A stretch of 64,000 bases of DNA from Lingula anatina (lineage: Eukaryota > Animalia > Brachiopoda): NCBI GenBank assembly GCA_051362555.1, contig CM120649.1:3162001-3226000 (forward strand), read 5' to 3'. Below, one piece after another: positions 1 to 64,000 of this stretch. A program made the position numbers and the translations under genes. The notes beneath the pieces were generated by a model. It did no database searches, was not told where the DNA came from, and saw only the letters and a list, made by a program, of their open reading frames with translations. The number at the start of each line of letters is the position of its first letter. The stretch's first letter is position 1.

Positions 1-2130
1 ATAATAATAATAATAATAATAAAGATCGATACCACAATGTATTCATCCATAACTACAACATATTATTAAGCAAAAAGTGCAAAATATTATTTTGCTGAAG
101 CTAATTAAATTCAAACATGTCTGACCAATTTTCCCATTTTTTTTCAAAGTTTGTTAAATTTAGCTTTTTTAATGCATTGAATTTTTCTATTATAAATTGA
201 TCCTTTATGTAATTTATGAGTGAAGAAAGACGCATACTTTCTTTCTTTTTGAAACTTTTGTAAATATAAAATTTCGTACAAAGAATAACAAAATTAATTG
301 GGCTGTTTGGGTTTGTTGGATAGCCGAAAAGGATGCATTTTTCATTAAAGGTAATGTTTTTATTCGTTCTGTTAAAGATGTAAGCTTTCAGTTCTTCCCA
401 AATTTTTTTACTATACGCGCATTGGAAGAAAGTATGCGAAATGTCTTCCCCTGCAACACCACAAAGAGAACAGACGTCATCGTTTTCAATCCCTATAGTT
501 TTTAAATATGATTTAACAGGCAGGAGCCTATGTATTATGCGGTATTGGAACCACTGCAGTTTGGTGTTCTTTGTTGTTTCGAAACAGTTCTTATAGACAT
601 CTTTCCAATGTACATCAAAATTTGACTTTGCGTTCCATTTTTTTTCATTTGTCATTCGTGTAGCTGGCTTGTAGAGAGTTTGATAAAAGTCTCTACAGCC
701 TTTACTATGTTTGATAAGAAGCTCTATTGCTTGAGGCAAAAAAGGGTGAGAGGTGATCTCAAGAACATCGTTATGCGTTTTATTCATAAGCCTGTGCTTA
801 ATAGAATTTCGTATACCATAAAATGTAAGCGCACAACAAAGGCTAGATTGTAGGCTAAATTTTTGTTCAAATTCTTCCTTTGTTAAAATTCTGTTACTTT
901 CAAGAAAATCGCTAACAATTTTGACGCCTTTGTTAAACCATTTTCTTATAAACACAGGCTTGCCCCCAATCTTAAAATTATCATTATACCAAATCGGCTC
1001 CACAGATATTATACTTTTTCTTTCTAGTAAGCGTGTTAACACTAATTTCCAGGAAACCAGAACATCTTTCCAAAAACAGTTACTACAATCCTTAATAAGC
1101 TTGTCTAGATACGCATTCCCAAAAGTAAATATATAACTTATTACATCTCGATCAAAAATAGCTTGGAGAAGTGGAGCATATATGTTGTCTGTTTGATAAA
1201 TTCTTCTAATCCAAGTACATTTAAGAGAAGCAATAAAGTCAAATAAATCTAGCATCTTAAGACCACCTTGTTCATAATTACCAGTTATTACACTCCTTTT
1301 CACTTTTTCCGTCTTTTTGCCCCATATAAATTGAAAGAACATTGTGTTTAGTAATTTCATGTATGTTTCATCTGGATTGGGAAGGGAAATGAATAGGTGG
1401 TTTAGCATGGGTACAACCAGGGTTTTCAGTACAGTGATTTTGCCAATGGGCGTCAAAGGTCTCCTTTCCCATTGTTGCAACATTCTTTTAATTTTTACGA
1501 TGTATTGTTCAAAATTAGTTTTTATCATATCCTGCAAATTCAATGTAAATTCAATACCTAACAAATTAAAACTGTCATAAACCCAATTCATCTTCCATCT
1601 TACATGGTGAAACACCTCCTTGCTAAACTTTTTTGCGCCAATCCAAATTAGTTTGGTCTTACTCTTATTTATCGCCAAACCTGATATTTTTGAAAAGAAA
1701 TCAAGTGTATTAAATGCTGCAAGAAATGAGAGTCTGCTGCCGTTGAGAATGAGGGTAGTGTCGTCAGCATATTGTGATATTCTAAATTCTGTATTCTCTA
1801 TCTTTATACCAGTAATATCACTATTATTCTTGATCAGTAACGAAAGTATTTCAGCACATAAAATAAAAATGTACGGGGAGAGGGGGTCACCCTGACGGCA
1901 TCCTCTCGAGATTCTGAAGTACTCGGATAAATGACCGCACTGACTAATGGAGGCGCTGCAGTCGAAATTTAATATCCCAAACCATTTTTTAATAGCGTCA
2001 CCAAAATTAAAGAAGTCTAGTACATTAATTATAAAATCCCAGTCAACCGAATCGAAAGCCTTTTCAAAATCAATCAAAACAAGCAAGCCTGGAATATTTC
2101 GTTTTTCTGTGATGTGCATTAGGTCATAGA
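1..2130 (-). mobile_element. 5'-truncated non-LTR retrotransposon (Tx1/L1 clade LINE) with (TTA)n 3' tail
   Basis: Minus-strand ORF with RT motifs DFEKAFD, RQGDPLSP, QYADD and a C-terminal CSLC..H..FQC zinc knuckle. It starts inside the RT domain with no endonuclease or ORF1. A (TAA)n run at 1-23 is the tail after a short 3' UTR. Confidence 0.9.
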
Positions 2131-2161
2131 AATAGAGAAAAATTTGACCGGGAGGGTTCAT
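101..2161 (-). CDS. LINE ORF2 remnant: reverse transcriptase plus zinc-knuckle domain; the first ~11 aa probably come from flanking DNA
   Basis: Uninterrupted 686-aa frame with canonical non-LTR RT motifs and the Tx1/L1-type C-terminus (LQWFQYRIIHRLLP, CSLC, ISHTFFQC). Confidence 0.85.
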   Translation of the reverse strand: MNPPGQIFLYFYDLMHITEKRNIPGLLVLIDFEKAFDSVDWDFIINVLDFFNFGDAIKKWFGILNFDCSASISQCGHLSEYFRISRGCRQGDPLSPYIFILCAEILSLLIKNNSDITGIKIENTEFRISQYADDTTLILNGSRLSFLAAFNTLDFFSKISGLAINKSKTKLIWIGAKKFSKEVFHHVRWKMNWVYDSFNLLGIEFTLNLQDMIKTNFEQYIVKIKRMLQQWERRPLTPIGKITVLKTLVVPMLNHLFISLPNPDETYMKLLNTMFFQFIWGKKTEKVKRSVITGNYEQGGLKMLDLFDFIASLKCTWIRRIYQTDNIYAPLLQAIFDRDVISYIFTFGNAYLDKLIKDCSNCFWKDVLVSWKLVLTRLLERKSIISVEPIWYNDNFKIGGKPVFIRKWFNKGVKIVSDFLESNRILTKEEFEQKFSLQSSLCCALTFYGIRNSIKHRLMNKTHNDVLEITSHPFLPQAIELLIKHSKGCRDFYQTLYKPATRMTNEKKWNAKSNFDVHWKDVYKNCFETTKNTKLQWFQYRIIHRLLPVKSYLKTIGIENDDVCSLCGVAGEDISHTFFQCAYSKKIWEELKAYIFNRTNKNITFNEKCILFGYPTNPNSPINFVILCTKFYIYKSFKKKESMRLSSLINYIKDQFIIEKFNALKKLNLTNFEKKWENWSDMFEFN

Positions 2162-2547
2162 TTCGATATTACTACTTCAGTACAGTTATGACCCACCATC
2201 AACCATACGTGTCATATCCTACACGCTTCACAATTCATATACAGATCATAAAACCAACCAGTACAATGAGAGGTCCAGGGAAGGGGGGGGGGGGTTGGAC
2301 TCTGGGGGGCATTTGTCCGCCCTCTTCTCCGAACCTTCTCCCTCCCAGCAAAAGGTATTGGAAATGAATAGCGACGAAAGCAAGCATTTCTTTCCATCCA
2401 TGTTTCCATCCTTTGTTGTTACAATTTAATAGTCCTCGTCTACTGTTTTGTATTTGATGAGGAAAAAAATAAAATAAAATAAAATAAAATAAAATAAGAA
2501 AAATAAAAAGATAAATAAATAAAATGAAATATCCTTTAGCTTCCCCT

Positions 2548-2593
<46 letters not shown>

Positions 2594-4199
2594 CAAAATC
2601 ATAACTCAGCCGGTGGTGCATCCATCGTATGTTGCATAGTCTAATTATTAACCATTAAGTGCAACATTAGTTCCTGTAGGCTGTGAATTCTCATGACAGG
2701 AAATAATATCATATTGTTGTAATTATTCGAATACATACCTAACTGGTCACCCGTCTTTGATGCCACCATATTAAATATGAACTGGAAAGGCAGATAAACG
2801 ACAAACCTTCTCAATTAATTACTTATCAAACACGATTCCCGCTGGGAGAATACATTTTAACAATTGTGAAACGCGTCCGGTTGCCTTCGGGTCATGCCAT
2901 TGACGAGCAAAAGTGGCGTTTTGCCTGATGGTCGATGCAGGGTCACGATGACACTAGAAATGGTTTTGTTTGTTAGTTTGTGTTTGCACATGTACATTTT
3001 TCGGATGCTGAGGTACTGGTATAAGTTTTTACACCCAGTTACAATATTTTCTTGTGAGCACTTAGAACAAGTATTGTTCTTTTTACATTTTAAAAGATAA
3101 AATGTTATGATAATAATTTGTAAACTTAGGCATGCAGAAACAGAATCAGTGGAATTTTCTACTTATGCCATCGTCACCCCTTCTCTTTTTCTTTCTGCAT
3201 AGATGGGTTCTTATTATATTGATAGGCTCAATTCTGTAACCAGTTCTGTAGCATAAATGTCATAGCTATAAATTATTTCAAATATATTCTACAACCAACC
3301 TATAGTTGAAAACGTGTATTCACTGCGTCACAATCAGACGCTCAGATATGCTTTTGTCGGACATTTTGGAAATGGGTCACGTGTGTGTGTGTGTGTCACT
3401 AGGTGCTGGTTCCATTTCTAAAAATGCTAGTACATTTATCTGTGTTTGAGCTTTATTTTTTACTATTACATCTTTACTACGCATGCAACATGGTTATTTT
3501 ACACAGTGACACGTACGTGAGTACACAATGCCACTTTAGTTTGCACTTTTTGTCCTAGTATACATTTATTTCTTCATTTCTCGCGCTGTAAGTCTCTAAT
3601 GTAAAAAAAGAAACATTAAGTGGCGCCCTTTTCTAAATCACCCGTTACCTTATTGAATAGAACACAGACAATGTGTTTTTAATGTTTTACAATGAGTTGA
3701 CCACCAGTGATACTGTTGACACTGTGTCCAACGTTTCCTTCACTTCTGTGCGCCTTCTGATCTAGAGCGATCCGAACAGTACCTTGACACTCAGGGTACA
3801 GGACACTTTAACACAACCTGTATGGATATATATGTCTATTTAGTAGCAGGTACCCCAACTCTTTCTTTCTTCGGTTGTGTGCGCCTTCTGAACTACAGCA
3901 CCCTGATACTCGGAGTTAGCTATCTATATTTAGTAGTACATTGTAGGTATCCTTGTAACCTCTCTAGCTTAACAGTCATTAACCCCTCAATGCCTGATAT
4001 TGCTCATTTCTAATCATCTAAAAATATATTACATTCAATCAATGAAAGAATAAATGTATGATGTGCATAAAAAGTAAACGCACACGCACACAAACACACA
4101 CGAAAAAGCTATGAAATCAGGGTGCTATCAAGGCCCTAATTTTTCCATTACAAGTAGCGTAGTACATTATCAAATAACATCAGTGAAGGTTCAATGAAT

Positions 4200-4424
4200 G
4201 CAGTCAGGCCGGTTTTAGTCGCCGTATCCCCGCCTGGGGGCGCCTCAGACCGGTCTTGAATACGGAATTAACAGCCCGAAGTGGCTGAAGCCCTCCCTCT
4301 CGCCGCCTCTGTCTCTCTCAGTTTAACCGCACCTGGTTTTGTTAACAAATTTATTTTTTGTTGATTTGTAGAATCCGGCACCAGTCAGTCGTTCATACCG
4401 AGGACCCACTGTTCCACAAGAAGG
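4200..4424 (+). promoter_or_regulatory. Putative CpG-rich promoter and non-coding first exon ending at a GTAAGT donor (4425)
   Basis: GC/CpG-rich patch at 4200-4310, Inr-like TCAGTT at 4318, ATG-free exon, consensus donor AGG|GTAAGT. The downstream partner exon is inferred. Confidence 0.45.
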
Positions 4425-6770
4425 GTAAGTACTGAAATTATTTTCTGTTCACAATTTCTGCAATATTGTCGCTTATTAAGTTTAGATTTCATAAAAGGTG
4501 TTGAGCTGTCAGACGTAAGATGAAGCGGATTGCACGTTTTATTATACCCACTCACGACAATATGTTCGCGGTAGGCTTTCTACAACCAACATAACCCTGT
4601 TTATAGAGTTTATGAAAAGGGAAGATATACATGTGCAATATTGAGTAACACGGTGCACTGAAGTCTCTAAGCGTGTTTGTGAATCATGTGTCGTGTTACT
4701 CGTTTAAAGCGAGGGGATCCCATTAAACTGACCCTGAAATTGCCACCAGTCGTCATTATAGAAATTCACAAATGCTAATAGGATATTTATCTAAGAGTCG
4801 AAATGATTCGGAATTGGTGTGTTTAGATGTTACTTTCAGTGAACATATGGACAGCAGTTCTTAATTCATTTTGTCCCAGGCAAGCATCTATCGGTCATGG
4901 CACATACGGCTATTTCTGCACCTCATCTTCCAATTATTTTAAAGGCCATTCACATATATCTATGACCGGTCATCAAAACGTTAATGTCCAGTCCTTCTTA
5001 ATGTCTCTACCCTTTAGAGGGTTTAATGTCCTCTTCACCCGTCTGTGGCTTCGCACCTGTGCATTATTTTAAACTTTAATTAGTTTCCTATGAACCTTTT
5101 CAATTAGATGCCTCTATTTTCAAAATTATTCGAAAACAAAGATGTAAATTTAATAATATATAGTAGAAATATAGAAGTGGCGAGATTTTTTGCAGTGAAT
5201 TTCGTATACTAACCCCCCCCCCCAAAAAAAAAAAAAAAAAAGCTGCCCATACTGAGACTGTCTGCCCCCGGGGAGACTTTTCAACAAAACCAGCTAGTTC
5301 AGTTTTTCTGTCTTACGGGTGTCATAAACTGTTGTTATCGTTTGTCTTTTTAAATGTAAGAATACAAAAATCTCCATTATCGATGTAAACTCCAGTTTAA
5401 CGCCCCCGAGGTGAGGGCTGTTATGTCGGCACCTTTGATGTGTAAGGTGATTCATACATGGTGCAAGTTTTTACTTGTAAAAAAGATAACAGCGAACCTT
5501 GTTTCCATGAACTTTTACTCCTTCTGGGAAACGTGGGGATTTATGATTATTTTGTATCTATATACATTGCATTAAAAGCAGGTAAATCTATAGTAAATAT
5601 AAGGTAATCTCCCAGAACCATTCCCTATTGAAGATTTCGGTTACTAAAGTCCGTCTCCGAAGCATCTTTATAGTGCACCACTACACGTACGTGTGTATGT
5701 AGATGTACTTATTATTACATGCAATTGGGACATGTGGCTGTGCACGAAAAATCTTGTTGCTTTATTAGGCCCTATACATAGTATTTGAGAAACAAAATCA
5801 TATCGCGTGCAGTGACCTGACTTTTAAAGACAAGTCTTCATACATGTAGATTCCACTTTTGACTCCGAGTCTTGTGGAGGAGGAGTGAAGAGATGGATAG
5901 CGTGACAGGAGTGCAACTTGGGATGAATATATAATTATACAACCATGCTATATTACTACAGTTCCAAAATTGTTTTCAAGCTCTAGTTAACACGATCGGC
6001 TATCAGACCATAAATAACATAGCTTATCTAGGGTTGTGTGATATTGTACCCTGTTCGCTAACAATTAGGGACGTAGGCACAGAAATGAGATGTCTATTTA
6101 TGTTATTATCGACACTTTGCTGAGAGAGAGAGAGAGAGGGAGAGAGAGAGAGAGAGAGAATGAGAGAGAGAGAGCGCAAACAGATGACAACATAGAATCA
6201 AAAATTCCCCAAATATAACTCTTTTCCTTACTCCACAATCTAGTGCAAATCAGGCCAAAGTAAGATTGAATACAATGTTACAGCACATTCCTTCCAGTCT
6301 CGCGCCTAGCCTTAGCAACAGCCCGTCACCTAGTAACCTTACAGGTGTAACGCGCGCATGCCAGAACTCATTGCATTTTCACCTCGGTCGACCTTACACG
6401 CGCTATAGAGTGGCACTGACCTTACTGGGTCTGACTGGAATTTCCTTGGTTAATTTCATTTCGTCACGGTACATGTGCATATGCAATTTATATATAAAAC
6501 GCCTGGAAAAAGTGAACGAGAGAAAATTTGTCTGTTATTAAATTATTTGTACAAGGTATATATAATTGACTTTAATGGAATATTCGAATATCTTGGGCAT
6601 TGAACTTTATATTAATAAAATCCTAGAAATTTTTAAAAAAGTAGAAAGGCATATTTTTGGTCAAATAAGCATATGCGAGCTCTGTAAGTTAACAGTATAG
6701 TTGTATGGCTCAGATACAGCCAATGGTGTGACTTAGATATTTCATGTTTTACAATTAAAACATTTTTAAG

Positions 6771-6771
<1 letters not shown>

Positions 6772-6851
<80 letters not shown>
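6772..6851. repeat. (TA)n microsatellite
   Basis: About 80 bp of perfect TA repeat. Confidence 0.95.
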
Positions 6852-6854
<3 letters not shown>

Positions 6855-7684
6855 ATCAAAGCAAACTTGCAGGCGGATGGCGGCGACTGAGCATGGACAA
6901 TTTTTCGAAAACGCGTTTGTGAGCAGTTTTGGAAGAATGGAAAACGATTTTAAAAGCGGTCGTTGTTAATGAAGAGAAATATCTCGATAACGATGTCATG
7001 GTGCGTTTTTTATGCAATACTGCACACCTTTAGTTCTACATTCTTTAAGGTGATAAAATATCAATACTTTTAAGCAACAAAAGCCTACTGAAATACTTCA
7101 AATTAAAAACTTGTTAATATTTTGCTTGGAAGTCGTTGTACTGTGTAATGAAATTTTGTCTTTTAAGTGCAGTGATGGGACGTTAAGGAGGAGCCTAATA
7201 TAGAAACGTCAGGTATAATATATTTGACTTAACACATAACATTTTGCAAAATAATGAGTCGTAATTTACCAAATATGATTCAGGCAGTATACGCACACAG
7301 TTAATAAAATACTTGGTAAATCGCCAGAATGCTTGCACCATATAATCAAAAGCAGCGATGTTTAATTCCCACTAAAGACCACCGGCATCTAATCCAGTTT
7401 CAACTTAATACATGAGATCTCTTTCACAAGATCATCTCGAGCGATAATTCAGTGTCACAAGTACCAGTATGGAACGTTCAAGTGGTATCGGTGCACCACT
7501 TACTCTCCATTGTCCTCAATCTTAAGAAGGATAATACTTAGGAGCTATGTCAAGGGGTAATGCAATACACCGACTGCTAGTCCCATCATTGTGATCCTTA
7601 TCGTGAAAATTACTCTTCAGCTCTTTCTTTCATTTGGATCCTACGAGCGCACAAATTTGGCATCGGGGTCAGATGCAGTGTAAC

Positions 7685-7738
7685 CACGTGCTCATTTGAT
7701 CTGATTGATCACGTGTTTATGATATCAGATGTCACGTG
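7685..7738. promoter_or_regulatory. Cluster of three CACGTG E-boxes (candidate enhancer)
   Basis: CACGTG at 7685, 7710 and 7733, spaced 25 and 23 bp. Confidence 0.35.
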
Positions 7739-10700
7739 ATCAGTGTGACAAACTGCGCTGATCTTCTAATACATCAATAATTTAAGTTTTGTGAGATGAA
7801 CTAGTAGTTCTATCTACTCTATAACTGTACTTTGATGCCGTTGAATGGTGTAAAAGATACAAGCATGTATTGTAAAGTAAAATGAAAATTCCAATCAGTA
7901 CTGAATCGAAGAGTGAGGTTACAGGTGCAAATACAGCGGCACACTCGGATGGTAACAATACTCTCACCAAACGCATTTCCAAAACACAATAAACATAAGA
8001 ACCTGCATGACAGTATGTTTGTGATGGAGTTGAAATAACAGCGGTGGCGGGGATATCTTTCACTAGCAAATCATCCTAAAAATTTCCATGATTTTCCATA
8101 TACAAATGGCATACATGGCGTACGGCATGCTTGGTAGTAAAATCACTGGCCATGGATGATTTTTGCATGGACGATAGTAAGGAAGGCTCACTGAATATTT
8201 TCGTTTGAATTCATGCTCCATTAATCGAAAGTTAAACAGATTTGACTTGCATTTTAAAACTTTTTATGGAAAAGTTTATTTTAAAATGCATTTCAGGCGT
8301 TTTGGAGGGTGGGGTGGGGTGGGGGGGGGGAGGCAATTTTAATTATTACCATAGATGTCGTTTTTCGTAGATACCCCCTGCGTGTACAGTGTACGTGGAG
8401 CTAAGCAAGTATTTAAGACATAACAGCCACGGTCGAGGGAAGGGGGCGGGGGGGGGGGGGAGAGAGACTGCTGTAGGTCTTGGTGTTAACAGTAGACCAT
8501 TGAGGAGGTCATTAGTTCGACGACAAGAGGTTGCTTAAAAGAGGAATTGCACTCCGCGTTTCTGCATTACATAGAAATACAGCGAAAAACAAATACATGC
8601 CGTTTTAAAATACTTAAAAGATTGCCGTGCAAAGTGTTTAGAGGACCCTTGGTTTGTTTGAATACTCTTCTGCAAAGGTTACTCGACGGTTCGACATTCA
8701 TAGGCGTCCCAGCGAACACTGACAAACAAACAGCTTCGATCTTTTGCCTCCTTTTCTTCTACATTTCTACCCTTTCTTTCTTGAAGATAATTGATTATTT
8801 GGCAGCGAGGTCACACTTAGATCCATTGCGTGCTCTTTCCCAGGCGAAATAATATAGAAGGTGACAAATTCACACGATTTCACCCCTACACCCAACACGC
8901 CCAATAGTTCCCAAACACAATACCACGCCTTTATAAACCTACTAAAAGCTTTTACAACTCCAAAACCACGAGCAGGTAAATGACACAGACTTTGTTTAGA
9001 ATATATCAAATAGTCTTTTGACCCGTTAAAGGGAAGGGGGGCAACGGTAAACGGTGGATTGGTGCTCATTGCGTAAGAGGATATGGAAAAAAGGGAAATC
9101 AACCGAGGCGGGGACGGGATAACGAGTGGACTGTGATTTGGTGACAGAGTGGAAGACATCGTGGTGTCAGCTGGCGTATATGGGGACAAATTAGCTGTCG
9201 CCTGTTCCCAATTATTTCAGGGGTTTGGTAATACGGTCTTCGCGTGAAAATCGATACTTTAAGAGGGGATATTAAAGGTGAGTTGTACGTGTGATTGATG
9301 AAAGTCTCGGTTAAGAATTTTCGATATGAGGGGAGGTATAACGAATATATACTTATTTACATATAATTTTTTTTTCTTTGGGGGGGGGGGGTGACTCAAT
9401 GTTTCTATATTGTATAATTGCGGTTAACACGTTTTATTTTTCTGAAATATAAGTTAGAAGAGAACGATCTTTGTCCATGCATGTCTCAATTCATAGTTCA
9501 GAAGCCGAAATTAAGCACAGCATAAGCAAAGAAAGATCTCATGGGTACAGTAATAAAATCTTTCGTGTATACTTTGCAACAGAGACAACAGAGCAAGCAA
9601 AATTAAGTCGCTACAACAGTAGGGAAATACACTCCTAGATATTTCTAAAACTAAGCCTTGAATAGATTTTAATATCAAGAACACGAGCGATTCACATTGG
9701 AAATTCCAATTGGAAATGAAAACACCCCAGAAATCAAAACTCATTCCATTTCTGTTTGACCAGCCGTACTGTCTTAGCTCTATCCACACTAAATACTTAA
9801 GTCGTAATTTTTTGTCGATGTCTTCACATTTTTTTTACAAATATTAGGGCGGCTCGATCGAATAAAATGGATCAACTCCAGAAAGCCGTGCCTTTCACTT
9901 TGCTTTCTTAGCTGCAATGTTATCGTGACCTGACGTATTGACTGAATAAACCAAGTCTGACGAAGTCTTTACGCCACGCATGTTATAGAAATAAACCCGA
10001 AAACAATTGTACATATTACAGCGCAGTCTTCTTGTAGAAGGGAATGTTTTACGCTACAGTGAACTCGGATCGATAGTTTCGAAAATGAAGCTTGATCAAC
10101 ATGAATTGCCGGCGGAAATTTGGGTATGGTTTAAAGAATTAATTTTCAGCTCCACATTGTAGAGCGTATTAGGATAAGCTATTTGCTAGACGCACCTAAA
10201 CAGTACAACAATGCCAGTTGATAGAGTTTTACAAAAATTACAAAAAAGACGGAGGCAGACTCGTTCATTGTGGAGATGTTTAATTTACTTATAAAAGGCA
10301 TTCGGGTCATTATAAAAATATGCGTCTAAGGTGAGGGTTGGATTATCGGTTGAGGGGTGTGTACGTGTGTGTGTGTGTGTGTGTGTGCGTGTGTGCGTGT
10401 GTTTGTGGGAGGGAGGGGGAGGGGGCTGTGTGTGTGTGAGGGAGAGGGTGTGGCTGGGTGTAGAGGAGCAGGGGTAGATTACAGGAAATGTGTGACTCAC
10501 AACAGGGGTATGGAGTCTCGTTGTGGGGGGGGGGGGCGAGGAGGGGGGGGGGGAGGATTTTTTTAAGTGCGACAGTGGAAACAAATTAGCCATCCCGTGA
10601 CATGTAAAAAATTAAGGATTGTCACATACGCCCTTGTAAAATTACATTTTTTTCTTAACGCAACAAGCAGTTTTGTCCAGGGTGAAAATAAATGGTTTGT

Positions 10701-11088
10701 CAGATGACCACTGAATGTCCACCGGACCAACCCCCAAAATAATCGCGTGACAGAAAAGTAGTGTCCGAAATGGGGTCAACTCTCCACTGTAATTGGTAAA
10801 CAGGAGTGGTGACCGGTCTTTTTTAACGATACGTATCATATATCACCCATTTAATGGCTCGATGAACATAAAAATTGAAGGAACATCAATAATGGCGGAC
10901 TGGATGAACAGGGATAAGATATCAGCAACCTCCGCTCTCAAACTGTCAAATGGACGCTCACTCACTCACGCGATAATCATGCTCACACGTGTTTGAAACA
11001 AAACAAAAACGCACCCACTTAAGGGCAGCAGAGATAGACTGAAACACACGCAAGGTTGCTTGTTAAACAGCTACATAGACGAGTGAAA

Positions 11089-11127
<39 letters not shown>

Positions 11128-12569
11128 ATGGTAAGACAAATAAAGCAGTAAGGATAAAAAAAATGAATAAATAATTCGATAAATTTGACCATACACCTGA
11201 TTTTTTGTATTGACACAACAAACTTGCATACTATCATGTACTTAATTTGACCTTACAGGGAAAAGTTAAAAAAGAAACGATTGTATCCTATGCGTGACTT
11301 ACAATGCATGATGTACACTGTAGAGCGCATTGATGTTCCGAAGATTGATGTCTTCAGTTCGGGTCACTCCCGCGGTACAAGATGACACGTCTCCAGTAAT
11401 GGAATTGACGTGTTTCACTACTTTCCTCGTGCCCCAGGCCCCCACCGCCTTGGTAATAATAAATTACTGTATTGATTCGCTTGAGAAAATGTAACAGATG
11501 CATCTTAGCTAGTGTATGAAGTTATGCTGGATTTGTATATTGAGCATACTACAAATTCTAGTCTTAGTAGATCGCTGAGAAATGAGTACTATGGGCTCAT
11601 TCCCACAGACATCATCGGCGTACACAGATCGATCCAACTCCGCGGGGGCTGTCGCTGAATGCAATCAGTATAACAGATTTACAGTCTCCTCCTTGCGTTT
11701 AGTGGAATACAGAAAGCTGGTGATTTTAAGAGTACTTTGAAAATAAGAGGAGGCGTGTCATTCAGTTAAGCTGATTGCACTCGGCGAGAGTCTCCGCAGA
11801 GTTGGATCGAACTACGTAGATCGATGGTGGCTATGGGAATGGGGTCTAATATGCTGGTTGAGAACAGCCAATATTCTGCACGTAGATTCCTCACAAAGAT
11901 ACGACCTAATTTCCGTGTGAACTATCAAGGGTAGTATGCAAACTGAAGAGCAGAGGTCGGCCCGTGTGGGGTATGCAAGCAGTTGGCATACAGCTTTTTT
12001 TATGCATTCTGAGGCCACTCACAGCTGCCGTGTTTAGTTTTTTTATCATCCTCTCCGCTTCGTTTACACGTGCACGACCTCGGTCACTGTGTGGCGTTGT
12101 TTCCCGGAGAGTAGCGAATAGTGAACTCGAGATGACATCATTCTGTTAACGTATGGAGGTTAGTGGACGCTCAACACGTTTTTGTCACGGTTTGTAGGCA
12201 TCTTGTGCTCGGGGTTGCACAGTGTAAGCTCGGGGACGTCCAGCTGTGTCGCGAAGACCGAGACGTAACTCCAACCCACAGTGAATAGAACAAATCTTTG
12301 GGCAGTGTCGTCAACGCTGATTGCGACACCAACAGGGGCGACGCCGTACATATTGTTAATGCCCGGAACTCGATTCAATTGAAATGCGACGTCAAGGATA
12401 TAAACACAAAGAAAACTGCATTGCGTGATCAAACTTATGTCTCGTTGGATAAGTTTCTTAGCCAGAGTCTCTTAAAGTGACAGCGACTTCTAGGTAAGAG
12501 GGAGCGGTTTCACAATCAGGTAGTTATATACTGAGGTATCTCCATTAAGGGGTTAAAAGAGACCGGACG

Positions 12570-12850
12570 TGACTTCCGGGCTGTTGGGTAAAGCACTCAA
12601 TGCCCCTTACTGTGCTCTTGATACAAAATCACAGACTTTGTAATTGAAATAGCTGAGGCACCAGAGTGTCTGCAACAATACACGTACCCTGTTGCTGTTA
12701 GGCTTGGCAGTTCTGAGAAAACATTGCCGAGGATAAAGCAATCGGTATAAACTTACTTCCGGGTTTCCGTGTTGCAAGACTTCCAGGTCGTCTACTTGCG
12801 CAACTCGGGTAGCTTATAAAGCTAGACGAGACAGTCAGCAGTTCAGGATA
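12570..12850 (+). promoter_or_regulatory. Putative promoter of the DPGVIIP-repeat gene
   Basis: ACTTCCGG (ETS-type) at 12572 and 12755, palindromic TTGCGCAA (C/EBP-type) at 12796-12803, TATAAA at 12815-12820, Inr-like CAGTTCAG about 25-30 nt downstream. Confidence 0.55.
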
Positions 12851-13185
12851 TTAAAATAGAAACACTACGGTTCAAATTGTCATCTGGACGATTAAGTGTG
12901 ACCAGTGTGAGATTAAGTTGTCAGGGAAATAATTGCGAAAGAATTCGAGATTTTTTGTCAGATTTTTCTATCCCGAATATCGTTACGACGCATTTGCCTG
13001 TTAGAAAAACAAATTGGTGCAAATTAAACGGCTTATAAGGACAGACACTACTCTGAACGTGACACTGCATTTGTGGAAAAGCAGACTCCACGGATTTACA
13101 CATTATCTGAAGAAAAACAAAAAAAGCAACTTGATCGAGTAACAACATTCTGACAAAAGGAGACAAAAAAAACTCAGAAAAGACC

Positions 13186-13899
13186 ATGGCTGAAGACATG
13201 ATAGACCCTGGTGTGATACACGTTAACAACCTCGGTTCAGCACCGCCACGTGCCGTCGACCCTGACGTGTCAGATATTCCTCTTGTCAGCAGTTTAAACA
13301 GGTCTGTTGATCCCGGGGTGATCGTCATCTCAGAAGAGCTAGATCTCCCCCTCAAGGCAACACCGGATCAGGGGATTGATCCTGGTGTTATTGTGCCAAC
13401 TGCGCATGCTCCACTCAGTGTAGATCCGGGTGTTATTATACCAACTACGCATGCTCCACTCAGTGTCGATCCGGGTGTTATTATACCAACTACGCATGCT
13501 CCAGTCAGTGTCGATCCGGGGGTTATTATACCAACTACGCATGCTCCACTCGGTATAGATCCGGGGGTTATTATACCAACTGCGCATGCCCCACTCAACA
13601 TAGATCCTGGAGTTATTATTCCGATTGCTACAGCAACCTCGTATTCTGCCCCACCGGATTTGGACAGAACAGATTCTGACACTATTATACCAAAGACGAG
13701 CGGCTCTGCACTAACAGCATATCCCGAACCGGCAATTGATCCGGGCGTCATAATTCCAAATATGAATCCGCCGAATGTAGAAGCAAAATCGGATCCGAAC
13801 AAGGAAGACGTAATCATACCAAAACTGCGTACTGCTCCTTTGCGAGCCTCGCCGGATTCAGAGAATATAGACCCCGGTGTTATTAATCCGAATATGTGA
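13186..13899 (+). CDS. Intronless 237-aa low-complexity protein with 10 perfect and 3 degenerate [IV]DPGVI[IV]P motifs; function unknown
   Basis: ACCATGG Kozak context, no upstream ATG for about 580 nt, motif kept despite synonymous codon changes (GAT/GAC, CCT/CCG/CCC, GGT/GGG/GGA/GGC), AATAAA at 14288, 14953 and 14964. Confidence 0.85.
   Translation: MAEDMIDPGVIHVNNLGSAPPRAVDPDVSDIPLVSSLNRSVDPGVIVISEELDLPLKATPDQGIDPGVIVPTAHAPLSVDPGVIIPTTHAPLSVDPGVIIPTTHAPVSVDPGVIIPTTHAPLGIDPGVIIPTAHAPLNIDPGVIIPIATATSYSAPPDLDRTDSDTIIPKTSGSALTAYPEPAIDPGVIIPNMNPPNVEAKSDPNKEDVIIPKLRTAPLRASPDSENIDPGVINPNM
13375..13623 (+). repeat. Coding 45-bp tandem repeat, about 5.5 copies (15-aa unit VDPGVIIPTTHAPLS)
   Basis: Unit GATCCGGGTGTTATTATACCAACTACGCATGCTCCACTCAGTGTC recurs every 45 bp with few substitutions. 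Confidence 0.95.
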
Positions 13900-15041
13900 G
13901 AGACAACTGTGTAAAAGCGACACCGGATGATATCGGACTGATCCGGAGGGAAAAAACTATCGAGACCGTATGAGATTATGAAAAAAGGATAACGCCGGAT
14001 CAGGGCATGGGCCTGGTGGTGGTGGCTGTGTTTAAGTTCCATTCGATTGAACGCACATTCGCCGTGCTGGAAGTTAAAACGTTGAAGCGGTGTTCCATGA
14101 AAAATGACATCACATCAGTATTAAAAGACTAGTACATGTACATGTATTTAGATTTTGTTCTCAGTACTTAGGACACATTTGATCTCGAAGAAGAGCACAA
14201 GTTACGTGATTATATACTCATCGACAGAGTCGAGAAGGGCGATTTAATCTGTGGTCATGATACTGGAACTAACCTATAATGATATTGAATAAAATCAGTG
14301 TGATCGAGCTTTACACAGGCGGTAAAATCTACAAGTAAGGACAATAGTGTCTAAACAGCGTGTTACCGAGGACTGGGACAGAAATGAAGAAATGAAATTA
14401 AGTCGACATTCCTGCGAACTTCGTCAAGAATCAGCATTAATATAAAGAATGTTTTGGTCAGGTATATGACATGAATGTAATCGTTACGAAATGACTCGAA
14501 ACACTCTACGGAGCATTGTTGTACTCAATTATATATGTTACGTTTTTTCTTAAACGGTATATAATAAGAAAAGAGATCATTTTAAAACAATTTAGATATA
14601 GATTTGTAAATATAATACAATGTTAGATTGCAACACTTCCAACTCTAGTCATTTACGATCAAGTATTTATTTCATTTCTCGTGCAGCTTTAGTAGGCCTA
14701 TTTATTACAGTATAATATATGTACACGAAAACGTTTTAGTTTTCAACTTTGATATAAAAAATATATTAGCTTTCCTACAGTAACACAAGTAGCAGCCTTT
14801 TCTAGGTTTATGTCCCTTTTGTGCTGTACTAAAAAAATGTGCGCGTTATGTATTTTGTTAACGTCAAATATCTGTTGCTCTTCAAAAAAATTGTAAATAG
14901 AACAAACTTTAACTTAAAAGCGGTGACGTTCATTTTACCAGAGTTTAATGTAAATAAACGTGAAATAAAACAACAATATAGTTAATGCAGTTTTGCACCG
15001 GTCACTGAACAGATTGTTGCAAAGGTACAGTCCTCATTAAC

Positions 15042-15078
<37 letters not shown>

Positions 15079-16906
15079 CCTGAACTTACAAGAATGACCC
15101 GAGGTTGTAGTGCCCGACTACCTTTTAACCGAACACGTGTGCGTTAATGAGGCCCGGATTTAAAAAAGCTGTTAAAACAAATGCCGGCATTGGTGAAAAA
15201 GTGACCTCGGCACCAATATTACCAGACTGTAACACTTCAATGCAAAATAATTACTTTAAGCTTAGTTATTTGAGGTCATACTCTAAGGAATAAAACAATT
15301 TGGTCCATGTATGGAAGGCAGGGGAGAGAGTACTTGACTGTATCCAAATTTCGTAGTTTCGTAAAAGGGCAAGAGACGTACAGTAGTTACTATTTTTTAT
15401 GCTTTGCGAGGTAGACAGAAGTCGAACACCGGTGAAGATCAGCGGAAGGTGTAAGGAAATTTGACAGTGGAGCACGTGTCTCGATTCTGTAAATAACATG
15501 GTAGGATACTCGCCCCCAAATTGCTTCTGGGTGTGACTACGTTGTGTGCACTAACACATTCGCCCTATCAGTGCCTGGATTAAGATGGTTTGGGGGGGGG
15601 GGGGGTGTAAGAAGGGGAGGGGGAGAGGGTGTTAAAGGGGGATGGGATGTTGGACGGATTGGAGGTGGGGTGTGTTGGAGTTGCTGATGAAGGGTTTGGA
15701 CTTGTACGTAAAATTGAGGATAACAACAAGATGGATGAGCTCTGCGGTTATCGTAATATATATGATATTCTGTCAGTTTTCTTTAATTCTTTTGAGTACA
15801 ACAGTTGACCAAAGATATTTTGTTTTGGCTAAACTTGAAATTGAAGGCCTTTGCACTGAGATGTGCCACGTAAAATGAACACTTGTTGCTCTGGCTTATC
15901 AAAAGATTAAATTCTGATTTTAAAAAAGTTTAAGTTTAACTCTCTCTAACATTTCTTTATATCTTAAGACCTGGCATGGGGACCGCTTGGGGGGGGGGGG
16001 GGTAAGAAGTCGTCAGTAATACAGCGTAGCGTTTGTTTATCAACGAGATAGATCGGGTTACTTCAAACGCTCCACGTCCTATCACAATATCAAGTGTCCT
16101 GCTACCTCCCCTTATCATATGGTTATGCAGCGGCGACACAGAAACGTTGAATAACGAGAGATATATATTCATGATGATACTGATACACACACATGTACAT
16201 AGCGGGCATTCTGTCTTAGAAGAGATGCCCCCCTGTTCATGAACACGTTGTCCTCGCGTTGATGCCATACGTGACACTTAAATTTTGACTTTGACTCCAT
16301 TTAGACTCGCTCTGATGACTAGGATTTACGTGCAAAAATGTAGAAATCTTACAGGAGTACATCTACGACGACTGAGAGCTCGGGAATTAGGAGAGACAGC
16401 TGTTAGGATGGACGTTTTGGGAAAGTTTCGTGAACATGTAGGCGATGTTTCATCTTGAAAAGCGGACCTGTAATCTGCAAGTTACAGCGTTGTCATGACG
16501 ACGGCTGGATGAAAACACAACGATGAGCATTCTCGGCTGATATTAATAATTCAGTTTTTAATTTCGCTGTTTAAATCTTTTTCGTCTGACACCAGCATTA
16601 TGTTGCTTGCTATGGTGTACCTGTACATTTTCCTCAGGGATGTCTGGATAAGACTTTACGTAACCAGAGAAGACAAAAAGAGACTGTCACAGAAATTTCC
16701 CGAGAAGATACAAGGGCAATCCAACTCGGTAATCCGCTTGAGTCAGATTTACATAATCTGTTTAACGTTAAAATTTAGGTAGCGGTTGCAAGAGGTATGC
16801 AATAATTCAATAGTCGTGTAGGGAAGCAGACACCGTAGTATATTAACACCACGGGTTCACGCCATTTGGACTTTTAATAGATCTGGGACCTCCTGGTTCA
16901 TATCAG

Positions 16907-16959
<53 letters not shown>

Positions 16960-17424
16960 CACGCGCTCACATGGGACACGTATGTCGTAGCAAGATCAGC
17001 TTCTTTATCAGCGGATAGTGAAAAGGGGTGTATATATATTAAAGATGAAGTTTGATGTCGTACCACTCAACCAAAGATAACCTACCGCGCTTTTTTTATG
17101 CTGCATTATTTTCAACTCAGCATGAATACGGTATTTAAACATTTTTCTATGTGTTTTAATTCTGTAGCTTAATTTAATTTAAGATGAGCCTGCCTCCTAA
17201 TTGATACAAGACTGCAATACCTCTTTACATATTCACCTTAGGTTAACCCAATATCTAATACATCACACAGTGTGGCACCTAGATGTTCAAGACCCTCTTG
17301 ATTATGCAAATAATATACAGTAGAATTGATGCATTGTGGACGTGTACCATAACACACCTAGGGGGGGGGGGCATAGCGGGCACGTACACCCCCACCCCCG
17401 CCCGTAGTTTTTCAGGTGTTCTCC

Positions 17425-17469
<45 letters not shown>

Positions 17470-18117
17470 AACAACAGTGTAACCAACTGAAAGAGATAAA
17501 AGCCAAGCAATCTCTCATCCGCGTGTCCTACATATTCTATTGAAATCGTCCTCGTCTATTATTGTGCCAGGCAGTTATTGTAATAGCTGTGGCCCCTCCC
17601 TCCTTCGCTTCGAAGCTAAATCTCGGCACCGTCAGTTAATTATACCCGTTATGGGACTTCTTAGAAATTTTGTACGATATGACTTGTGTGCTGATAAGTT
17701 TTTTGACATGTATATATAAGTGTGGGGACGGGAAACATTTAATGAAAGAGTTAGGTAAATGTGAAACGCTCATTTCATCAAAGTTTCAGGATTGGGACTG
17801 AACCCCGTTATTGAGCCTAAGTATTGATAACGATAAGTAATTATTTAATAACGATTTCGCAAAGATACCCTTTTTCATGCTTTCTGTGTATAGCTTTTGG
17901 GTAATCATTAACGGAAATGTGCTCAGAACCATTGTAGATAATATGATGTAGTTTCATTTTGTCTGTGCACCAAAGTGTGACTGAATAATATTAGGATATT
18001 GTTATCATATGCTACGTACACTGTATATTGGCGAGGGCCCCGTTAGGGGGATAGGGGGTGATCACAGTTCACGGGAAATCAAATCATCAATTCACAAATC
18101 TTAAAACTTTATTCAAA

Positions 18118-18156
18118 CTAGGATCCAAAATAAAGGATCTTTATTTTGGATCCTAG
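18118..18156. mobile_element. 39-bp perfect hairpin insertion (18-bp arms, 3-nt loop) flanked by a 7-bp direct repeat ATTCAAA
   Basis: CTAGGATCCAAAATAAAG-GAT-CTTTATTTTGGATCCTAG, with ATTCAAA at 18111-18117 and 18157-18163. Confidence 0.65.
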
Positions 18157-18693
18157 ATTCAAATACCACTGGTCACTTTCGAAAATCCTGAAAATGACGA
18201 TTCCCCGGGCATAATGACTTCGTTTCACGAAGGCTAAAGAGAATAGTAGTCTTCACGGGTCAAGGTGTGCTCCACGGAAAAAAACGAACATATCACGCAT
18301 TTGGATTATAAAGAAAGGCCTTCCCGGGTAATGAAAATACCCAAATGTGCCTCTCATAATTTCAAAACCTAGAAACTGCATTTTTCATGTGTGAGCAACA
18401 TTCCGCTTTCTCGCAACTCATTTAAATGCATATCAGACACTAATTTTGGATTTCTTTTGTTTTGAAAGATTTTTCTATTTCAGTGTTTTCTGTCTGTTGT
18501 TATCCATGAATCAGACAAACGACCTGTCTGTCCTAATACTATAATATCCTGTTTATTATCATTTCATCATTGGACGGAATGCAATCGCGTGTGATTGATC
18601 AGAATTGTATAATTCCCACAGGGCTTTATGCTAAATGTTTTCTTTCTTACTGCTAGTCTCTAATTCCCGCTCACACAGGTTAAAATATAGCTT

Positions 18694-18758
<65 letters not shown>

Positions 18759-19146
18759 CGTCTAACGGTTTTAAGACGAAAGCAGTGATGAAATGGACAC
18801 CACCTCAGCGGAAATTCACCTTAATGAATGAAGTGTGAACTGGGAAGGTGACCTGCTGCTGGACTGACGACTGTCTAGTTACTGCATGTACAGTCGATCG
18901 CTGGCGTCAATAGGAACGCGCCAGGACCAGTTTTGTTGATGCATGTGTGAACCGGTTCCGAGGAAAGGAAATTCCTAGAAATTATCCAGTCAACCCAACT
19001 GTCGATTACCGCTATTAGTCAGACGCTCATTAATGTCGCTCCTCACACGTCAGAGGAAATGAAAGATCCCTAGAGACGCGCTCTCAGTGCATCTTAGTGG
19101 GCTACTTGTGTCAGTCTCTCTCTCTCTCTCTCCCTCTCTCCAAAAA

Positions 19147-19217
<71 letters not shown>

Positions 19218-20752
19218 AATGAATCTTTGACTGTCGTCTGGTAAATGTATCTCAAAACATGGCAATCTACTGCTCTTAAAAGTGACAACCTTCTAGGTAA
19301 AGTATTCGCCCATATGAAATTAGCTACATTAATAAGACCTGAGCTGAGACCAGGACAAACGAGAAAAAATTATTTTACTTTAGTCAAAAGGTTTTTCGAA
19401 GAAAAATAATGGTGGAATTATGTGTTCTTATGAATATACGCTGGCGGAACGAACCAGGACTTAACTTAAGATTTGGGGAGCTTAGGTGAAAATGGGTTTA
19501 TAAAACAGTAGACGAGGAAAATTTTACCGCTATAATATGTGATGGACAGGGATGGAACAATTGCTTGGGCTTATGGCGTTTCGTTTGTTATCAAGTTTTT
19601 AGGGTTACAGGGGGAAGGAATAATGAAAAGACCTGCTATGCCCCCCCCCCCCCCCCCCCGATACACTAATACTGATCAGACAATTGTTTTTACATCAGTC
19701 GTATAAGGAATTTATGTAGGACACTCTCTGAAAGATTCACCCTCACATCTGAGAATTCCGGCAAAACAAACCACTTGCGGTGCAGCCTTTTAATCAAGGA
19801 CTAAATAAAGTCCCAAATGTGAATAGTAGCCACAGGAAATTCCTCCGCGGTTAACCGCATCACCTCCCCACGCCCTCCTTTTTCGTGTCGGAGTGAAAAA
19901 AACATCATTTGTATTCAGTTGTCTGTTTTTGCTCTTCATTAGCTTCCAGCAGTTTGCACTGCGAGTATGAATGTAATCAAAGACCCAGTTTTATATACTG
20001 GGGTGGTTAATTCATCGTAAACTGTATGCCTCTTTGTGCAGGATGCAGGCCTACTAGTAGAAGGAATCGTTAACACGTAGATATATTCGAGAGTAGACAA
20101 GGTGTAAAAAAGAGGATATAGCCAGGAAAAATTGTGGTTGAATATTGATTAAGTTATTCACTGTTCAGGAGATAAGGTAAGGTTATCGCAACTTTTTTTC
20201 AATTAATATACCCATCACATTCATCATGATTCGTCAATTAATGCGTTCTCTGGTTTTCAATCTCTTCATGTTCGTAGTCGGTGAATTACACCTTAATGCT
20301 GTTTCTTTTGGATGAACCAAATGTCTAGAAATTTTCCACAGGCTTGTTGAATGCTTTCAAAGGAAAGACAGGTCTAAATTAATATTTTTCTTGGCATACT
20401 AGTGGATCTCTTAGAGTGAATGTGTTGTGATTTGCAGAAATAAACGTTATTTGCCAAAACTGCTGAATCTAATAGAAAAGTGATGTTTCTGATATTTTAT
20501 GAAGATTAAATATCATACTACAATTAGTTAGCATGGAAATGACATACGAAATAGAATGTATGTTTAGTATCGTGGTAGCGGCAAATGAATAATACATAAT
20601 ATAAAAAGGGACGGAGGTCGGACTTAGTAAACTCATTAGTTGTCGGAAACGTTTATGACAGACATGATGATACATTGTAAACTTATTATTTGAAGATCAA
20701 ATCTTTCTCCCTCCCCTTTTCATATTTCATTTCATTTCTCTTGCGTCTTTTC

Positions 20753-20787
<35 letters not shown>

Positions 20788-21187
20788 ACACACACACACA
20801 CACACACGGACGCAAATACGCACGCACACAAAGAGAGAGAGAGCGAGAGAGCATATACCAGCTTTGCATAAGTAATAAGGCACGTGTATAAATATAATTC
20901 AGTAGTTTCAAACCCGAACCATGTACGGTAAGGTTGTGCTTCTCTCAGATCAGCTCCCTGGACTTCAAAACACACTCAACATACAGTGTACATGATTCAT
21001 TCCATGATAGTAAGTGAACGCAATCCTGTATAGTCAGTTGAAATGTCCCTGAGGCAGTCACGCTGTTGCACTTTTATTGACTCTCTCTACGTTTACAGAC
21101 AGAATACTATTGAACATAAAGTAAAATAAACTTGGAATATAACTTAGTGTTTCTTTGAGGTTAAGGTTTGGGGGCAACCGTTCAAGC

Positions 21188-21199
21188 ATGACGTTACTA
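21188..21199 (+). CDS. Candidate upstream coding end (MTLL) of an alternative plakin first exon
   Basis: ATGACGTTACTA|GTAAGT joins in frame to the acceptor at 21625 (TCT AGA ATG), giving MTLLSRMPSQ. Confidence 0.4.
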
Positions 21200-21630
21200 G
21201 TAAGTTTTTGTAGGCATATATTGAGCTGTTAGTTATTTTTCATTAAATTTTGATCACAGCCCTATTAAAGACTTTGTCACAGTAAAGGTAACTTGTTTCA
21301 AAAGGGTTGCCTTATGTCATTGTTTGAACTTTTTTACTGTCATCTCGTCTAGAGAATTTCCTTTGACATCCAAACAAATCAAACTTGACACTAATGAAAA
21401 GACTTAGTAGATCTGTTCATGGGGATGTAGAACTTCAGAACTTGATCTTATTTGTATTGCGTTATGATGACAGATGTTGCATCAAGGTGAAAGAGGATCG
21501 GAGAAGCTATAATACACCGGGGTCGTTTCCATTGTGGAAATAAACAAACTGGTTACCATGTGACACCTGTGAAAAAGACGGCACCTTTGCTCGCGAACGT
21601 AATTCTTTATTTCTGTATTTTCAGTCTAGA

Positions 21631-22553
21631 ATGCCGAGTCAACGCGGCGTCGACGGGTGTCTTCAATGGATTAAGGATGAGCGGGTGAGTAATTTCAATT
21701 ACTTTTTATGCATAGTGGTACATGTGGGGGGGGGGGGGGGGAGGGGGGGTGGGAGGCCTTATGCTGAAGGAAAAGTTAGGGGCACGTGTCCTCTGTCACC
21801 TCCCTGGGGATCTGATCCACCATTAAGTTAACTTACACAGCATAATCAGCTAGCTTGTGGTCAGCGGGTGGTCAAAAGCAACTGTCAGACATTAAAAAAA
21901 TCTCCTAGATACGCTACTTCCATCTAAACAAGAAAGTTATTAAATAAATCAACACTCTGGAGTCGAGTAAAGTGACATAACCACATCCTGTATTGATGCG
22001 GTGACTTGACACTGACAGATCTTTCATAAAAGAGCTCTGCCTTAAATAGCATATCATTAGAACGCGCGCCTTTAAAGGCACTGCTTAATTCGTGCTTGAG
22101 GTGAACACTGAGGACGCGCGATAAGAAAAAAGCTTACAAAGATAGAATGAAACCACAGGTAAATACAGTACACACAGCGAGGAGAAAAAAAAACTGTTGT
22201 CGTTAAGTACGTTTATCGAGACGGTCGTTATTTCTGAATACGTCTTTTACGCTGGAGGGACACATTTGTGAAGACTGCAGTGTTAAATCACAGACAATTA
22301 TAAGGGCGATTTTTTTGTTTGTGAATATTACAGGTCTCCAGGTAAAATACAATAGTATAGTATTAAGTAATTGTGTATATTGTTTTAGGAGGTCCTGAGC
22401 GATGCTGATATGGGCAGTAATATGACCACTGTCCAACTGGCCATAGAGGACCAAGCCAAGAGAAATACGGCCATCAGACAATACAGGGAGCAGATCGGCA
22501 ATGCTGTGGCGGAGAACGTGAGTTCTTCTTCTTCTTCTTCTTCTTCTTCTTCT

Positions 22554-22595
<42 letters not shown>

Positions 22596-24417
22596 TTCTC
22601 TCTCAAATATCACCTTTTTAGTCCTTAGTCTGGTTGAAACCAGTTTGATTAAAGGCTATCTCACGCTGAGACCACCCAAAAACTCGTTAAGGGTGAGCCA
22701 ATAGAAACAGTGAAATCATTAAGTCAAGCCGCTAGTGCTTCTATCGCTTTCCATCCTCACAACTTTTTTCTCTCATCCCCTTATTGAATGCACAGTGGCG
22801 TATTTATGTCATGATGAAACCACCTAAGAAGGCGGTTTATTATGAGGGATTGTCCCAAAAATCGATGCGTTTTAATAGAGCAACTTATAGCTTTTTTTAA
22901 AATCTCGTTTTAATGCCCTGTGCGACTATTTAGAACGTCCTGTGACTATTCCGATCGTCTTGGGTGTTGTGAAGAAAAATAACATCTATCTATAAACTGC
23001 TTGATTGATTGCATCATTGTGTTGTTTTTCAAGGATGCCACTGAATCTGAATATGCAAAGCTTCATGCACAGTACGTTGCACTGACGGTAAGTAGCATTG
23101 TGGTAGTTGAGATTTGACGCAATTCGATGCTCATCTGTCTCACATGACACAATCCGTTTTGCTTCTAAATACTGTATAATTATTGCGACCATAATTTAAT
23201 AAATGCACCTGAATGAACTTCCTCTCTGGGAGTAACCTTTGACATCATTACATCATGTAGAAATACTTTTTAACATAATCTGGCAACATATTTTTATATA
23301 AATTTGCAGTAAGTCTATAAATAATATTATGCGATACACACGTTAGAGTAGTACTCCTATTGTAAAATTTACCATATACATTTACGTATATATTTTTAGG
23401 CTACCGCAGACAAGAGAACCCACTGTCTAGAAACACTGTCAAAAGTTTCAAGTTTAGAAGAGTATTGTTCGGTAAGTTTATAAATTCACAGAAAATAAAA
23501 GTACCCAGAAAATTTTTGTTATGAATCTTATACAGCATATTTTGGAATAATTTTTTGATACTTGAATAAACGACGTTGGCTTTCTTATTGAATATGTAAA
23601 TAAAAGGACATTAATTTCGCTCTCTCTGAACGTGATTCCCATTTAGTACAAACATTTCTCTCATCAAAAATGTTATCTTTTGCAGAATCTCAGTGCAGAA
23701 TTTGACAGGACTGCCACTCAGCTAGCAAACACAGAAAAACCTAAGCATCTCAATGGGGCACCAGTGGGGGATTCCCTGTCCACGACATATGCGGCTCAGG
23801 TAAGGACAAATAAAGGAGAATTCCCCTTCCACCTCTCCAAAAAAAAAATAAATAATAATAATAAAAAAAAATAAAAAAAAGCACTCAGAGCACTCAAATT
23901 TCGAACTGAACGAGAAAGAACAGTTTTGCTATCATCCCGGGCAGGCCCCGAGTTTCAAAGGACACTGGAAACTCGTCTTAACTGTCAGCATGCTTCTGGC
24001 GTCACTGAAAACTTTTGCTTATATTTTTTTATTACTCCAGGATTGCATATTCGCGGTGCGGAACAACTGGGCGTGGATCCAGACTGTGGCGAAATGCATG
24101 GACACCCACCTGTCAAACGCCGCCGCCTACCACCAGGTGAGGCACATATGCCCAAGAAAACCCCCCACTGAAATAATGCATATTCAACTCAGGATGTTAT
24201 TTATTATCACTATGATTGTTATTATTACCAAATATTGGTGTCGACACATCGGCATCAAATGCAGCTATAGTTGATGGATTGGGGCGTTGTTTCATTTACT
24301 GATATAATAATGAATCACAAATCCTAGAAATGTCATGCTTACGTAGGTGAACATGAGATTCTGCAAAACAATCCATTTTACCACGGAGTAGAAATATACA
24401 ATCCATTGATAATAATG

Positions 24418-24453
<36 letters not shown>

Positions 24454-27400
24454 TGATGATGAAAATGATGATGATGATTATGGTGGTGATAAAAAGAAAG
24501 CAAGTTTTGAGAAACAAATTATTATCACAATTACTGTACTAGCATCATTTCTATTATAATATTCTACCCGGTTTGTATTCTAGTTTTACCATGAAGTAGA
24601 GGAGTGCGATTACTGGATGAACCTTTGCCTGGCCACGCTTTATAAGAAGTTTGCAGACAGAGATATGGAGGGAGACAGGCAAAGTGCAATGCGCATGCTC
24701 AAGGAATTAGGGGTAAGTCTTCCGGTCAAATTGGCCAATCCTTTTTTTTTCTACGATAAAGTCTATTTAAATTGAATTTTTGATATCGTGTTTCTTTAAG
24801 CACACATTGCGCGATGCGCATGCTCAAGGAGCACGGAAAAAATTCCTTTGAATTGGTCAATACTTTTGTGAAATTTCTTGGATGCATTGTAAAGTGCAGG
24901 TCAGTGAAAGAACAATAAACAATGAAAAAAATACTGCTAAATATTCTATTAAATCATTTCCTCTTTTACAGGAGACGCTCCAAGCCTATTTACAGTGGCA
25001 GGCCCGTGTGGATAATTTATACGACAAAAGTAAAGACATTGTCCCTGTTAAAATGAGGACGCAAGCTTTAAAAGATCCTAAACCAGTTAGAGCGCTCTGT
25101 GCATACAAGGCAAATGGCGTAAGTACCAATTATGAGAAAAAAAGTTGAACCTGCTCACACAACGCGAAGAACCAAGCAAAAGATAAAAATAAGAAGCGGG
25201 GATGAACCACAAATCAAAAATTATTTCAAATAGCATGCAATTAGTTTTTCGAGTTTCACGGCTTTTTATGGTCGCTCCATTACAATATTTGTTTACCAAA
25301 AAGTGTATCGCTGATGATTTGGAAAAGATAAATAATACCCAAAAGTTCCATCTACACATTGAAAGTGCTACATGTACAATACATCATTGTTCATTTCAGG
25401 TCCAGATACAGGACGGAGAAGATCTGACACTTTTAGACAACACAGATCCAACAAAGTGGAAGGTAAAATAGCGATTGAAAACAAAATCCAAAACATAATT
25501 GTAACTCTTTTTCAGCTTTCCTTAGACAAAGTTAAACAGCTTACTATGTGCATTGGGCCTGTAAAAAACACCAAAGAAATTCTGCATTGCACCCCATATC
25601 TCCAAGGTAAACCATATTATATTATATTATATTATATTATATTATATTATATTATATTATATTATATTATATTATATTATATTTTGACAGGTAAAAACTA
25701 AGAAGGGTCCAGAGCTGTTTATACCTGCAGTGTGTGTTCTGATACCACCAATGGACGTAGACGCAGTAGAGGCAGCAACAAGGTAACTGTGTGATAAAAT
25801 ACACATGGTAAGCCAGAGACAATTAAAACCGTCGAACTCAGCGTCTTCATTTCCTTAGACGTCTTTATTTCTTTCACCTGCTATGATGAACCATCAATAC
25901 AAAGGACTAGAAACAGTGTACCGGTTGATATAACTGTTGATTAATTGTTATATATTGTACAAAAAAGGTTTATTGAAGATGAAAATACTTTGATTTCAGA
26001 TTACGGTTACAGTTGCTGGCCATTTGGACACAGTGTGTGAAGAGACTGGGAAAACAGATGATCACTCTCATGCAACTAGTTTTTAGAGATTGGAGTACTG
26101 AGGAGGTGAGTGACCTTGACCCAGCACCTGACCTTGACCTTATGACCCATAATGTGCTGCAATATATGCTCTAAACCTGTCGTCAAGATTAAGGCTGGTT
26201 GTTTAGATCTTACTGGTATGTATGTCGAAGTGAAACGATGCTGTTTTCCCATTGGATGCCTTGATCTCACAAAATCTCGAGAGACGAGGGTCTTTTAATG
26301 ACAACATGGCATTTTGAATTTTTCATTACCATTTTTTTCATTTAGTCTAATACTTTTAAAGCATGAAGTGCGTTGTAAACTTTTGAAAAGTGCAAATATG
26401 AAGGAATATTGCTTGGAAATGATTATTTGTGTGAGTTTGGTCTTGTTAGAAGGGGAGAGGGATTTTGGAAATGGATAAATGGGTGGGATGTTATGTGAAA
26501 GGCATTGGCTGTCATTGTTTTGGTTGGAAGAACATTGCGCTGCAACGGCACTTTTTTGGCAGCATGTTTGTGTCGAAGTAAGATGCTATATGAGTTTATA
26601 TGAGTACACACCCTTATTGTGCTTCATAATTGAAGACATTTTGTTAAGCGTGAATGAATACTGGTACTAAGTACATGCTGACATATTTTTTAATCCTCTT
26701 TTCGGTGCTTTATTATTTATATGAAAATGTAGCTACTTTGTTGACATAACAGGATACATTGCATTGCAACTAGAATGTTGGATTATATTTATTGGCCGAT
26801 TATCCGTTTGATCAATATTAGCATCGTACAGCATAAATAAGCACCTGTATATTTTGAAGGCAGCATGGTCGTGTCAAAGCTCCTCTGTTCTGTATAGTGT
26901 ATAGGGTATACTTCAGTATAATGTAACCTTAATAGAAATTATATTAAGAGGAAAAGAAGAGAGAAAAGGGAAATGTATACATTTGTCTGTGCACCTTTTG
27001 TTGCTTCAGTTACCCCATTTAATGTATATATCGTTTGGCCTGGCCTGTTTATTTCAGCCTTTTAGTACAGAAGAGCGGCAACAGGTAAAGTATGTTGTGA
27101 CGGATCCCCGCCCCCTTCCAACCAATCCCGTGTTGTGTTACTGCTGTACCCCATTTTGTGTTCAGTGATGTCGTTTGAAATGCATGTTATGTCTATGTTT
27201 TCTCATATACAACAAAATGGACTGTATTATTGTGTGATTGCGCATATATCTTTGTATCAATCTTTGCACCGAACTGCGTCTACTTTATTCTTGAAAGATT
27301 CATAATACTAACCCGTCAAATTTACATAACTCACCATTTCTGCTCAAGGATTTACAAATTTGTGCAAGATCTCCCTAGATTTAAAATGAAATAAAATATA

Positions 27401-30400
27401 ATATCTTTTCCACGTTCTTTACAATCTTCTGAGATATACGCTGAGGTTTTGAGTCTGTGTTAAACGAATGTACAAAAAAAAAAAAAATAAATAAATAAAT
27501 AAAAAAATAAAATAAATAAATAAATAAAAAACACGGCGAGATCAAATTACTTTGAAAATCAGAATACAGCACTACTGGTCGTTTTTATTAATCTCTTTCT
27601 CATATTGTTTGTCTGTGAATGATTCAAAACCTTCTTTATATTATAACCACAAATCACATTAATCGTTTCGTATCGAGCACGTTATGTATGTTAATGTCCC
27701 CACTTTGAGATAAATGAACCGTTTCCATCCCGCTATATGTTGACGTCATAGCAACCAGAACGTCACTAATACCTCGTGTCGTGACAACATATTTTACGAC
27801 ATTCTGCGTGAACAAATGGACCACTGCTGTCCTGGTGACTTTCTTGTATCTATGACTCTCCTTTTAAAATGGCACATAACATGTATTCTTCACACTTTGC
27901 ACGTCGGATGTCTTATAATAATCGCATGCACCGTATGACTGTGATTTCATTTACGGCGCATTACGTCATATAAATGAAGCGCATATTCAGTATTTTGTTG
28001 CAGTGTTTACTTGATCTTTGCTAACACTTTTAACTTTTCAGAGACCATCTTGAGCATGGCTCTTTCTTTCAATCGGATTGAAATTTTATCTCAGGTTTCG
28101 GCAGTTGCCTGTCTTTGTAGTGGCACTGTTGAAAATCTGTTTCTAGTTATTAATTGAAACGTGACAGAATGCTTTCATGGCTGAAACATCTTAGTATAGA
28201 AGCATATAACGTAGTGCAGCAGAGAAATACTGCGAAGAACGTAGACAAAAAACACATCTTTAAGCATTAATGATAATATAAGAGCTTATATATAGTAGTG
28301 CTTGCAGGCTTTCAGTTACACCACATAGAAAATCATTAAAAAAATAAAAGTACCTCTCGATCTAGTACATGAACTCTCACGACAGTATATTTACAATGGT
28401 TTTCTTGAGAGCATATCTTCTTTTTGCTTCTTCAACAGCCTTACCAAATGACTCTTTTATTTGAAAAACTGATGCCAGGTTAAAGGATATTCTTTTACAC
28501 ATGTACTCGATATGCATCTATCTTAAGTTCATTCAATGTCATAATTTATTTGTAGATCGCTCTACTTAGGTCGTTACCTAATGGCAAGAAAGACATGCTT
28601 CTGAAAATAATGGCACTTATAGAAGATACTTTGGGGAAGCACTGGAAAGATTACCCACAATTCGAGGAGCTTCTGGAACGATTTGGAAGGCTGAGGATTA
28701 TTCTACGCCAGGAACCGGTGGTGGACATTGAAGGTCTCTCTCTCTCTCTCTCTTCCTCCACCTCTCTCTTTCTTTCTCTGTCAAAAAGGATTCAGCTGGA
28801 TCCTATGACAATAGTCCGCTTTTTCAAGGCATATCATTTCTACATTATACCCGCATACCAGTAGGGTTCTAGAGATATGCACTTATGAACACCGTTTTGC
28901 ATAATTAATGTAATGTGCTTTTATGGATTTTTAAATGAGTTTTGATGTGTTTATTTTATGTTATATTTAGACGAAGCAGTGGTTACCACTATAGTTGTAC
29001 AGATCGGGACTTTGGAAGACCTAATGAGAAAATACGAGGTATGAATATTCATAAACTAGTTAGTTAGTTGCAAAGTGAAAAGAAATGATGGTAGTCCGCT
29101 AAGAATTGTAGTCCGTCCCCTCTTGGTTTGTACAGGTAGCGTTCGTCCCATACTCCGATACTTCCATTCCTAGGACTGCTTTTCCTGTCACAAGAGCTAG
29201 TTTGTGCATAAAAATAAAGTAAATAATAATAATAACCGATAAATAGGTGCATATTTAATATTGATATTTTTGATTTTTTAACATTCCAACAACCTGACTA
29301 TAGGTTAGGAAAAATTAGAATAACATTGCCTGCATTGGAATCGAGGAATCTGTTGATCTGTCACGTGAACAACACATTTTTCGTCATATTTGTCCAGACA
29401 AGTAATGCATAATTTTTCTGTTATCATATCAGGACTTCTGGATCTACTGGCAGACGTACAAAGTGATACTGGAGACTCTTCGCCAGCCTCATTTCATGTT
29501 GATCGTAGACAAGTGGGAACAGCTTAGATTTATCTCTACGGCACATTTCGTCAAGTGAGTATATACAGAGTAGTGGGGGGGGGGGGGGGGGGGGGGCACC
29601 AAAGGCAGAAGGTTATTATAACGTTACCATAACGTTTGTTTAACCAAAAAACGTTAAGAAAACGTTATGGTTAAGTTATAAAACGTTCAGTGTTTGCTGG
29701 GTGAGGCGAGGTGTGTAGATATTGATTCTAAATCATTATCATTGAACCGCGAATTTTTGAAAATTTTGATTTTTAATTTTCAAAGTTTTCCTTTCGCAAT
29801 AAGTGATGCTAGTTTAGGATTATTTTTCGCCGTGAGCCAGTACTAGAAAAGCATAAACCATGTGAATTCTGTCAACATTTTTGTAGAGAAGTACAGGTGC
29901 AGTTTTATAACATTTTCCTGTTCCTGTTATATCCTATTACCGTTTCCTTAACTAGATTCTGGCAGACTGAAATTACCGTTGACGACATCGAGAAGAGCGA
30001 GGAAATATCCGTGATCCACGAGACCCCCAAGCAGTCCCTCAAACCCGTGGACGTCCTGGACGCCGATCTCAGCCTTAGCACCGAAGAGAGAAAAGCCGAG
30101 ACTCAACAGTATGTAGAATCGGAGCAGGAGGAGCAGCGGAAGTTCATCATCAAGGGGGTCACGGACCCAGTTTCCGGTAACGTGATCAGTATGCAGCAGG
30201 CGATTGGCATGGGCGTCATCAACCAGGAGACCGGATGTTACGTCAATAAAGTTACAGGCGATTCCATGCCCATCCCTCAAGCCATGAACGAAGGGTTGAT
30301 TCAGGTGGAGTTTGCTACAGCGAAGAGGAGTAAAGAGAAGAAGAAATCCATAGGAGTTATCACCATAAAAACCGAGAGACAAAACAAACCTTACTCCATC

Positions 30401-30937
30401 GTCGGTGCGGTCAATCCTAAAACGGGAGCCGAAATTAGCGTTGCTGTCGCCTTGGAACAGGGGTTACTCAACGAGTCACGGGGAGTGTACGTCCACCCGG
30501 TGACCAAGCAAGAAATGACCTTATCAGACGCTATAGACGCTGGGCTACTCTTGGTGAAGTTTGACGAAAACGTCGAAGCTGATGTGACCACAAAAACCTA
30601 TGCTATCCACGCTGTCGTGGACCAGCGGCGGAAGGCACGTGTCTCATTCCAAGAGGCAGTTGACCATGGTCTCCTGGACAGGGACACGGGGTCCTACGTT
30701 AACAATGTCACTGGAGAGAAGATCTACGTGGCTGATGCCATTATGAGGGGGTTCGTTAAAGCCCACGAGGTGGACGACCCCAGTAAACTGGACATAGACG
30801 CCGAGAATAAGATCGTCGTGGAAAAAATGGAAAATATGAAGAAGAAGTTGTTAAAGCCAATGAAGGCTCTCAACGCGTTCAGATCTGCGGTTAAGGCTAG
30901 TAAGGTCCCCAATGGAAGTGTAAGCGCCAAAAAGTAA
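21631..30937 (+). CDS. Compact plakin-family cytolinker (~783 aa): spectrin-repeat/SH3 plakin domain plus C-terminal plectin repeats
   Basis: GT-AG exons with matching phases: 21631-21684, 22389-22517, 23400-23471, 23686-23799, 24041-24136, 24584-24712, 24972-25118, 25400-25462, 25691-25782, 26000-26105, 28556-28733, 28971-29038, 29433-29554, 29956-30937. Plakin motifs CLQWI..DMGSNM, NWAWIQ..CMDTHLSNAAAYHQF, IVPVKMR..PVRALCAYK, LLDN..KWKV, IPAVCVLIPP resemble plectin/dystonin/MACF. Confidence 0.9.
25615..25683. repeat. (ATATT)n microsatellite abutting a splice acceptor
   Basis: About 13 pentamer copies ending a few bases before the AG at 25689-25690. Confidence 0.9.
27058..27084 (+). CDS. 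Candidate 27-nt frame-preserving microexon (PFSTEERQQ) of the plakin gene
   Basis: tttatttcag|CCTTTTAGTACAGAAGAGCGGCAACAG|gtaaag, phase 0-0 inside a phase-0 intron. TGCATG at 27181 and TACTAAC at 27306 lie downstream. Confidence 0.5.
29956..30937 (+). CDS. Terminal plakin exon with about six plectin-type repeats
   Basis: Units such as DPVSGNVISMQQAIGMGVI, NKVTGDSMPIPQAMNEGLI, NPKTGAEISVAVALEQGLL, HPVTKQEMTLSDAIDAGLL, NNVTGEKIYVADAIMRGFV. Stop TAA at 30935-30937, then an AT-rich 3' UTR with several AATAAA. Confidence 0.92.
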
Positions 30938-32244
30938 ACATTGGGGATTAATTCTTACTGTTAAAGATGCCAACAGACCGGGATTAATAGTAAAAGGCGA
31001 CTACGAATGCGACAATATTCGGTGACAGGAAATGATGCAGCGTTCCTTTTCGCAGTGTGCCATACGAGACATTACTAAAAACATCGGCGGAATCCTTGAA
31101 ATATATTTAATGCCAAATGAAAGTAATAAAAACACTGTTTGAAGAGAATTCCGTCGACGACTAACATAGAAACTAACATAATACTGTTATTGCCATCCAG
31201 GGCTTAACAAAAAAATAAAAAAATGAAATATTATTTTAAAATATTAGCCATCAGATTTTTATAAATCTTTTTTTGCAATTTATATGAATATGTGTATACG
31301 TGTATTTTAACGGGATAAATTATTTGATTAACGCGGCATAAAAATAGGTAACGTGTGCTTTAAAGTTCATGATGCTGCTTTACGATACAAAGATAAGATA
31401 TTGAAGAATTTTCATTGACTGTTCCATGTGTAACAACATACGGTTTGTATATAGAGCGTGAACTTTCTGTGTCTGTATATTTGCATTTCTATATATGGTT
31501 TATTAAAAATGTTTTGGAAAATGATTAACGCTTCTTCGGACCAATAGAACAGTAAGTGAATCTTGAAGTACCTGTTCAAATATTAGATACAAGAATGTTA
31601 ACAGTTAAGTTATAGGGACACGTCATGTTTTATTTATTGAAGGAAATTGCTTTGTAAAGGCCTTTATAATGTTGTTCGAACCAGCTTTACCTCTTAAAAA
31701 TGTTGTTTTTATTAGTAGAAACAATTTGTAACATGTTTTTATAGTTACACTGGAAGCAAGTGCTCTCACTTTATTTCGTTATTCGTCGTTGCACTTTGTG
31801 TATTTTAATATATTTGCACTTTGTGAAAATCATTTTTGATTTGTTACTCATCTAAAAACTGTTCCTTATCGGCCAATAAATGGTTTTGGGATACATGTCT
31901 TTTACCGTTGTTGCACTCGATGTTGCTGAGGAGGATCCACACTATGCATTACCATACATACATGTACCATAATATACAATAAAATACATTGCCATGTACC
32001 TCAGTGGCGGATACGTGATAGTATACTTGCAATGTCTTTATACATGTATCCATACCATCTTGCTCTTTATTGTCAAAGGGGAAATTGCCAAAATTTCGAA
32101 GACTATAATTATTATTATTATTTTTTTAATGGTGTAACGCGCATGGTGTAACTTTAACAAAATCGACGTTCTACTGGTATACTGATACATAAATATAGGA
32201 TAAAAGATTTTGAAGCATATGTCAGCATTTGCATGATAAAACGA

Positions 32245-32352
32245 CCCAGCAATCACAGAACGATATTAATATGTTAAGATGACGTTCAGGTAACGTTATG
32301 ACGTTCTGGTAACGTTTTGGTAACGCCTTAATAATATTCTGGGTTTGCTGGG
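32245..32352. mobile_element. Small MITE with CCCAGCAA termini and 2-bp GA TSD (EnSpm/CACTA-like); related one-ended fragment at about 29613-29701
   Basis: ga|CCCAGCAATC...GTTTGCTGGG|ga with internal AACGTT-type subrepeats. The same GTTTGCTGGG end and AACGTT repeats occur in plakin intron 13. Confidence 0.6.
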
Positions 32353-32990
32353 GAAGGTCTGTAAATCTCAACGTTTTATAAAACAAACTATCAAGACAAG
32401 CAGAGAATGGTGTTACTGCTACGCCGTATGGCATCTATCATTGTATAAACACAGGGCGTTCTATATCTTATTGAAAGTTGTATATTTTATTGAAAGCAGC
32501 TAGCTAGTGCCCGTATGACATGAGGAAACTCTGTGAGTGACAACTAGTCCAAATGTTCCCTTGGTGTTGTGAAGACTGCTGCATGAAAGTTACATGCATC
32601 TTGCAAATGTCGGAAATATAGAATATATAGAAAGCGTCATGGGGATAAGACTTCACTGGGAACTGACGTCTATTATTCCAGTGCCAGATTTATTGGTCCT
32701 TGGAGGGGGGGGGGGGTCGGGGGGTACAGTCGAGACACCCTGACTGAGTTTTCAAGATAAACTGTGCGTTTTTATAATTCGAGCTTCCTCCCCTAGGTGA
32801 AAGTCGGGTCTCTTATTTTCTTAAATTTTTCTTATGGTTTGTTACTACTCCACGCGATAGAAAATGTCTACTTTCAGTATGCCATCTCTCTCTCTTTGTG
32901 TGTGTCTCCCTTCTACCATCGCTCAACAATCACATTTGCGAACCTGATTTCATCAAAGAAGGAACAGGGATAGCTTTGGATGGAGGGTGG

Positions 32991-33022
<32 letters not shown>

Positions 33023-34011
33023 AAGCATGCCCTGCTGCGTGTCTCTCTTTATATGCCATTGGGTCACTGAAATTTCCTACATTCGTGTGCGGCTGAAATA
33101 GGTATATAACTCAGCGTAGTTGTGTGGTCTGGTCTTTAGATATCATGCATTTAGCACAGAAGATTGTCTACAGATTCAAGTATCTGTCCACTCCCCCAGT
33201 TATTTCAATCATAAAATGTCCCTTTTTCTTCAAATTATTTCACACTAGCGAATCCAGAATCTTTGGTATCAAAAAACTCTCTCATAAATAATGCTATAAC
33301 ATATTTAAACACAGTGTGTAACTCTATACTGTGTTTTGTGATTTCACTTGAATAACGTTCCAGTGCGTGGTTTTCTCCTTTATTTCATTAATATATCAAA
33401 AATTATATCAGTACTTTAAGATGTATAAGATTAAAGTCAATGCACTTTGTGAAAAGGAGTATTGAAGACTATTACCTTCACATTTCACGCCCCCAACCAA
33501 TGCAGTGTATTATCAGTCATACAGTGCCGCCGGAATCTCCCCTTACTTACCCTCCGGGTCGCTGCGGGTTGTACGGACGGCCTGGCTCGGTTACTATGGA
33601 AATAACATTGTCATCCATACGCTGTTTGGTTTCTGTTAACAATAGTTTCATACCCTGCCAGTCGGGCAATTATCGTGACAAACTTTCTGCTAACAAAAGA
33701 GCCTAACCCTAGCTCGCTGAGATAAAGATCGAAGGTGAGCGTGGTCGCAATTAAGTGTTCGTCCAAGCGTTAATTGACCTTTAATGCGCGGTGGCTTCAC
33801 TCTACTTTGATCACTCTACTCTGATACGGAGATTTTAAGTATAAGAACTTGCCAACAAGTCGCTTTACCAAAAAGATTCGGTGATGACAGCAATTTTCGT
33901 GTACATTGTAGCTATGAATTGATTGAATTTACATAGAGTTTAATAAATGAATTTATGAATTTATTAAAGATCAAATAAAACACTACTTGTACATGTTATA
34001 TTTATTAGGCT

Positions 34012-34372
34012 TCAAACTGTCTTTACTATATACATATTATTAACAAGATTGAAATTTATTTTTGTCCTTATATTTCTATTAGTTTTGTTCATAGACGAAA
34101 TGCATTTTTTCTAAAAAGACTTGTCAGTTGTTTCAGTGATAAACATTTTGTTAGCCATATCTTTAATATAGTTCAGTCTATATTTGCATATAGGATCTCT
34201 CCCATCTACACCCGTAACATTTCTGTCCTTTCGTATTCGTTCATCAATCGTAAACAACCTTCCCATCAACTGAACGCAAAAGTTGCTGGGGAACTGGCCC
34301 GTTGTCGAATTTCGAATATTTCTTTATTTGACAAGGCGACGGGTGGCCGGCCGAAAGACTGATTCCTTGATT
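34012..34372 (-). pseudogene. BEN-domain gene terminal exon carried inside the Tc1 element (one frameshift, one nonsense codon)
   Basis: Acceptor tcctacag at 34373. Reconstructed ..EIFEIRQRASS(P)SNFCVQLMGRLFTIDERIRKDRNVTGVDGRDPICKYRLNYIKDMANKMF..SF*KKCISSMNKTNR fits the BEN pattern. TAG at 34113-34111 falls at the usual Trp. AATAAA at 34006-34001 follows the stop. Confidence 0.72.
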
Positions 34373-34914
34373 CTGTAGGACACAAAGTAGGAACTGTTTC
34401 TCTATCATTGTTTGATATGTAATTCAAAACGATAGGAATAGTTCATCTTTACGATCTAAAGCCCAAACTTAACCAAAAGCATTCTTCATACTTAAACGCA
34501 TCAAAAGAAATTAATTAAAAAACTGGATTACATTCTCTCGGGCTAACTTCACTGGTTGGCACGTGTCATCTCACATTAATAAACAATCAGTTCAGGTTAG
34601 CTTTATTCATGCTGGGTAAACACAGTGATTAAGCCCTGACTATTACATAATCACTACTGTGTGACACGCGTCGTCTAAAATTAATGTAAACATTGCGATG
34701 ACGCCCTTCAATCCAAACTAATCAATTGCACATAATTCTAAATCAACTGACACGTGTCAACAGGATTGTTTGTGTATCTGGACTTCCTAAATGGCCAATA
34801 AGTATTTTGTTTAATATGACATGTTTATGTCACTGATTTCCATGCCATCGTGTCACCTGCCAAGTGAACGGTATAAATCGACACTCAAATTTTCCAAATC
34901 ATCACAATTCCAAG

Positions 34915-35301
34915 ATGCCTCTTAGCGATTACGTGCGTCTGCGTATCATCGCCCTACGAGAACAAGGGGTGCGAATTAAAAACATAACCGCACAAATGGA
35001 AAATGAAGGGCATAAAGTGTCGCGACAAGCCATTTTCTATGCGTTAAAGAAATGCAACGAAGGGCTTGGTATTGCAGATAAGCCACGAAGTGGACGTCCC
35101 TCAAAGGTTGACCTGCGCCACATGAACGTTATAGACGAGGAGATGACCATATTAACGCAGAAAAGTGTATTATACAGTAATAAATATATTAATCACCTAA
35201 AGAAGGTGATTCCAGCGGTACTTGAGAGAGAAGGTCGTGCATCAGGCTACTTAACTAGCAACACGTGTAATAAAGGTAATGAGACATTGATATTTATTTG
35301 A
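34915..35301 (+). pseudogene. Tc1-like transposase remnant: N-terminal HTH joined to the C-terminal tail, DDE domain deleted
   Basis: MPLSDYVRLRIIALREQG..KVSRQAI..DKPRSGRPSK (paired-like HTH with GRP motif) runs almost directly into YINHLKKVIPAVLEREGRASGY. TATAAA at 34872. Confidence 0.85.
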
Positions 35302-36116
35302 TGTATTAGCTATTTAAAATGTTCCATTTTAACTACGCTTTTGTTGATCGTGACTTATTATCATCAAATAAAATTGTTATACGTGTTTTAAAACTAAGCC
35401 TGATTTGTTCTTCAGAGTTTTGTTCTAATATTTGACTTGCCTTTACTCGAGTCTTCTGTTGCAGTTGATACATAACCCGGTATTGTTTGCTCGTGTCGAT
35501 AGCAATCTCTTTGCATCAGCTATAATAGAAACCTTAAGTGAGGCAATTAAAAAGGGGCAGACCGTGTTCGTTGAACCGACTAATTTGGGTGTCCGAAAAG
35601 GATTGCTTGGGGATTCCCCTACCCTGTAATTATCATACGGCCTCTATTGTTCGACCATATGGGGCAGGGTTGGGAAACCATACGGCCATTTGGTAAGGGG
35701 ACATTCCGGCGGCACTGTATGTCGTTTTTTTGCAGTGCATATAATGAGATATTTCAATGTGAATAGGCCTATGTCGTATATAAAACACCTCTAAAACAAT
35801 AGGATAATGTCACCTTTTAAAAATAGCAGACTGTATGAGTAGATTTTTAAGACATGAAATAAAATAATAATTAATAGAAATGTACTGACTTTTAAAACAA
35901 GTATGAAAAAATTGGGAGCCTCAACAGTAAATTTTCAATATGCATCCGTACGTCATTCGGAAACAGGATCTGTTATTCTTTCCAGTCACGTTTTAAACCA
36001 GATGGAATCTGGCTTTCAGTCAATTTATCCTTTCTGGACAGCGCATGCTTAGTTTGTGATTTTAATTTCGACACTAAATTCGTCGTTTGTTCAAGGTAAT
36101 GGCGTCTGCCACGGGA

Positions 36117-37570
36117 TCATAGAATAACACACGCTTTATTTTTGCCCTTTGCAAATGGGTTTTCTTTTTGGTCGGCAAACCCTGTGATCAGAATGTCGCG
36201 TGTTTGGTGCTGGAGACAATGCGCCTTCAATTCCTCAATACATCTAGAAACTGGCAGCCTCCCTAGACTCGCCTCCAGGCGGAGCTGCTGTACAATGGCC
36301 TGCTGCTGCTCCAGCTTTTCTTGCGAGCGCGACATCTGGTAGTGGGGATCCTGGAGACATACAAGGGATAAATCAAACGATGGCGGTTATATAAAATTCA
36401 TAAGCACAATGCGTTTTCTTTGTAGGGATTTCTGGAAGGTTCTATTTTCATACATAATGAAAGAAATTGTTCCGTTTTAGCGCACTGGCAGTATCAGGTA
36501 ACTGTGCAGAACCGCTGAATATTCAATTCAGCATACATAACATAAAACGTGATTTCCATAGGCCTTTCAGATTATATTTATAATCTGCTGTATGTCTGTA
36601 AAGACAAAGGATTTTACACATAGGGCTTAGAAAACCAGAACGTTTCAGCGAAGAAATCAATAGTAGACGCTTGTAGCGGGACATAAACATGGCTCATGAC
36701 GATAATTTCTATAATCAATTCATAAACTGCGCTTTGACAGATCAGACAGTGTATGAAAGCGTCTGTTCATTAAAAAGGTCTACACTGATTTATAGTCATA
36801 TAAAGACAACCAAGTTACATGAATAGTCACCATGTTTCAGATATGATAGTGACTATTAATGCACTTGGGATGTTATTAGGGAGTGGACCTTAACTTTTCG
36901 CAACTCCTCCCTAATGACGTTTTTCTACCCCCCCCCCCACCACTCCGAATGAAAATTTTTAGTCAATATTGCTGCATATTAAATTAAATAAAGGCCTCAG
37001 AACATTTTACTGATACGGAAATGTTTTTGAAGGGGGTATGGGGTATGGGGGGTGGGGGTCGAGTGGGGTTTGTGGTGTAGTACAGGGGGTTTGTGGACCC
37101 TTCCCCCCTCCATTCGACAAGCATCACTACATTTAAATCATGTCCCAATTTTTTCTTGTATGTAGAGAATCATCTTCCAGAAGGCTCCACTTTTTCTTTT
37201 CATCTGGAAGAAGCCCATGTCGCGGAGGGTGTGGGTTGGGGTGGGGTGCAGGGGCGGATCCAGGATTATTGGAAGAGGTGGGTCCAGTATTTTTCTTAAG
37301 AATACCGGGCCTCGGATGCATTGCCAACCCTTGGTGTGTGGTTCGGTGTTTTGGAGAACAAACTGTGCCATTTGGTGCAGTTTAGAACTACATGATTCAG
37401 CTCTTCAAAATTCTAATATCAAAAGGGGAATACTGGTGTGATTATTCTTCCGGACACCGAATGGGGGGTGGGGGGTCAGGACCCCCCTGACAGCCCCTTA
37501 AATCCGGCCCTGGGGTGGGGGAGAGGGGGGGAGCACTCACCGCTGCCAAGTGTTGCCCTCGTCGGCTCAT
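36117..37570 (-). CDS. Heterotrimeric G-protein gamma subunit (GGL domain, CAAX = CVIL); exons 37570-37541 and 36350-36117, 87 aa, or 72 aa from the internal ATG at 36335
   Basis: VQQLRLEA..RLPVSRCIEELKAHC..DILITG..ENPF..CVIL. Exon 37640-37541 has a strong acceptor (atcatttcag) and a GTGAGT donor and adds MSRRGQHLAA-DPHYQ in frame. Confidence 0.9.
37249..37512. mobile_element. MITE with CAGGG-CGGAT-type termini and 5-bp GGGTG TSD, in a G-gamma intron
   Basis: gggtg|CAGGGGCGGATCCAG...TTAAATCCGGCCCTG|gggtg. Confidence 0.7.
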
Positions 37571-37774
37571 AACCCCAGTCTATCTTCTATCCCTTGTGCA
37601 CGCCTTGGCCTCCTGTTACCCTAGACTAATTGATGCTTGTCTGAAATGATATAATGGAATGAAAATAAATGGGGTACATTTAAAGCACTTGTTTGCACGG
37701 AATACATGGTGTTTTAACGTTAGGTGATACATCACTGACACAGCTTATAGTGCATTCCGTTTAAGTTGTTACTG

Positions 37775-37835
<61 letters not shown>

Positions 37836-39249
37836 TCACACACACACACGTGTACAAGTTGCAATATACTTATACCTTATGCGTCAATAGCCAAAACGCA
37901 CACATACCAGTACATACAGTATGTTCACCTCCTTTGCTTTTAGTCCTCTCAACGAATCTCCAACCCATTCGCATCTCCCGCACCTTTTTTTTTATCCCTG
38001 ATGTATAATTGATCACAGAACCGCCATTATTTTTATACAGCTCAGCTGTATGCTTATGGCAACAATTGCATGTTTTCTCTAGCCTATTAACAGATCACTA
38101 AAAACACTCGGGTTTGTTGTGACATTTCGCCTTATATATTTTTGAAATGTTATTCCATAAAGGTCACGTAACCGCTTGGAAATAATAGCAATATAATGTC
38201 GTACAATACTGTATGTTGTCAGTTTGAGTGCATTCAGAAAAGATGATTCACTAACAGATCCGCCTCTAAAAAGCAAGCCGTCCTAATCCCCTGTTGGTCT
38301 TTTGGTAGCCGAACCTAAGAACTAGTTCCATGTATACGTAGGCATATAATAAGCATGGCATCGGTGTCACGATCTCAGATGGCAGTCGTGTTCATGTCGT
38401 CATTAGCAAATTAGACTGTGGTTTAAAGTTAATCTTATGGTTTGTTTTCGACACGTCATGAGTTTGAGTGTAAAATGTGGTGATTATAAATCAATTCAAA
38501 ATAATATTGATTAAGGTAAATATCGACTTAAGTTTTGGGTAGAAAAAGTATTTTTCTGGCCCAATCGTCCAGCAACCGTTTCATTTGTTCCCTCCCTTAA
38601 AGGCATGCGTCTTCTACGTTTAAGTCCTTGTCGTGTCAAGTAAAAGAAAAAGGACAACGCAATTTAATTATGAAATGTACTTTTCTTCCCTCAAAGCAGT
38701 GCTTATTTTATAGGCCTTCAGTAAACACTCGGAAAAAAGTGGCCGCGGAGTACTCGGGTCGCACCACATGCAGTTAATAGCTCCATTTTAGAATGTCATC
38801 AGTAAAGAACTGAGAAAGGTACATTAAATTTTATTATCTACCAATTATTCTAAAACACTAAATAGCCAAATAAATTGCGTTGAATTTACAGAACCATTTA
38901 GACATAGAACAATAGTCATATTTCAAGTAGAGTTACAAATGTACGTTATACATGTTTTATTTGATGACCCGAGTTTGTCATTGTAGAGCGATACAAGAAA
39001 AAGGCTTTATAGGCCTTCAGTAAACGGCGCACAGTTTTATATTGCATTTTTTCATTTTCCTGAAAATGTCAACGCTTTTTTCTTTCCATATCCTTTTCAT
39101 AATTTTATATTCTCCTTATGGAGATACAGACATGTGAATATCACTCTTGACTGTAAAATTGAATATTCTGTAGTCAACACAGGATTACTGGATACGATAT
39201 ACCTTTGTGAAAATGATAAATTAAATATCACGTGCACTGTATCTCCTTT

Positions 39250-39410
39250 ACTAACTAGCTAACTAACTAACTGACTAACTAACCAACTAACTAACTAACC
39301 AACTAACTAACCAACTAACTAACCAACTAACTAACTAACCAACTAACTAACCAACTAACTAACCAACTAACTAACTAACCAACTAACCAACTAACTAACC
39401 AACTAACTAA
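39250..39410. repeat. Compound (CTAA/CCAA)n microsatellite
   Basis: About 160 bp of CTAA with interspersed CCAA units. Confidence 0.95.
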
Positions 39411-40256
39411 AAGAGGCTTCGAAGGATTCATCAATCGGTTTTCATCCGTTACAATTATAATTGAAATAGTTTAGATAATTATTTACATTAGATTTAACGA
39501 ATAAAATTCATTAAATAAAATTAAGACCGTGATATGGGGTGCTTCGTGTCCCTCTGCCGGCCAGCCGTTGACAGTTTTGACGAAGAAGATACTTTCACGT
39601 GCCGTTGATGTCTACGAAGGACAATAGTGTTGAACGTGAAAGGTCTAAAATCCGAAATAACCACAACAAATATACATGTAGCAGCTGGCAAGACACATGT
39701 TTGACGTCCATGTTATTCTTAGCACAGTGACGCATCCAAAAGTTCAGCAAAAATGTTTCACGTGGCTGTATGCATTTACCCTGGGTTCTAGATTTCGGTA
39801 TTGCCAGCTCGATCTTCATTTTATATATAACCCACATCAGGCCTACTGTAAAGGTTACACATGGAAAGGTATAGTGAGCAAGCTAACTTCATAGTGCCCT
39901 GACACTCAGGGTACATGCGTTAAGCAGATGAATAAAAGTCAAGCCAAGGGACAAGAGGCCCTGCCCCAGTACGTCTGCTTAAATACATGTATTAAGTAAA
40001 CGTTCAGACAGCATAGGAAGAAATCATGTTGAGTTTGTCTTATTTGTTTCTAAGACAAGATAATACTAGAAGATGCATTTTAACGTTTTCAATTTTACAC
40101 AAGTAGACCCGACAGAAGAAATAGGTTTGCGCATAGTTTTGCATGAAATTTGAAAGTATAAAACAGCAGACATATGTCTATGTAAAGCCTCTCTCGCTCA
40201 AATATGAAAAGGACATTTTTATATTCGGTTTTTATATAGTCAAACGCCTTTGCCTT

Positions 40257-40394
40257 TGCACGCGTGCGTTTGTCAGAATATTGCATGCAGGTGCACGTGT
40301 GCGTTTGTCAGCATATATTGCATGCAGGTGCACGTGTGCGTATGTCAAAACGTTGCATGCAGGTGCACGTGCGCGTTTGTCAGCATATTGCATA
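40257..40394. repeat. ~35-bp minisatellite, about 4 copies
   Basis: Unit TGCACGTGTGCGTTTGTCAGCATATTGCATGCAGG repeated with small variants. Confidence 0.9.
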
Positions 40395-40661
40395 CAGACT
40401 TATTACGCAGGCAAGCTGCTGTCATTAATCATTCTTTTTCAGAGTAGTGCAGATGAAATGTTACCCGCATCCTATAAAATTTTGAATCCTTAACGCAGGC
40501 CATCATCAGGGAATGATACATTGAAGTCGCACTCATGTCAGGAATAAATAAAGGCTGAATTCAGGCTTTGCCTAATGAAAGGTACGAGAGAGAGAGAGAG
40601 AGAAAGAGAGAGAGTTGATGTCAATGGCAATCAGATTTGTTTGACTTTATAGGAGTATCTA

Positions 40662-42043
40662 CTTAGGATTAAAAGTGATCTTTTATGTGGAGTGGATAAA
40701 CATTCAGTGGTTCTTTTAGTCCTGTTGGACCTATCGGCAGCTTTTGACACTGTTAATCATGGACTACTTTTATCTTTTCTTGAAGATTTTATTGGTATTA
40801 AGGACTCTGCTCTTAGTCTTTTACGTTCTTATTTTACAGGCCGGTCACAGCAGGTTATGATAAAAGGCATATTATCAAATGTTTCAGAAATAGCTTTTGG
40901 TGTGCCACAAGGCAGTGTTCTAGGACCTCTTGTTTTTTGCATGTATACCTTACCAATTGGGGCCATACTAAGACATCATAACATTGGCTATCATATTTAT
41001 GCTGATGACACACAGATTTTTACTTGTTGCAATCTAGAAAATCCAAAAGAATCTATTGATATATTGTCTAAATGTATTGACGATCTTCGCAGGTGGCTGA
41101 TTAGTAATAAGTTGAAAATTAACGATGGAATGTCTGAACTTTTGGTAATAAGTCAGCCACATAATCGTATGATAGCACAACAAATTCAGCTCAAAATTGG
41201 ATCAAGCATTATTAAGCCAACAACCTATGCAAAAAATCTTGGTGTATTTTAGATGGATCGCTTTGTATGAACAAACATATTGCCAGTGTATGCAGGTCAG
41301 CGGTTTTTAACATTAGGAACATAAGTGCAATTCGCAATCAGTTGTCTGACTCTGCTGCAGCCACAGTCATAAATTGTTTAGTTACATCTCGATTAGATTA
41401 CTGCAACTCCATTTTATACGGTTGTCCAAAGAAACAAATTGCCAGACTGCAGCGCATTCAAAATATTTCGGCCAGATTATTAACTCGGACATCCACAAGC
41501 ATACACATCTCCCCAGTTTTAAAAAGTTTACACTGGCTACCTCTACAAGCCAGAATTTTATTCAAATTTTTAGTTTTTACTCACGATGCTTTTTATGGAT
41601 TGGCACCAATCTACATCAATGAATTAGTTAGTCACTATGTTCCAATGCGAAATCTGCGGTCTGTAGACCAATTGCTACTCAACCCAGTAAAAATGCGATT
41701 AAAAACCTACGGTGATATATCTTTTAAAGCTGCAGGTTCAAAGGAATGGAATCTATTTCCGCTGGAAATCCGAGCAATTCAGTCTACCAAACATTTTAAA
41801 AAAGAACTCAAAACATACCTTTTTAGGAAATATTTTGATTAACTCTTAATTGGTTTTATAAATCTTGTATTAATTGCATTTAATTGTATGGAATAATGGC
41901 TGTTTTACCTAGATTTTATTTTTGATATTTTATGTAGTATTATTTATGATATTTTATGTAAAGTCTACTGAACATTTTAAATGGATTTTAGACTTAAAAT
42001 AAATTTATTATTATTATTATTATTAAAATAAATTTATTATTAT
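40662..42043 (+). mobile_element. 5'-truncated L2/CR1-group LINE; RT split by a single 1-bp deletion (ORFs 40692-41252 and 41267-41842)
   Basis: DLSAAFDTV, VPQGSVLGP, YADDTQ, SRLDYCNS, LHWLP motifs. One extra T near 41250 restores GVFLDGSLCMNKHI. 3' AAGTCTA..TAGACTT stem and (TTA)n tail. TATCTA at both ends (40656-40661, 42044-42049). Confidence 0.92.
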
Positions 42044-43767
42044 TATCTATTCTGAAAGGCACTTTGCATACTTAGTTCATAAACGTTGATGGTTTTTTGA
42101 TTTGTGAACCTATTCTTGTTTTCCTATTCTACAAGTAATTTATTGCTGGTTTTCCAGTCTGTGAATGTGTCATTACGCCACTTCGTCTCTGCTTTTGACG
42201 GCTACATAATGCATAAAGGATTGGCCAGAGGAACTTTCGGTGCACTTGTGCGGTAACCGCCACCATCGTCCCATCGATCGCACTCAAATATGAAGCTCTC
42301 AAAATGGGCCTGCGTACAATCATTGTCAAATGAGAAAATAAAGGAAAGGATAAAAATGATATTGACAGAATTTGAAAAGTTAAACAAAAGCAGTTAAGGG
42401 AATGAGAAAGAGGTGACTGTAAAGGTCCCTGCGTTAAGACGGTAACTGCGCATGCGTGGCCGGAATGTTACCCAGGTGGTCGTTGTGCATTTTGTATAAC
42501 AGCGCACTTGTTGAAGGCCTTCTTCATTCTGTGCTTAGAAACTCCCTGTCATCATTACTTAATTCTGCTTTGAGATGGAGACACGGCTTTCTCCTGCAAA
42601 TGGGGGGGGGGGGGGGGGGTTCTAAATCTTCATACAAATTGTATTTAGGCTACTTGTTTATTATTGTCATTTTTCCTTGATGACGAATGACTTCCAATTC
42701 TCCGATACATGTATAAAAGTTTCTGGTACAGACCCCGTTTTCATTTCCGTCTTACAAATAGGAATTTTCCCCTCCTTTCAACTTTGAAAGAAACTGCTTT
42801 AGTCCATGCAGTGTACAAAATATTTTGTTTTACAGTTTGGACTAAGCTATTGTCAAATCCGCATTTATAATAGAAGTTGTCAGTTCCACTGGTATTGCAA
42901 TTAAGTCGTAGCCGCTTTGTAGTCCTTCGCAGTTAATTACCTCGCGTATATATAATTTATCTTTAAATCAAATTACAAATACATATCTATGTGCCATTAG
43001 CCAATTTTGGTAGAAGGATAAAAGCAGCCAACGCGGTTCTGATGACCTTGACCTGGGAGCTAGATCGAGGTTATGAATTTCAGTACTTCGTCTGCAGTAT
43101 GTAACATTACAGACACAACAAGATATAGACATAGTACAAAGATACATCAATATTGCAAAAACGGTGTATGTTTATACTTGCAACAGTACACACACTGAAG
43201 TTTAAGGCGTAGTTTTAGCATCCCCCAGCTAACTGAGAGCAGTGCAAAAATGTTTCCAGATATCTTCCAACATGTACGAATCTATGGAATAAAAACAAGA
43301 TTTATTAATATCCATGTGTGGACCAAGGGCGCATAAGTACATGAAGTACTTATCAATTTGAGTGTGGCGTACAAGGTTTGTGCCAAGCAAAAATGCCAAG
43401 CGAAACGACAAGAAACATTTTCAACAGCATTGACCCCCCTCACAGCCCCCTTCTAGACCCCCTCCCACACGTTCTATGTCCCCCGTCGTCTCTCACAAAA
43501 ATCATTTTTGTCCCGCCAGCGGTATCAGTCGGTGTATCCAATCCTACATCGTGATCACCATCGAATATCTCCAGCTATCTACTGAAATGCCAAACCGATG
43601 CCATGAATATCGTTTGTTTTCAGAACGTCGGGCGCTATTTCTCCTACGACACTTAAAAAGCTGCGGAAGAGCCTCTATGCAGACACTCCGCTTGTACACG
43701 TGCACTCTCACCCAATCTGGGACTGTTTCTCTGACCTAACAACGTTTATCTATATCGAAAAACTTAC

Positions 43768-43830
43768 CTGTCTACAATATTAGCGTCTCTCTCAGTGAAT
43801 TCTGCAGATTAAACATATACAGCCAATGCT
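43768..43830 (-). other. Candidate non-coding first exon of the G-gamma gene
   Basis: Minus-strand consensus donor CAG|GTAAGT at 43768/43767 upstream of the G-gamma exon 2 acceptor. The 5' boundary is uncertain. Confidence 0.4.
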
Positions 43831-45219
43831 ACCAGCATGTGACGGCGCGTAGCCACATACAGTATAGTGGTTCAATTCACTTGATATGGGCCTCCGTTCA
43901 ACCAACGCCAAGCTAAGGGCGCTCTGGTGGTGATGATACTTTTAAAGTGTCATCTGTGACTGCATAACTTAATTGCATTATGTGCTGTCAAACCCTCATG
44001 TAAACAAGAATATCAATTTTACTGGGAATGTTAACATTTTTCCTTAATTCAAAAAGGTTTAACCTCTCCGAAACTGTTGGAAAAATGATAATGTATACAC
44101 CGTCAGCTTGTTTTCGAGCTTTAATTTATTATTTTCACCGTTTTAATCTCCATAATGAGGGAGGCATCAGAATAATAACTTAGATCTCAGAATCTGGATT
44201 GTAGATAGTAATTCTGTTAATGGCTTTGGGTATGGTGTATAATGATGATAAAAGAAGTGTCGAAACTTTATTTGAAGTTTTGATATCATAATATTATGGT
44301 CTATTGCATATAATGTGCCTTAAAGACTGCTTATTCAAGTCCCGCTTAATTGTTTGCGGCAAGGAATAATTTATAAGTCAAGAGTAACGTTCTTTGTTTT
44401 GCTCATCTGAACTAGAAAACGTTGCTGCCATTTAAATATTTACATTCTGATCGCAGTTAAAGCTTCAAGCACGTCGTTTATTATTTCAAGCACTGGCTCT
44501 AATTAACCATTGATTTTGATGATAATTTTCTCAAAATACTTATGATAATTTACTTGGAAAATGGCAACCTATACTGTATATAGGTTGATGGTTAACATGA
44601 TTGTGAAAGAAATGTACTGCGGGTACATGTATTAACGTAAGGAACACAATAGATGGGCATGTTAATCATTCGTGCGGTATCTTAAGAACAAATAAGTCTT
44701 TATAGTTATTGTATAATTTAATTAACAACCAAATGAAAAGAGAAATAACTGAATAAATAAATAAAATGAATGAATGAATAAATAAAATGAATGATATTTT
44801 CTACATTTTATTAAGAAAATACATATATGTACACAGAATATTAGCGAACCGGAAGCGTTTTTTCTTCCAACATTGAGCGTGCGTGCTCTTTTACAATTCT
44901 AGCTAATTGGAAACCGCCAGTAAGAGATTTAAATTCTTCAAGTTGAGGAAAATCATGTAAGGCACAGATGATTTGAGACGAATTTTGCGAAGATCTGCAA
45001 AGTTGGTGGCTTTTGTTTTATATACCGGGCATAATAGTAATACTCGAGTTGCCCTTGGCAGTCATCCGGGCGGTTACATCAGAAATGGGAGGTGAAAAGG
45101 TACAACCTACAAATATGTGAGCTGAATGTTTAATTACACTCAGTAAAATTGTTCCACAAATATTTACACTCGTTAAGAATTTAAGAGTCACATTACCTGC
45201 ACAATACCTTCCTACAAAA

Positions 45220-45278
<59 letters not shown>

Positions 45279-47354
45279 AGTGTAAATAAGCATAAATAAA
45301 GAGTGTGTAAGGTTTTTACTATCACGACGACGCAGATGAGTATAAACCTCATTCGCCATAATTGAGTGAAATGAAAATGCACCAAAATATTGAATGTCGA
45401 CCATTTTCTATTCAACAATTCACAACCTTACTTTTTGGTGTTTGCAATATTAAAATGAGAGGAAACTGAAATTGAGATACCACTTTTTGTCGTAAAAATG
45501 TGTTAGGTGTGATTAAAAAGAAGCGCACTGGCTCAACTGTCGCAATCCTAGAGAATAGTTTCTTGGTGGAGCAATATTGCCTTTTACGAAGTAATAATGC
45601 TTACCATCCTTGAAATCTTGAAACGAGGCTGGCGAAAGTGAGTAACGTCATACAATGTGCGAGACAAGAAAAAAATTCGCGAATTTGCATGAAGAGGTGT
45701 TAACTTTTTAGCGATAATTTTTAAGTGCGGTCATTCAAGAGACTTCAAACTTTCCAGGGCGGTTCGCGCTGATACGGACCAAACCTGCAGAAATAAATCT
45801 TATACTTTTCTAATCCCCGGTGAATGTTCACTAAAATTATCAGAATAAATAAGAGTTAGAGTATCATTTTTTATTTATTTTAAGGCACATTACGTTATCT
45901 GAATCCCTTCTTTGGTTCCGATGTCAGCCGTCTCATTGTTGAATATAATATATCGAAAACAGCATCTCTTCATGTATTCTGATCTCGGCGACGGCAGTTC
46001 GAAAGGAAACCTATTATACGTATACTCACGTCTTTATTACATTTGCGGGACCTAGGTACAAATAAAAAGTATTCATGTGAGATATTTACCCACCAGATAG
46101 ACCAATATTTACACCCACCAGGTACGTGATTCTTTAAAGGATTTTTTTCCTAATCCATACATTCTTCAAGGTGATAGTCTTATTTAATAGTCATGTCATG
46201 CGATGTTTTCTAAGCCGCGCGTAAGTGTAAACAGAAAACATTCAATATTTTTTCTACCCTGGTATAAGGACTTGAACAATCATGTAACCAAAGTACACCA
46301 CAATAGGAGTTCTTAAAAATCTATTTCCTTACGTACGTAATTAAATAAGGACTCTTATTAATATTCAAACAGCAGTTGCTATACACGATTTACAGATACT
46401 CTTAATCAATAAAATGACAGAGTTGCACGTGTCTTGATGACCTGGACCATATTAAAAATAATCTTTTTGTTCATTTAAAGATATGAATCTTGCCCTCTTT
46501 TGTGTTATTGCTTACTTTACGTGACGTCAACGGACCGATCACTCATCATTCATTCTGCTACCAAAGCGACGCATGTGCCCCCTTTTTTTACGACAACATG
46601 GTCTTTGTACGACCAGAAAGGACGCCGTCCAGTGTAAAGGGGGCTTTACGTACAGAAGTCGTGAACAAGACCTTGCATCCAGAAATAGTCGCGATGCCTA
46701 TATATCACGCCCATCTATCAACAACCTGTACTGCATTACTAACTTTAAAAAACATGGACTAGATTTGCTTAAATCGATATAAGCCTAGTCGTGATAAATG
46801 TCCAATATTACTAATAACATCAACAGTCCACAATGCCCACAAACTTGTGGCACGATATGAATCATGTGGCACATCTGGTCATATATAACAAGTAATGCAT
46901 CATTGCCTTATGAGGTGTTTTTGTTTTCGTGTCAAATAATTTTCTCTCTCAGTGAAACACTCTGCCTGCAGGTACTGTGCTCCAATTAGCTAAATCACTG
47001 ATGCAGTCCCAGTGGGGGACATAGAAAAAGAAAACATCTTTTTAGAAACCTGATAATGATGAGGTATTTTGGCATTATGAGATTTTATGAATATGCAAAA
47101 CAAAAACAAAAAGCAACACTCTCTGGCCACTATTTTGTGTTTTGTGGACGTACATGTAGGATAGAGGGAAGGGGGGAGCTGATCGGACCTGTGAGACGGA
47201 GACTCTTATAACACATAACACATGAAGCCTTACTTTCTGCTGAAGGTGCCCTGTTATTAAGATATACTGAAATATTGCAGTAGTAATAACTCTTCTTTTC
47301 CGCTGTTCTTTGAGAAAGTAATTGTTGTAATCAATAGCACTACAGTGGAGTTAA

Positions 47355-50300
47355 GAGCTTGTCCACGAGAGAACCAGCCCAGGGTGGCAAGGTGGGGGTC
47401 AGCGGATTTCAACCAAATTTGTTGTATGGAGGCATATTAGGAAGTTATTCATGAGTTAGGAAGGAATCCCAAAAATATCCTTTCTTCAGAGAATTATAGC
47501 CTATTATAAGTCATGGCTTATGTAGCCTCTTTGAGACTCCATTTTTACCTTGGAAAAATAATGATATATTTTGTGTAAATTAAACAAAAATGGAGAAAAC
47601 TAAAAAATATTAGACCTTACAATCATTGAAAACAATCATTTGGCTTGCCACAGATATATGTAGAATTCAGATAAGACCCTGCTTGGGCGAGCCACACCCA
47701 TTTATAACACCCCTCCCCCAAAAGTCCAATTTTGATACTACCATCTTTAATTGCATATATCTCCATCTTCACAGGGTTTACAGCTATAAAACTGCATGAA
47801 TATTTTAGGCAGATATGGGTCATTCCAAATCAAGTTTCAAAAGTTACTGCTGTATTAAAACAGGTACTGAAAAATACCTCCAAAGTTGGCCATTTTTAAG
47901 GCAAAAAATCATGGTGGATTCATTCAAGTCTATGTAGACGATAGGTTTGATTAATTTATTAAACCATTTTGCTCTACAATGATGTTACTAAATTAATAGG
48001 GCTGGTGAACATGGAAAGTGGGTGTGTACTAATGAATATCAGGTCAGTAGGTCAAGGTCACTGGGCTTCATATTTGTAAATTGCCATATATGGACTTCTT
48101 AATTTATATGGACAAAAAATTTAGAGGAAATAAATTATAGATTCTGTTACTTTGGATAGGCACTGGCAATTAACTTGAGAGTTTACAAGATAATTTTAAT
48201 ATATATATATATATTTTTAATATCATCAATTTGGTGAATACAAATTAAAATCTTAGTTTAGTAGCGATTTCTTTTTGGTGCAATATTTATCATATAGAGA
48301 TCAGGATATGCCATAGTATTTATGATAGCAAAGCCAGAACAAATCTTTTTCAATTATCAAGAGTTTTTTCTTAATCATCCACACCACTTTTTGGTGACTA
48401 TTTATGAGCATACAGTAACTAAAAAATTATTCAATTTAGTTTATTGTTGTCTCAGATGAATAATTACAAATAATAAAAAAATCACAACATTATAATATAG
48501 CAATACATGCAAAGCAGTGCAACATTAGTTGTGATCATTACAAACTATATCATAATGTAGCAAAACAAGATAATTTTCTATTCAAAAAGCAAAACTAACA
48601 CAACCGCAAAATATATCCTGGTGTTATGAAACATCTTTGCAGTTTTGTATCAAACATTACAGCTCATAACATCAAAGTTTTTAATACATTCAAAAATAAC
48701 TGCCGATTTTTTCTTCCTGAATAGTCTGTAACCCTCCTTACTGACATTTCAATCTCATCTTCATGCTCACAAATGCTAGGTTCTGCTGGCCTGTTTCTTG
48801 TGCCCTTCTAAACTCCTTCAGTAAAAACTCCTTTACTTTATTTAAATATAGTTTCAAAGGTTTAGATGACTTTAAAGCTCATCCATTGTGTAACTCAGTG
48901 AGATATTCAAGAGGGTGGAGTTCTCTCACAGCTGATGTGCTTTAAGTTTTTCTTTAGTCAGATTGTTGGCCCACTAGACTTTAATTTGATCAAAAGCTGT
49001 TTTTTTTGGCACATTTCATAACTGTGGTCTAAAAAAGGACCTTACAAATACTCTTCAGTCTTAGTAGCAAAAGATTTCAGAGAAAACTTCTCTGGACAAG
49101 AAAAAATGTCCCTGTTTGTGATCTTGCTTGGTATAGTCCCAGTTGGCATATTTGCCTCAGAAAAACCCAAATTAACTTTAACATCAGTATCACTCATGTT
49201 AAAACTGCTCAAGGAAGGAAGACACCTTTTCTCATGTTGTAGGAATCAAGAAAGCTAAATTGTTGTAATTGGACACTCCAGTCCACGCAGGTTTGGAAGA
49301 TGTCTGTCTAGCTGGATGTAGAAAATGGCTCCAACTGCAGAAACTAGGGCCTCATGCATCTCCTCAGCATTTGTTATATTGTGGCTTTCATTTACATACA
49401 TGCCTTTTTACAACAGCCATCATTTCCACACTAGTTTCAGTTTCTGCAAGACTTTGGACTCTTTTGCTGACCATAAGATCACTGTGTGTCAAATAACACT
49501 TCTCAAATATGCCTGAAATATAAATATAGCTTACTATAGACACATGAAAACACTTATCTGAAAGTTAATTGATACATTGATGAAAAATAAATTATTATCC
49601 CATTTGTCCATGTTTTATAAGTAAGGCATGGTTTCGAATATTAATTATGATGAGCCTAGCAATTTTGCCAAGACCAGCCCTAGCTTCAATCTAATTCCAA
49701 TTGTTACCCTTAAATTTATTTTACCCAAGTACCATTAAACCTACATAAATACCCACACAAATATAGCTTAAAAGATAAAATTATCACAGGTCCTTAGGCT
49801 GCAATTTCATTATTTGAAAGGGGGCATTTTTCTTTTTAAAAAAATGGAGCGTTTACCATTAAAAAATTACACCTAGATCATTTTTCTGAGTGAATTTTTT
49901 TTCTGGATTTTAGCCTGTATTAAAATACAAACAAACCCGTTTCTTACCTGAACCAAGTGGCATCAGTATATTCAAATGGCTTTTTGTCTACACTGACATC
50001 TGCAAGTTAATCCCATGACATATTTCGTTATAGGCTCGTTTTCCCGTGTGGATGGTTTCCAGCACAAACCAAGCCCATATCCCAGTGCTGGTCACATGGT
50101 GTAACCCATTTATTCTCCCAAAGATACTTGAAAAAGTCCAATTGCTGTCATCGGATACAAAAGAATTCACACCTGACAAGAATCAGTGTGCTTTCGTAAC
50201 TCACGCTGTTTTGCTTCACGTAAACGCGACGAAGATGACTGTTAATATCTCTGTTGCAATTTTTCAATACACTACATGTTTTTTTATATCTGTAGACAGA

Positions 50301-51128
50301 GTATAAACCACATGATATACGACTTCGTTGAGGAAGATTTGTAAACAAACAGTCTGCGATTTCCGCCATGTTGGATAATGACGTTGTGTTGTTCTGACGT
50401 TAGTACATTAGTTTCACATGGTTTTAAAATGTGTTAGATGCTTGTTTTAACCAGAAAAAAATTAGAATAGGTAAAATGAAAATAAAAAGTTCAACTAACA
50501 GTGTTTTAAACCATTCGTTGACTTGAAAGAGATGGCTGAAGTTCAGTGCACCGATATACGTGTTCGGATATATTTACGAAAAATGAAGAAATTAGGTCAT
50601 GTTCTATCTGTTACAACGGACAAGTTGTAGAACAGCAGTAAGTTTTGATTTCATGTATAAATAGATTAATGAGTTATCTGTTAGTCCTGAACACGCTTTA
50701 CCCCAAAGACCTGTGAAGATGAAGATATTGTCAAAAATAGAAGGGGGGTGTTCAAAGCATGTGGTTTGTAGGCCTGAGAAAAACGCTTGGTTTGTTACCA
50801 TGGAAACAAAGAGAGTGGAAAAAGTGTATATCATTTTAATCCTCTATCTTTAGGTTATAATATATCACCAAACTAAATCATTTGGTGACACCTGTATAAA
50901 CTTTAAGGCCAATCAATATAACCTTGTTTTTCAGAAGAATTTTTGGTTGATAAACCCCCCAAATTGTCACTGGCCATATCTCTGTAAGTAGGGATTTTTT
51001 TCAGGAAATATTGCAGCCTCAGATATTGTTCATATAAAGGTTCAAACACACCAAATATGATGTAAATCCGTTCACCCCCACCTTGCCGCATTTTCTACAT
51101 TTGGTTTGGTTTTCTCGTGGACACACAC
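47355..51128. mobile_element. Sola3-like DNA transposon remnant (3774 bp) with TTAA TSD and imperfect TIRs
   Basis: TTAA|GAGCTTGTCCACGAGAGAACC..GGCAAGGTGGGGGTCAGCGGATTT at left versus TTAA|GTGTGTGTCCACGAGAAAACC..GGCAAGGTGGGGGTGAACGGATTT on the reverse strand at right. A GAG terminus with a TTAA TSD is the Sola3 pattern. Confidence 0.75.
48690..50369 (-). pseudogene. Decayed, intron-containing transposase-type gene inside the Sola3-like element
   Basis: gccATGG-like start at 50369, Cys-rich N-terminus (CNRDINSHL..LILVRC..TM*PALGYGLGLCWKP), donor at 49948/49947 and acceptor at 49513 giving LMPLGS|GIFEKC, C-terminal G*ALK and KEF..QETG..VSMKMR..IGSYF remnants. Several stops and frameshifts. Confidence 0.6.
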
Positions 51129-53189
51129 TTAAGAAATCGAACCCCCCAACCCCCCCACCCCGCCCCCAACCTTCAGCCTCGCTCCCAATCCCCATCCCGC
51201 CCCTATCGTGTATGAAATCTTGCATCCGCACCCTGCACCTGCCTCTGACCAGCAATATCCTATATTGCTTTCTTCCATGAATTGCTAACATTTTCGAGTG
51301 TTTTTCCTTTATTACTCATAGCATTTAGTACATGTATAGTTTAATCAGTTGTAGGAGTTTTTATTATGCAAAACTACGTGTGTGGTCTCTCAAAGATGGT
51401 AATACTTGCCTGTGTGTAGATGTAGGCAAGCACTGGTGCATTCCCGTTTTTAGCCTTCAGTGACATATTCATTTTTTTGTGAGAAACAAATCTTCTGTAA
51501 AAGAACACCCTCAGGACAACGCAATTTTAAATGGTTTAAGTACATTTCCAACATCTATCATATGCTAGTACCACAACTGAACTTCAGAAAAGAATAAAGC
51601 CAAATGCAGGTCTAGACAGTTTGACCAATTATCTAATTATATAAACCACTTTGACCCACGATGAAAAAGTAATAATTGTAGTCCAATCAAATGAAATGTA
51701 TTGGAATAGAGCGCCTGCGTTATATCAACACTGAAGTGTGTGATCTTTTAATTGAAGTGTGTTATCTTTTTAGCGAAAAGTCTTACCTTCTATCTTCAAT
51801 TTTAGTCAACTATTCCACATTTACCCCGTATTAAAGAACACCAAAATTTTGTCTTTGCTACTTAGTCGACTATTCCACATTAGTCCAGTATTAAAGAATA
51901 CCAAAACTTCGTTTAAAATCTATACCTATTCTCGGTCTACATTAAGTTATTTTGTGGAACGGGTTATAATTATTGTGCAGATGCATACTACGCCAAACGT
52001 TCTCACTTGGGTAACTGCGTTAACCATTTTATGTATTGTGTACCCTGTTGCTTCTAATGACTCAATCCTACCCTCTACCAGGCCGCAGTTATTATTGTGG
52101 ACATTTTTCGCTGAGGCGACATCAGACCAAAATGACTGTCTATTTATCTAGAGACATCTGTGAATATCTGTGGAAAATCAATCTGTCGCTCTGGTAGAGG
52201 GTAACACCCTCCCCCTCGGGGCCAATCGCGCAGAGTGGCATTAGGCAAGTATACAATGGTAGACCCAGGGGGGGGGGGGGGGGCATCGCCTTAGCCCTTG
52301 AGAAACATGTACCCACTTCTCTAATTCTTCTCTTTCAAAAATAAAAAACACTATAATTAGCGAAATTAGAAGTAGCGGTAAAACTGTCCCCACCCAATAT
52401 TTTATATTGCCTGAGGCCAAGCGATGCAAACATTTTTATTATTCTTGTACAATTATATCCACTGCACATGTGCTAGTGATGCTTAAGTAAGAGAATGCAA
52501 AATGTTGAATAGAGGTGTAGTCATGAGTTGCGATTAAAAAAATCGAAAAAGATTACCACTATCAAGCGCTAACGGTAGGAGAATAATTGATCTAAGACGA
52601 CAATTATACAAACAGTATTTTATTATTAAAATGGGAAATAGTAAGTAAACGCTGGACTTTAAAGGAAATACAGGTATATACTGTATTAGAAGTACAGTTA
52701 AAATGCCATTAAAAGCACTGTATTACAGTAGTCTACACGGCACGTCGGGTAGATCTTATGACTGACCGAGGTTAAGTATTGAACACAAATAATGTGTTTA
52801 CTTTGCCTATTGTCCTCTACGCTGTCCTGTCCTCTCGTGAATGTGTCACCAAATAAAGCGACAGGACATTAAGTGTTCACCACGGTAGTTTTCTCGACTA
52901 CTGATGCCGGACCAGAGAAAGTGAGGGTCACCTTGCCACGAGGAATAAGACATAGGTGTTTTCGCGTCCTGCGATCGAGGCAGGTGACTGTCACCACATT
53001 TCACCGACGAGGATTGTCTAAACGTCCAGACCAAAATCTCGTACATCTTTGATGCAAGATATATCAGTACTAGTCCACTAGAAAGCAGTGTGTTAATAAT
53101 ATCTGGCTATTAGGCATGAGTATGCAATAATTTCCAAGCCACGGGAGTGGAGGAAATTCCTCGAGTACTGCACAGTGGGTAGTTATAGG

Positions 53190-53356
53190 CAGGCCCGTAG
53201 CCAGCAATTTCAAAAGGGGGGTTCTTTTTCTGAAAAAGTGGACCTTTTCCCATAAAAACGTCATGTATCTAGATCACATTTTACCCAGAGTTGACATTTT
53301 CCCAGCAAAAGGGGCGGTTCTTTCGAACCCCCCGAAACCCCCTGGCTACGGACCTG
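53190..53356. mobile_element. MITE copy 1, TIR CAGGCCCGTAGCCAG, 5-bp TSD ATAGG
   Basis: atagg|CAGGCCCGTAGCCAG...CTGGCTACGGACCTG|atagg. Confidence 0.85.
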
Positions 53357-53519
53357 ATAGGTGTAAACCAGTACCCTTTCAGTTTGGGCCCTTTCTAAAC
53401 ATAAAGAAGTGTAACATTATGTCTCTGTTGCTGACGTGGGGAGTTGAAAACAAAGTTTTGTCCAGCAAAAGTAGCGCAATGTCTTGTTGTCTATCCTAAA
53501 GAAGAACTCATTCGGGGAT

Positions 53520-53702
53520 CAGGCCCGTAGCCAGGGGGGGGGGGGGGGTTCGGGGGGTTCGAAATAACCACCCCTTTTGCTGGGAAAAGGTCCACTCTGG
53601 GTAAAATTGTATCTACCTGTATGTACATGAAGTTTTTTATGGGAAAAGGTCCACTTTTTCAGAAAAAGAACCCCCCTTTTTAAATTGCTGGCTACGGGCC
53701 TG
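53520..53702. mobile_element. MITE copy 2 of the same family, inverted relative to copy 1, 5-bp TSD GGGAT
   Basis: gggat|CAGGCCCGTAGCCAG...CTGGCTACGGGCCTG|gggat. Its interior is the reverse complement of copy 1. Confidence 0.85.
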
Positions 53703-55399
53703 GGGATGCATTTTTTCTTTTAGCCTGACCTTACTGCAATCACAGCATTCCTCTAGTGAAGTAAGTCAACAGAGAGACCCCGTTGGACCTCAGGCGTGTG
53801 AATATGTGTTATATTTTCGGGATCGTCTTCATAGCGGATTTTAAGCCTGTATCAATTTAGCTTTTTAAAGTGAAGTACACTTTTAACTCAGAACTGAGGA
53901 AACCAGTTTTCAATCGGGTCATTGAATTGACCAATTTCATGGCAAATAACGCAGGTAAGGCGACGTGCTTGCCTCAAGGAAAAGTCCCGGGATGCTAATA
54001 GACCCCTCAAATAGATGGCAAGTAACCTGTGCTACTTGAACTAAGTGGTATGATAGAAGAAATGCTTCTATAATCTATATGCTCAGAATACGATATAGCA
54101 TAAATAAACAAAAAATAAAATAAATAAATAATCAATTAAATAAATAAATAAATAAATAAATAAAAAATACATATATGAAAAAATAAAATGTTAAGTATGA
54201 ATATTGACAAAAAATAAATAATGACTAAAAATGGAAAAGAATAGATATTTAAAGAAATCTGAGGAACGCGCCTGTTTAAACAAACGTCTCAAATCCTTGT
54301 GATAAAAGACCCTAAAAGGGTTTTAGGAAAATTTACTTATACAGACAACATATTGATGAGGCCCCAAATAGCAGATCATATCCCTCTTCAGGTACAAATA
54401 ACATAGGTGATTCAATACTGTAGAGGGGGTCCTATTCTTAATACCCATGACCCGCCAATACACGTATACTGTGTACTTTGTATATATGTATAAGACATGG
54501 AGGTGACCTTTTTGCTTGACAAGGCTTTGGATGCAACCAAATATACTTGTGACACCAGGCGGAACGAAAAAAATTATTTAAAGGTATATCTTGCGCTTTT
54601 GAAAAGGTCTCGGAAGATTATTTCTATTAAAAGACTTAAAAGACTTCAGACCGAAAAAAAAAAATTAAAAAATCAAAATAACGAAACCGATAAAAATCCT
54701 TAAATAAAACTATCTGCTGTCGATCATTAAAGCATGAGAACAAGACGTTTTGGATTCACTTCTTTTTACTTAGATATGATCTAAAATATCAACTCCATAT
54801 ACTGGGAAAGGTCGAGCATAGATTCGTGAGAAAGAGATAGTTGCTACTTTTTTCGAGTAAATAAGATTTTGGCCTGTAAATCCCGTATACAATACCTCTA
54901 AGTTTGAAGTACAGGTAGCTCACAGTAAATCGAAACGACCTGTGCTTTGATGATTAGGTAAAGTCTGGTGTATTCTTCGGTACGTACTTTTTTGTTCTGT
55001 ATTTTGACAACCAGGTTGATTCCGGGACAGCTAAACATGTTATTATTTTTATTACTATTATAGAGAGTCCACACGGTTACAATCGACATGTGACTTGTTC
55101 TTCGGTTTCCTAATACTCGCCGAACAATACAAACTACAAGCATCCCCCCCACACATTTTGAGACTTTAAATAAAGGTGTTAAATATTTGGAAAAGTGTCA
55201 CCTGAAACAAAGCATCAAGGGCCATCAGTGTTGCTTGTTGCTGCGTTTGTTTGGGGGGGGGGGGGGGGGGGGGGGCACAGTATAAGGCTACCAGCTAAAG
55301 TGCCATGAAAAGGTCCGCATACTTCATCTCAATTACGCCATCCGATTTTCTTTCTTCCCCTCAAAACACCTTTTGTTGACGTTAAGTCGACATCGATTG

Positions 55400-55636
55400 T
55401 TAAATAGAACGCGCGGATCACGTGATCTCAGGTAAAGCTTACAATGTACAGTGAGAGAGTGTGAGACATTTAACGATTGCGAACCATTGCACTGCGCACC
55501 GAGGTCGAAAGCAGCCATTTTGTCCTCGGTCAACGCTCGTAGCTAGAAGCGTCGCATTCAACGAGATTTTTTTAGCACCTCACTGCACGCGTCGCATTAT
55601 ATGGAGATAAGATTGTCGTGAGAGGGAAAATACAAA
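55400..55636 (+). promoter_or_regulatory. CpG-rich promoter/5' UTR with palindromic E-box and YY1-like motif
   Basis: GATCACGTGATC at 55416-55427 and GCAGCCATTTTG at 55511-55522, directly upstream of a signal-peptide exon. Confidence 0.5.
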
Positions 55637-55730
55637 ATGGCTTCGAAACGAACCCAGCTGATAACTGCCGTGGCTTTCCTTATCTTGTGTCAAGTGTGGA
55701 CTGGTGGCCTGTCTCAGACCCAGAACCCGG
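55637..55730 (+). CDS. First coding exon (signal peptide) of an unidentified secreted or membrane protein; the rest is not identified in this window
   Basis: aaaATGG start, MASKRTQLITAVAFLILCQVWTGGLSQTQNP (basic n-region, hydrophobic core, GLS-Q cleavage-like site), phase-1 donor G|GTAAGT at 55731. Confidence 0.75.
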
Positions 55731-58229
55731 GTAAGTGACACCTTTAAGGTATTTACACCTTAGCGGCCAGGTGTGGTCTCCAACGGGAGAGGGGTGTGTT
55801 AACCCTCACTTACTATCTACAGGTAGATCTTACTCAGACAGCTTGCTTCAAACTACAGCGCTAGATCTAGATCCTGGTCTCATTTAATATGAACTCGATA
55901 CAGGTGTATCTGTCATGAGAAACGTCGAACTGGTCCATGTAATCGCCTTGCACAGATCTTGTTGAAGTGACACTCGAGTATTTTGGGTTGAATACTGGTT
56001 AATCAAGAACTAAAAGCGATCCAATGTATACGTGAGTAAAGGGTTAGTTGTGCCCAACAATAGAAAGCGATCCCAGACCTGTTTTTGACACCTGTAAATG
56101 CAATTTAAATGACCGCCGAGGCATTGCTACCCGTAAGACGTCCAAAAAATACAAATATACACGTATGTCATCTCGTGAGAGAAGGGTTATATGTACATGA
56201 CAATAACTTGTTTTTGACACCTTTTATGTGATTTAAATGACCGCCGAGGTGTAAGTACTCCTACCCGTAAGGCGTTCACAAAATACACTTATGTAAATAT
56301 ACAAATATACATGTATGTCTTTAGTTGCATAACTTGGACTTAAGTAGGTTTTACTCTCGATAGGCCAATTTGGAATAACTCCTGGGTAAAAACTGACCTG
56401 TTCTATATTTAAAGTGTCTCACAGGGCTTAAGGTGTGGCCGGGTCACCTATGTGCTCCGCATTCATTCGTGTTTGCAATTCTATACGTTAACAAAACACT
56501 GGAATTGTATCTGTCCTAAAGAATATTGCACATGGCACAGAAGCCTGTTGATCTCCGCGGGGTTGCGGGGGATTTTCCAAATTATCTGTTTTCTCAACTC
56601 TTGTTATGAAATACCTGAACATTTCGAGGTGCAGGCAGAGGTACATGGCAAGGGGGAGAAATGCATTTAGAGCGGTATATGTACAGTATATGCATATTTG
56701 TTTGTATATGTATATGTATATGTATACAAGGACATTTACATACATGTAGGTGTGGGGGGAGGGGGAGAGAAACATGTATTAAAGACAACGTTTGAAAGAC
56801 AAAATTTGGGGATGCTTTTTTTTTTGAAGATATCACAAAATTTTTGGGGCGGTTCTAAATGTTTTTCATCTTAATGGGCTACTAGTGAAATTTACGTAGA
56901 GAATTTGACTATGCCTAAAATCTAATTTATCTGTCTTTATCACATTGAATGCTGGCTATATTCACACAGCAAAGGAAATCAGTAAGGAAATATATTTCAT
57001 GTACATGTTCAACATGTATAGATCTGATTATTATTCAAGATGACTGCCCATGAAATTCGCACGCTATGAGGAAATTTTCGTGCGTTAATTTACAGGTATA
57101 AATGCTGCGGGTGTGCTTGCTTAATTTTGATAATTTTCTTCCTGCGTCTTACATGCATCACCGCATGTTCTTATTTTCCCTATTTCTTTATATTGGTGAC
57201 TTAAAAATGAAAGATATTAACGACCCCCCCCCCCCCCTCCAAGACAAACCCCCACCCCCTTCCCAGAAAATTACCCATTTTATTGACATCCGCATTTTTA
57301 CATGTGTGTGTGCTCACTTGAATTGTATGTTTAGTTTCTATAACCGCTTCCAGTATCGTATAAAATGTAATGTGTATAATTTCGGCCATGACTGCATTTT
57401 GTTGATGTCACCCCCTTCCCCATATATTGTCGTTTGACAAGTGACATGTTTGCCAGAGGAGAGAAATGCCTTACCTTGACCAAGGTGTCTTTGTAATATT
57501 GAATTATACGTACGGAATAGATAAATAAATGGACAATGATATGCAGATAAATTAAAATTCAAGTAAAGAAATAAATGCAAAGATAATATTAAGCAAACTA
57601 ATGGATAAATAAAAATCTGAATGGATAAAAAATATAAATAAATAAAAAAACCAAAAATTAAATAAATGAATAAATAAAAATGCGTCAATATACATCATTT
57701 ACGACATAGACGTTGCACATGTGCTTCCAGTACCACTTTTTTTGTGCATAGAGTAGTTAATACATACAGGGCACATGTTCTTCAAGCCGGTATAGGTATA
57801 TATATATACAAGTACATGTAAAACGCCATGTGATGTCTTCCTCGGGGGGCATACACAGGTATCTCCGTGCATCTCCTGTCTCGTACTTAACGTGACAATA
57901 TGACAACTTTCTGGTCATACCTACATGTACCCTCGAATATAAACCCCGACTCTGTTTTAACATGTGAACTCACCGCGTCGCCTTTGTATTGGATAGAATA
58001 GCGGTGCCGGGTTAGTCTTATTATAAACGCCAGTTTAAGTAATAATACCCTGTGTCGGTTTCGCCAGCAGCACACTATTTGGCATGAGCATGTCATTTTA
58101 TTTAAGTCTTACACAAAGTGGCTTAAAGTGGCTTAAAACGCGCCCCTCGTGGTAAAATCTAGGCACCTCTGTACGTTTCACACTATTTCGCGTTTGTTAT
58201 TTATTTTTATACACGCTAAATCTCTCATA

Positions 58230-58414
58230 CAGGGCCCTAGTCAGCAATTTCAAAGGGGCGATTCTTTTTCTTTTTTGGAAAAGAGGATTTATCCACCTCC
58301 TCAGTTGACCCAACAAAATGTCATAGAGCTTTGATTAAATTTCTTTCAGAGTGAACCTTTTCCGACCAAAAGGACGGTTCTTTTTGCACCCCTTACCCCC
58401 CGCCAAAGGGTCTG
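58230..58414. mobile_element. Degenerate third copy of the CAGGCCCGTAGCCAG MITE
   Basis: Shares CAGCAATTTCAAAGGGG..TTCTTTT and AAAAGG..CGGTTCTTT..CCCC with copy 1. Termini decayed, no clear TSD. Confidence 0.55.
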
Positions 58415-59796
58415 TAATTCACTATGCGACAACATGGCTGCTAGATATATTGTTAGTAAGAACAGCTGTGTACGAGGGAGACTGACGTGTACATGGGTGT
58501 AGCCTCTGGAGTGAAGAGCAATATATCCAATTATTTCAACCACGGAAGTACAGATGCCTTCTCTGTTTCCTTGTATATATATATATATAACTTCAAACCT
58601 TTTTACTGTAGTGACACCTGGGCCCCCGTTAACCAGGACCTGAAATGATAATAATAAAAAGAACGAGGTTGGGTTTTGCCTCCATTTTATTACATTTTGG
58701 GTGAAGTATTAACCTATGATTAGCCATCTTCCTATTTCATGCATAATTAATAAGTGATTAAAAAAGGCAAAGAGGTTTTCCAATAGAGCACTCCCCTTAA
58801 AAAAAAAGAGCATTGATTTTAATGATGAAGCTATTAATGCTAGGATACAGTGGCGCTCTTAATGGGAAGTATGAAATTATATAGTATATGTTTATCATTG
58901 GAAAAATAATGGAATTAAAAATGCAGCATTTTTAGTTTGATTTTATATAATAAAATCCTATAAAGCAAAAATTCTCAAGCAGTGTATTACAAAATCCAGA
59001 TATGCATCGTAGAAAAACAATAATCAAAATCTTCCTTGTGTCTACCCCTTTCCCAACTAAGATTGGAAACCCCGCACCCATTTCTCTCTCCAAAATCAGT
59101 AGAAAAAAAAACAAAAACAAAAAATATTACAGTAAAATTGTCCTCGTTCATTAATTGCTATTTATCTCGCGAAACGATGCAAAATCTATCTTCGTGTGCC
59201 CTCTCTCTCCCCCCCCATGGGAGATCCCCTGAAAAGAACAGGGCATTCATAATTATTGATTAGTAGAAGCCAAAACCTAAAACAGATTTGTATTTCAATT
59301 TGATCTGTGCGATATTAATTTTTTTTGGTAGCAAAATACCTGAAGAGTACTGATATAATCATGTTGAATTGCCTGCACTTACATGTAGCAGAATCATATT
59401 ACTCACTGCGGCACATCATCTATTTTGGTATGTGCTGAGTTTTATCAGAGCAAAGTAATCAGCGACGATGATTTCCTCATTTATTGAACCATACACAGCC
59501 AATACGAAACCGGATAAAGGCAAGGTATGACTTACTGACAATACAACAATAACAGAACGATGCTCCCAGAAAAATAATATATTGGCTAATTGAATTCCAC
59601 GGCAACGAACCACGCCGCGTTTCAACTAATTGGTTGTTGCGTGAGAGTAGTGCGGATGTTCGTCCCCATTTTTTCAATTTGGTCACTGAAACGTACCATG
59701 ATGAAGGTTATGACATGAGATGAAATTATTCAATGCCGCGTGCTTTATTATGTAGCAGAATCCAATTCACGCATGGAATGGTTTCTAAAAGAGTCT

Positions 59797-59842
<46 letters not shown>

Positions 59843-62800
59843 CTGCCATTGACTCAGCTTCAGGATAACTTAAAAATGTGACCTTAAAGATCAATACGAG
59901 AAGATACGTCACATTTTTCTTCTATATTCTACAGGAGGAGAATACAAATAACATCGCAATGCTTTATGTGTTTGTGTATGTGCACTATCTATTTAATAAG
60001 ATATTTCTGAAAAATTGCCAAGGTGTAACGTTTCAGACGCAACAGGAATCCATTATTTGTGAGCAAAATTACGCGAATCCCATAGCACGTCTGGGGAAGT
60101 TTATAGCCTACCACTGGCATTATAATAGTTTCATAGTGTAAACTTAACTTAACCGGTGACTCTCTCACATTTCAGTTTTGTCAGTACGTGTAAAATCCCC
60201 GTCAAATTCACGCAAAGGGAATGTCGCATACTGTAAGGGGGCCAGCGTGCTTAGTCTGGGTATAAAGTCCGTGTTTTCCCAATGATCGCGTCTTTTCATT
60301 AAATTTGCTGTGTCATCTCTTTCTTTGTACTGTTATAAATCATGAGTAAACCATCTTCTCTGTCTGAGGTCAGCAGGATGGTGACGTCATTCAGCCCTAT
60401 GGAACCCCTAAAAATCATGTTCGATACTGTGGAATTAAAAAACTTCGTGTTTCGTTTGGATTCATCGTTTACTTTGGTACAGGGCAACAAGAGATACATC
60501 TAAATCCAATCCATTGTTAGTGGAAGTATGATTTTTCTTTTCTTTACTATTGCTTTCTTTCTTTTTTTTGGGCGGGGGGGGGGGGGGTGTGGGGATAAAC
60601 CACCTCCTTTTTAATTGTCAATCCTGCCATGACTGTCAATTCTGCTTTAACTCATCATCATCTTCATCATCATCATAATCATCATCTACGCCGAAGCAAC
60701 ACATACATGAATATACATGTACATATACAAGCTAGGCCACCTCCCTTCAGTTAACACAGAAGATATATGGCAAATGTCTAATATGAAACTGATACCTATA
60801 TTAGTTCGTCGTAGTTGACATGACCGGCTATTGAGACTAAGACAAGCAGAATGGCTGTACAAGACAACGGTCCAGCGGGTTAATCGTCTAGCTCCCTTTA
60901 AAAATCACGGGTGGGCATAAATGATAGTGAGAGATACTGCCCTCCAAAAACCCAACTCCGTAGCCTCCCCCCTCCTTTCAAAAGTTTCCCGGATCTAATA
61001 GAATACTTTCTATGTTTTCTCCCTAATTTGAGAAGATGATAACTTAATGTGAATCAAGCGTATAGTCACCATGCGTAGATACCTGTAGTTTCACAATAGA
61101 AGTTAAGTGTTTGACCTAACTTAAAGACCACACGTCGTGGTCAATCTGATTCCAGGCTAAGATTTTAGCTGACCATTGAAATACAGATACTTCAGGTCAA
61201 AATATGCACTTCACTGAATTTTTTACTTTTTATAAAACAGACTCATCAAGTTATCTTTAAGATTTAGTTTTTAAGATGAAAAATATAATCAAATAATTGA
61301 AAAACCAAATTAAACAAACAAACAAACAAACAAACAACCAACTAACCAAACAAATAAATATAGGCTCTTCGGTGGAACCGGTCACGATTTTATTGTAAAA
61401 TCTGAACAGACAAGACGGTAATCCGAGCCACTGACAAACCAATAGGTATAAACTGTCCCTGGACGAGACTGACTAAGATCTTAGGTATGATACAACACGA
61501 CTTCGGGCCGTAGGAGTAAGACCACACTTGCCTCAGGTGACACCTGACTGTCAGCTGTCACCGAGTGTCACAAATTATACAATTCAACAACATATTTGTG
61601 ACCATTTGCAGGACCTATTTATGTGTGTGTATGAATGAAAAGTGACATGGGTTAGGGATAATAATAATAATAATAACTAGTCTGTACCTACGGTAAAAAA
61701 AAATAATGAACTCGAGCAGCACTTGCCGTAGGAATCAGGTTTTGTAACATGTCAGATACCATCAAGTATTTTCCCACCTATTATACACTCCCATTGCAAG
61801 GAAAATGCCTCCTCAAGCAAACAAATAAGACTTGAGGATCAAGTTCACCCCGTAGACAAGGTCAGTTTCGTTACAATAAGTTTTTCTCATATGAAAAGCA
61901 AAGAGCATCAAAATCGGGTCAAATCCGACTCTAGATGGAAATGCAGACCGAGGGCAGCATGTCTTGGTCGTGCACAGTGCATGACGGCCATAGGGAATGC
62001 AGGGAAGGGGCGTATTCTATAGACTTTAGTGCGAGTAGGTCTGCTCTATCCAGTGCATAATATAAAGTATAATAAAAGGTGTTCCAAGTCAAATTTACGC
62101 TAAATTGTTGACACGGGGTGACTTGTCCACGTGGGAACGGGAATGCAGATGCTTTGCTATTGGAAGGGAATGTTCTAGTCCCTGGGAACCTTTTCGCGTT
62201 TGAAATCAATAAAGAGCAACCACCGTGTGTTATGCCAATATTTGACTATTTGGATTTGAGGTCAAAACCCCTGTCGGGCGAGAATCTCGGACTTAAAGCG
62301 AGAGTTGGGATTATATATATGGCACTTGCGTTATTACACAACCTGGGTTTCAGTGTATACAAATCGAATATACTAGTACGTCTAAGGTATATTCAGTATA
62401 AGAAGTTTGAAATGGGCTAGTAAGAGGGAACTGTCATTTCATTGACCAATAGCACTAAGCTTTAACATTTTGAAATGAGGTCATACAATGTATTTTGTCC
62501 CCTTCTTGGAAATTTGAACCAGAGAACCATAGAGAGAGAGAAAGAAGGGGGAAGGCGTGGATTGAAGATCTTCAAGGTATCTTCTCTCCTCACCCACCCT
62601 ATTAATTATCCAGCTTTTCAGGGAAAGGGCCTGGAGATATCTGTATTTTTGTATTTCATAAACCTTGTCCCCACTCCACCCTATTAATTATCCAGCTTTT
62701 CAGAGAAAGGACCTGGAGATATTAGTATGTTAGTATTTCATAAATCTTGACATATGATGTGAAAAAACATTTTAAACATGCAATAAAAGCTAATTTTTTC

Positions 62801-64000
62801 AGATGTTCTGGCATGGCATTTAAGGAAGGTAATAGGAACGTTTGCACGCACAATTGTACATAAAAATTAAATATTTTTTTTTCCTTTTTTACTACGCCCC
62901 AATGGCATTTTAATAATAATAGAAAAGAAAAGGAAAATTTGCTAATACATAAATCATGATAGCAAAATGTTATAATTCCACGGATAAGTCAATGGCAGAT
63001 CTTATGGTAGTGGGCGGGGCAATGTCGGCCACGTGTCAAAGCCAAGCAAACCTTTCATAACTGTGCCTTACGGCAAAGTTTTAATCATCCAGTCTCGTAG
63101 TATATATATATATATATCTATATCCCCATCTCCCCTTAACAAAACCACGCCACAGACTGACTCCACACAGCACAAATTACATCAATTATACCATTTTGTC
63201 CAAGACTCAGAAAAACTCAGCAAAAGCACCACTTGTAACAAGGAGAAAGATACAGTTCTTATTTTATTTGACGCGAATGTTTGGACATCATCAGATACTC
63301 GTGGTCGAAGTGAATTTCTAGAGTCGTTTTCTATAAAATGTTTTTTCTTAACACAGAAAACAACGATAAGTCACTCGTATTCTTATTTGTCCATGCACAA
63401 TGGCTGTACCAGGGGAGGCCTTACACTTTCTGTTCCTTATTGAAAGCAAAATACAAAAGAGCGTCCTCAGACACAAAACCTGAAAAACATAATGGACCCT
63501 ACATCAACAAATTACTCATAGGTGTAAGGACGGTGACACACAGTGCTAACTATGGGAGTTCCATGTAATATGGTGTACAGTTACGTCAAATGGCCTTTTT
63601 TAACTCCCGGACAGGGCTTGTCCGCAGAGACAAGACAAAAATAAGTCACAGAAAAAGGAATCAACGCAGTTTAATAGAGGTAAAACAGGAGCTGGCCCTT
63701 ACCAATTTTCTACCGAAAGGTACTCCATCGGTTTTAGTTGCTACAAAATCAGCTGAATGGCCTTCAGTCGATTTTGTAACAGTAAGAGGCGGCTCTGGAA
63801 GAGAGGACCCGTCCCCCCGGTCACAGCTATCTGCACAGATAACACCAATGTATGGCAAAGAATAGCACCATTATTTGTCACATGATACCCTGAGTCGTGA
63901 CTTCCCAATGCCCCCTTTTTCTTCTGTTTTTCTACACCTTGCTATCAAATATCTCTGTACAAATAAGACAGATGACGAACCTTTTATTTTTTTTTACATT

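What the first reader, a model, noticed from the sequence alone, without database searches (positions are those of the whole stretch)
12570..14970. Orphan intronless gene encoding an array of [IV]DPGVI[IV]P motifs
Seen: a 237-aa ORF with perfect Kozak context, ATG-free leader and poly(A) signals. It holds 10 exact DPGVI motifs and 3 degenerate ones separated by variable linkers, and has no Cys, Phe, Trp or signal peptide. The motif survives synonymous changes and linker divergence, so selection seems to act on the short peptide. I do not recognise the family. Inferred options: (a) a cytosolic multivalent short-motif decoy or scaffold (DPGVIVISEE resembles a SUMO-interacting motif; PGVII loosely resembles calcineurin PxIxIT docking); (b) a multi-core precursor for Pro-bounded peptides (P|GVIIP|), by analogy with fungal MSDIN precursors cut and cyclised by prolyl oligopeptidase; (c) an elastin-like Pro-Gly beta-turn polymer.
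Basis: partly seen in the sequence, partly recalled or inferred. Interest (0 to 1): 0.8.

Follow-up and report, generated by a model that had tools for sequence, protein, structure and literature searches.

The report
Hidden brachiopod gene with motif array
A lamp shell (Lingula) carries a transcribed gene inside another gene's intron, whose predicted protein is little more than ten copies of one short motif and likely works as a many-handed grip that holds or mops up one partner protein not yet identified.

Summary
The gene is real; its partner is unknown. ORF 13186-13899 (+, 237 aa) holds 10 exact DPGVI copies and 3 decayed ones. RNA reads cover it without listed joints in 2 of 4 runs (sparsely in a third), on the + strand, one run from a lineage about 9% diverged. 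Across copies the motif's synonymous sites are saturated while amino-acid changes are rare (pS 0.81, pN 0.04); the flanks are unrelated. The AlphaFold solenoid is no evidence: the antisense frame folds better. Recalled SUMO, calcineurin, HP1, elastin and TIR patterns fail as family labels, as do the sponge cyclic-peptide precursor features. Best reading (0.5): a cytosolic multivalent docking or decoy protein with an undescribed motif. Interest 0.42.

The parts
4372..4424 (+). Upstream non-coding exon of the plakin-like host gene (3' end shown; 5' end inferred from an acceptor-like AG)
   Evidence: 90 reads of run X4 and 7 of X7 run on from 21624 into letters that match here; GT donor at 4425
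4425..21624 (+). 17.2-kb 5'-UTR intron of the host gene, which contains the DPGVI gene
12525..12820 (+). Promoter-like stretch: TATA-like boxes (12525, 12746, 12815), ETS-like (12572, 12755, 12763), kappaB-like (12761) and C/EBP palindrome (12796); patterns recalled, function untested
   Evidence: reads begin in bin 12217-12633
12603..13185 (+). ATG-free leader, covered by RNA reads, with an in-frame stop at 13132-13134
13186..13899 (+). CDS, 237 aa, 24.4 kDa, pI 4.2, Pro 17%, Ile+Val 22%
13201..13218 (+). Motif copy 1, IDPGVI (aa 6-11)
13255..13272 (+). Degenerate copy VDPDVS
13306..13338 (+). Motif copy 2, VDPGVIVISEE; the only copy that fits a SUMO-interacting pattern
13378..13619 (+). 45-nt x 5.4 tandem array (15-aa unit) carrying six motif copies; Pro every fifth residue from aa 66 to 146
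13669..13692 (+). Degenerate copy TDSDTIIP
13735..13758 (+). Motif copy 9, IDPGVIIP; no difference listed here in the diverged run X7
13801..13821 (+). Degenerate copy KEDVIIP
13867..13890 (+). Motif copy 10, IDPGVINP, two residues from the C-terminus
13985..14018 (+). Decayed, frameshifted repeat unit in the 3' UTR (a second remnant at 13914-13928)
   Evidence: alignment score 36 against a maximum of 29 in 500 shuffles
13900..14980 (+). 3' UTR with AATAAA at 14288, 14953 and 14964; end approximate
21631..30937 (+). Coding exons of the plakin-like host gene (SH3-like and plectin-repeat domains)

Best explanation
This is a transcribed Lingula gene nested in another gene's intron, and its predicted product is likely a flexible cytosolic protein that would use about ten copies of the motif [IV]-D-P-G-V-I-x-P to bind many copies of one folded partner protein, so acting as a tunable decoy or clustering scaffold. 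Shown: the ORF, + strand transcription, no listed splice joint, nesting, a level that varies apart from the host gene, and protein-level conservation of six residues against turnover of the linkers. Inferred: translation (leader purged of ATG, strong start context), cytosolic or nuclear location (no signal peptide, in-frame stop in the read-covered leader), lack of a stable fold, and binding by a D-P-G turn plus a short Val-Ile strand added to a partner's sheet edge. Copies are born (young 45-nt array) and die (three in the ORF, two in the 3' UTR), which suggests that motif number matters more than spacing. The partner is not identified.
For: Motif core among 7 copies with the array collapsed: pS 0.81, pN 0.036 (only I/V at position -1); flanks pN 0.61-0.69 with pS 0.66-0.78; with all 3 decayed copies added pN 0.25, pS 0.82. 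A DNA-level scan that ignores translation gives mismatches of 6/4/22 by codon position. D, P, G, V and I show no conservative exchange in 10 of 10 exact copies while spacing runs from 15 to 45 aa: a pattern expected of pocket recognition rather than of a composition-driven polymer. The protein has motifs at both ends and no other domain (0 Pfam families at E 10; 0 PDB sequences; pLDDT about 33 outside the array). Read depth at listed sites is 1-2 in the gene against 75-126 in host exons in X4, but 11-24 against 7-21 in X7; the neighbouring bin downstream is 0 in all four runs and the one upstream 0 to 0.32. All 4 amino-acid changes in the one displayed CDS stretch of X7 fall in linkers.
Against: No partner, peptide or ribosome data exist here. 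None of the recalled motif patterns fits all copies. The charge-hydropathy point lies on the compact side (H 0.51 against a boundary of 0.44), so disorder is not shown by that test. The exact copies were picked by their amino acids, which lowers pN; the decayed copies correct this only in part. Only 40 of 180 read differences were displayed, so no whole-gene dN/dS was possible, and the one displayed CDS stretch diverged as fast as the UTRs (8.3% against 9.2-9.7%). X3 shows no reads on the gene and X1 very few.
Confidence: 0.5

Rival explanations
1. Self-assembling structural protein: the Pro-every-five, Ile/Val-rich repeats fold into a beta-solenoid or form an elastin-like or amyloid-like polymer.
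For: Pro at exact 5-residue steps from aa 66 to 146; 8 motif copies fit a recalled hexapeptide-repeat pattern; AlphaFold2 models aa 64-139 as a 15-residue coil, pLDDT 52-70; compact side of the charge-hydropathy plot.
Against: The antisense frame of the same repeat, for which the stranded runs show no reads, folds as a coil with higher pLDDT (up to 83), in line with the known AlphaFold2 bias (PMC11795689, abstract read). Fold matches are generic: Foldseek best E 1.9; best Z 9.0 at rmsd 10.5 over 116 residues, left- and right-handed folds tied. The older copies are irregularly spaced with unrelated linkers; Gly 5.9%, no VPGxG, net charge about -20.
Confidence: 0.18
2. Multi-core peptide precursor: a cytosolic proline-specific protease cuts after [IV]-D-P and after the next Pro, releasing or cyclising GV[IV]xP pentapeptides.
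For: 8 of 10 copies give a Pro-bounded pentapeptide (GVIVP, GVIIP x6, GVINP), and the invariant [IV]DP would be the protease site. Animals do encode multi-core cyclic-peptide precursors whose cores end in Pro (PMC10945851, abstract and passages read).
Against: Those precursors have signal peptides, a basic recognition site and hypervariable cores; here there is no signal peptide, no dibasic site, and the would-be core is the invariant part. Prolyl oligopeptidases take substrates of about 30 residues (recalled), and 40 prolines offer many competing cuts.
Confidence: 0.1
3. Inducible feedback inhibitor of innate immune signalling that mimics the Pro-Gly BB loop of TIR domains (a special case of the best explanation with a named partner).
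For: The invariant Pro-Gly preceded by a hydrophobic residue at -2 resembles BB loops; BB-loop peptides inhibit TLR signalling (PMC3594740, passages read; the MyD88 peptide is given in the PMC6013495 abstract start). The upstream stretch holds kappaB-, ETS- and C/EBP-like sites (1, 3 and 1 seen; 0.15, 0.79 and 0.30 expected), and expression varies widely between runs.
Against: 0 of 10 copies carry the Arg-Asp of the BB loop. The promoter patterns were recalled and chosen after looking; AP-1 and heat-shock patterns were absent, and ATTTA in the 3' UTR is not enriched (6 seen, 3.4 expected, P 0.13). Run conditions are unknown.
Confidence: 0.05
4. Not a coding gene on this strand: a transcribed minisatellite, intron read-through, or the antisense ORF (13368-14042, 224 aa, ITPGS repeats) is the real gene.
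For: The antisense frame shares third codon positions with the + frame, so the codon-position pattern alone cannot separate them; linkers diverge at about the UTR rate.
Against: In stranded run X4 every read on the gene has the orientation of the host's + strand exons. The Asp codon is GAT or GAC in 10 of 10 copies, a limit the antisense Gly codon would not impose. The antisense frame is cut by a stop at 13368-13370. The ATG-free leader is + strand only (0 ATG, 6 CAT). Repeat units outside the ORF are frameshifted. Most other intron bins are empty.
Confidence: 0.04

Closest known systems
Multivalent short-linear-motif proteins: epsin DPW and Eps15 DPF arrays, ASCIZ TQT array for LC8, RNF4 SIM cluster (all recalled, no call)
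   Same: Many copies of one short motif in a non-globular chain, with linkers free to vary; epsin and Eps15 motifs also begin Asp-Pro.
   Different: No folded anchor domain; the motif has no aromatic residue and no Gln; no sequence relation found; partner unknown.
Sponge proline-rich macrocyclic peptide (PRMP) precursors (PMC10945851; abstract and passages read)
   Same: Animal-encoded, many repeats in one chain, candidate cores ending in Pro.
   Different: PRMP precursors have a signal peptide, a conserved recognition sequence with a Lys-Lys site, hypervariable cores and introns; none of these is seen here.
Hexapeptide-repeat left-handed beta-helix proteins (GlmU, LpxD; top rows)
   Same: [IV]DPGVI[IV] fits the recalled hexapeptide pattern; the model is a coil.
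   Different: No run of contiguous hexapeptides, a 15- rather than 18-residue period, no Pfam hit, non-significant fold scores, and the antisense control folds better.
Elastin and elastin-like VPGxG polymers (recalled)
   Same: Pro every five residues in the array; hydrophobic; contains Pro-Gly.
   Different: Gly 5.9%, Pro-Gly in only one of three pentamers, strongly acidic, no signal peptide.
Taxonomically restricted nested genes (general class, recalled)
   Same: Intronless in the reads, inside a large intron, no homologue found.
   Different: Carries a strictly conserved repeated motif, which points to a specific molecular partner.

Membership tests
Multivalent short-motif scaffold or decoy (functional kind) | Several copies of one short motif, conserved at the protein level while linkers diverge | tested here: met
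Multivalent short-motif scaffold or decoy (functional kind) | Chain is disordered around the motifs | tested here: inconclusive
   pLDDT about 33 outside the array and Pro 17%, but compact side of the charge-hydropathy plot
Multivalent short-motif scaffold or decoy (functional kind) | Motif binds a folded partner domain | not testable with these tools
Poly-SIM proteins | Several SUMO-interacting motifs (four hydrophobic positions with an acidic flank; pattern recalled) | tested here: not met
   1 of 10 motif copies (VIVISE, aa 45); three weak PLSVD/PVSVD linker matches
Calcineurin PxIxIT or LxVP dockers | P-x-[IV]-x-[IV]-[T/S/H...] or LxVP (patterns recalled) | tested here: not met
   0 Pro-led matches, 2 Gly-led (GVIHVN, GVIVIS), 0 LxVP
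HP1 chromoshadow ligands (PxVxL) | P-hydrophobic-V-x-[LM] (pattern recalled) | tested here: not met
   strict pattern 0 of 10; loose PxVx[LIVM] 8 of 10
TIR BB-loop mimics | R-D-x-x-P-G | tested here: not met
   0 of 10; only Pro-Gly and a hydrophobic -2 are shared
Sponge PRMP precursors | N-terminal signal peptide | tested here: not met
   no hydrophobic stretch in aa 1-30; in-frame stop upstream in the read-covered leader; feature
Sponge PRMP precursors | Conserved recognition sequence with a basic site flanking hypervariable cores | tested here: not met
   no dibasic site; would-be core invariant
Sponge PRMP precursors | Core ends in Pro | tested here: met
   8 of 10 copies
Sponge PRMP precursors | Cyclic product detected by mass spectrometry | not testable with these tools
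   needs tissue extracts
Fungal MSDIN precursors | Short (about 35 aa) single-core precursor with MSDIN leader (recalled) | tested here: not met
   237 aa, 10 copies, different N-terminus
Fungal MSDIN precursors | Dedicated prolyl oligopeptidase in the genome | not testable with these tools
   no whole genome held
Neuropeptide precursors | Signal peptide and basic cleavage sites | tested here: not met
   DPGVI absent from the one supplement file of PMC8557429
Elastin-like polymers | VPGxG pentamers, high Gly | tested here: not met
   0 VPGxG, Gly 5.9%
Hexapeptide-repeat beta-helix | Contiguous hexapeptides, three to a coil | tested here: not met
   pattern met once per 15-45 aa in 8 copies
Hexapeptide-repeat beta-helix | Beta-helix fold | tested here: inconclusive
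   antisense control

The most novel reading that the evidence does not exclude
An animal makes proline-bounded (possibly cyclic) GV[IV]xP peptides in the cytosol from a multi-core precursor with no signal peptide, cut at a conserved [IV]-D-P site: a route so far described for fungi and plants (recalled), unlike the secretory route proposed for sponges.
Probability: 0.08. Interest if true: 0.85.

Novelty: new variant of a known kind. Interest (0 to 1): 0.42.

Why it matters
The gene is missing from the protein collection that holds its Lingula neighbour, yet it is expressed in two diverged lineages and keeps a six-residue motif under strict selection. If it is a docking array, [IV]DPGVI defines a motif-domain pair not found in the searches made, and ten natural copies give a ready bait and a built-in mutational map for finding the partner. 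It also shows a lineage-restricted gene gaining and losing motif copies inside an intron. Its reach is limited for now: one genus, no partner, no phenotype.

Tried and rejected
Homologues: 0 of 236 near-length candidates at E 0.001; 0 of 8 shorter candidates at E 10; longer proteins were not searched with that tool, but the all-length representative search gave 57 hits, none with a DPGVI array (at most 2 DPG[VIL]; Pro/Thr-type repeats). Exact look-up negative. Pfam 0, PHROGs 1 at E 0.24, PDB sequences 0, Rfam 0 in 4000-22000. Paired-motif DNA pattern: 0 viral, 38 metagenome and 17 prokaryote loci; 21 of 55 held two or more in-frame copies, all in unrelated simple repeats or unrelated proteins, so no sign of a viral or bacterial source. 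The ESM Atlas gave no answer. No whole genome was held, so paralogues outside the window are untested. The run index listed no RNA holder; the evidence comes from laying raw reads of 4 of the 9 listed runs. Homotrimer of aa 56-150: no verdict, score 0.00. Other recalled patterns with 0 matches: SIAH, COP1, beta-TrCP, LIR, acidic dileucine. No poly(A) tract or enclosing terminal repeats were seen that would mark a retrocopy or transposon. Literature: 15 papers hold DPGVI-like strings, none on this protein by title (listing only); not in the supplement files held for PMC13425148, PMC4595640 or PMC8557429; the spreadsheets of PMC13121700 were too large to read and may list the gene. Searches returned no papers. 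Earlier scan notes: nothing on similar sequence; one search listed 8 loosely worded notes that did not bear on this.

Full report
What is there. The + strand carries an ORF at 13186-13899 for a 237-aa protein: 24.4 kDa, pI 4.2, net charge about -20, Pro 17%, Ile+Val 22%, Gly 6%, no Cys, Phe or Trp, no dibasic site and no hydrophobic N-terminus. It holds 10 exact DPGVI copies, each preceded by Ile or Val, 8 of them followed by x-Pro, plus three decayed copies. The first copy starts at aa 6 and the last ends two residues from the stop, so the protein is motifs and linkers only. Six copies lie in a young 45-nt array (13378-13619, 90% matches); spacing between copies elsewhere is 17-45 aa. In 20,000 shuffles no 5-mer occurred more than three times.

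Where it is. The gene at 21631-30937 is 99% identical to a protein named as Lingula anatina plakin-like, which places the window in that brachiopod. In run X4, 90 reads continue from the acceptor at 21624 into letters that match window 4400-4420 exactly (0 such matches in 100 shuffles), followed by a GT donor at 4425. The DPGVI gene therefore lies in a 17.2-kb 5'-UTR intron of that gene, on the same strand.

It is transcribed. I laid 4 of the 9 listed RNA runs on 11800-24300. X7 covers all seven bins from 12217 to 15135 (summed mean depth 1.7-12.2); X4 covers 12217-14301 (0.1-1.2); X1 has a few reads, mostly at the 3' end; X3 has none. No joint is listed inside the gene, whereas five host joints are. 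In X4 all reads on the gene have the orientation of the host's + strand exons. Depth at listed sites is 1-2 (gene) against 75-126 (host exons) in X4 and 11-24 against 7-21 in X7, so the level does not follow the host; most other intron bins are empty or hold simple-repeat reads. X7 differs from the window at fixed sites by about 9% in both UTR stretches shown and 8% in the CDS stretch shown; the only indels listed are in the 3' UTR. Limits: 140 of 180 difference rows and 21 loose-end rows were not displayed, and the host's upstream exon lay outside the stretch, so an own promoter is inferred, not shown. The protein is the same either way, because an in-frame stop at 13132-13134 lies in the read-covered leader.

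It is likely translated, on this strand. The 583-nt stretch before the start has no ATG: the longest such gap on either strand of the window, P = 1.5e-4, with six CAT present. The start context is AAGACCATGG. The antisense ORF (13368-14042) shares wobble positions and so needed its own test: it has no reads in the stranded runs, is cut by a stop, and cannot explain why the Asp codon is GAT or GAC in 10 of 10 copies.

Selection acts on the peptide. With the array collapsed to its first two copies and its last (7 copies in all), the six-codon core has pS 0.81 and pN 0.036; the six codons on either side have pN 0.61-0.69, near their pS. Adding all three decayed copies gives pN 0.25 and pS 0.82. 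A translation-blind DNA scan gives 6/4/22 mismatches by codon position. A related unit in the 3' UTR has lost the motif by a frameshift. In X7's one displayed CDS stretch, 4 amino-acid changes fall in linkers and none in copy 9; linkers there change at about the UTR rate.

No relative was found. See Tried and rejected for counts: the 57 hits among 1.84 billion representatives are unrelated repeats, and the protein is absent from a collection that holds its Lingula neighbour, so it appears to be unannotated there. Other brachiopod genomes could not be searched, so its age and any paralogues are open.

How it likely works. Five residues that allow not even conservative change, set in linkers that vary freely in length and sequence, are what a binding pocket or an enzyme site would enforce; a polymer selected for composition would not need this (inference). 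With no signal peptide and no other domain, the simplest mechanism is a flexible chain that presents about ten D-P-G turn plus Val-Ile strand units to one partner domain and, by avidity, sequesters or clusters it. Gain of copies by tandem duplication and loss elsewhere suggests that number, not geometry, is tuned. I put this at 0.5. The solenoid that AlphaFold2 draws for the array (pLDDT up to 70) carries no weight: the antisense frame gets up to 83, the bias is in print (PMC11795689, abstract read), and fold matches are generic. A polymer remains possible (0.18) because of the five-residue Pro rhythm. A peptide precursor (0.1) fits 8 of 10 copies but fails two defining features of the sponge precursors (PMC10945851, abstract and passages read). 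A TIR BB-loop decoy (0.05) is a lead only.

Comparison with what is known. It works like the multivalent motif arrays of epsin, Eps15, ASCIZ or RNF4 (recalled), but is a member of none: recalled patterns for SIM (1 of 10), PxIxIT (0), strict HP1 (0), elastin (0) and BB loop (0) are not met. The motif was not found described in the one full-text string search (listing only) or in three papers' supplement files; spreadsheets of the chromosome-level genome paper PMC13121700 could not be read. PMC13425148 (abstract and one section read) reports a genetic distance of 0.076 between Lingula populations, the same order as the divergence seen in X7.

Verdict. Observation confirmed, interpretation partly supported. 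A real, apparently unannotated nested gene with an undescribed, strictly conserved repeated motif; a new variant of a known kind; partner unknown. Interest 0.42.

Noticed in passing
window 4372-30937 (+): Plakin-like gene (SH3-like and plectin-repeat domains, about 800 aa) with relatives of 32-47% identity, those with names from molluscs. Reads show an upstream non-coding exon 17.2 kb before the first coding exon, and a 13-letter piece between 22504 and 23034 that lies on neither side (possible micro-exon, 34 reads in X4).
   Followed up: partly
window 11598-11841: Inverted repeat with 86-nt arms, 77% complementary, 72 nt apart, about 0.7 kb upstream of the gene; MITE-like.
   Followed up: no
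window 101-2176 (-): Open 691-codon stretch with reverse-transcriptase and zf-RVT domains, a LINE-type element.
   Followed up: no
window 40653-41842 (+): Two overlapping frames of a broken reverse-transcriptase element; the first has an RVT_1 hit.
   Followed up: no
window 34837-35301 (+): 154-codon frame that looks by eye like the start of a Tc1-type transposase; no Pfam hit at E 0.001.
   Followed up: no
window 47001-50000: Sharp CpG depletion (observed/expected 0.13-0.24 against about 0.8 elsewhere), a possible methylated region.
   Followed up: no
window 13354-13368, 13645-13659, 13843-13857, 13914-13928, 13991-14005: A second, weaker recurring word, A-[TPS]-P-D, lies some residues before several motif copies and persists in the 3' UTR remnants, suggesting a longer ancestral unit and a formerly longer ORF.
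   Followed up: partly
L051 (Amphibacillus marinus contig): A small ORF with a signal-peptide-like N-terminus and repeated DPGVIGPW units; unrelated flanks, taken as a chance look-alike.
   Followed up: no

Follow-up and report, generated by a model that had tools for sequence, protein, structure and literature searches.

A multi-copy Tc1-like element of Lingula anatina that probably derives from a two-gene DD34E lineage with a Tudor-like and BEN-domain partner

The DNA analysed here (the window) is a stretch of 64,000 nucleotides from contig CM120649.1 of the Lingula anatina assembly GCA_051362555.1. It contains one copy of a Tc1-like element at positions 33522-35717, with the features listed in Table 1. 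The terminal inverted repeats (TIRs) are 25 bp each with one mismatch and have TA at either side, as an earlier note based on the letters alone had described, and an empty-site allele corresponds to the locus minus the element and one TA. The TA duplication and the short TIRs, together with the paired-like HTH and the GRP motif of the transposase remnant, are those of a Tc1-like element. The element is separated by 400 bp from an ORF for a G-protein gamma subunit (36117-36386, minus strand; Pfam G-gamma, 59 bits), for which seven reads of the RNA run X19 have a different 5' part beyond 36351, representing another allele, a paralog or an exon. Elsewhere in the window there are two LINE-type reverse transcriptase remnants (104-2176, minus strand, and 40653-41249, plus strand), a plectin-repeat exon (29813-30934, plus strand) and a weak SH3-like exon (24852-25145, plus strand), the last two possibly parts of one plakin gene.

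Table 1. Features of the element and its borders (window coordinates)
Feature	Position	Strand	Basis
Left TA target-site duplication	33520..33521		sequence and empty-site allele
Left terminal inverted repeat, 25 bp	33522..33546	+	inverted-repeat search; 8 RNA reads arrive from another flank
AATAAA 3' of the BEN exon, candidate polyA signal	34001..34006	-	sequence; weak, region AT-rich
Remnant of the last, BEN-encoding exon of the partner gene; bears three lesions	34012..34372	-	other copies; alignments to L028 and profile A1
Candidate splice acceptor, pyrimidine tract and CAG	34373..34391	-	AG at 34374-34373, 12/16 pyrimidines
Suspected second internal deletion, just past another candidate acceptor	34452..34456	-	one X2 contig; inference
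Region of the divergent promoter; TGACACG occurs five times (34562-34855), once within a 12-bp palindrome	34456..34914		shuffles
Transposase N-terminal 78 codons (first HTH and GRP motif)	34915..35148	+	profile positions 1-79
Transposase C-terminal tail, in-frame join across the DDE-core deletion	35149..35253	+	profile positions 312-335
AATAAA overlapping the GT donor at 35276	35269..35281	+	RNA reads exit here into unlike sequences
Right terminal inverted repeat, 25 bp	35693..35717	-	contigs and 48 + 35 RNA reads continue into other flanks
Right TA target-site duplication	35718..35719		sequence

Other copies of the element were examined in sequencing runs labelled as the same organism (DNA runs X1, X2, X6 and X9; RNA runs X13, X16 and X19). 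In X9 the contig depths summed to 2,400-12,800 within the element and to 95-134 in its flanks, and in X6 to 925-4,660 and 40-68, such a sum of depths not being a copy number. At both ends contigs and RNA reads passed into other flanks. The empty-site allele in X9 jumps from 33519 to 35718, i.e. over 2198 nt, exactly the element and one TA. The Tc1-like element at 33522-35717 is young, multi-copy and polymorphic for its insertions. The empty allele in X1 (33520-35721) has two other letters at the target site, which may be point mutations of that allele or the scar of an excision. Since a run with just 2 Mb of contigs assembled the element as two contigs (33666-34552 and 34523-35719, differing from the window by 5 and 16 letters), the abundant form is that of 2.2 kb, BEN segment included, and it carries this segment in four DNA runs. 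Two 151-nt contigs from X11, a run with a second organism label, closely match 33760-33898 and 34489-34636, which points to a related species or contamination. The exact TIR pattern was found in 0 metagenome contigs.

The transposase gene of the window copy retains positions 1-79 and 312-335 of the 335-column profile built from its relatives. By this alignment the DDE core is deleted and the copy is a non-autonomous derivative. Over the N-terminus it matches the transposase of L028, a relative described below, at 41 % (E 7e-14), and a word-indexed protein search with this N-terminus returned nothing. Contigs with other letters at either side of 35149 were present, and single contigs in X6 and X1 have other letters at 35149 and read on as transposase (15 and 30 letters). 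On the strength of these letters longer copies likely exist in the same genome; the runs contained no full-length parent from the source organism, and the 15-30 loose letters are the pointers to it. The family stop codon of the transposase is at 35251-35253, with A at 35252 in 176 of 189 RNA reads, and this majority stop gives a 112-codon frame consisting of the DNA-binding start and the tail, with the catalytic core absent. Ten nucleotides at 35167-35178 are present or absent among copies (755/1928 depth in X9); this segment, which brings the tail into frame with the N-terminus, looks like a TA-flanked excision footprint.

The abundant deleted form, encoding the in-frame 112-aa transposase (34915-35253), was strongly transcribed in one stranded polyA run, X13, from which about 6 % was read and 1422 reads were placed on the element region. 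On the transposase side the sense-strand RNA begins at about 34900 and has a depth of about 455, and X16 and X19 yielded 2 and 42 reads. It is possible that the catalytically dead 112-aa product damps transposition, as deleted P elements do. Loose-ended RNA reads accumulate behind 35275 (83 reads, agreement 0.43) and behind 35279 (18 reads, agreement 0.74). The RNA reads exit through the internal GT donor (35275-35279) or the right TIR (35719-35720) into varied sequences, and element copies may drive chimeric host transcripts.

Facing the transposase gene on the opposite strand lies an exon which the earlier note had assigned to a BEN-domain gene. The head-to-head layout, put there at about 540 bp, was confirmed, the transposase ATG at 34915 (plus strand) being 543 bp from the candidate acceptor AG at 34374-34373 (minus strand). 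The BEN reading had required two repairs. Replacement of TAG (34113-34111 on the minus strand) by TGG is what the other copies carry, with C on the plus strand at 34112 in nearly all of their depth (129/143 in X1, 24/24 in X2, 7058/7058 in X9, 6175/6175 in X6 and 2/2 RNA reads). The added base is likewise held by X1, X2, X9, X6 and 6 of 7 RNA reads, but its place was wrong: the gap is behind 34285, 3 nt beside the C-run to which it had been ascribed. A third lesion, beyond the two noted earlier, is the absence of 7 nt behind 34062 in comparison with other copies, because of which the family stop codon of the partner gene falls, by our reading, near 34040 and not at 34012; the AATAAA proposed with the stop does stand at 34006-34001. 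The exon was also said to have its own splice acceptor, and a candidate AG preceded by 12/16 pyrimidines is present; splicing at 34373 was not seen, no spliced read being among those listed for the RNA runs at this position. The RNA of the BEN exon in X13 forms a low-depth island on both strands (sense 2-4, antisense 1.5-6).

The window copy has no in-frame start codon for the BEN exon, and a scan of the window with the partner profiles found no Tudor-like exon. In X2 one contig (depth 5.8 versus 24) agrees with the window over 34452-34552, and its letters below 34452 are different ones. A second deletion is suspected here, one that would have removed the start codon together with the Tudor-like and linker parts of the partner gene and would explain both the missing start codon and the missing N-terminal exon.

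The unbroken frames of the window exon gave no match in the Pfam BEN scan, the best PDB match being BEND3 at E 0.16, and three protein searches with these frames alone, two of them word-indexed, found no homolog. The third, a HMMER search of 1.84 billion proteins, returned 3 matches, each a sum of weak repeats, the Atlas search gave no result for the transposase or the BEN gene, and among viral contigs and phages there were chance matches only. A fold predicted from the exon sequence by itself was of poor quality (pLDDT 60, pTM 0.24). The BEN-type identity is based on homology to intact relatives: the exon aligns to the BEN part of L028 on both sides of the frameshift (the best match in the 64 kb, sum E 1.7e-5), and HHalign against profile A1, the joint profile of the partner proteins, gave a probability of 81 and E 1.2e-5.

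Relatives were collected by a metagenome scan with a degenerate pattern of the transposase C-terminal tail. It yielded 112 matching loci, 80 of them with flanks, that comprise 44 transposase families at 85 % identity, and their contigs are, as judged from introns and flanking genes, host-animal contigs. The spacing between the second D and the E is 34 residues (DD34E) in 47 of the 52 scorable relatives. A DD37E/TRT identity, guessed from the transposase tail, was rejected since 37-residue spacing occurs in 0 of these 52, and the DD37E groups TRT, L18, L31 and Mosquito, for which it is required, do not fit. An assignment to TLEWI was ruled out by DD34E and by the perfect TIRs. The only PDB match of the L038 transposase was Sleeping Beauty (E 1.6e-17).

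The best match of the window transposase among the relatives, and the sole significant match of the window BEN frame, was L028. Here an intact two-gene relative, of the sort the earlier note had asked for, was at hand: two head-to-head gene models of 338 and 403 aa, each of three exons with GT-AG introns, are stop-free and keep both the transposase and the spliced BEN gene open. The L028 transposase passes the Pfam cut-offs for HTH_Tnp_Tc3_2, PAX and DDE_3, and the BEN domain of the L028 partner reaches 32.4 bits, the cut-off being 23.2.

Iterated profiles detected BEN in 41 and the N-terminal module of the partner in 23 of the 80 loci, 47 combined, which correspond to 26 of the 44 families and to 16 assembly prefixes. 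The proposed two-gene Tc1 lineage was supported, a homologous opposite-strand partner being found beside the transposase in 26/44 related families, and the single ORF typical of Tc1 is not what these families have. Of 18 families whose downstream sequence extends to 1.5 kb or more, 14 have the partner, and most of the 18 families lacking a partner match have short flanks. In the L026/L045 family no partner was found in 4.1 kb downstream and a TIR-like end lies just upstream; judging from this family the partner may be dispensable. The BEN gene is on the strand opposite to the transposase in 41/41 loci (40 downstream, 1 upstream), the N-terminal module is upstream of the transposase in 5 loci, and the 106 kb situated beyond 4.6 kb from the motif contained no BEN match. 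The commonest layout among relatives is tail-to-tail, not head-to-head.

Both genes are enclosed by TA-flanked TIRs in L030, L032, L061, L073 and L090, which belong to one family, and in L054, L052 and L083. As L032 and L061 have a common right flank, the five copies of the L030 family occupy at least four sites. The complete two-gene elements are 5-8.5 kb long, and the TIRs of the lineage, like those of the Tc1 family, measure about 25-33 bp and start with CAGT; among the loci, none of the head-to-head relatives was complete with TIRs at both ends. The BEN gene of L054 has a frameshift within a C-run. In L044 (10088-10330) the Tudor-like exon is inverted relative to the BEN exon, and the two-gene elements L073 and L052 are each nested in a second TA-flanked TIR element.

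The partner is, as predicted from these sequences, a Tudor-like and BEN-domain protein of about 400 aa. The cut-off of Pfam BEN (PF10523) was passed in L028, L075, L088 and L099; when 19 partner ORFs were compared with this model, 3 scored above the cut-off, 8 below it and 8 had no match, and the last group, the L030 family included, is tied to BEN by the iterated profile only. Profile A1 matches 11 PDB sequences, 11/11 of them BEN (best E 1e-9), with BEND3, BEND6, BANP and two Drosophila BEN structures among its structure matches. The N-terminal module had no useful sequence match in Pfam or PDB. It is predicted to form a five-stranded barrel (pLDDT 78.7) whose top three structural matches are the Tudor domains of ARID4B, JMJD2C and RBBP1 (Z 7.5, 6.5 and 6.3), matches that are middling in quality (rmsd 4.1-5.8 A, with 4.5 A for the match at Z 7.5); with Foldseek its E values were above 0.4.

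Nine BEN pairs had at least 50 % identity; eight of them had saturated synonymous sites (52-70 % amino acid identity) and the ninth gave dN/dS of 0.16. For the N-terminal module dN/dS was 0.11-0.33 or saturated in between-family pairs, and 0.67-1.9 in within-family pairs (L030/L073/L096), as expected for drifting copies. The partner gene is under purifying selection, as these substitution ratios indicate. It also co-diverges with the transposase, the distances of both proteins being correlated (Mantel rho 0.71, p 1e-4, 16 families with hosts shared among kin), and host history may contribute part of this signal. The nearest neighbours are the same for transposase and BEN in 12 of the 16 families, and where one assembly contains elements from more than one clade, each has the BEN typical of its clade (L065/L078 versus L089/L043; L055 versus L030/L044).

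The transposase tree contained 39 rows, all of them loci found here, without reference Tc1 transposases; 6 of 45 groups with fewer than 95 columns were excluded, and the tree was midpoint-rooted without an outgroup. In the transposase phylogeny that had been suggested as a check, the window clusters with L028, L097, L033, L024, L054 and L087 (UFBoot 89, the window represented by 100 columns), a placement with the head-to-head families.

A near-invariant hairpin is located 23-37 nt past the transposase stop in 12 families with transposases 46-77 % identical; ten of the 12 are in the tree, 10/10 of them in the clade of the window. The stem-loop lies at L028:176-221, L056:2963-3007, L038:415-460, L100:753-798 and L129:236-280 and in related loci, and a conserved purine-rich box follows it. 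Twenty loci were compared with the Rfam model Histone3 (RF00032), and 5 of them exceeded the cut-off. This arrangement suggests histone-type, replication-coupled mRNA ends in the stem-loop families. The stem-loop is absent from the window element and from L067. No description of histone-type ends of transposase mRNAs was found in the titles and abstracts searched.

Short repeated motifs were counted against shuffled sequences. Between the two genes of the window, five copies of any 7-mer were reached in 33 of 2000 shuffles, the enrichment not being significant for k=6 or 8, and a TGACACG-like cluster between the genes was not seen in five head-to-head relatives. L030 has 20 copies of AAGTCG within 380 bp of its ends and L052 has 10 copies of AAACGG restricted to both ends (0/500 shuffles in each case), and two of the four complete relative families have arrays confined to their ends. 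In the window, L054 and L083 no motif beneath the ends exceeded chance.

Taken together, the element in the window, multi-copy and shortened by internal deletion, probably belongs to a two-gene Tc1-like DD34E lineage whose Tudor-like and BEN partner likely serves as a DNA-binding helper. The transposase would come in trans from a longer parent in the same genome; what the deleted copies make would mostly be the 112-aa catalytically dead protein. As to how the partner acts, the reading we tentatively prefer is that BEN binds the element's own subterminal motifs, similarly to TnpA, which in En/Spm binds subterminal repeats. The BEN partner would coat the repeated motifs beneath the element ends and the Tudor-like module would read chromatin or DNA, helping to pair the ends or to keep them open. 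A role of the partner mainly in transcription, with BEN bound to the shared promoter or the element body and either repressing the transposase or blocking host silencing, is somewhat less probable and follows close behind. VANC acts in the latter manner, keeping host silencing off VANDAL elements. Such a regulator would agree with the resemblance of the N-terminal module to the KDM4/ARID4 Tudor domains, readers of histone marks, and with the lack of end arrays in 2 of the 4 complete relative families and in the window. BEN proteins are moreover described, in the part of the literature available (PMC5704228), as sequence-specific repressors or chromatin factors. The clustering of five TGACACG sites between the two genes of the window points the same way, but it is significant at one of three word lengths (33/2000) and unseen in the five head-to-head relatives, and most families are tail-to-tail and so have no shared promoter.

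Two further explanations concern the origin of the BEN segment. A fragment of a host gene that a non-autonomous derivative took up a single time and kept as passive cargo could look like the window exon, which has no start codon, bears three lesions and yielded no homolog when its frames alone were used in three protein searches. This explanation is very improbable and has been largely refuted: partners stand beside 26/44 families with conservation at the protein level and saturated synonymous sites, they follow the transposase tree, and the BEN of an element agrees with its clade even where one assembly contains several clades. Only slightly less improbable is that pieces of a BEN-bearing CACTA/CMC element, nested or recombined, have landed repeatedly in Tc1 elements, an origin with which the variable gene orientation between families would agree. 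There is, however, no inner TIR or duplication around the exon, the BEN gene is on the opposite strand in 41/41 loci and it co-diverges with the transposase. A nested insertion, which the earlier note had named as a possible objection, is not supported either, the BEN segment having no ends of its own and being present in other copies across four DNA runs. An ancient exchange of the partner gene between transposon superfamilies may have taken place.

In kind the element is a known one, Tc1-like DD34E; what appears from the sequences to be new is the second conserved gene, Tudor-like and BEN, beside the transposase. The relatives share with the Tc1 family, a DD34E branch of the IS630/Tc1/mariner group, the TA duplication, TIRs, paired-like HTH with GRP motif and DD34E core, but differ from it by a second spliced gene, a complete length of 5-8.5 kb and a transposase often with introns. 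L31 elements have an ORF2, likewise an extra gene, and are listed as DD37E, whereas the relatives found here are DD34E. In PIF/Harbinger and En/Spm, too, the transposase is accompanied by a separate DNA-binding protein, and the subterminal repeats of En/Spm resemble the end arrays of two families found here, but these are other superfamilies and use Myb/SANT or TnpA proteins, not Tudor-like and BEN. The host BEN proteins BEND3, BEND6 and BANP share the BEN profile, which here occurs in mobile elements and co-diverges with the transposase; as the comparison for the partner among host BEN proteins we take the build of BEND5.

In the available parts of two papers (PMC7325037, PMC10379824) Tc1 elements are described as single-ORF, according to the former of about 1.3 kb. 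The former also describes extra genes within the TIRs of Tc1/mariner-type elements, as in our relatives: the ciliate TBE carries a zinc-finger gene and a small ORF and Tec a recombinase gene, and its available text describes no BEN gene in TBE or Tec. Its sequence files may hold members of the clade. The TLEWI elements of bivalves share spliceosomal introns in Tc1-like transposases with the relatives found here, but they are DD36E, mostly without TIRs and of low copy, and the accessible part of their description mentions no second gene (10.1101/656579). The requirement of two proteins for transposition is documented for PIF/Harbinger (PMC2836001, in part). The literature search, which did not reach the main BEN surveys, the L31 ORF2 papers or Repbase, returned no paper pairing BEN with Tc1/mariner.

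Tc1/mariner elements are the standard example of transposons with a single protein, and the Sleeping Beauty-type tools are built on them. The maintenance of the partner under selection across transposases that are 40-78 % identical implies a function which one-gene Tc1 elements lack or borrow from the host, and with the intact gene pair of L028 and the motif arrays of the L030 family this function is directly testable. The clade also supplies a concrete way in which BEN genes could have become so unevenly spread over animals and their viruses. It is conceivable, though on balance doubtful as a whole, that a widespread animal clade of Tc1-like elements constitutes a two-component system with the same Tudor-BEN helper as in CACTA-type elements, in which BEN would act on family-specific end motifs and the Tudor-like module would read chromatin, one subclade also using the histone 3'-end pathway. 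BEN genes have been described in animals, poxviruses and bracoviruses (PMC5704228 and PMC11601247, as far as available). If the above is true, mobile elements would be a reservoir of BEN genes, exchanged between transposon superfamilies and tamed by hosts.
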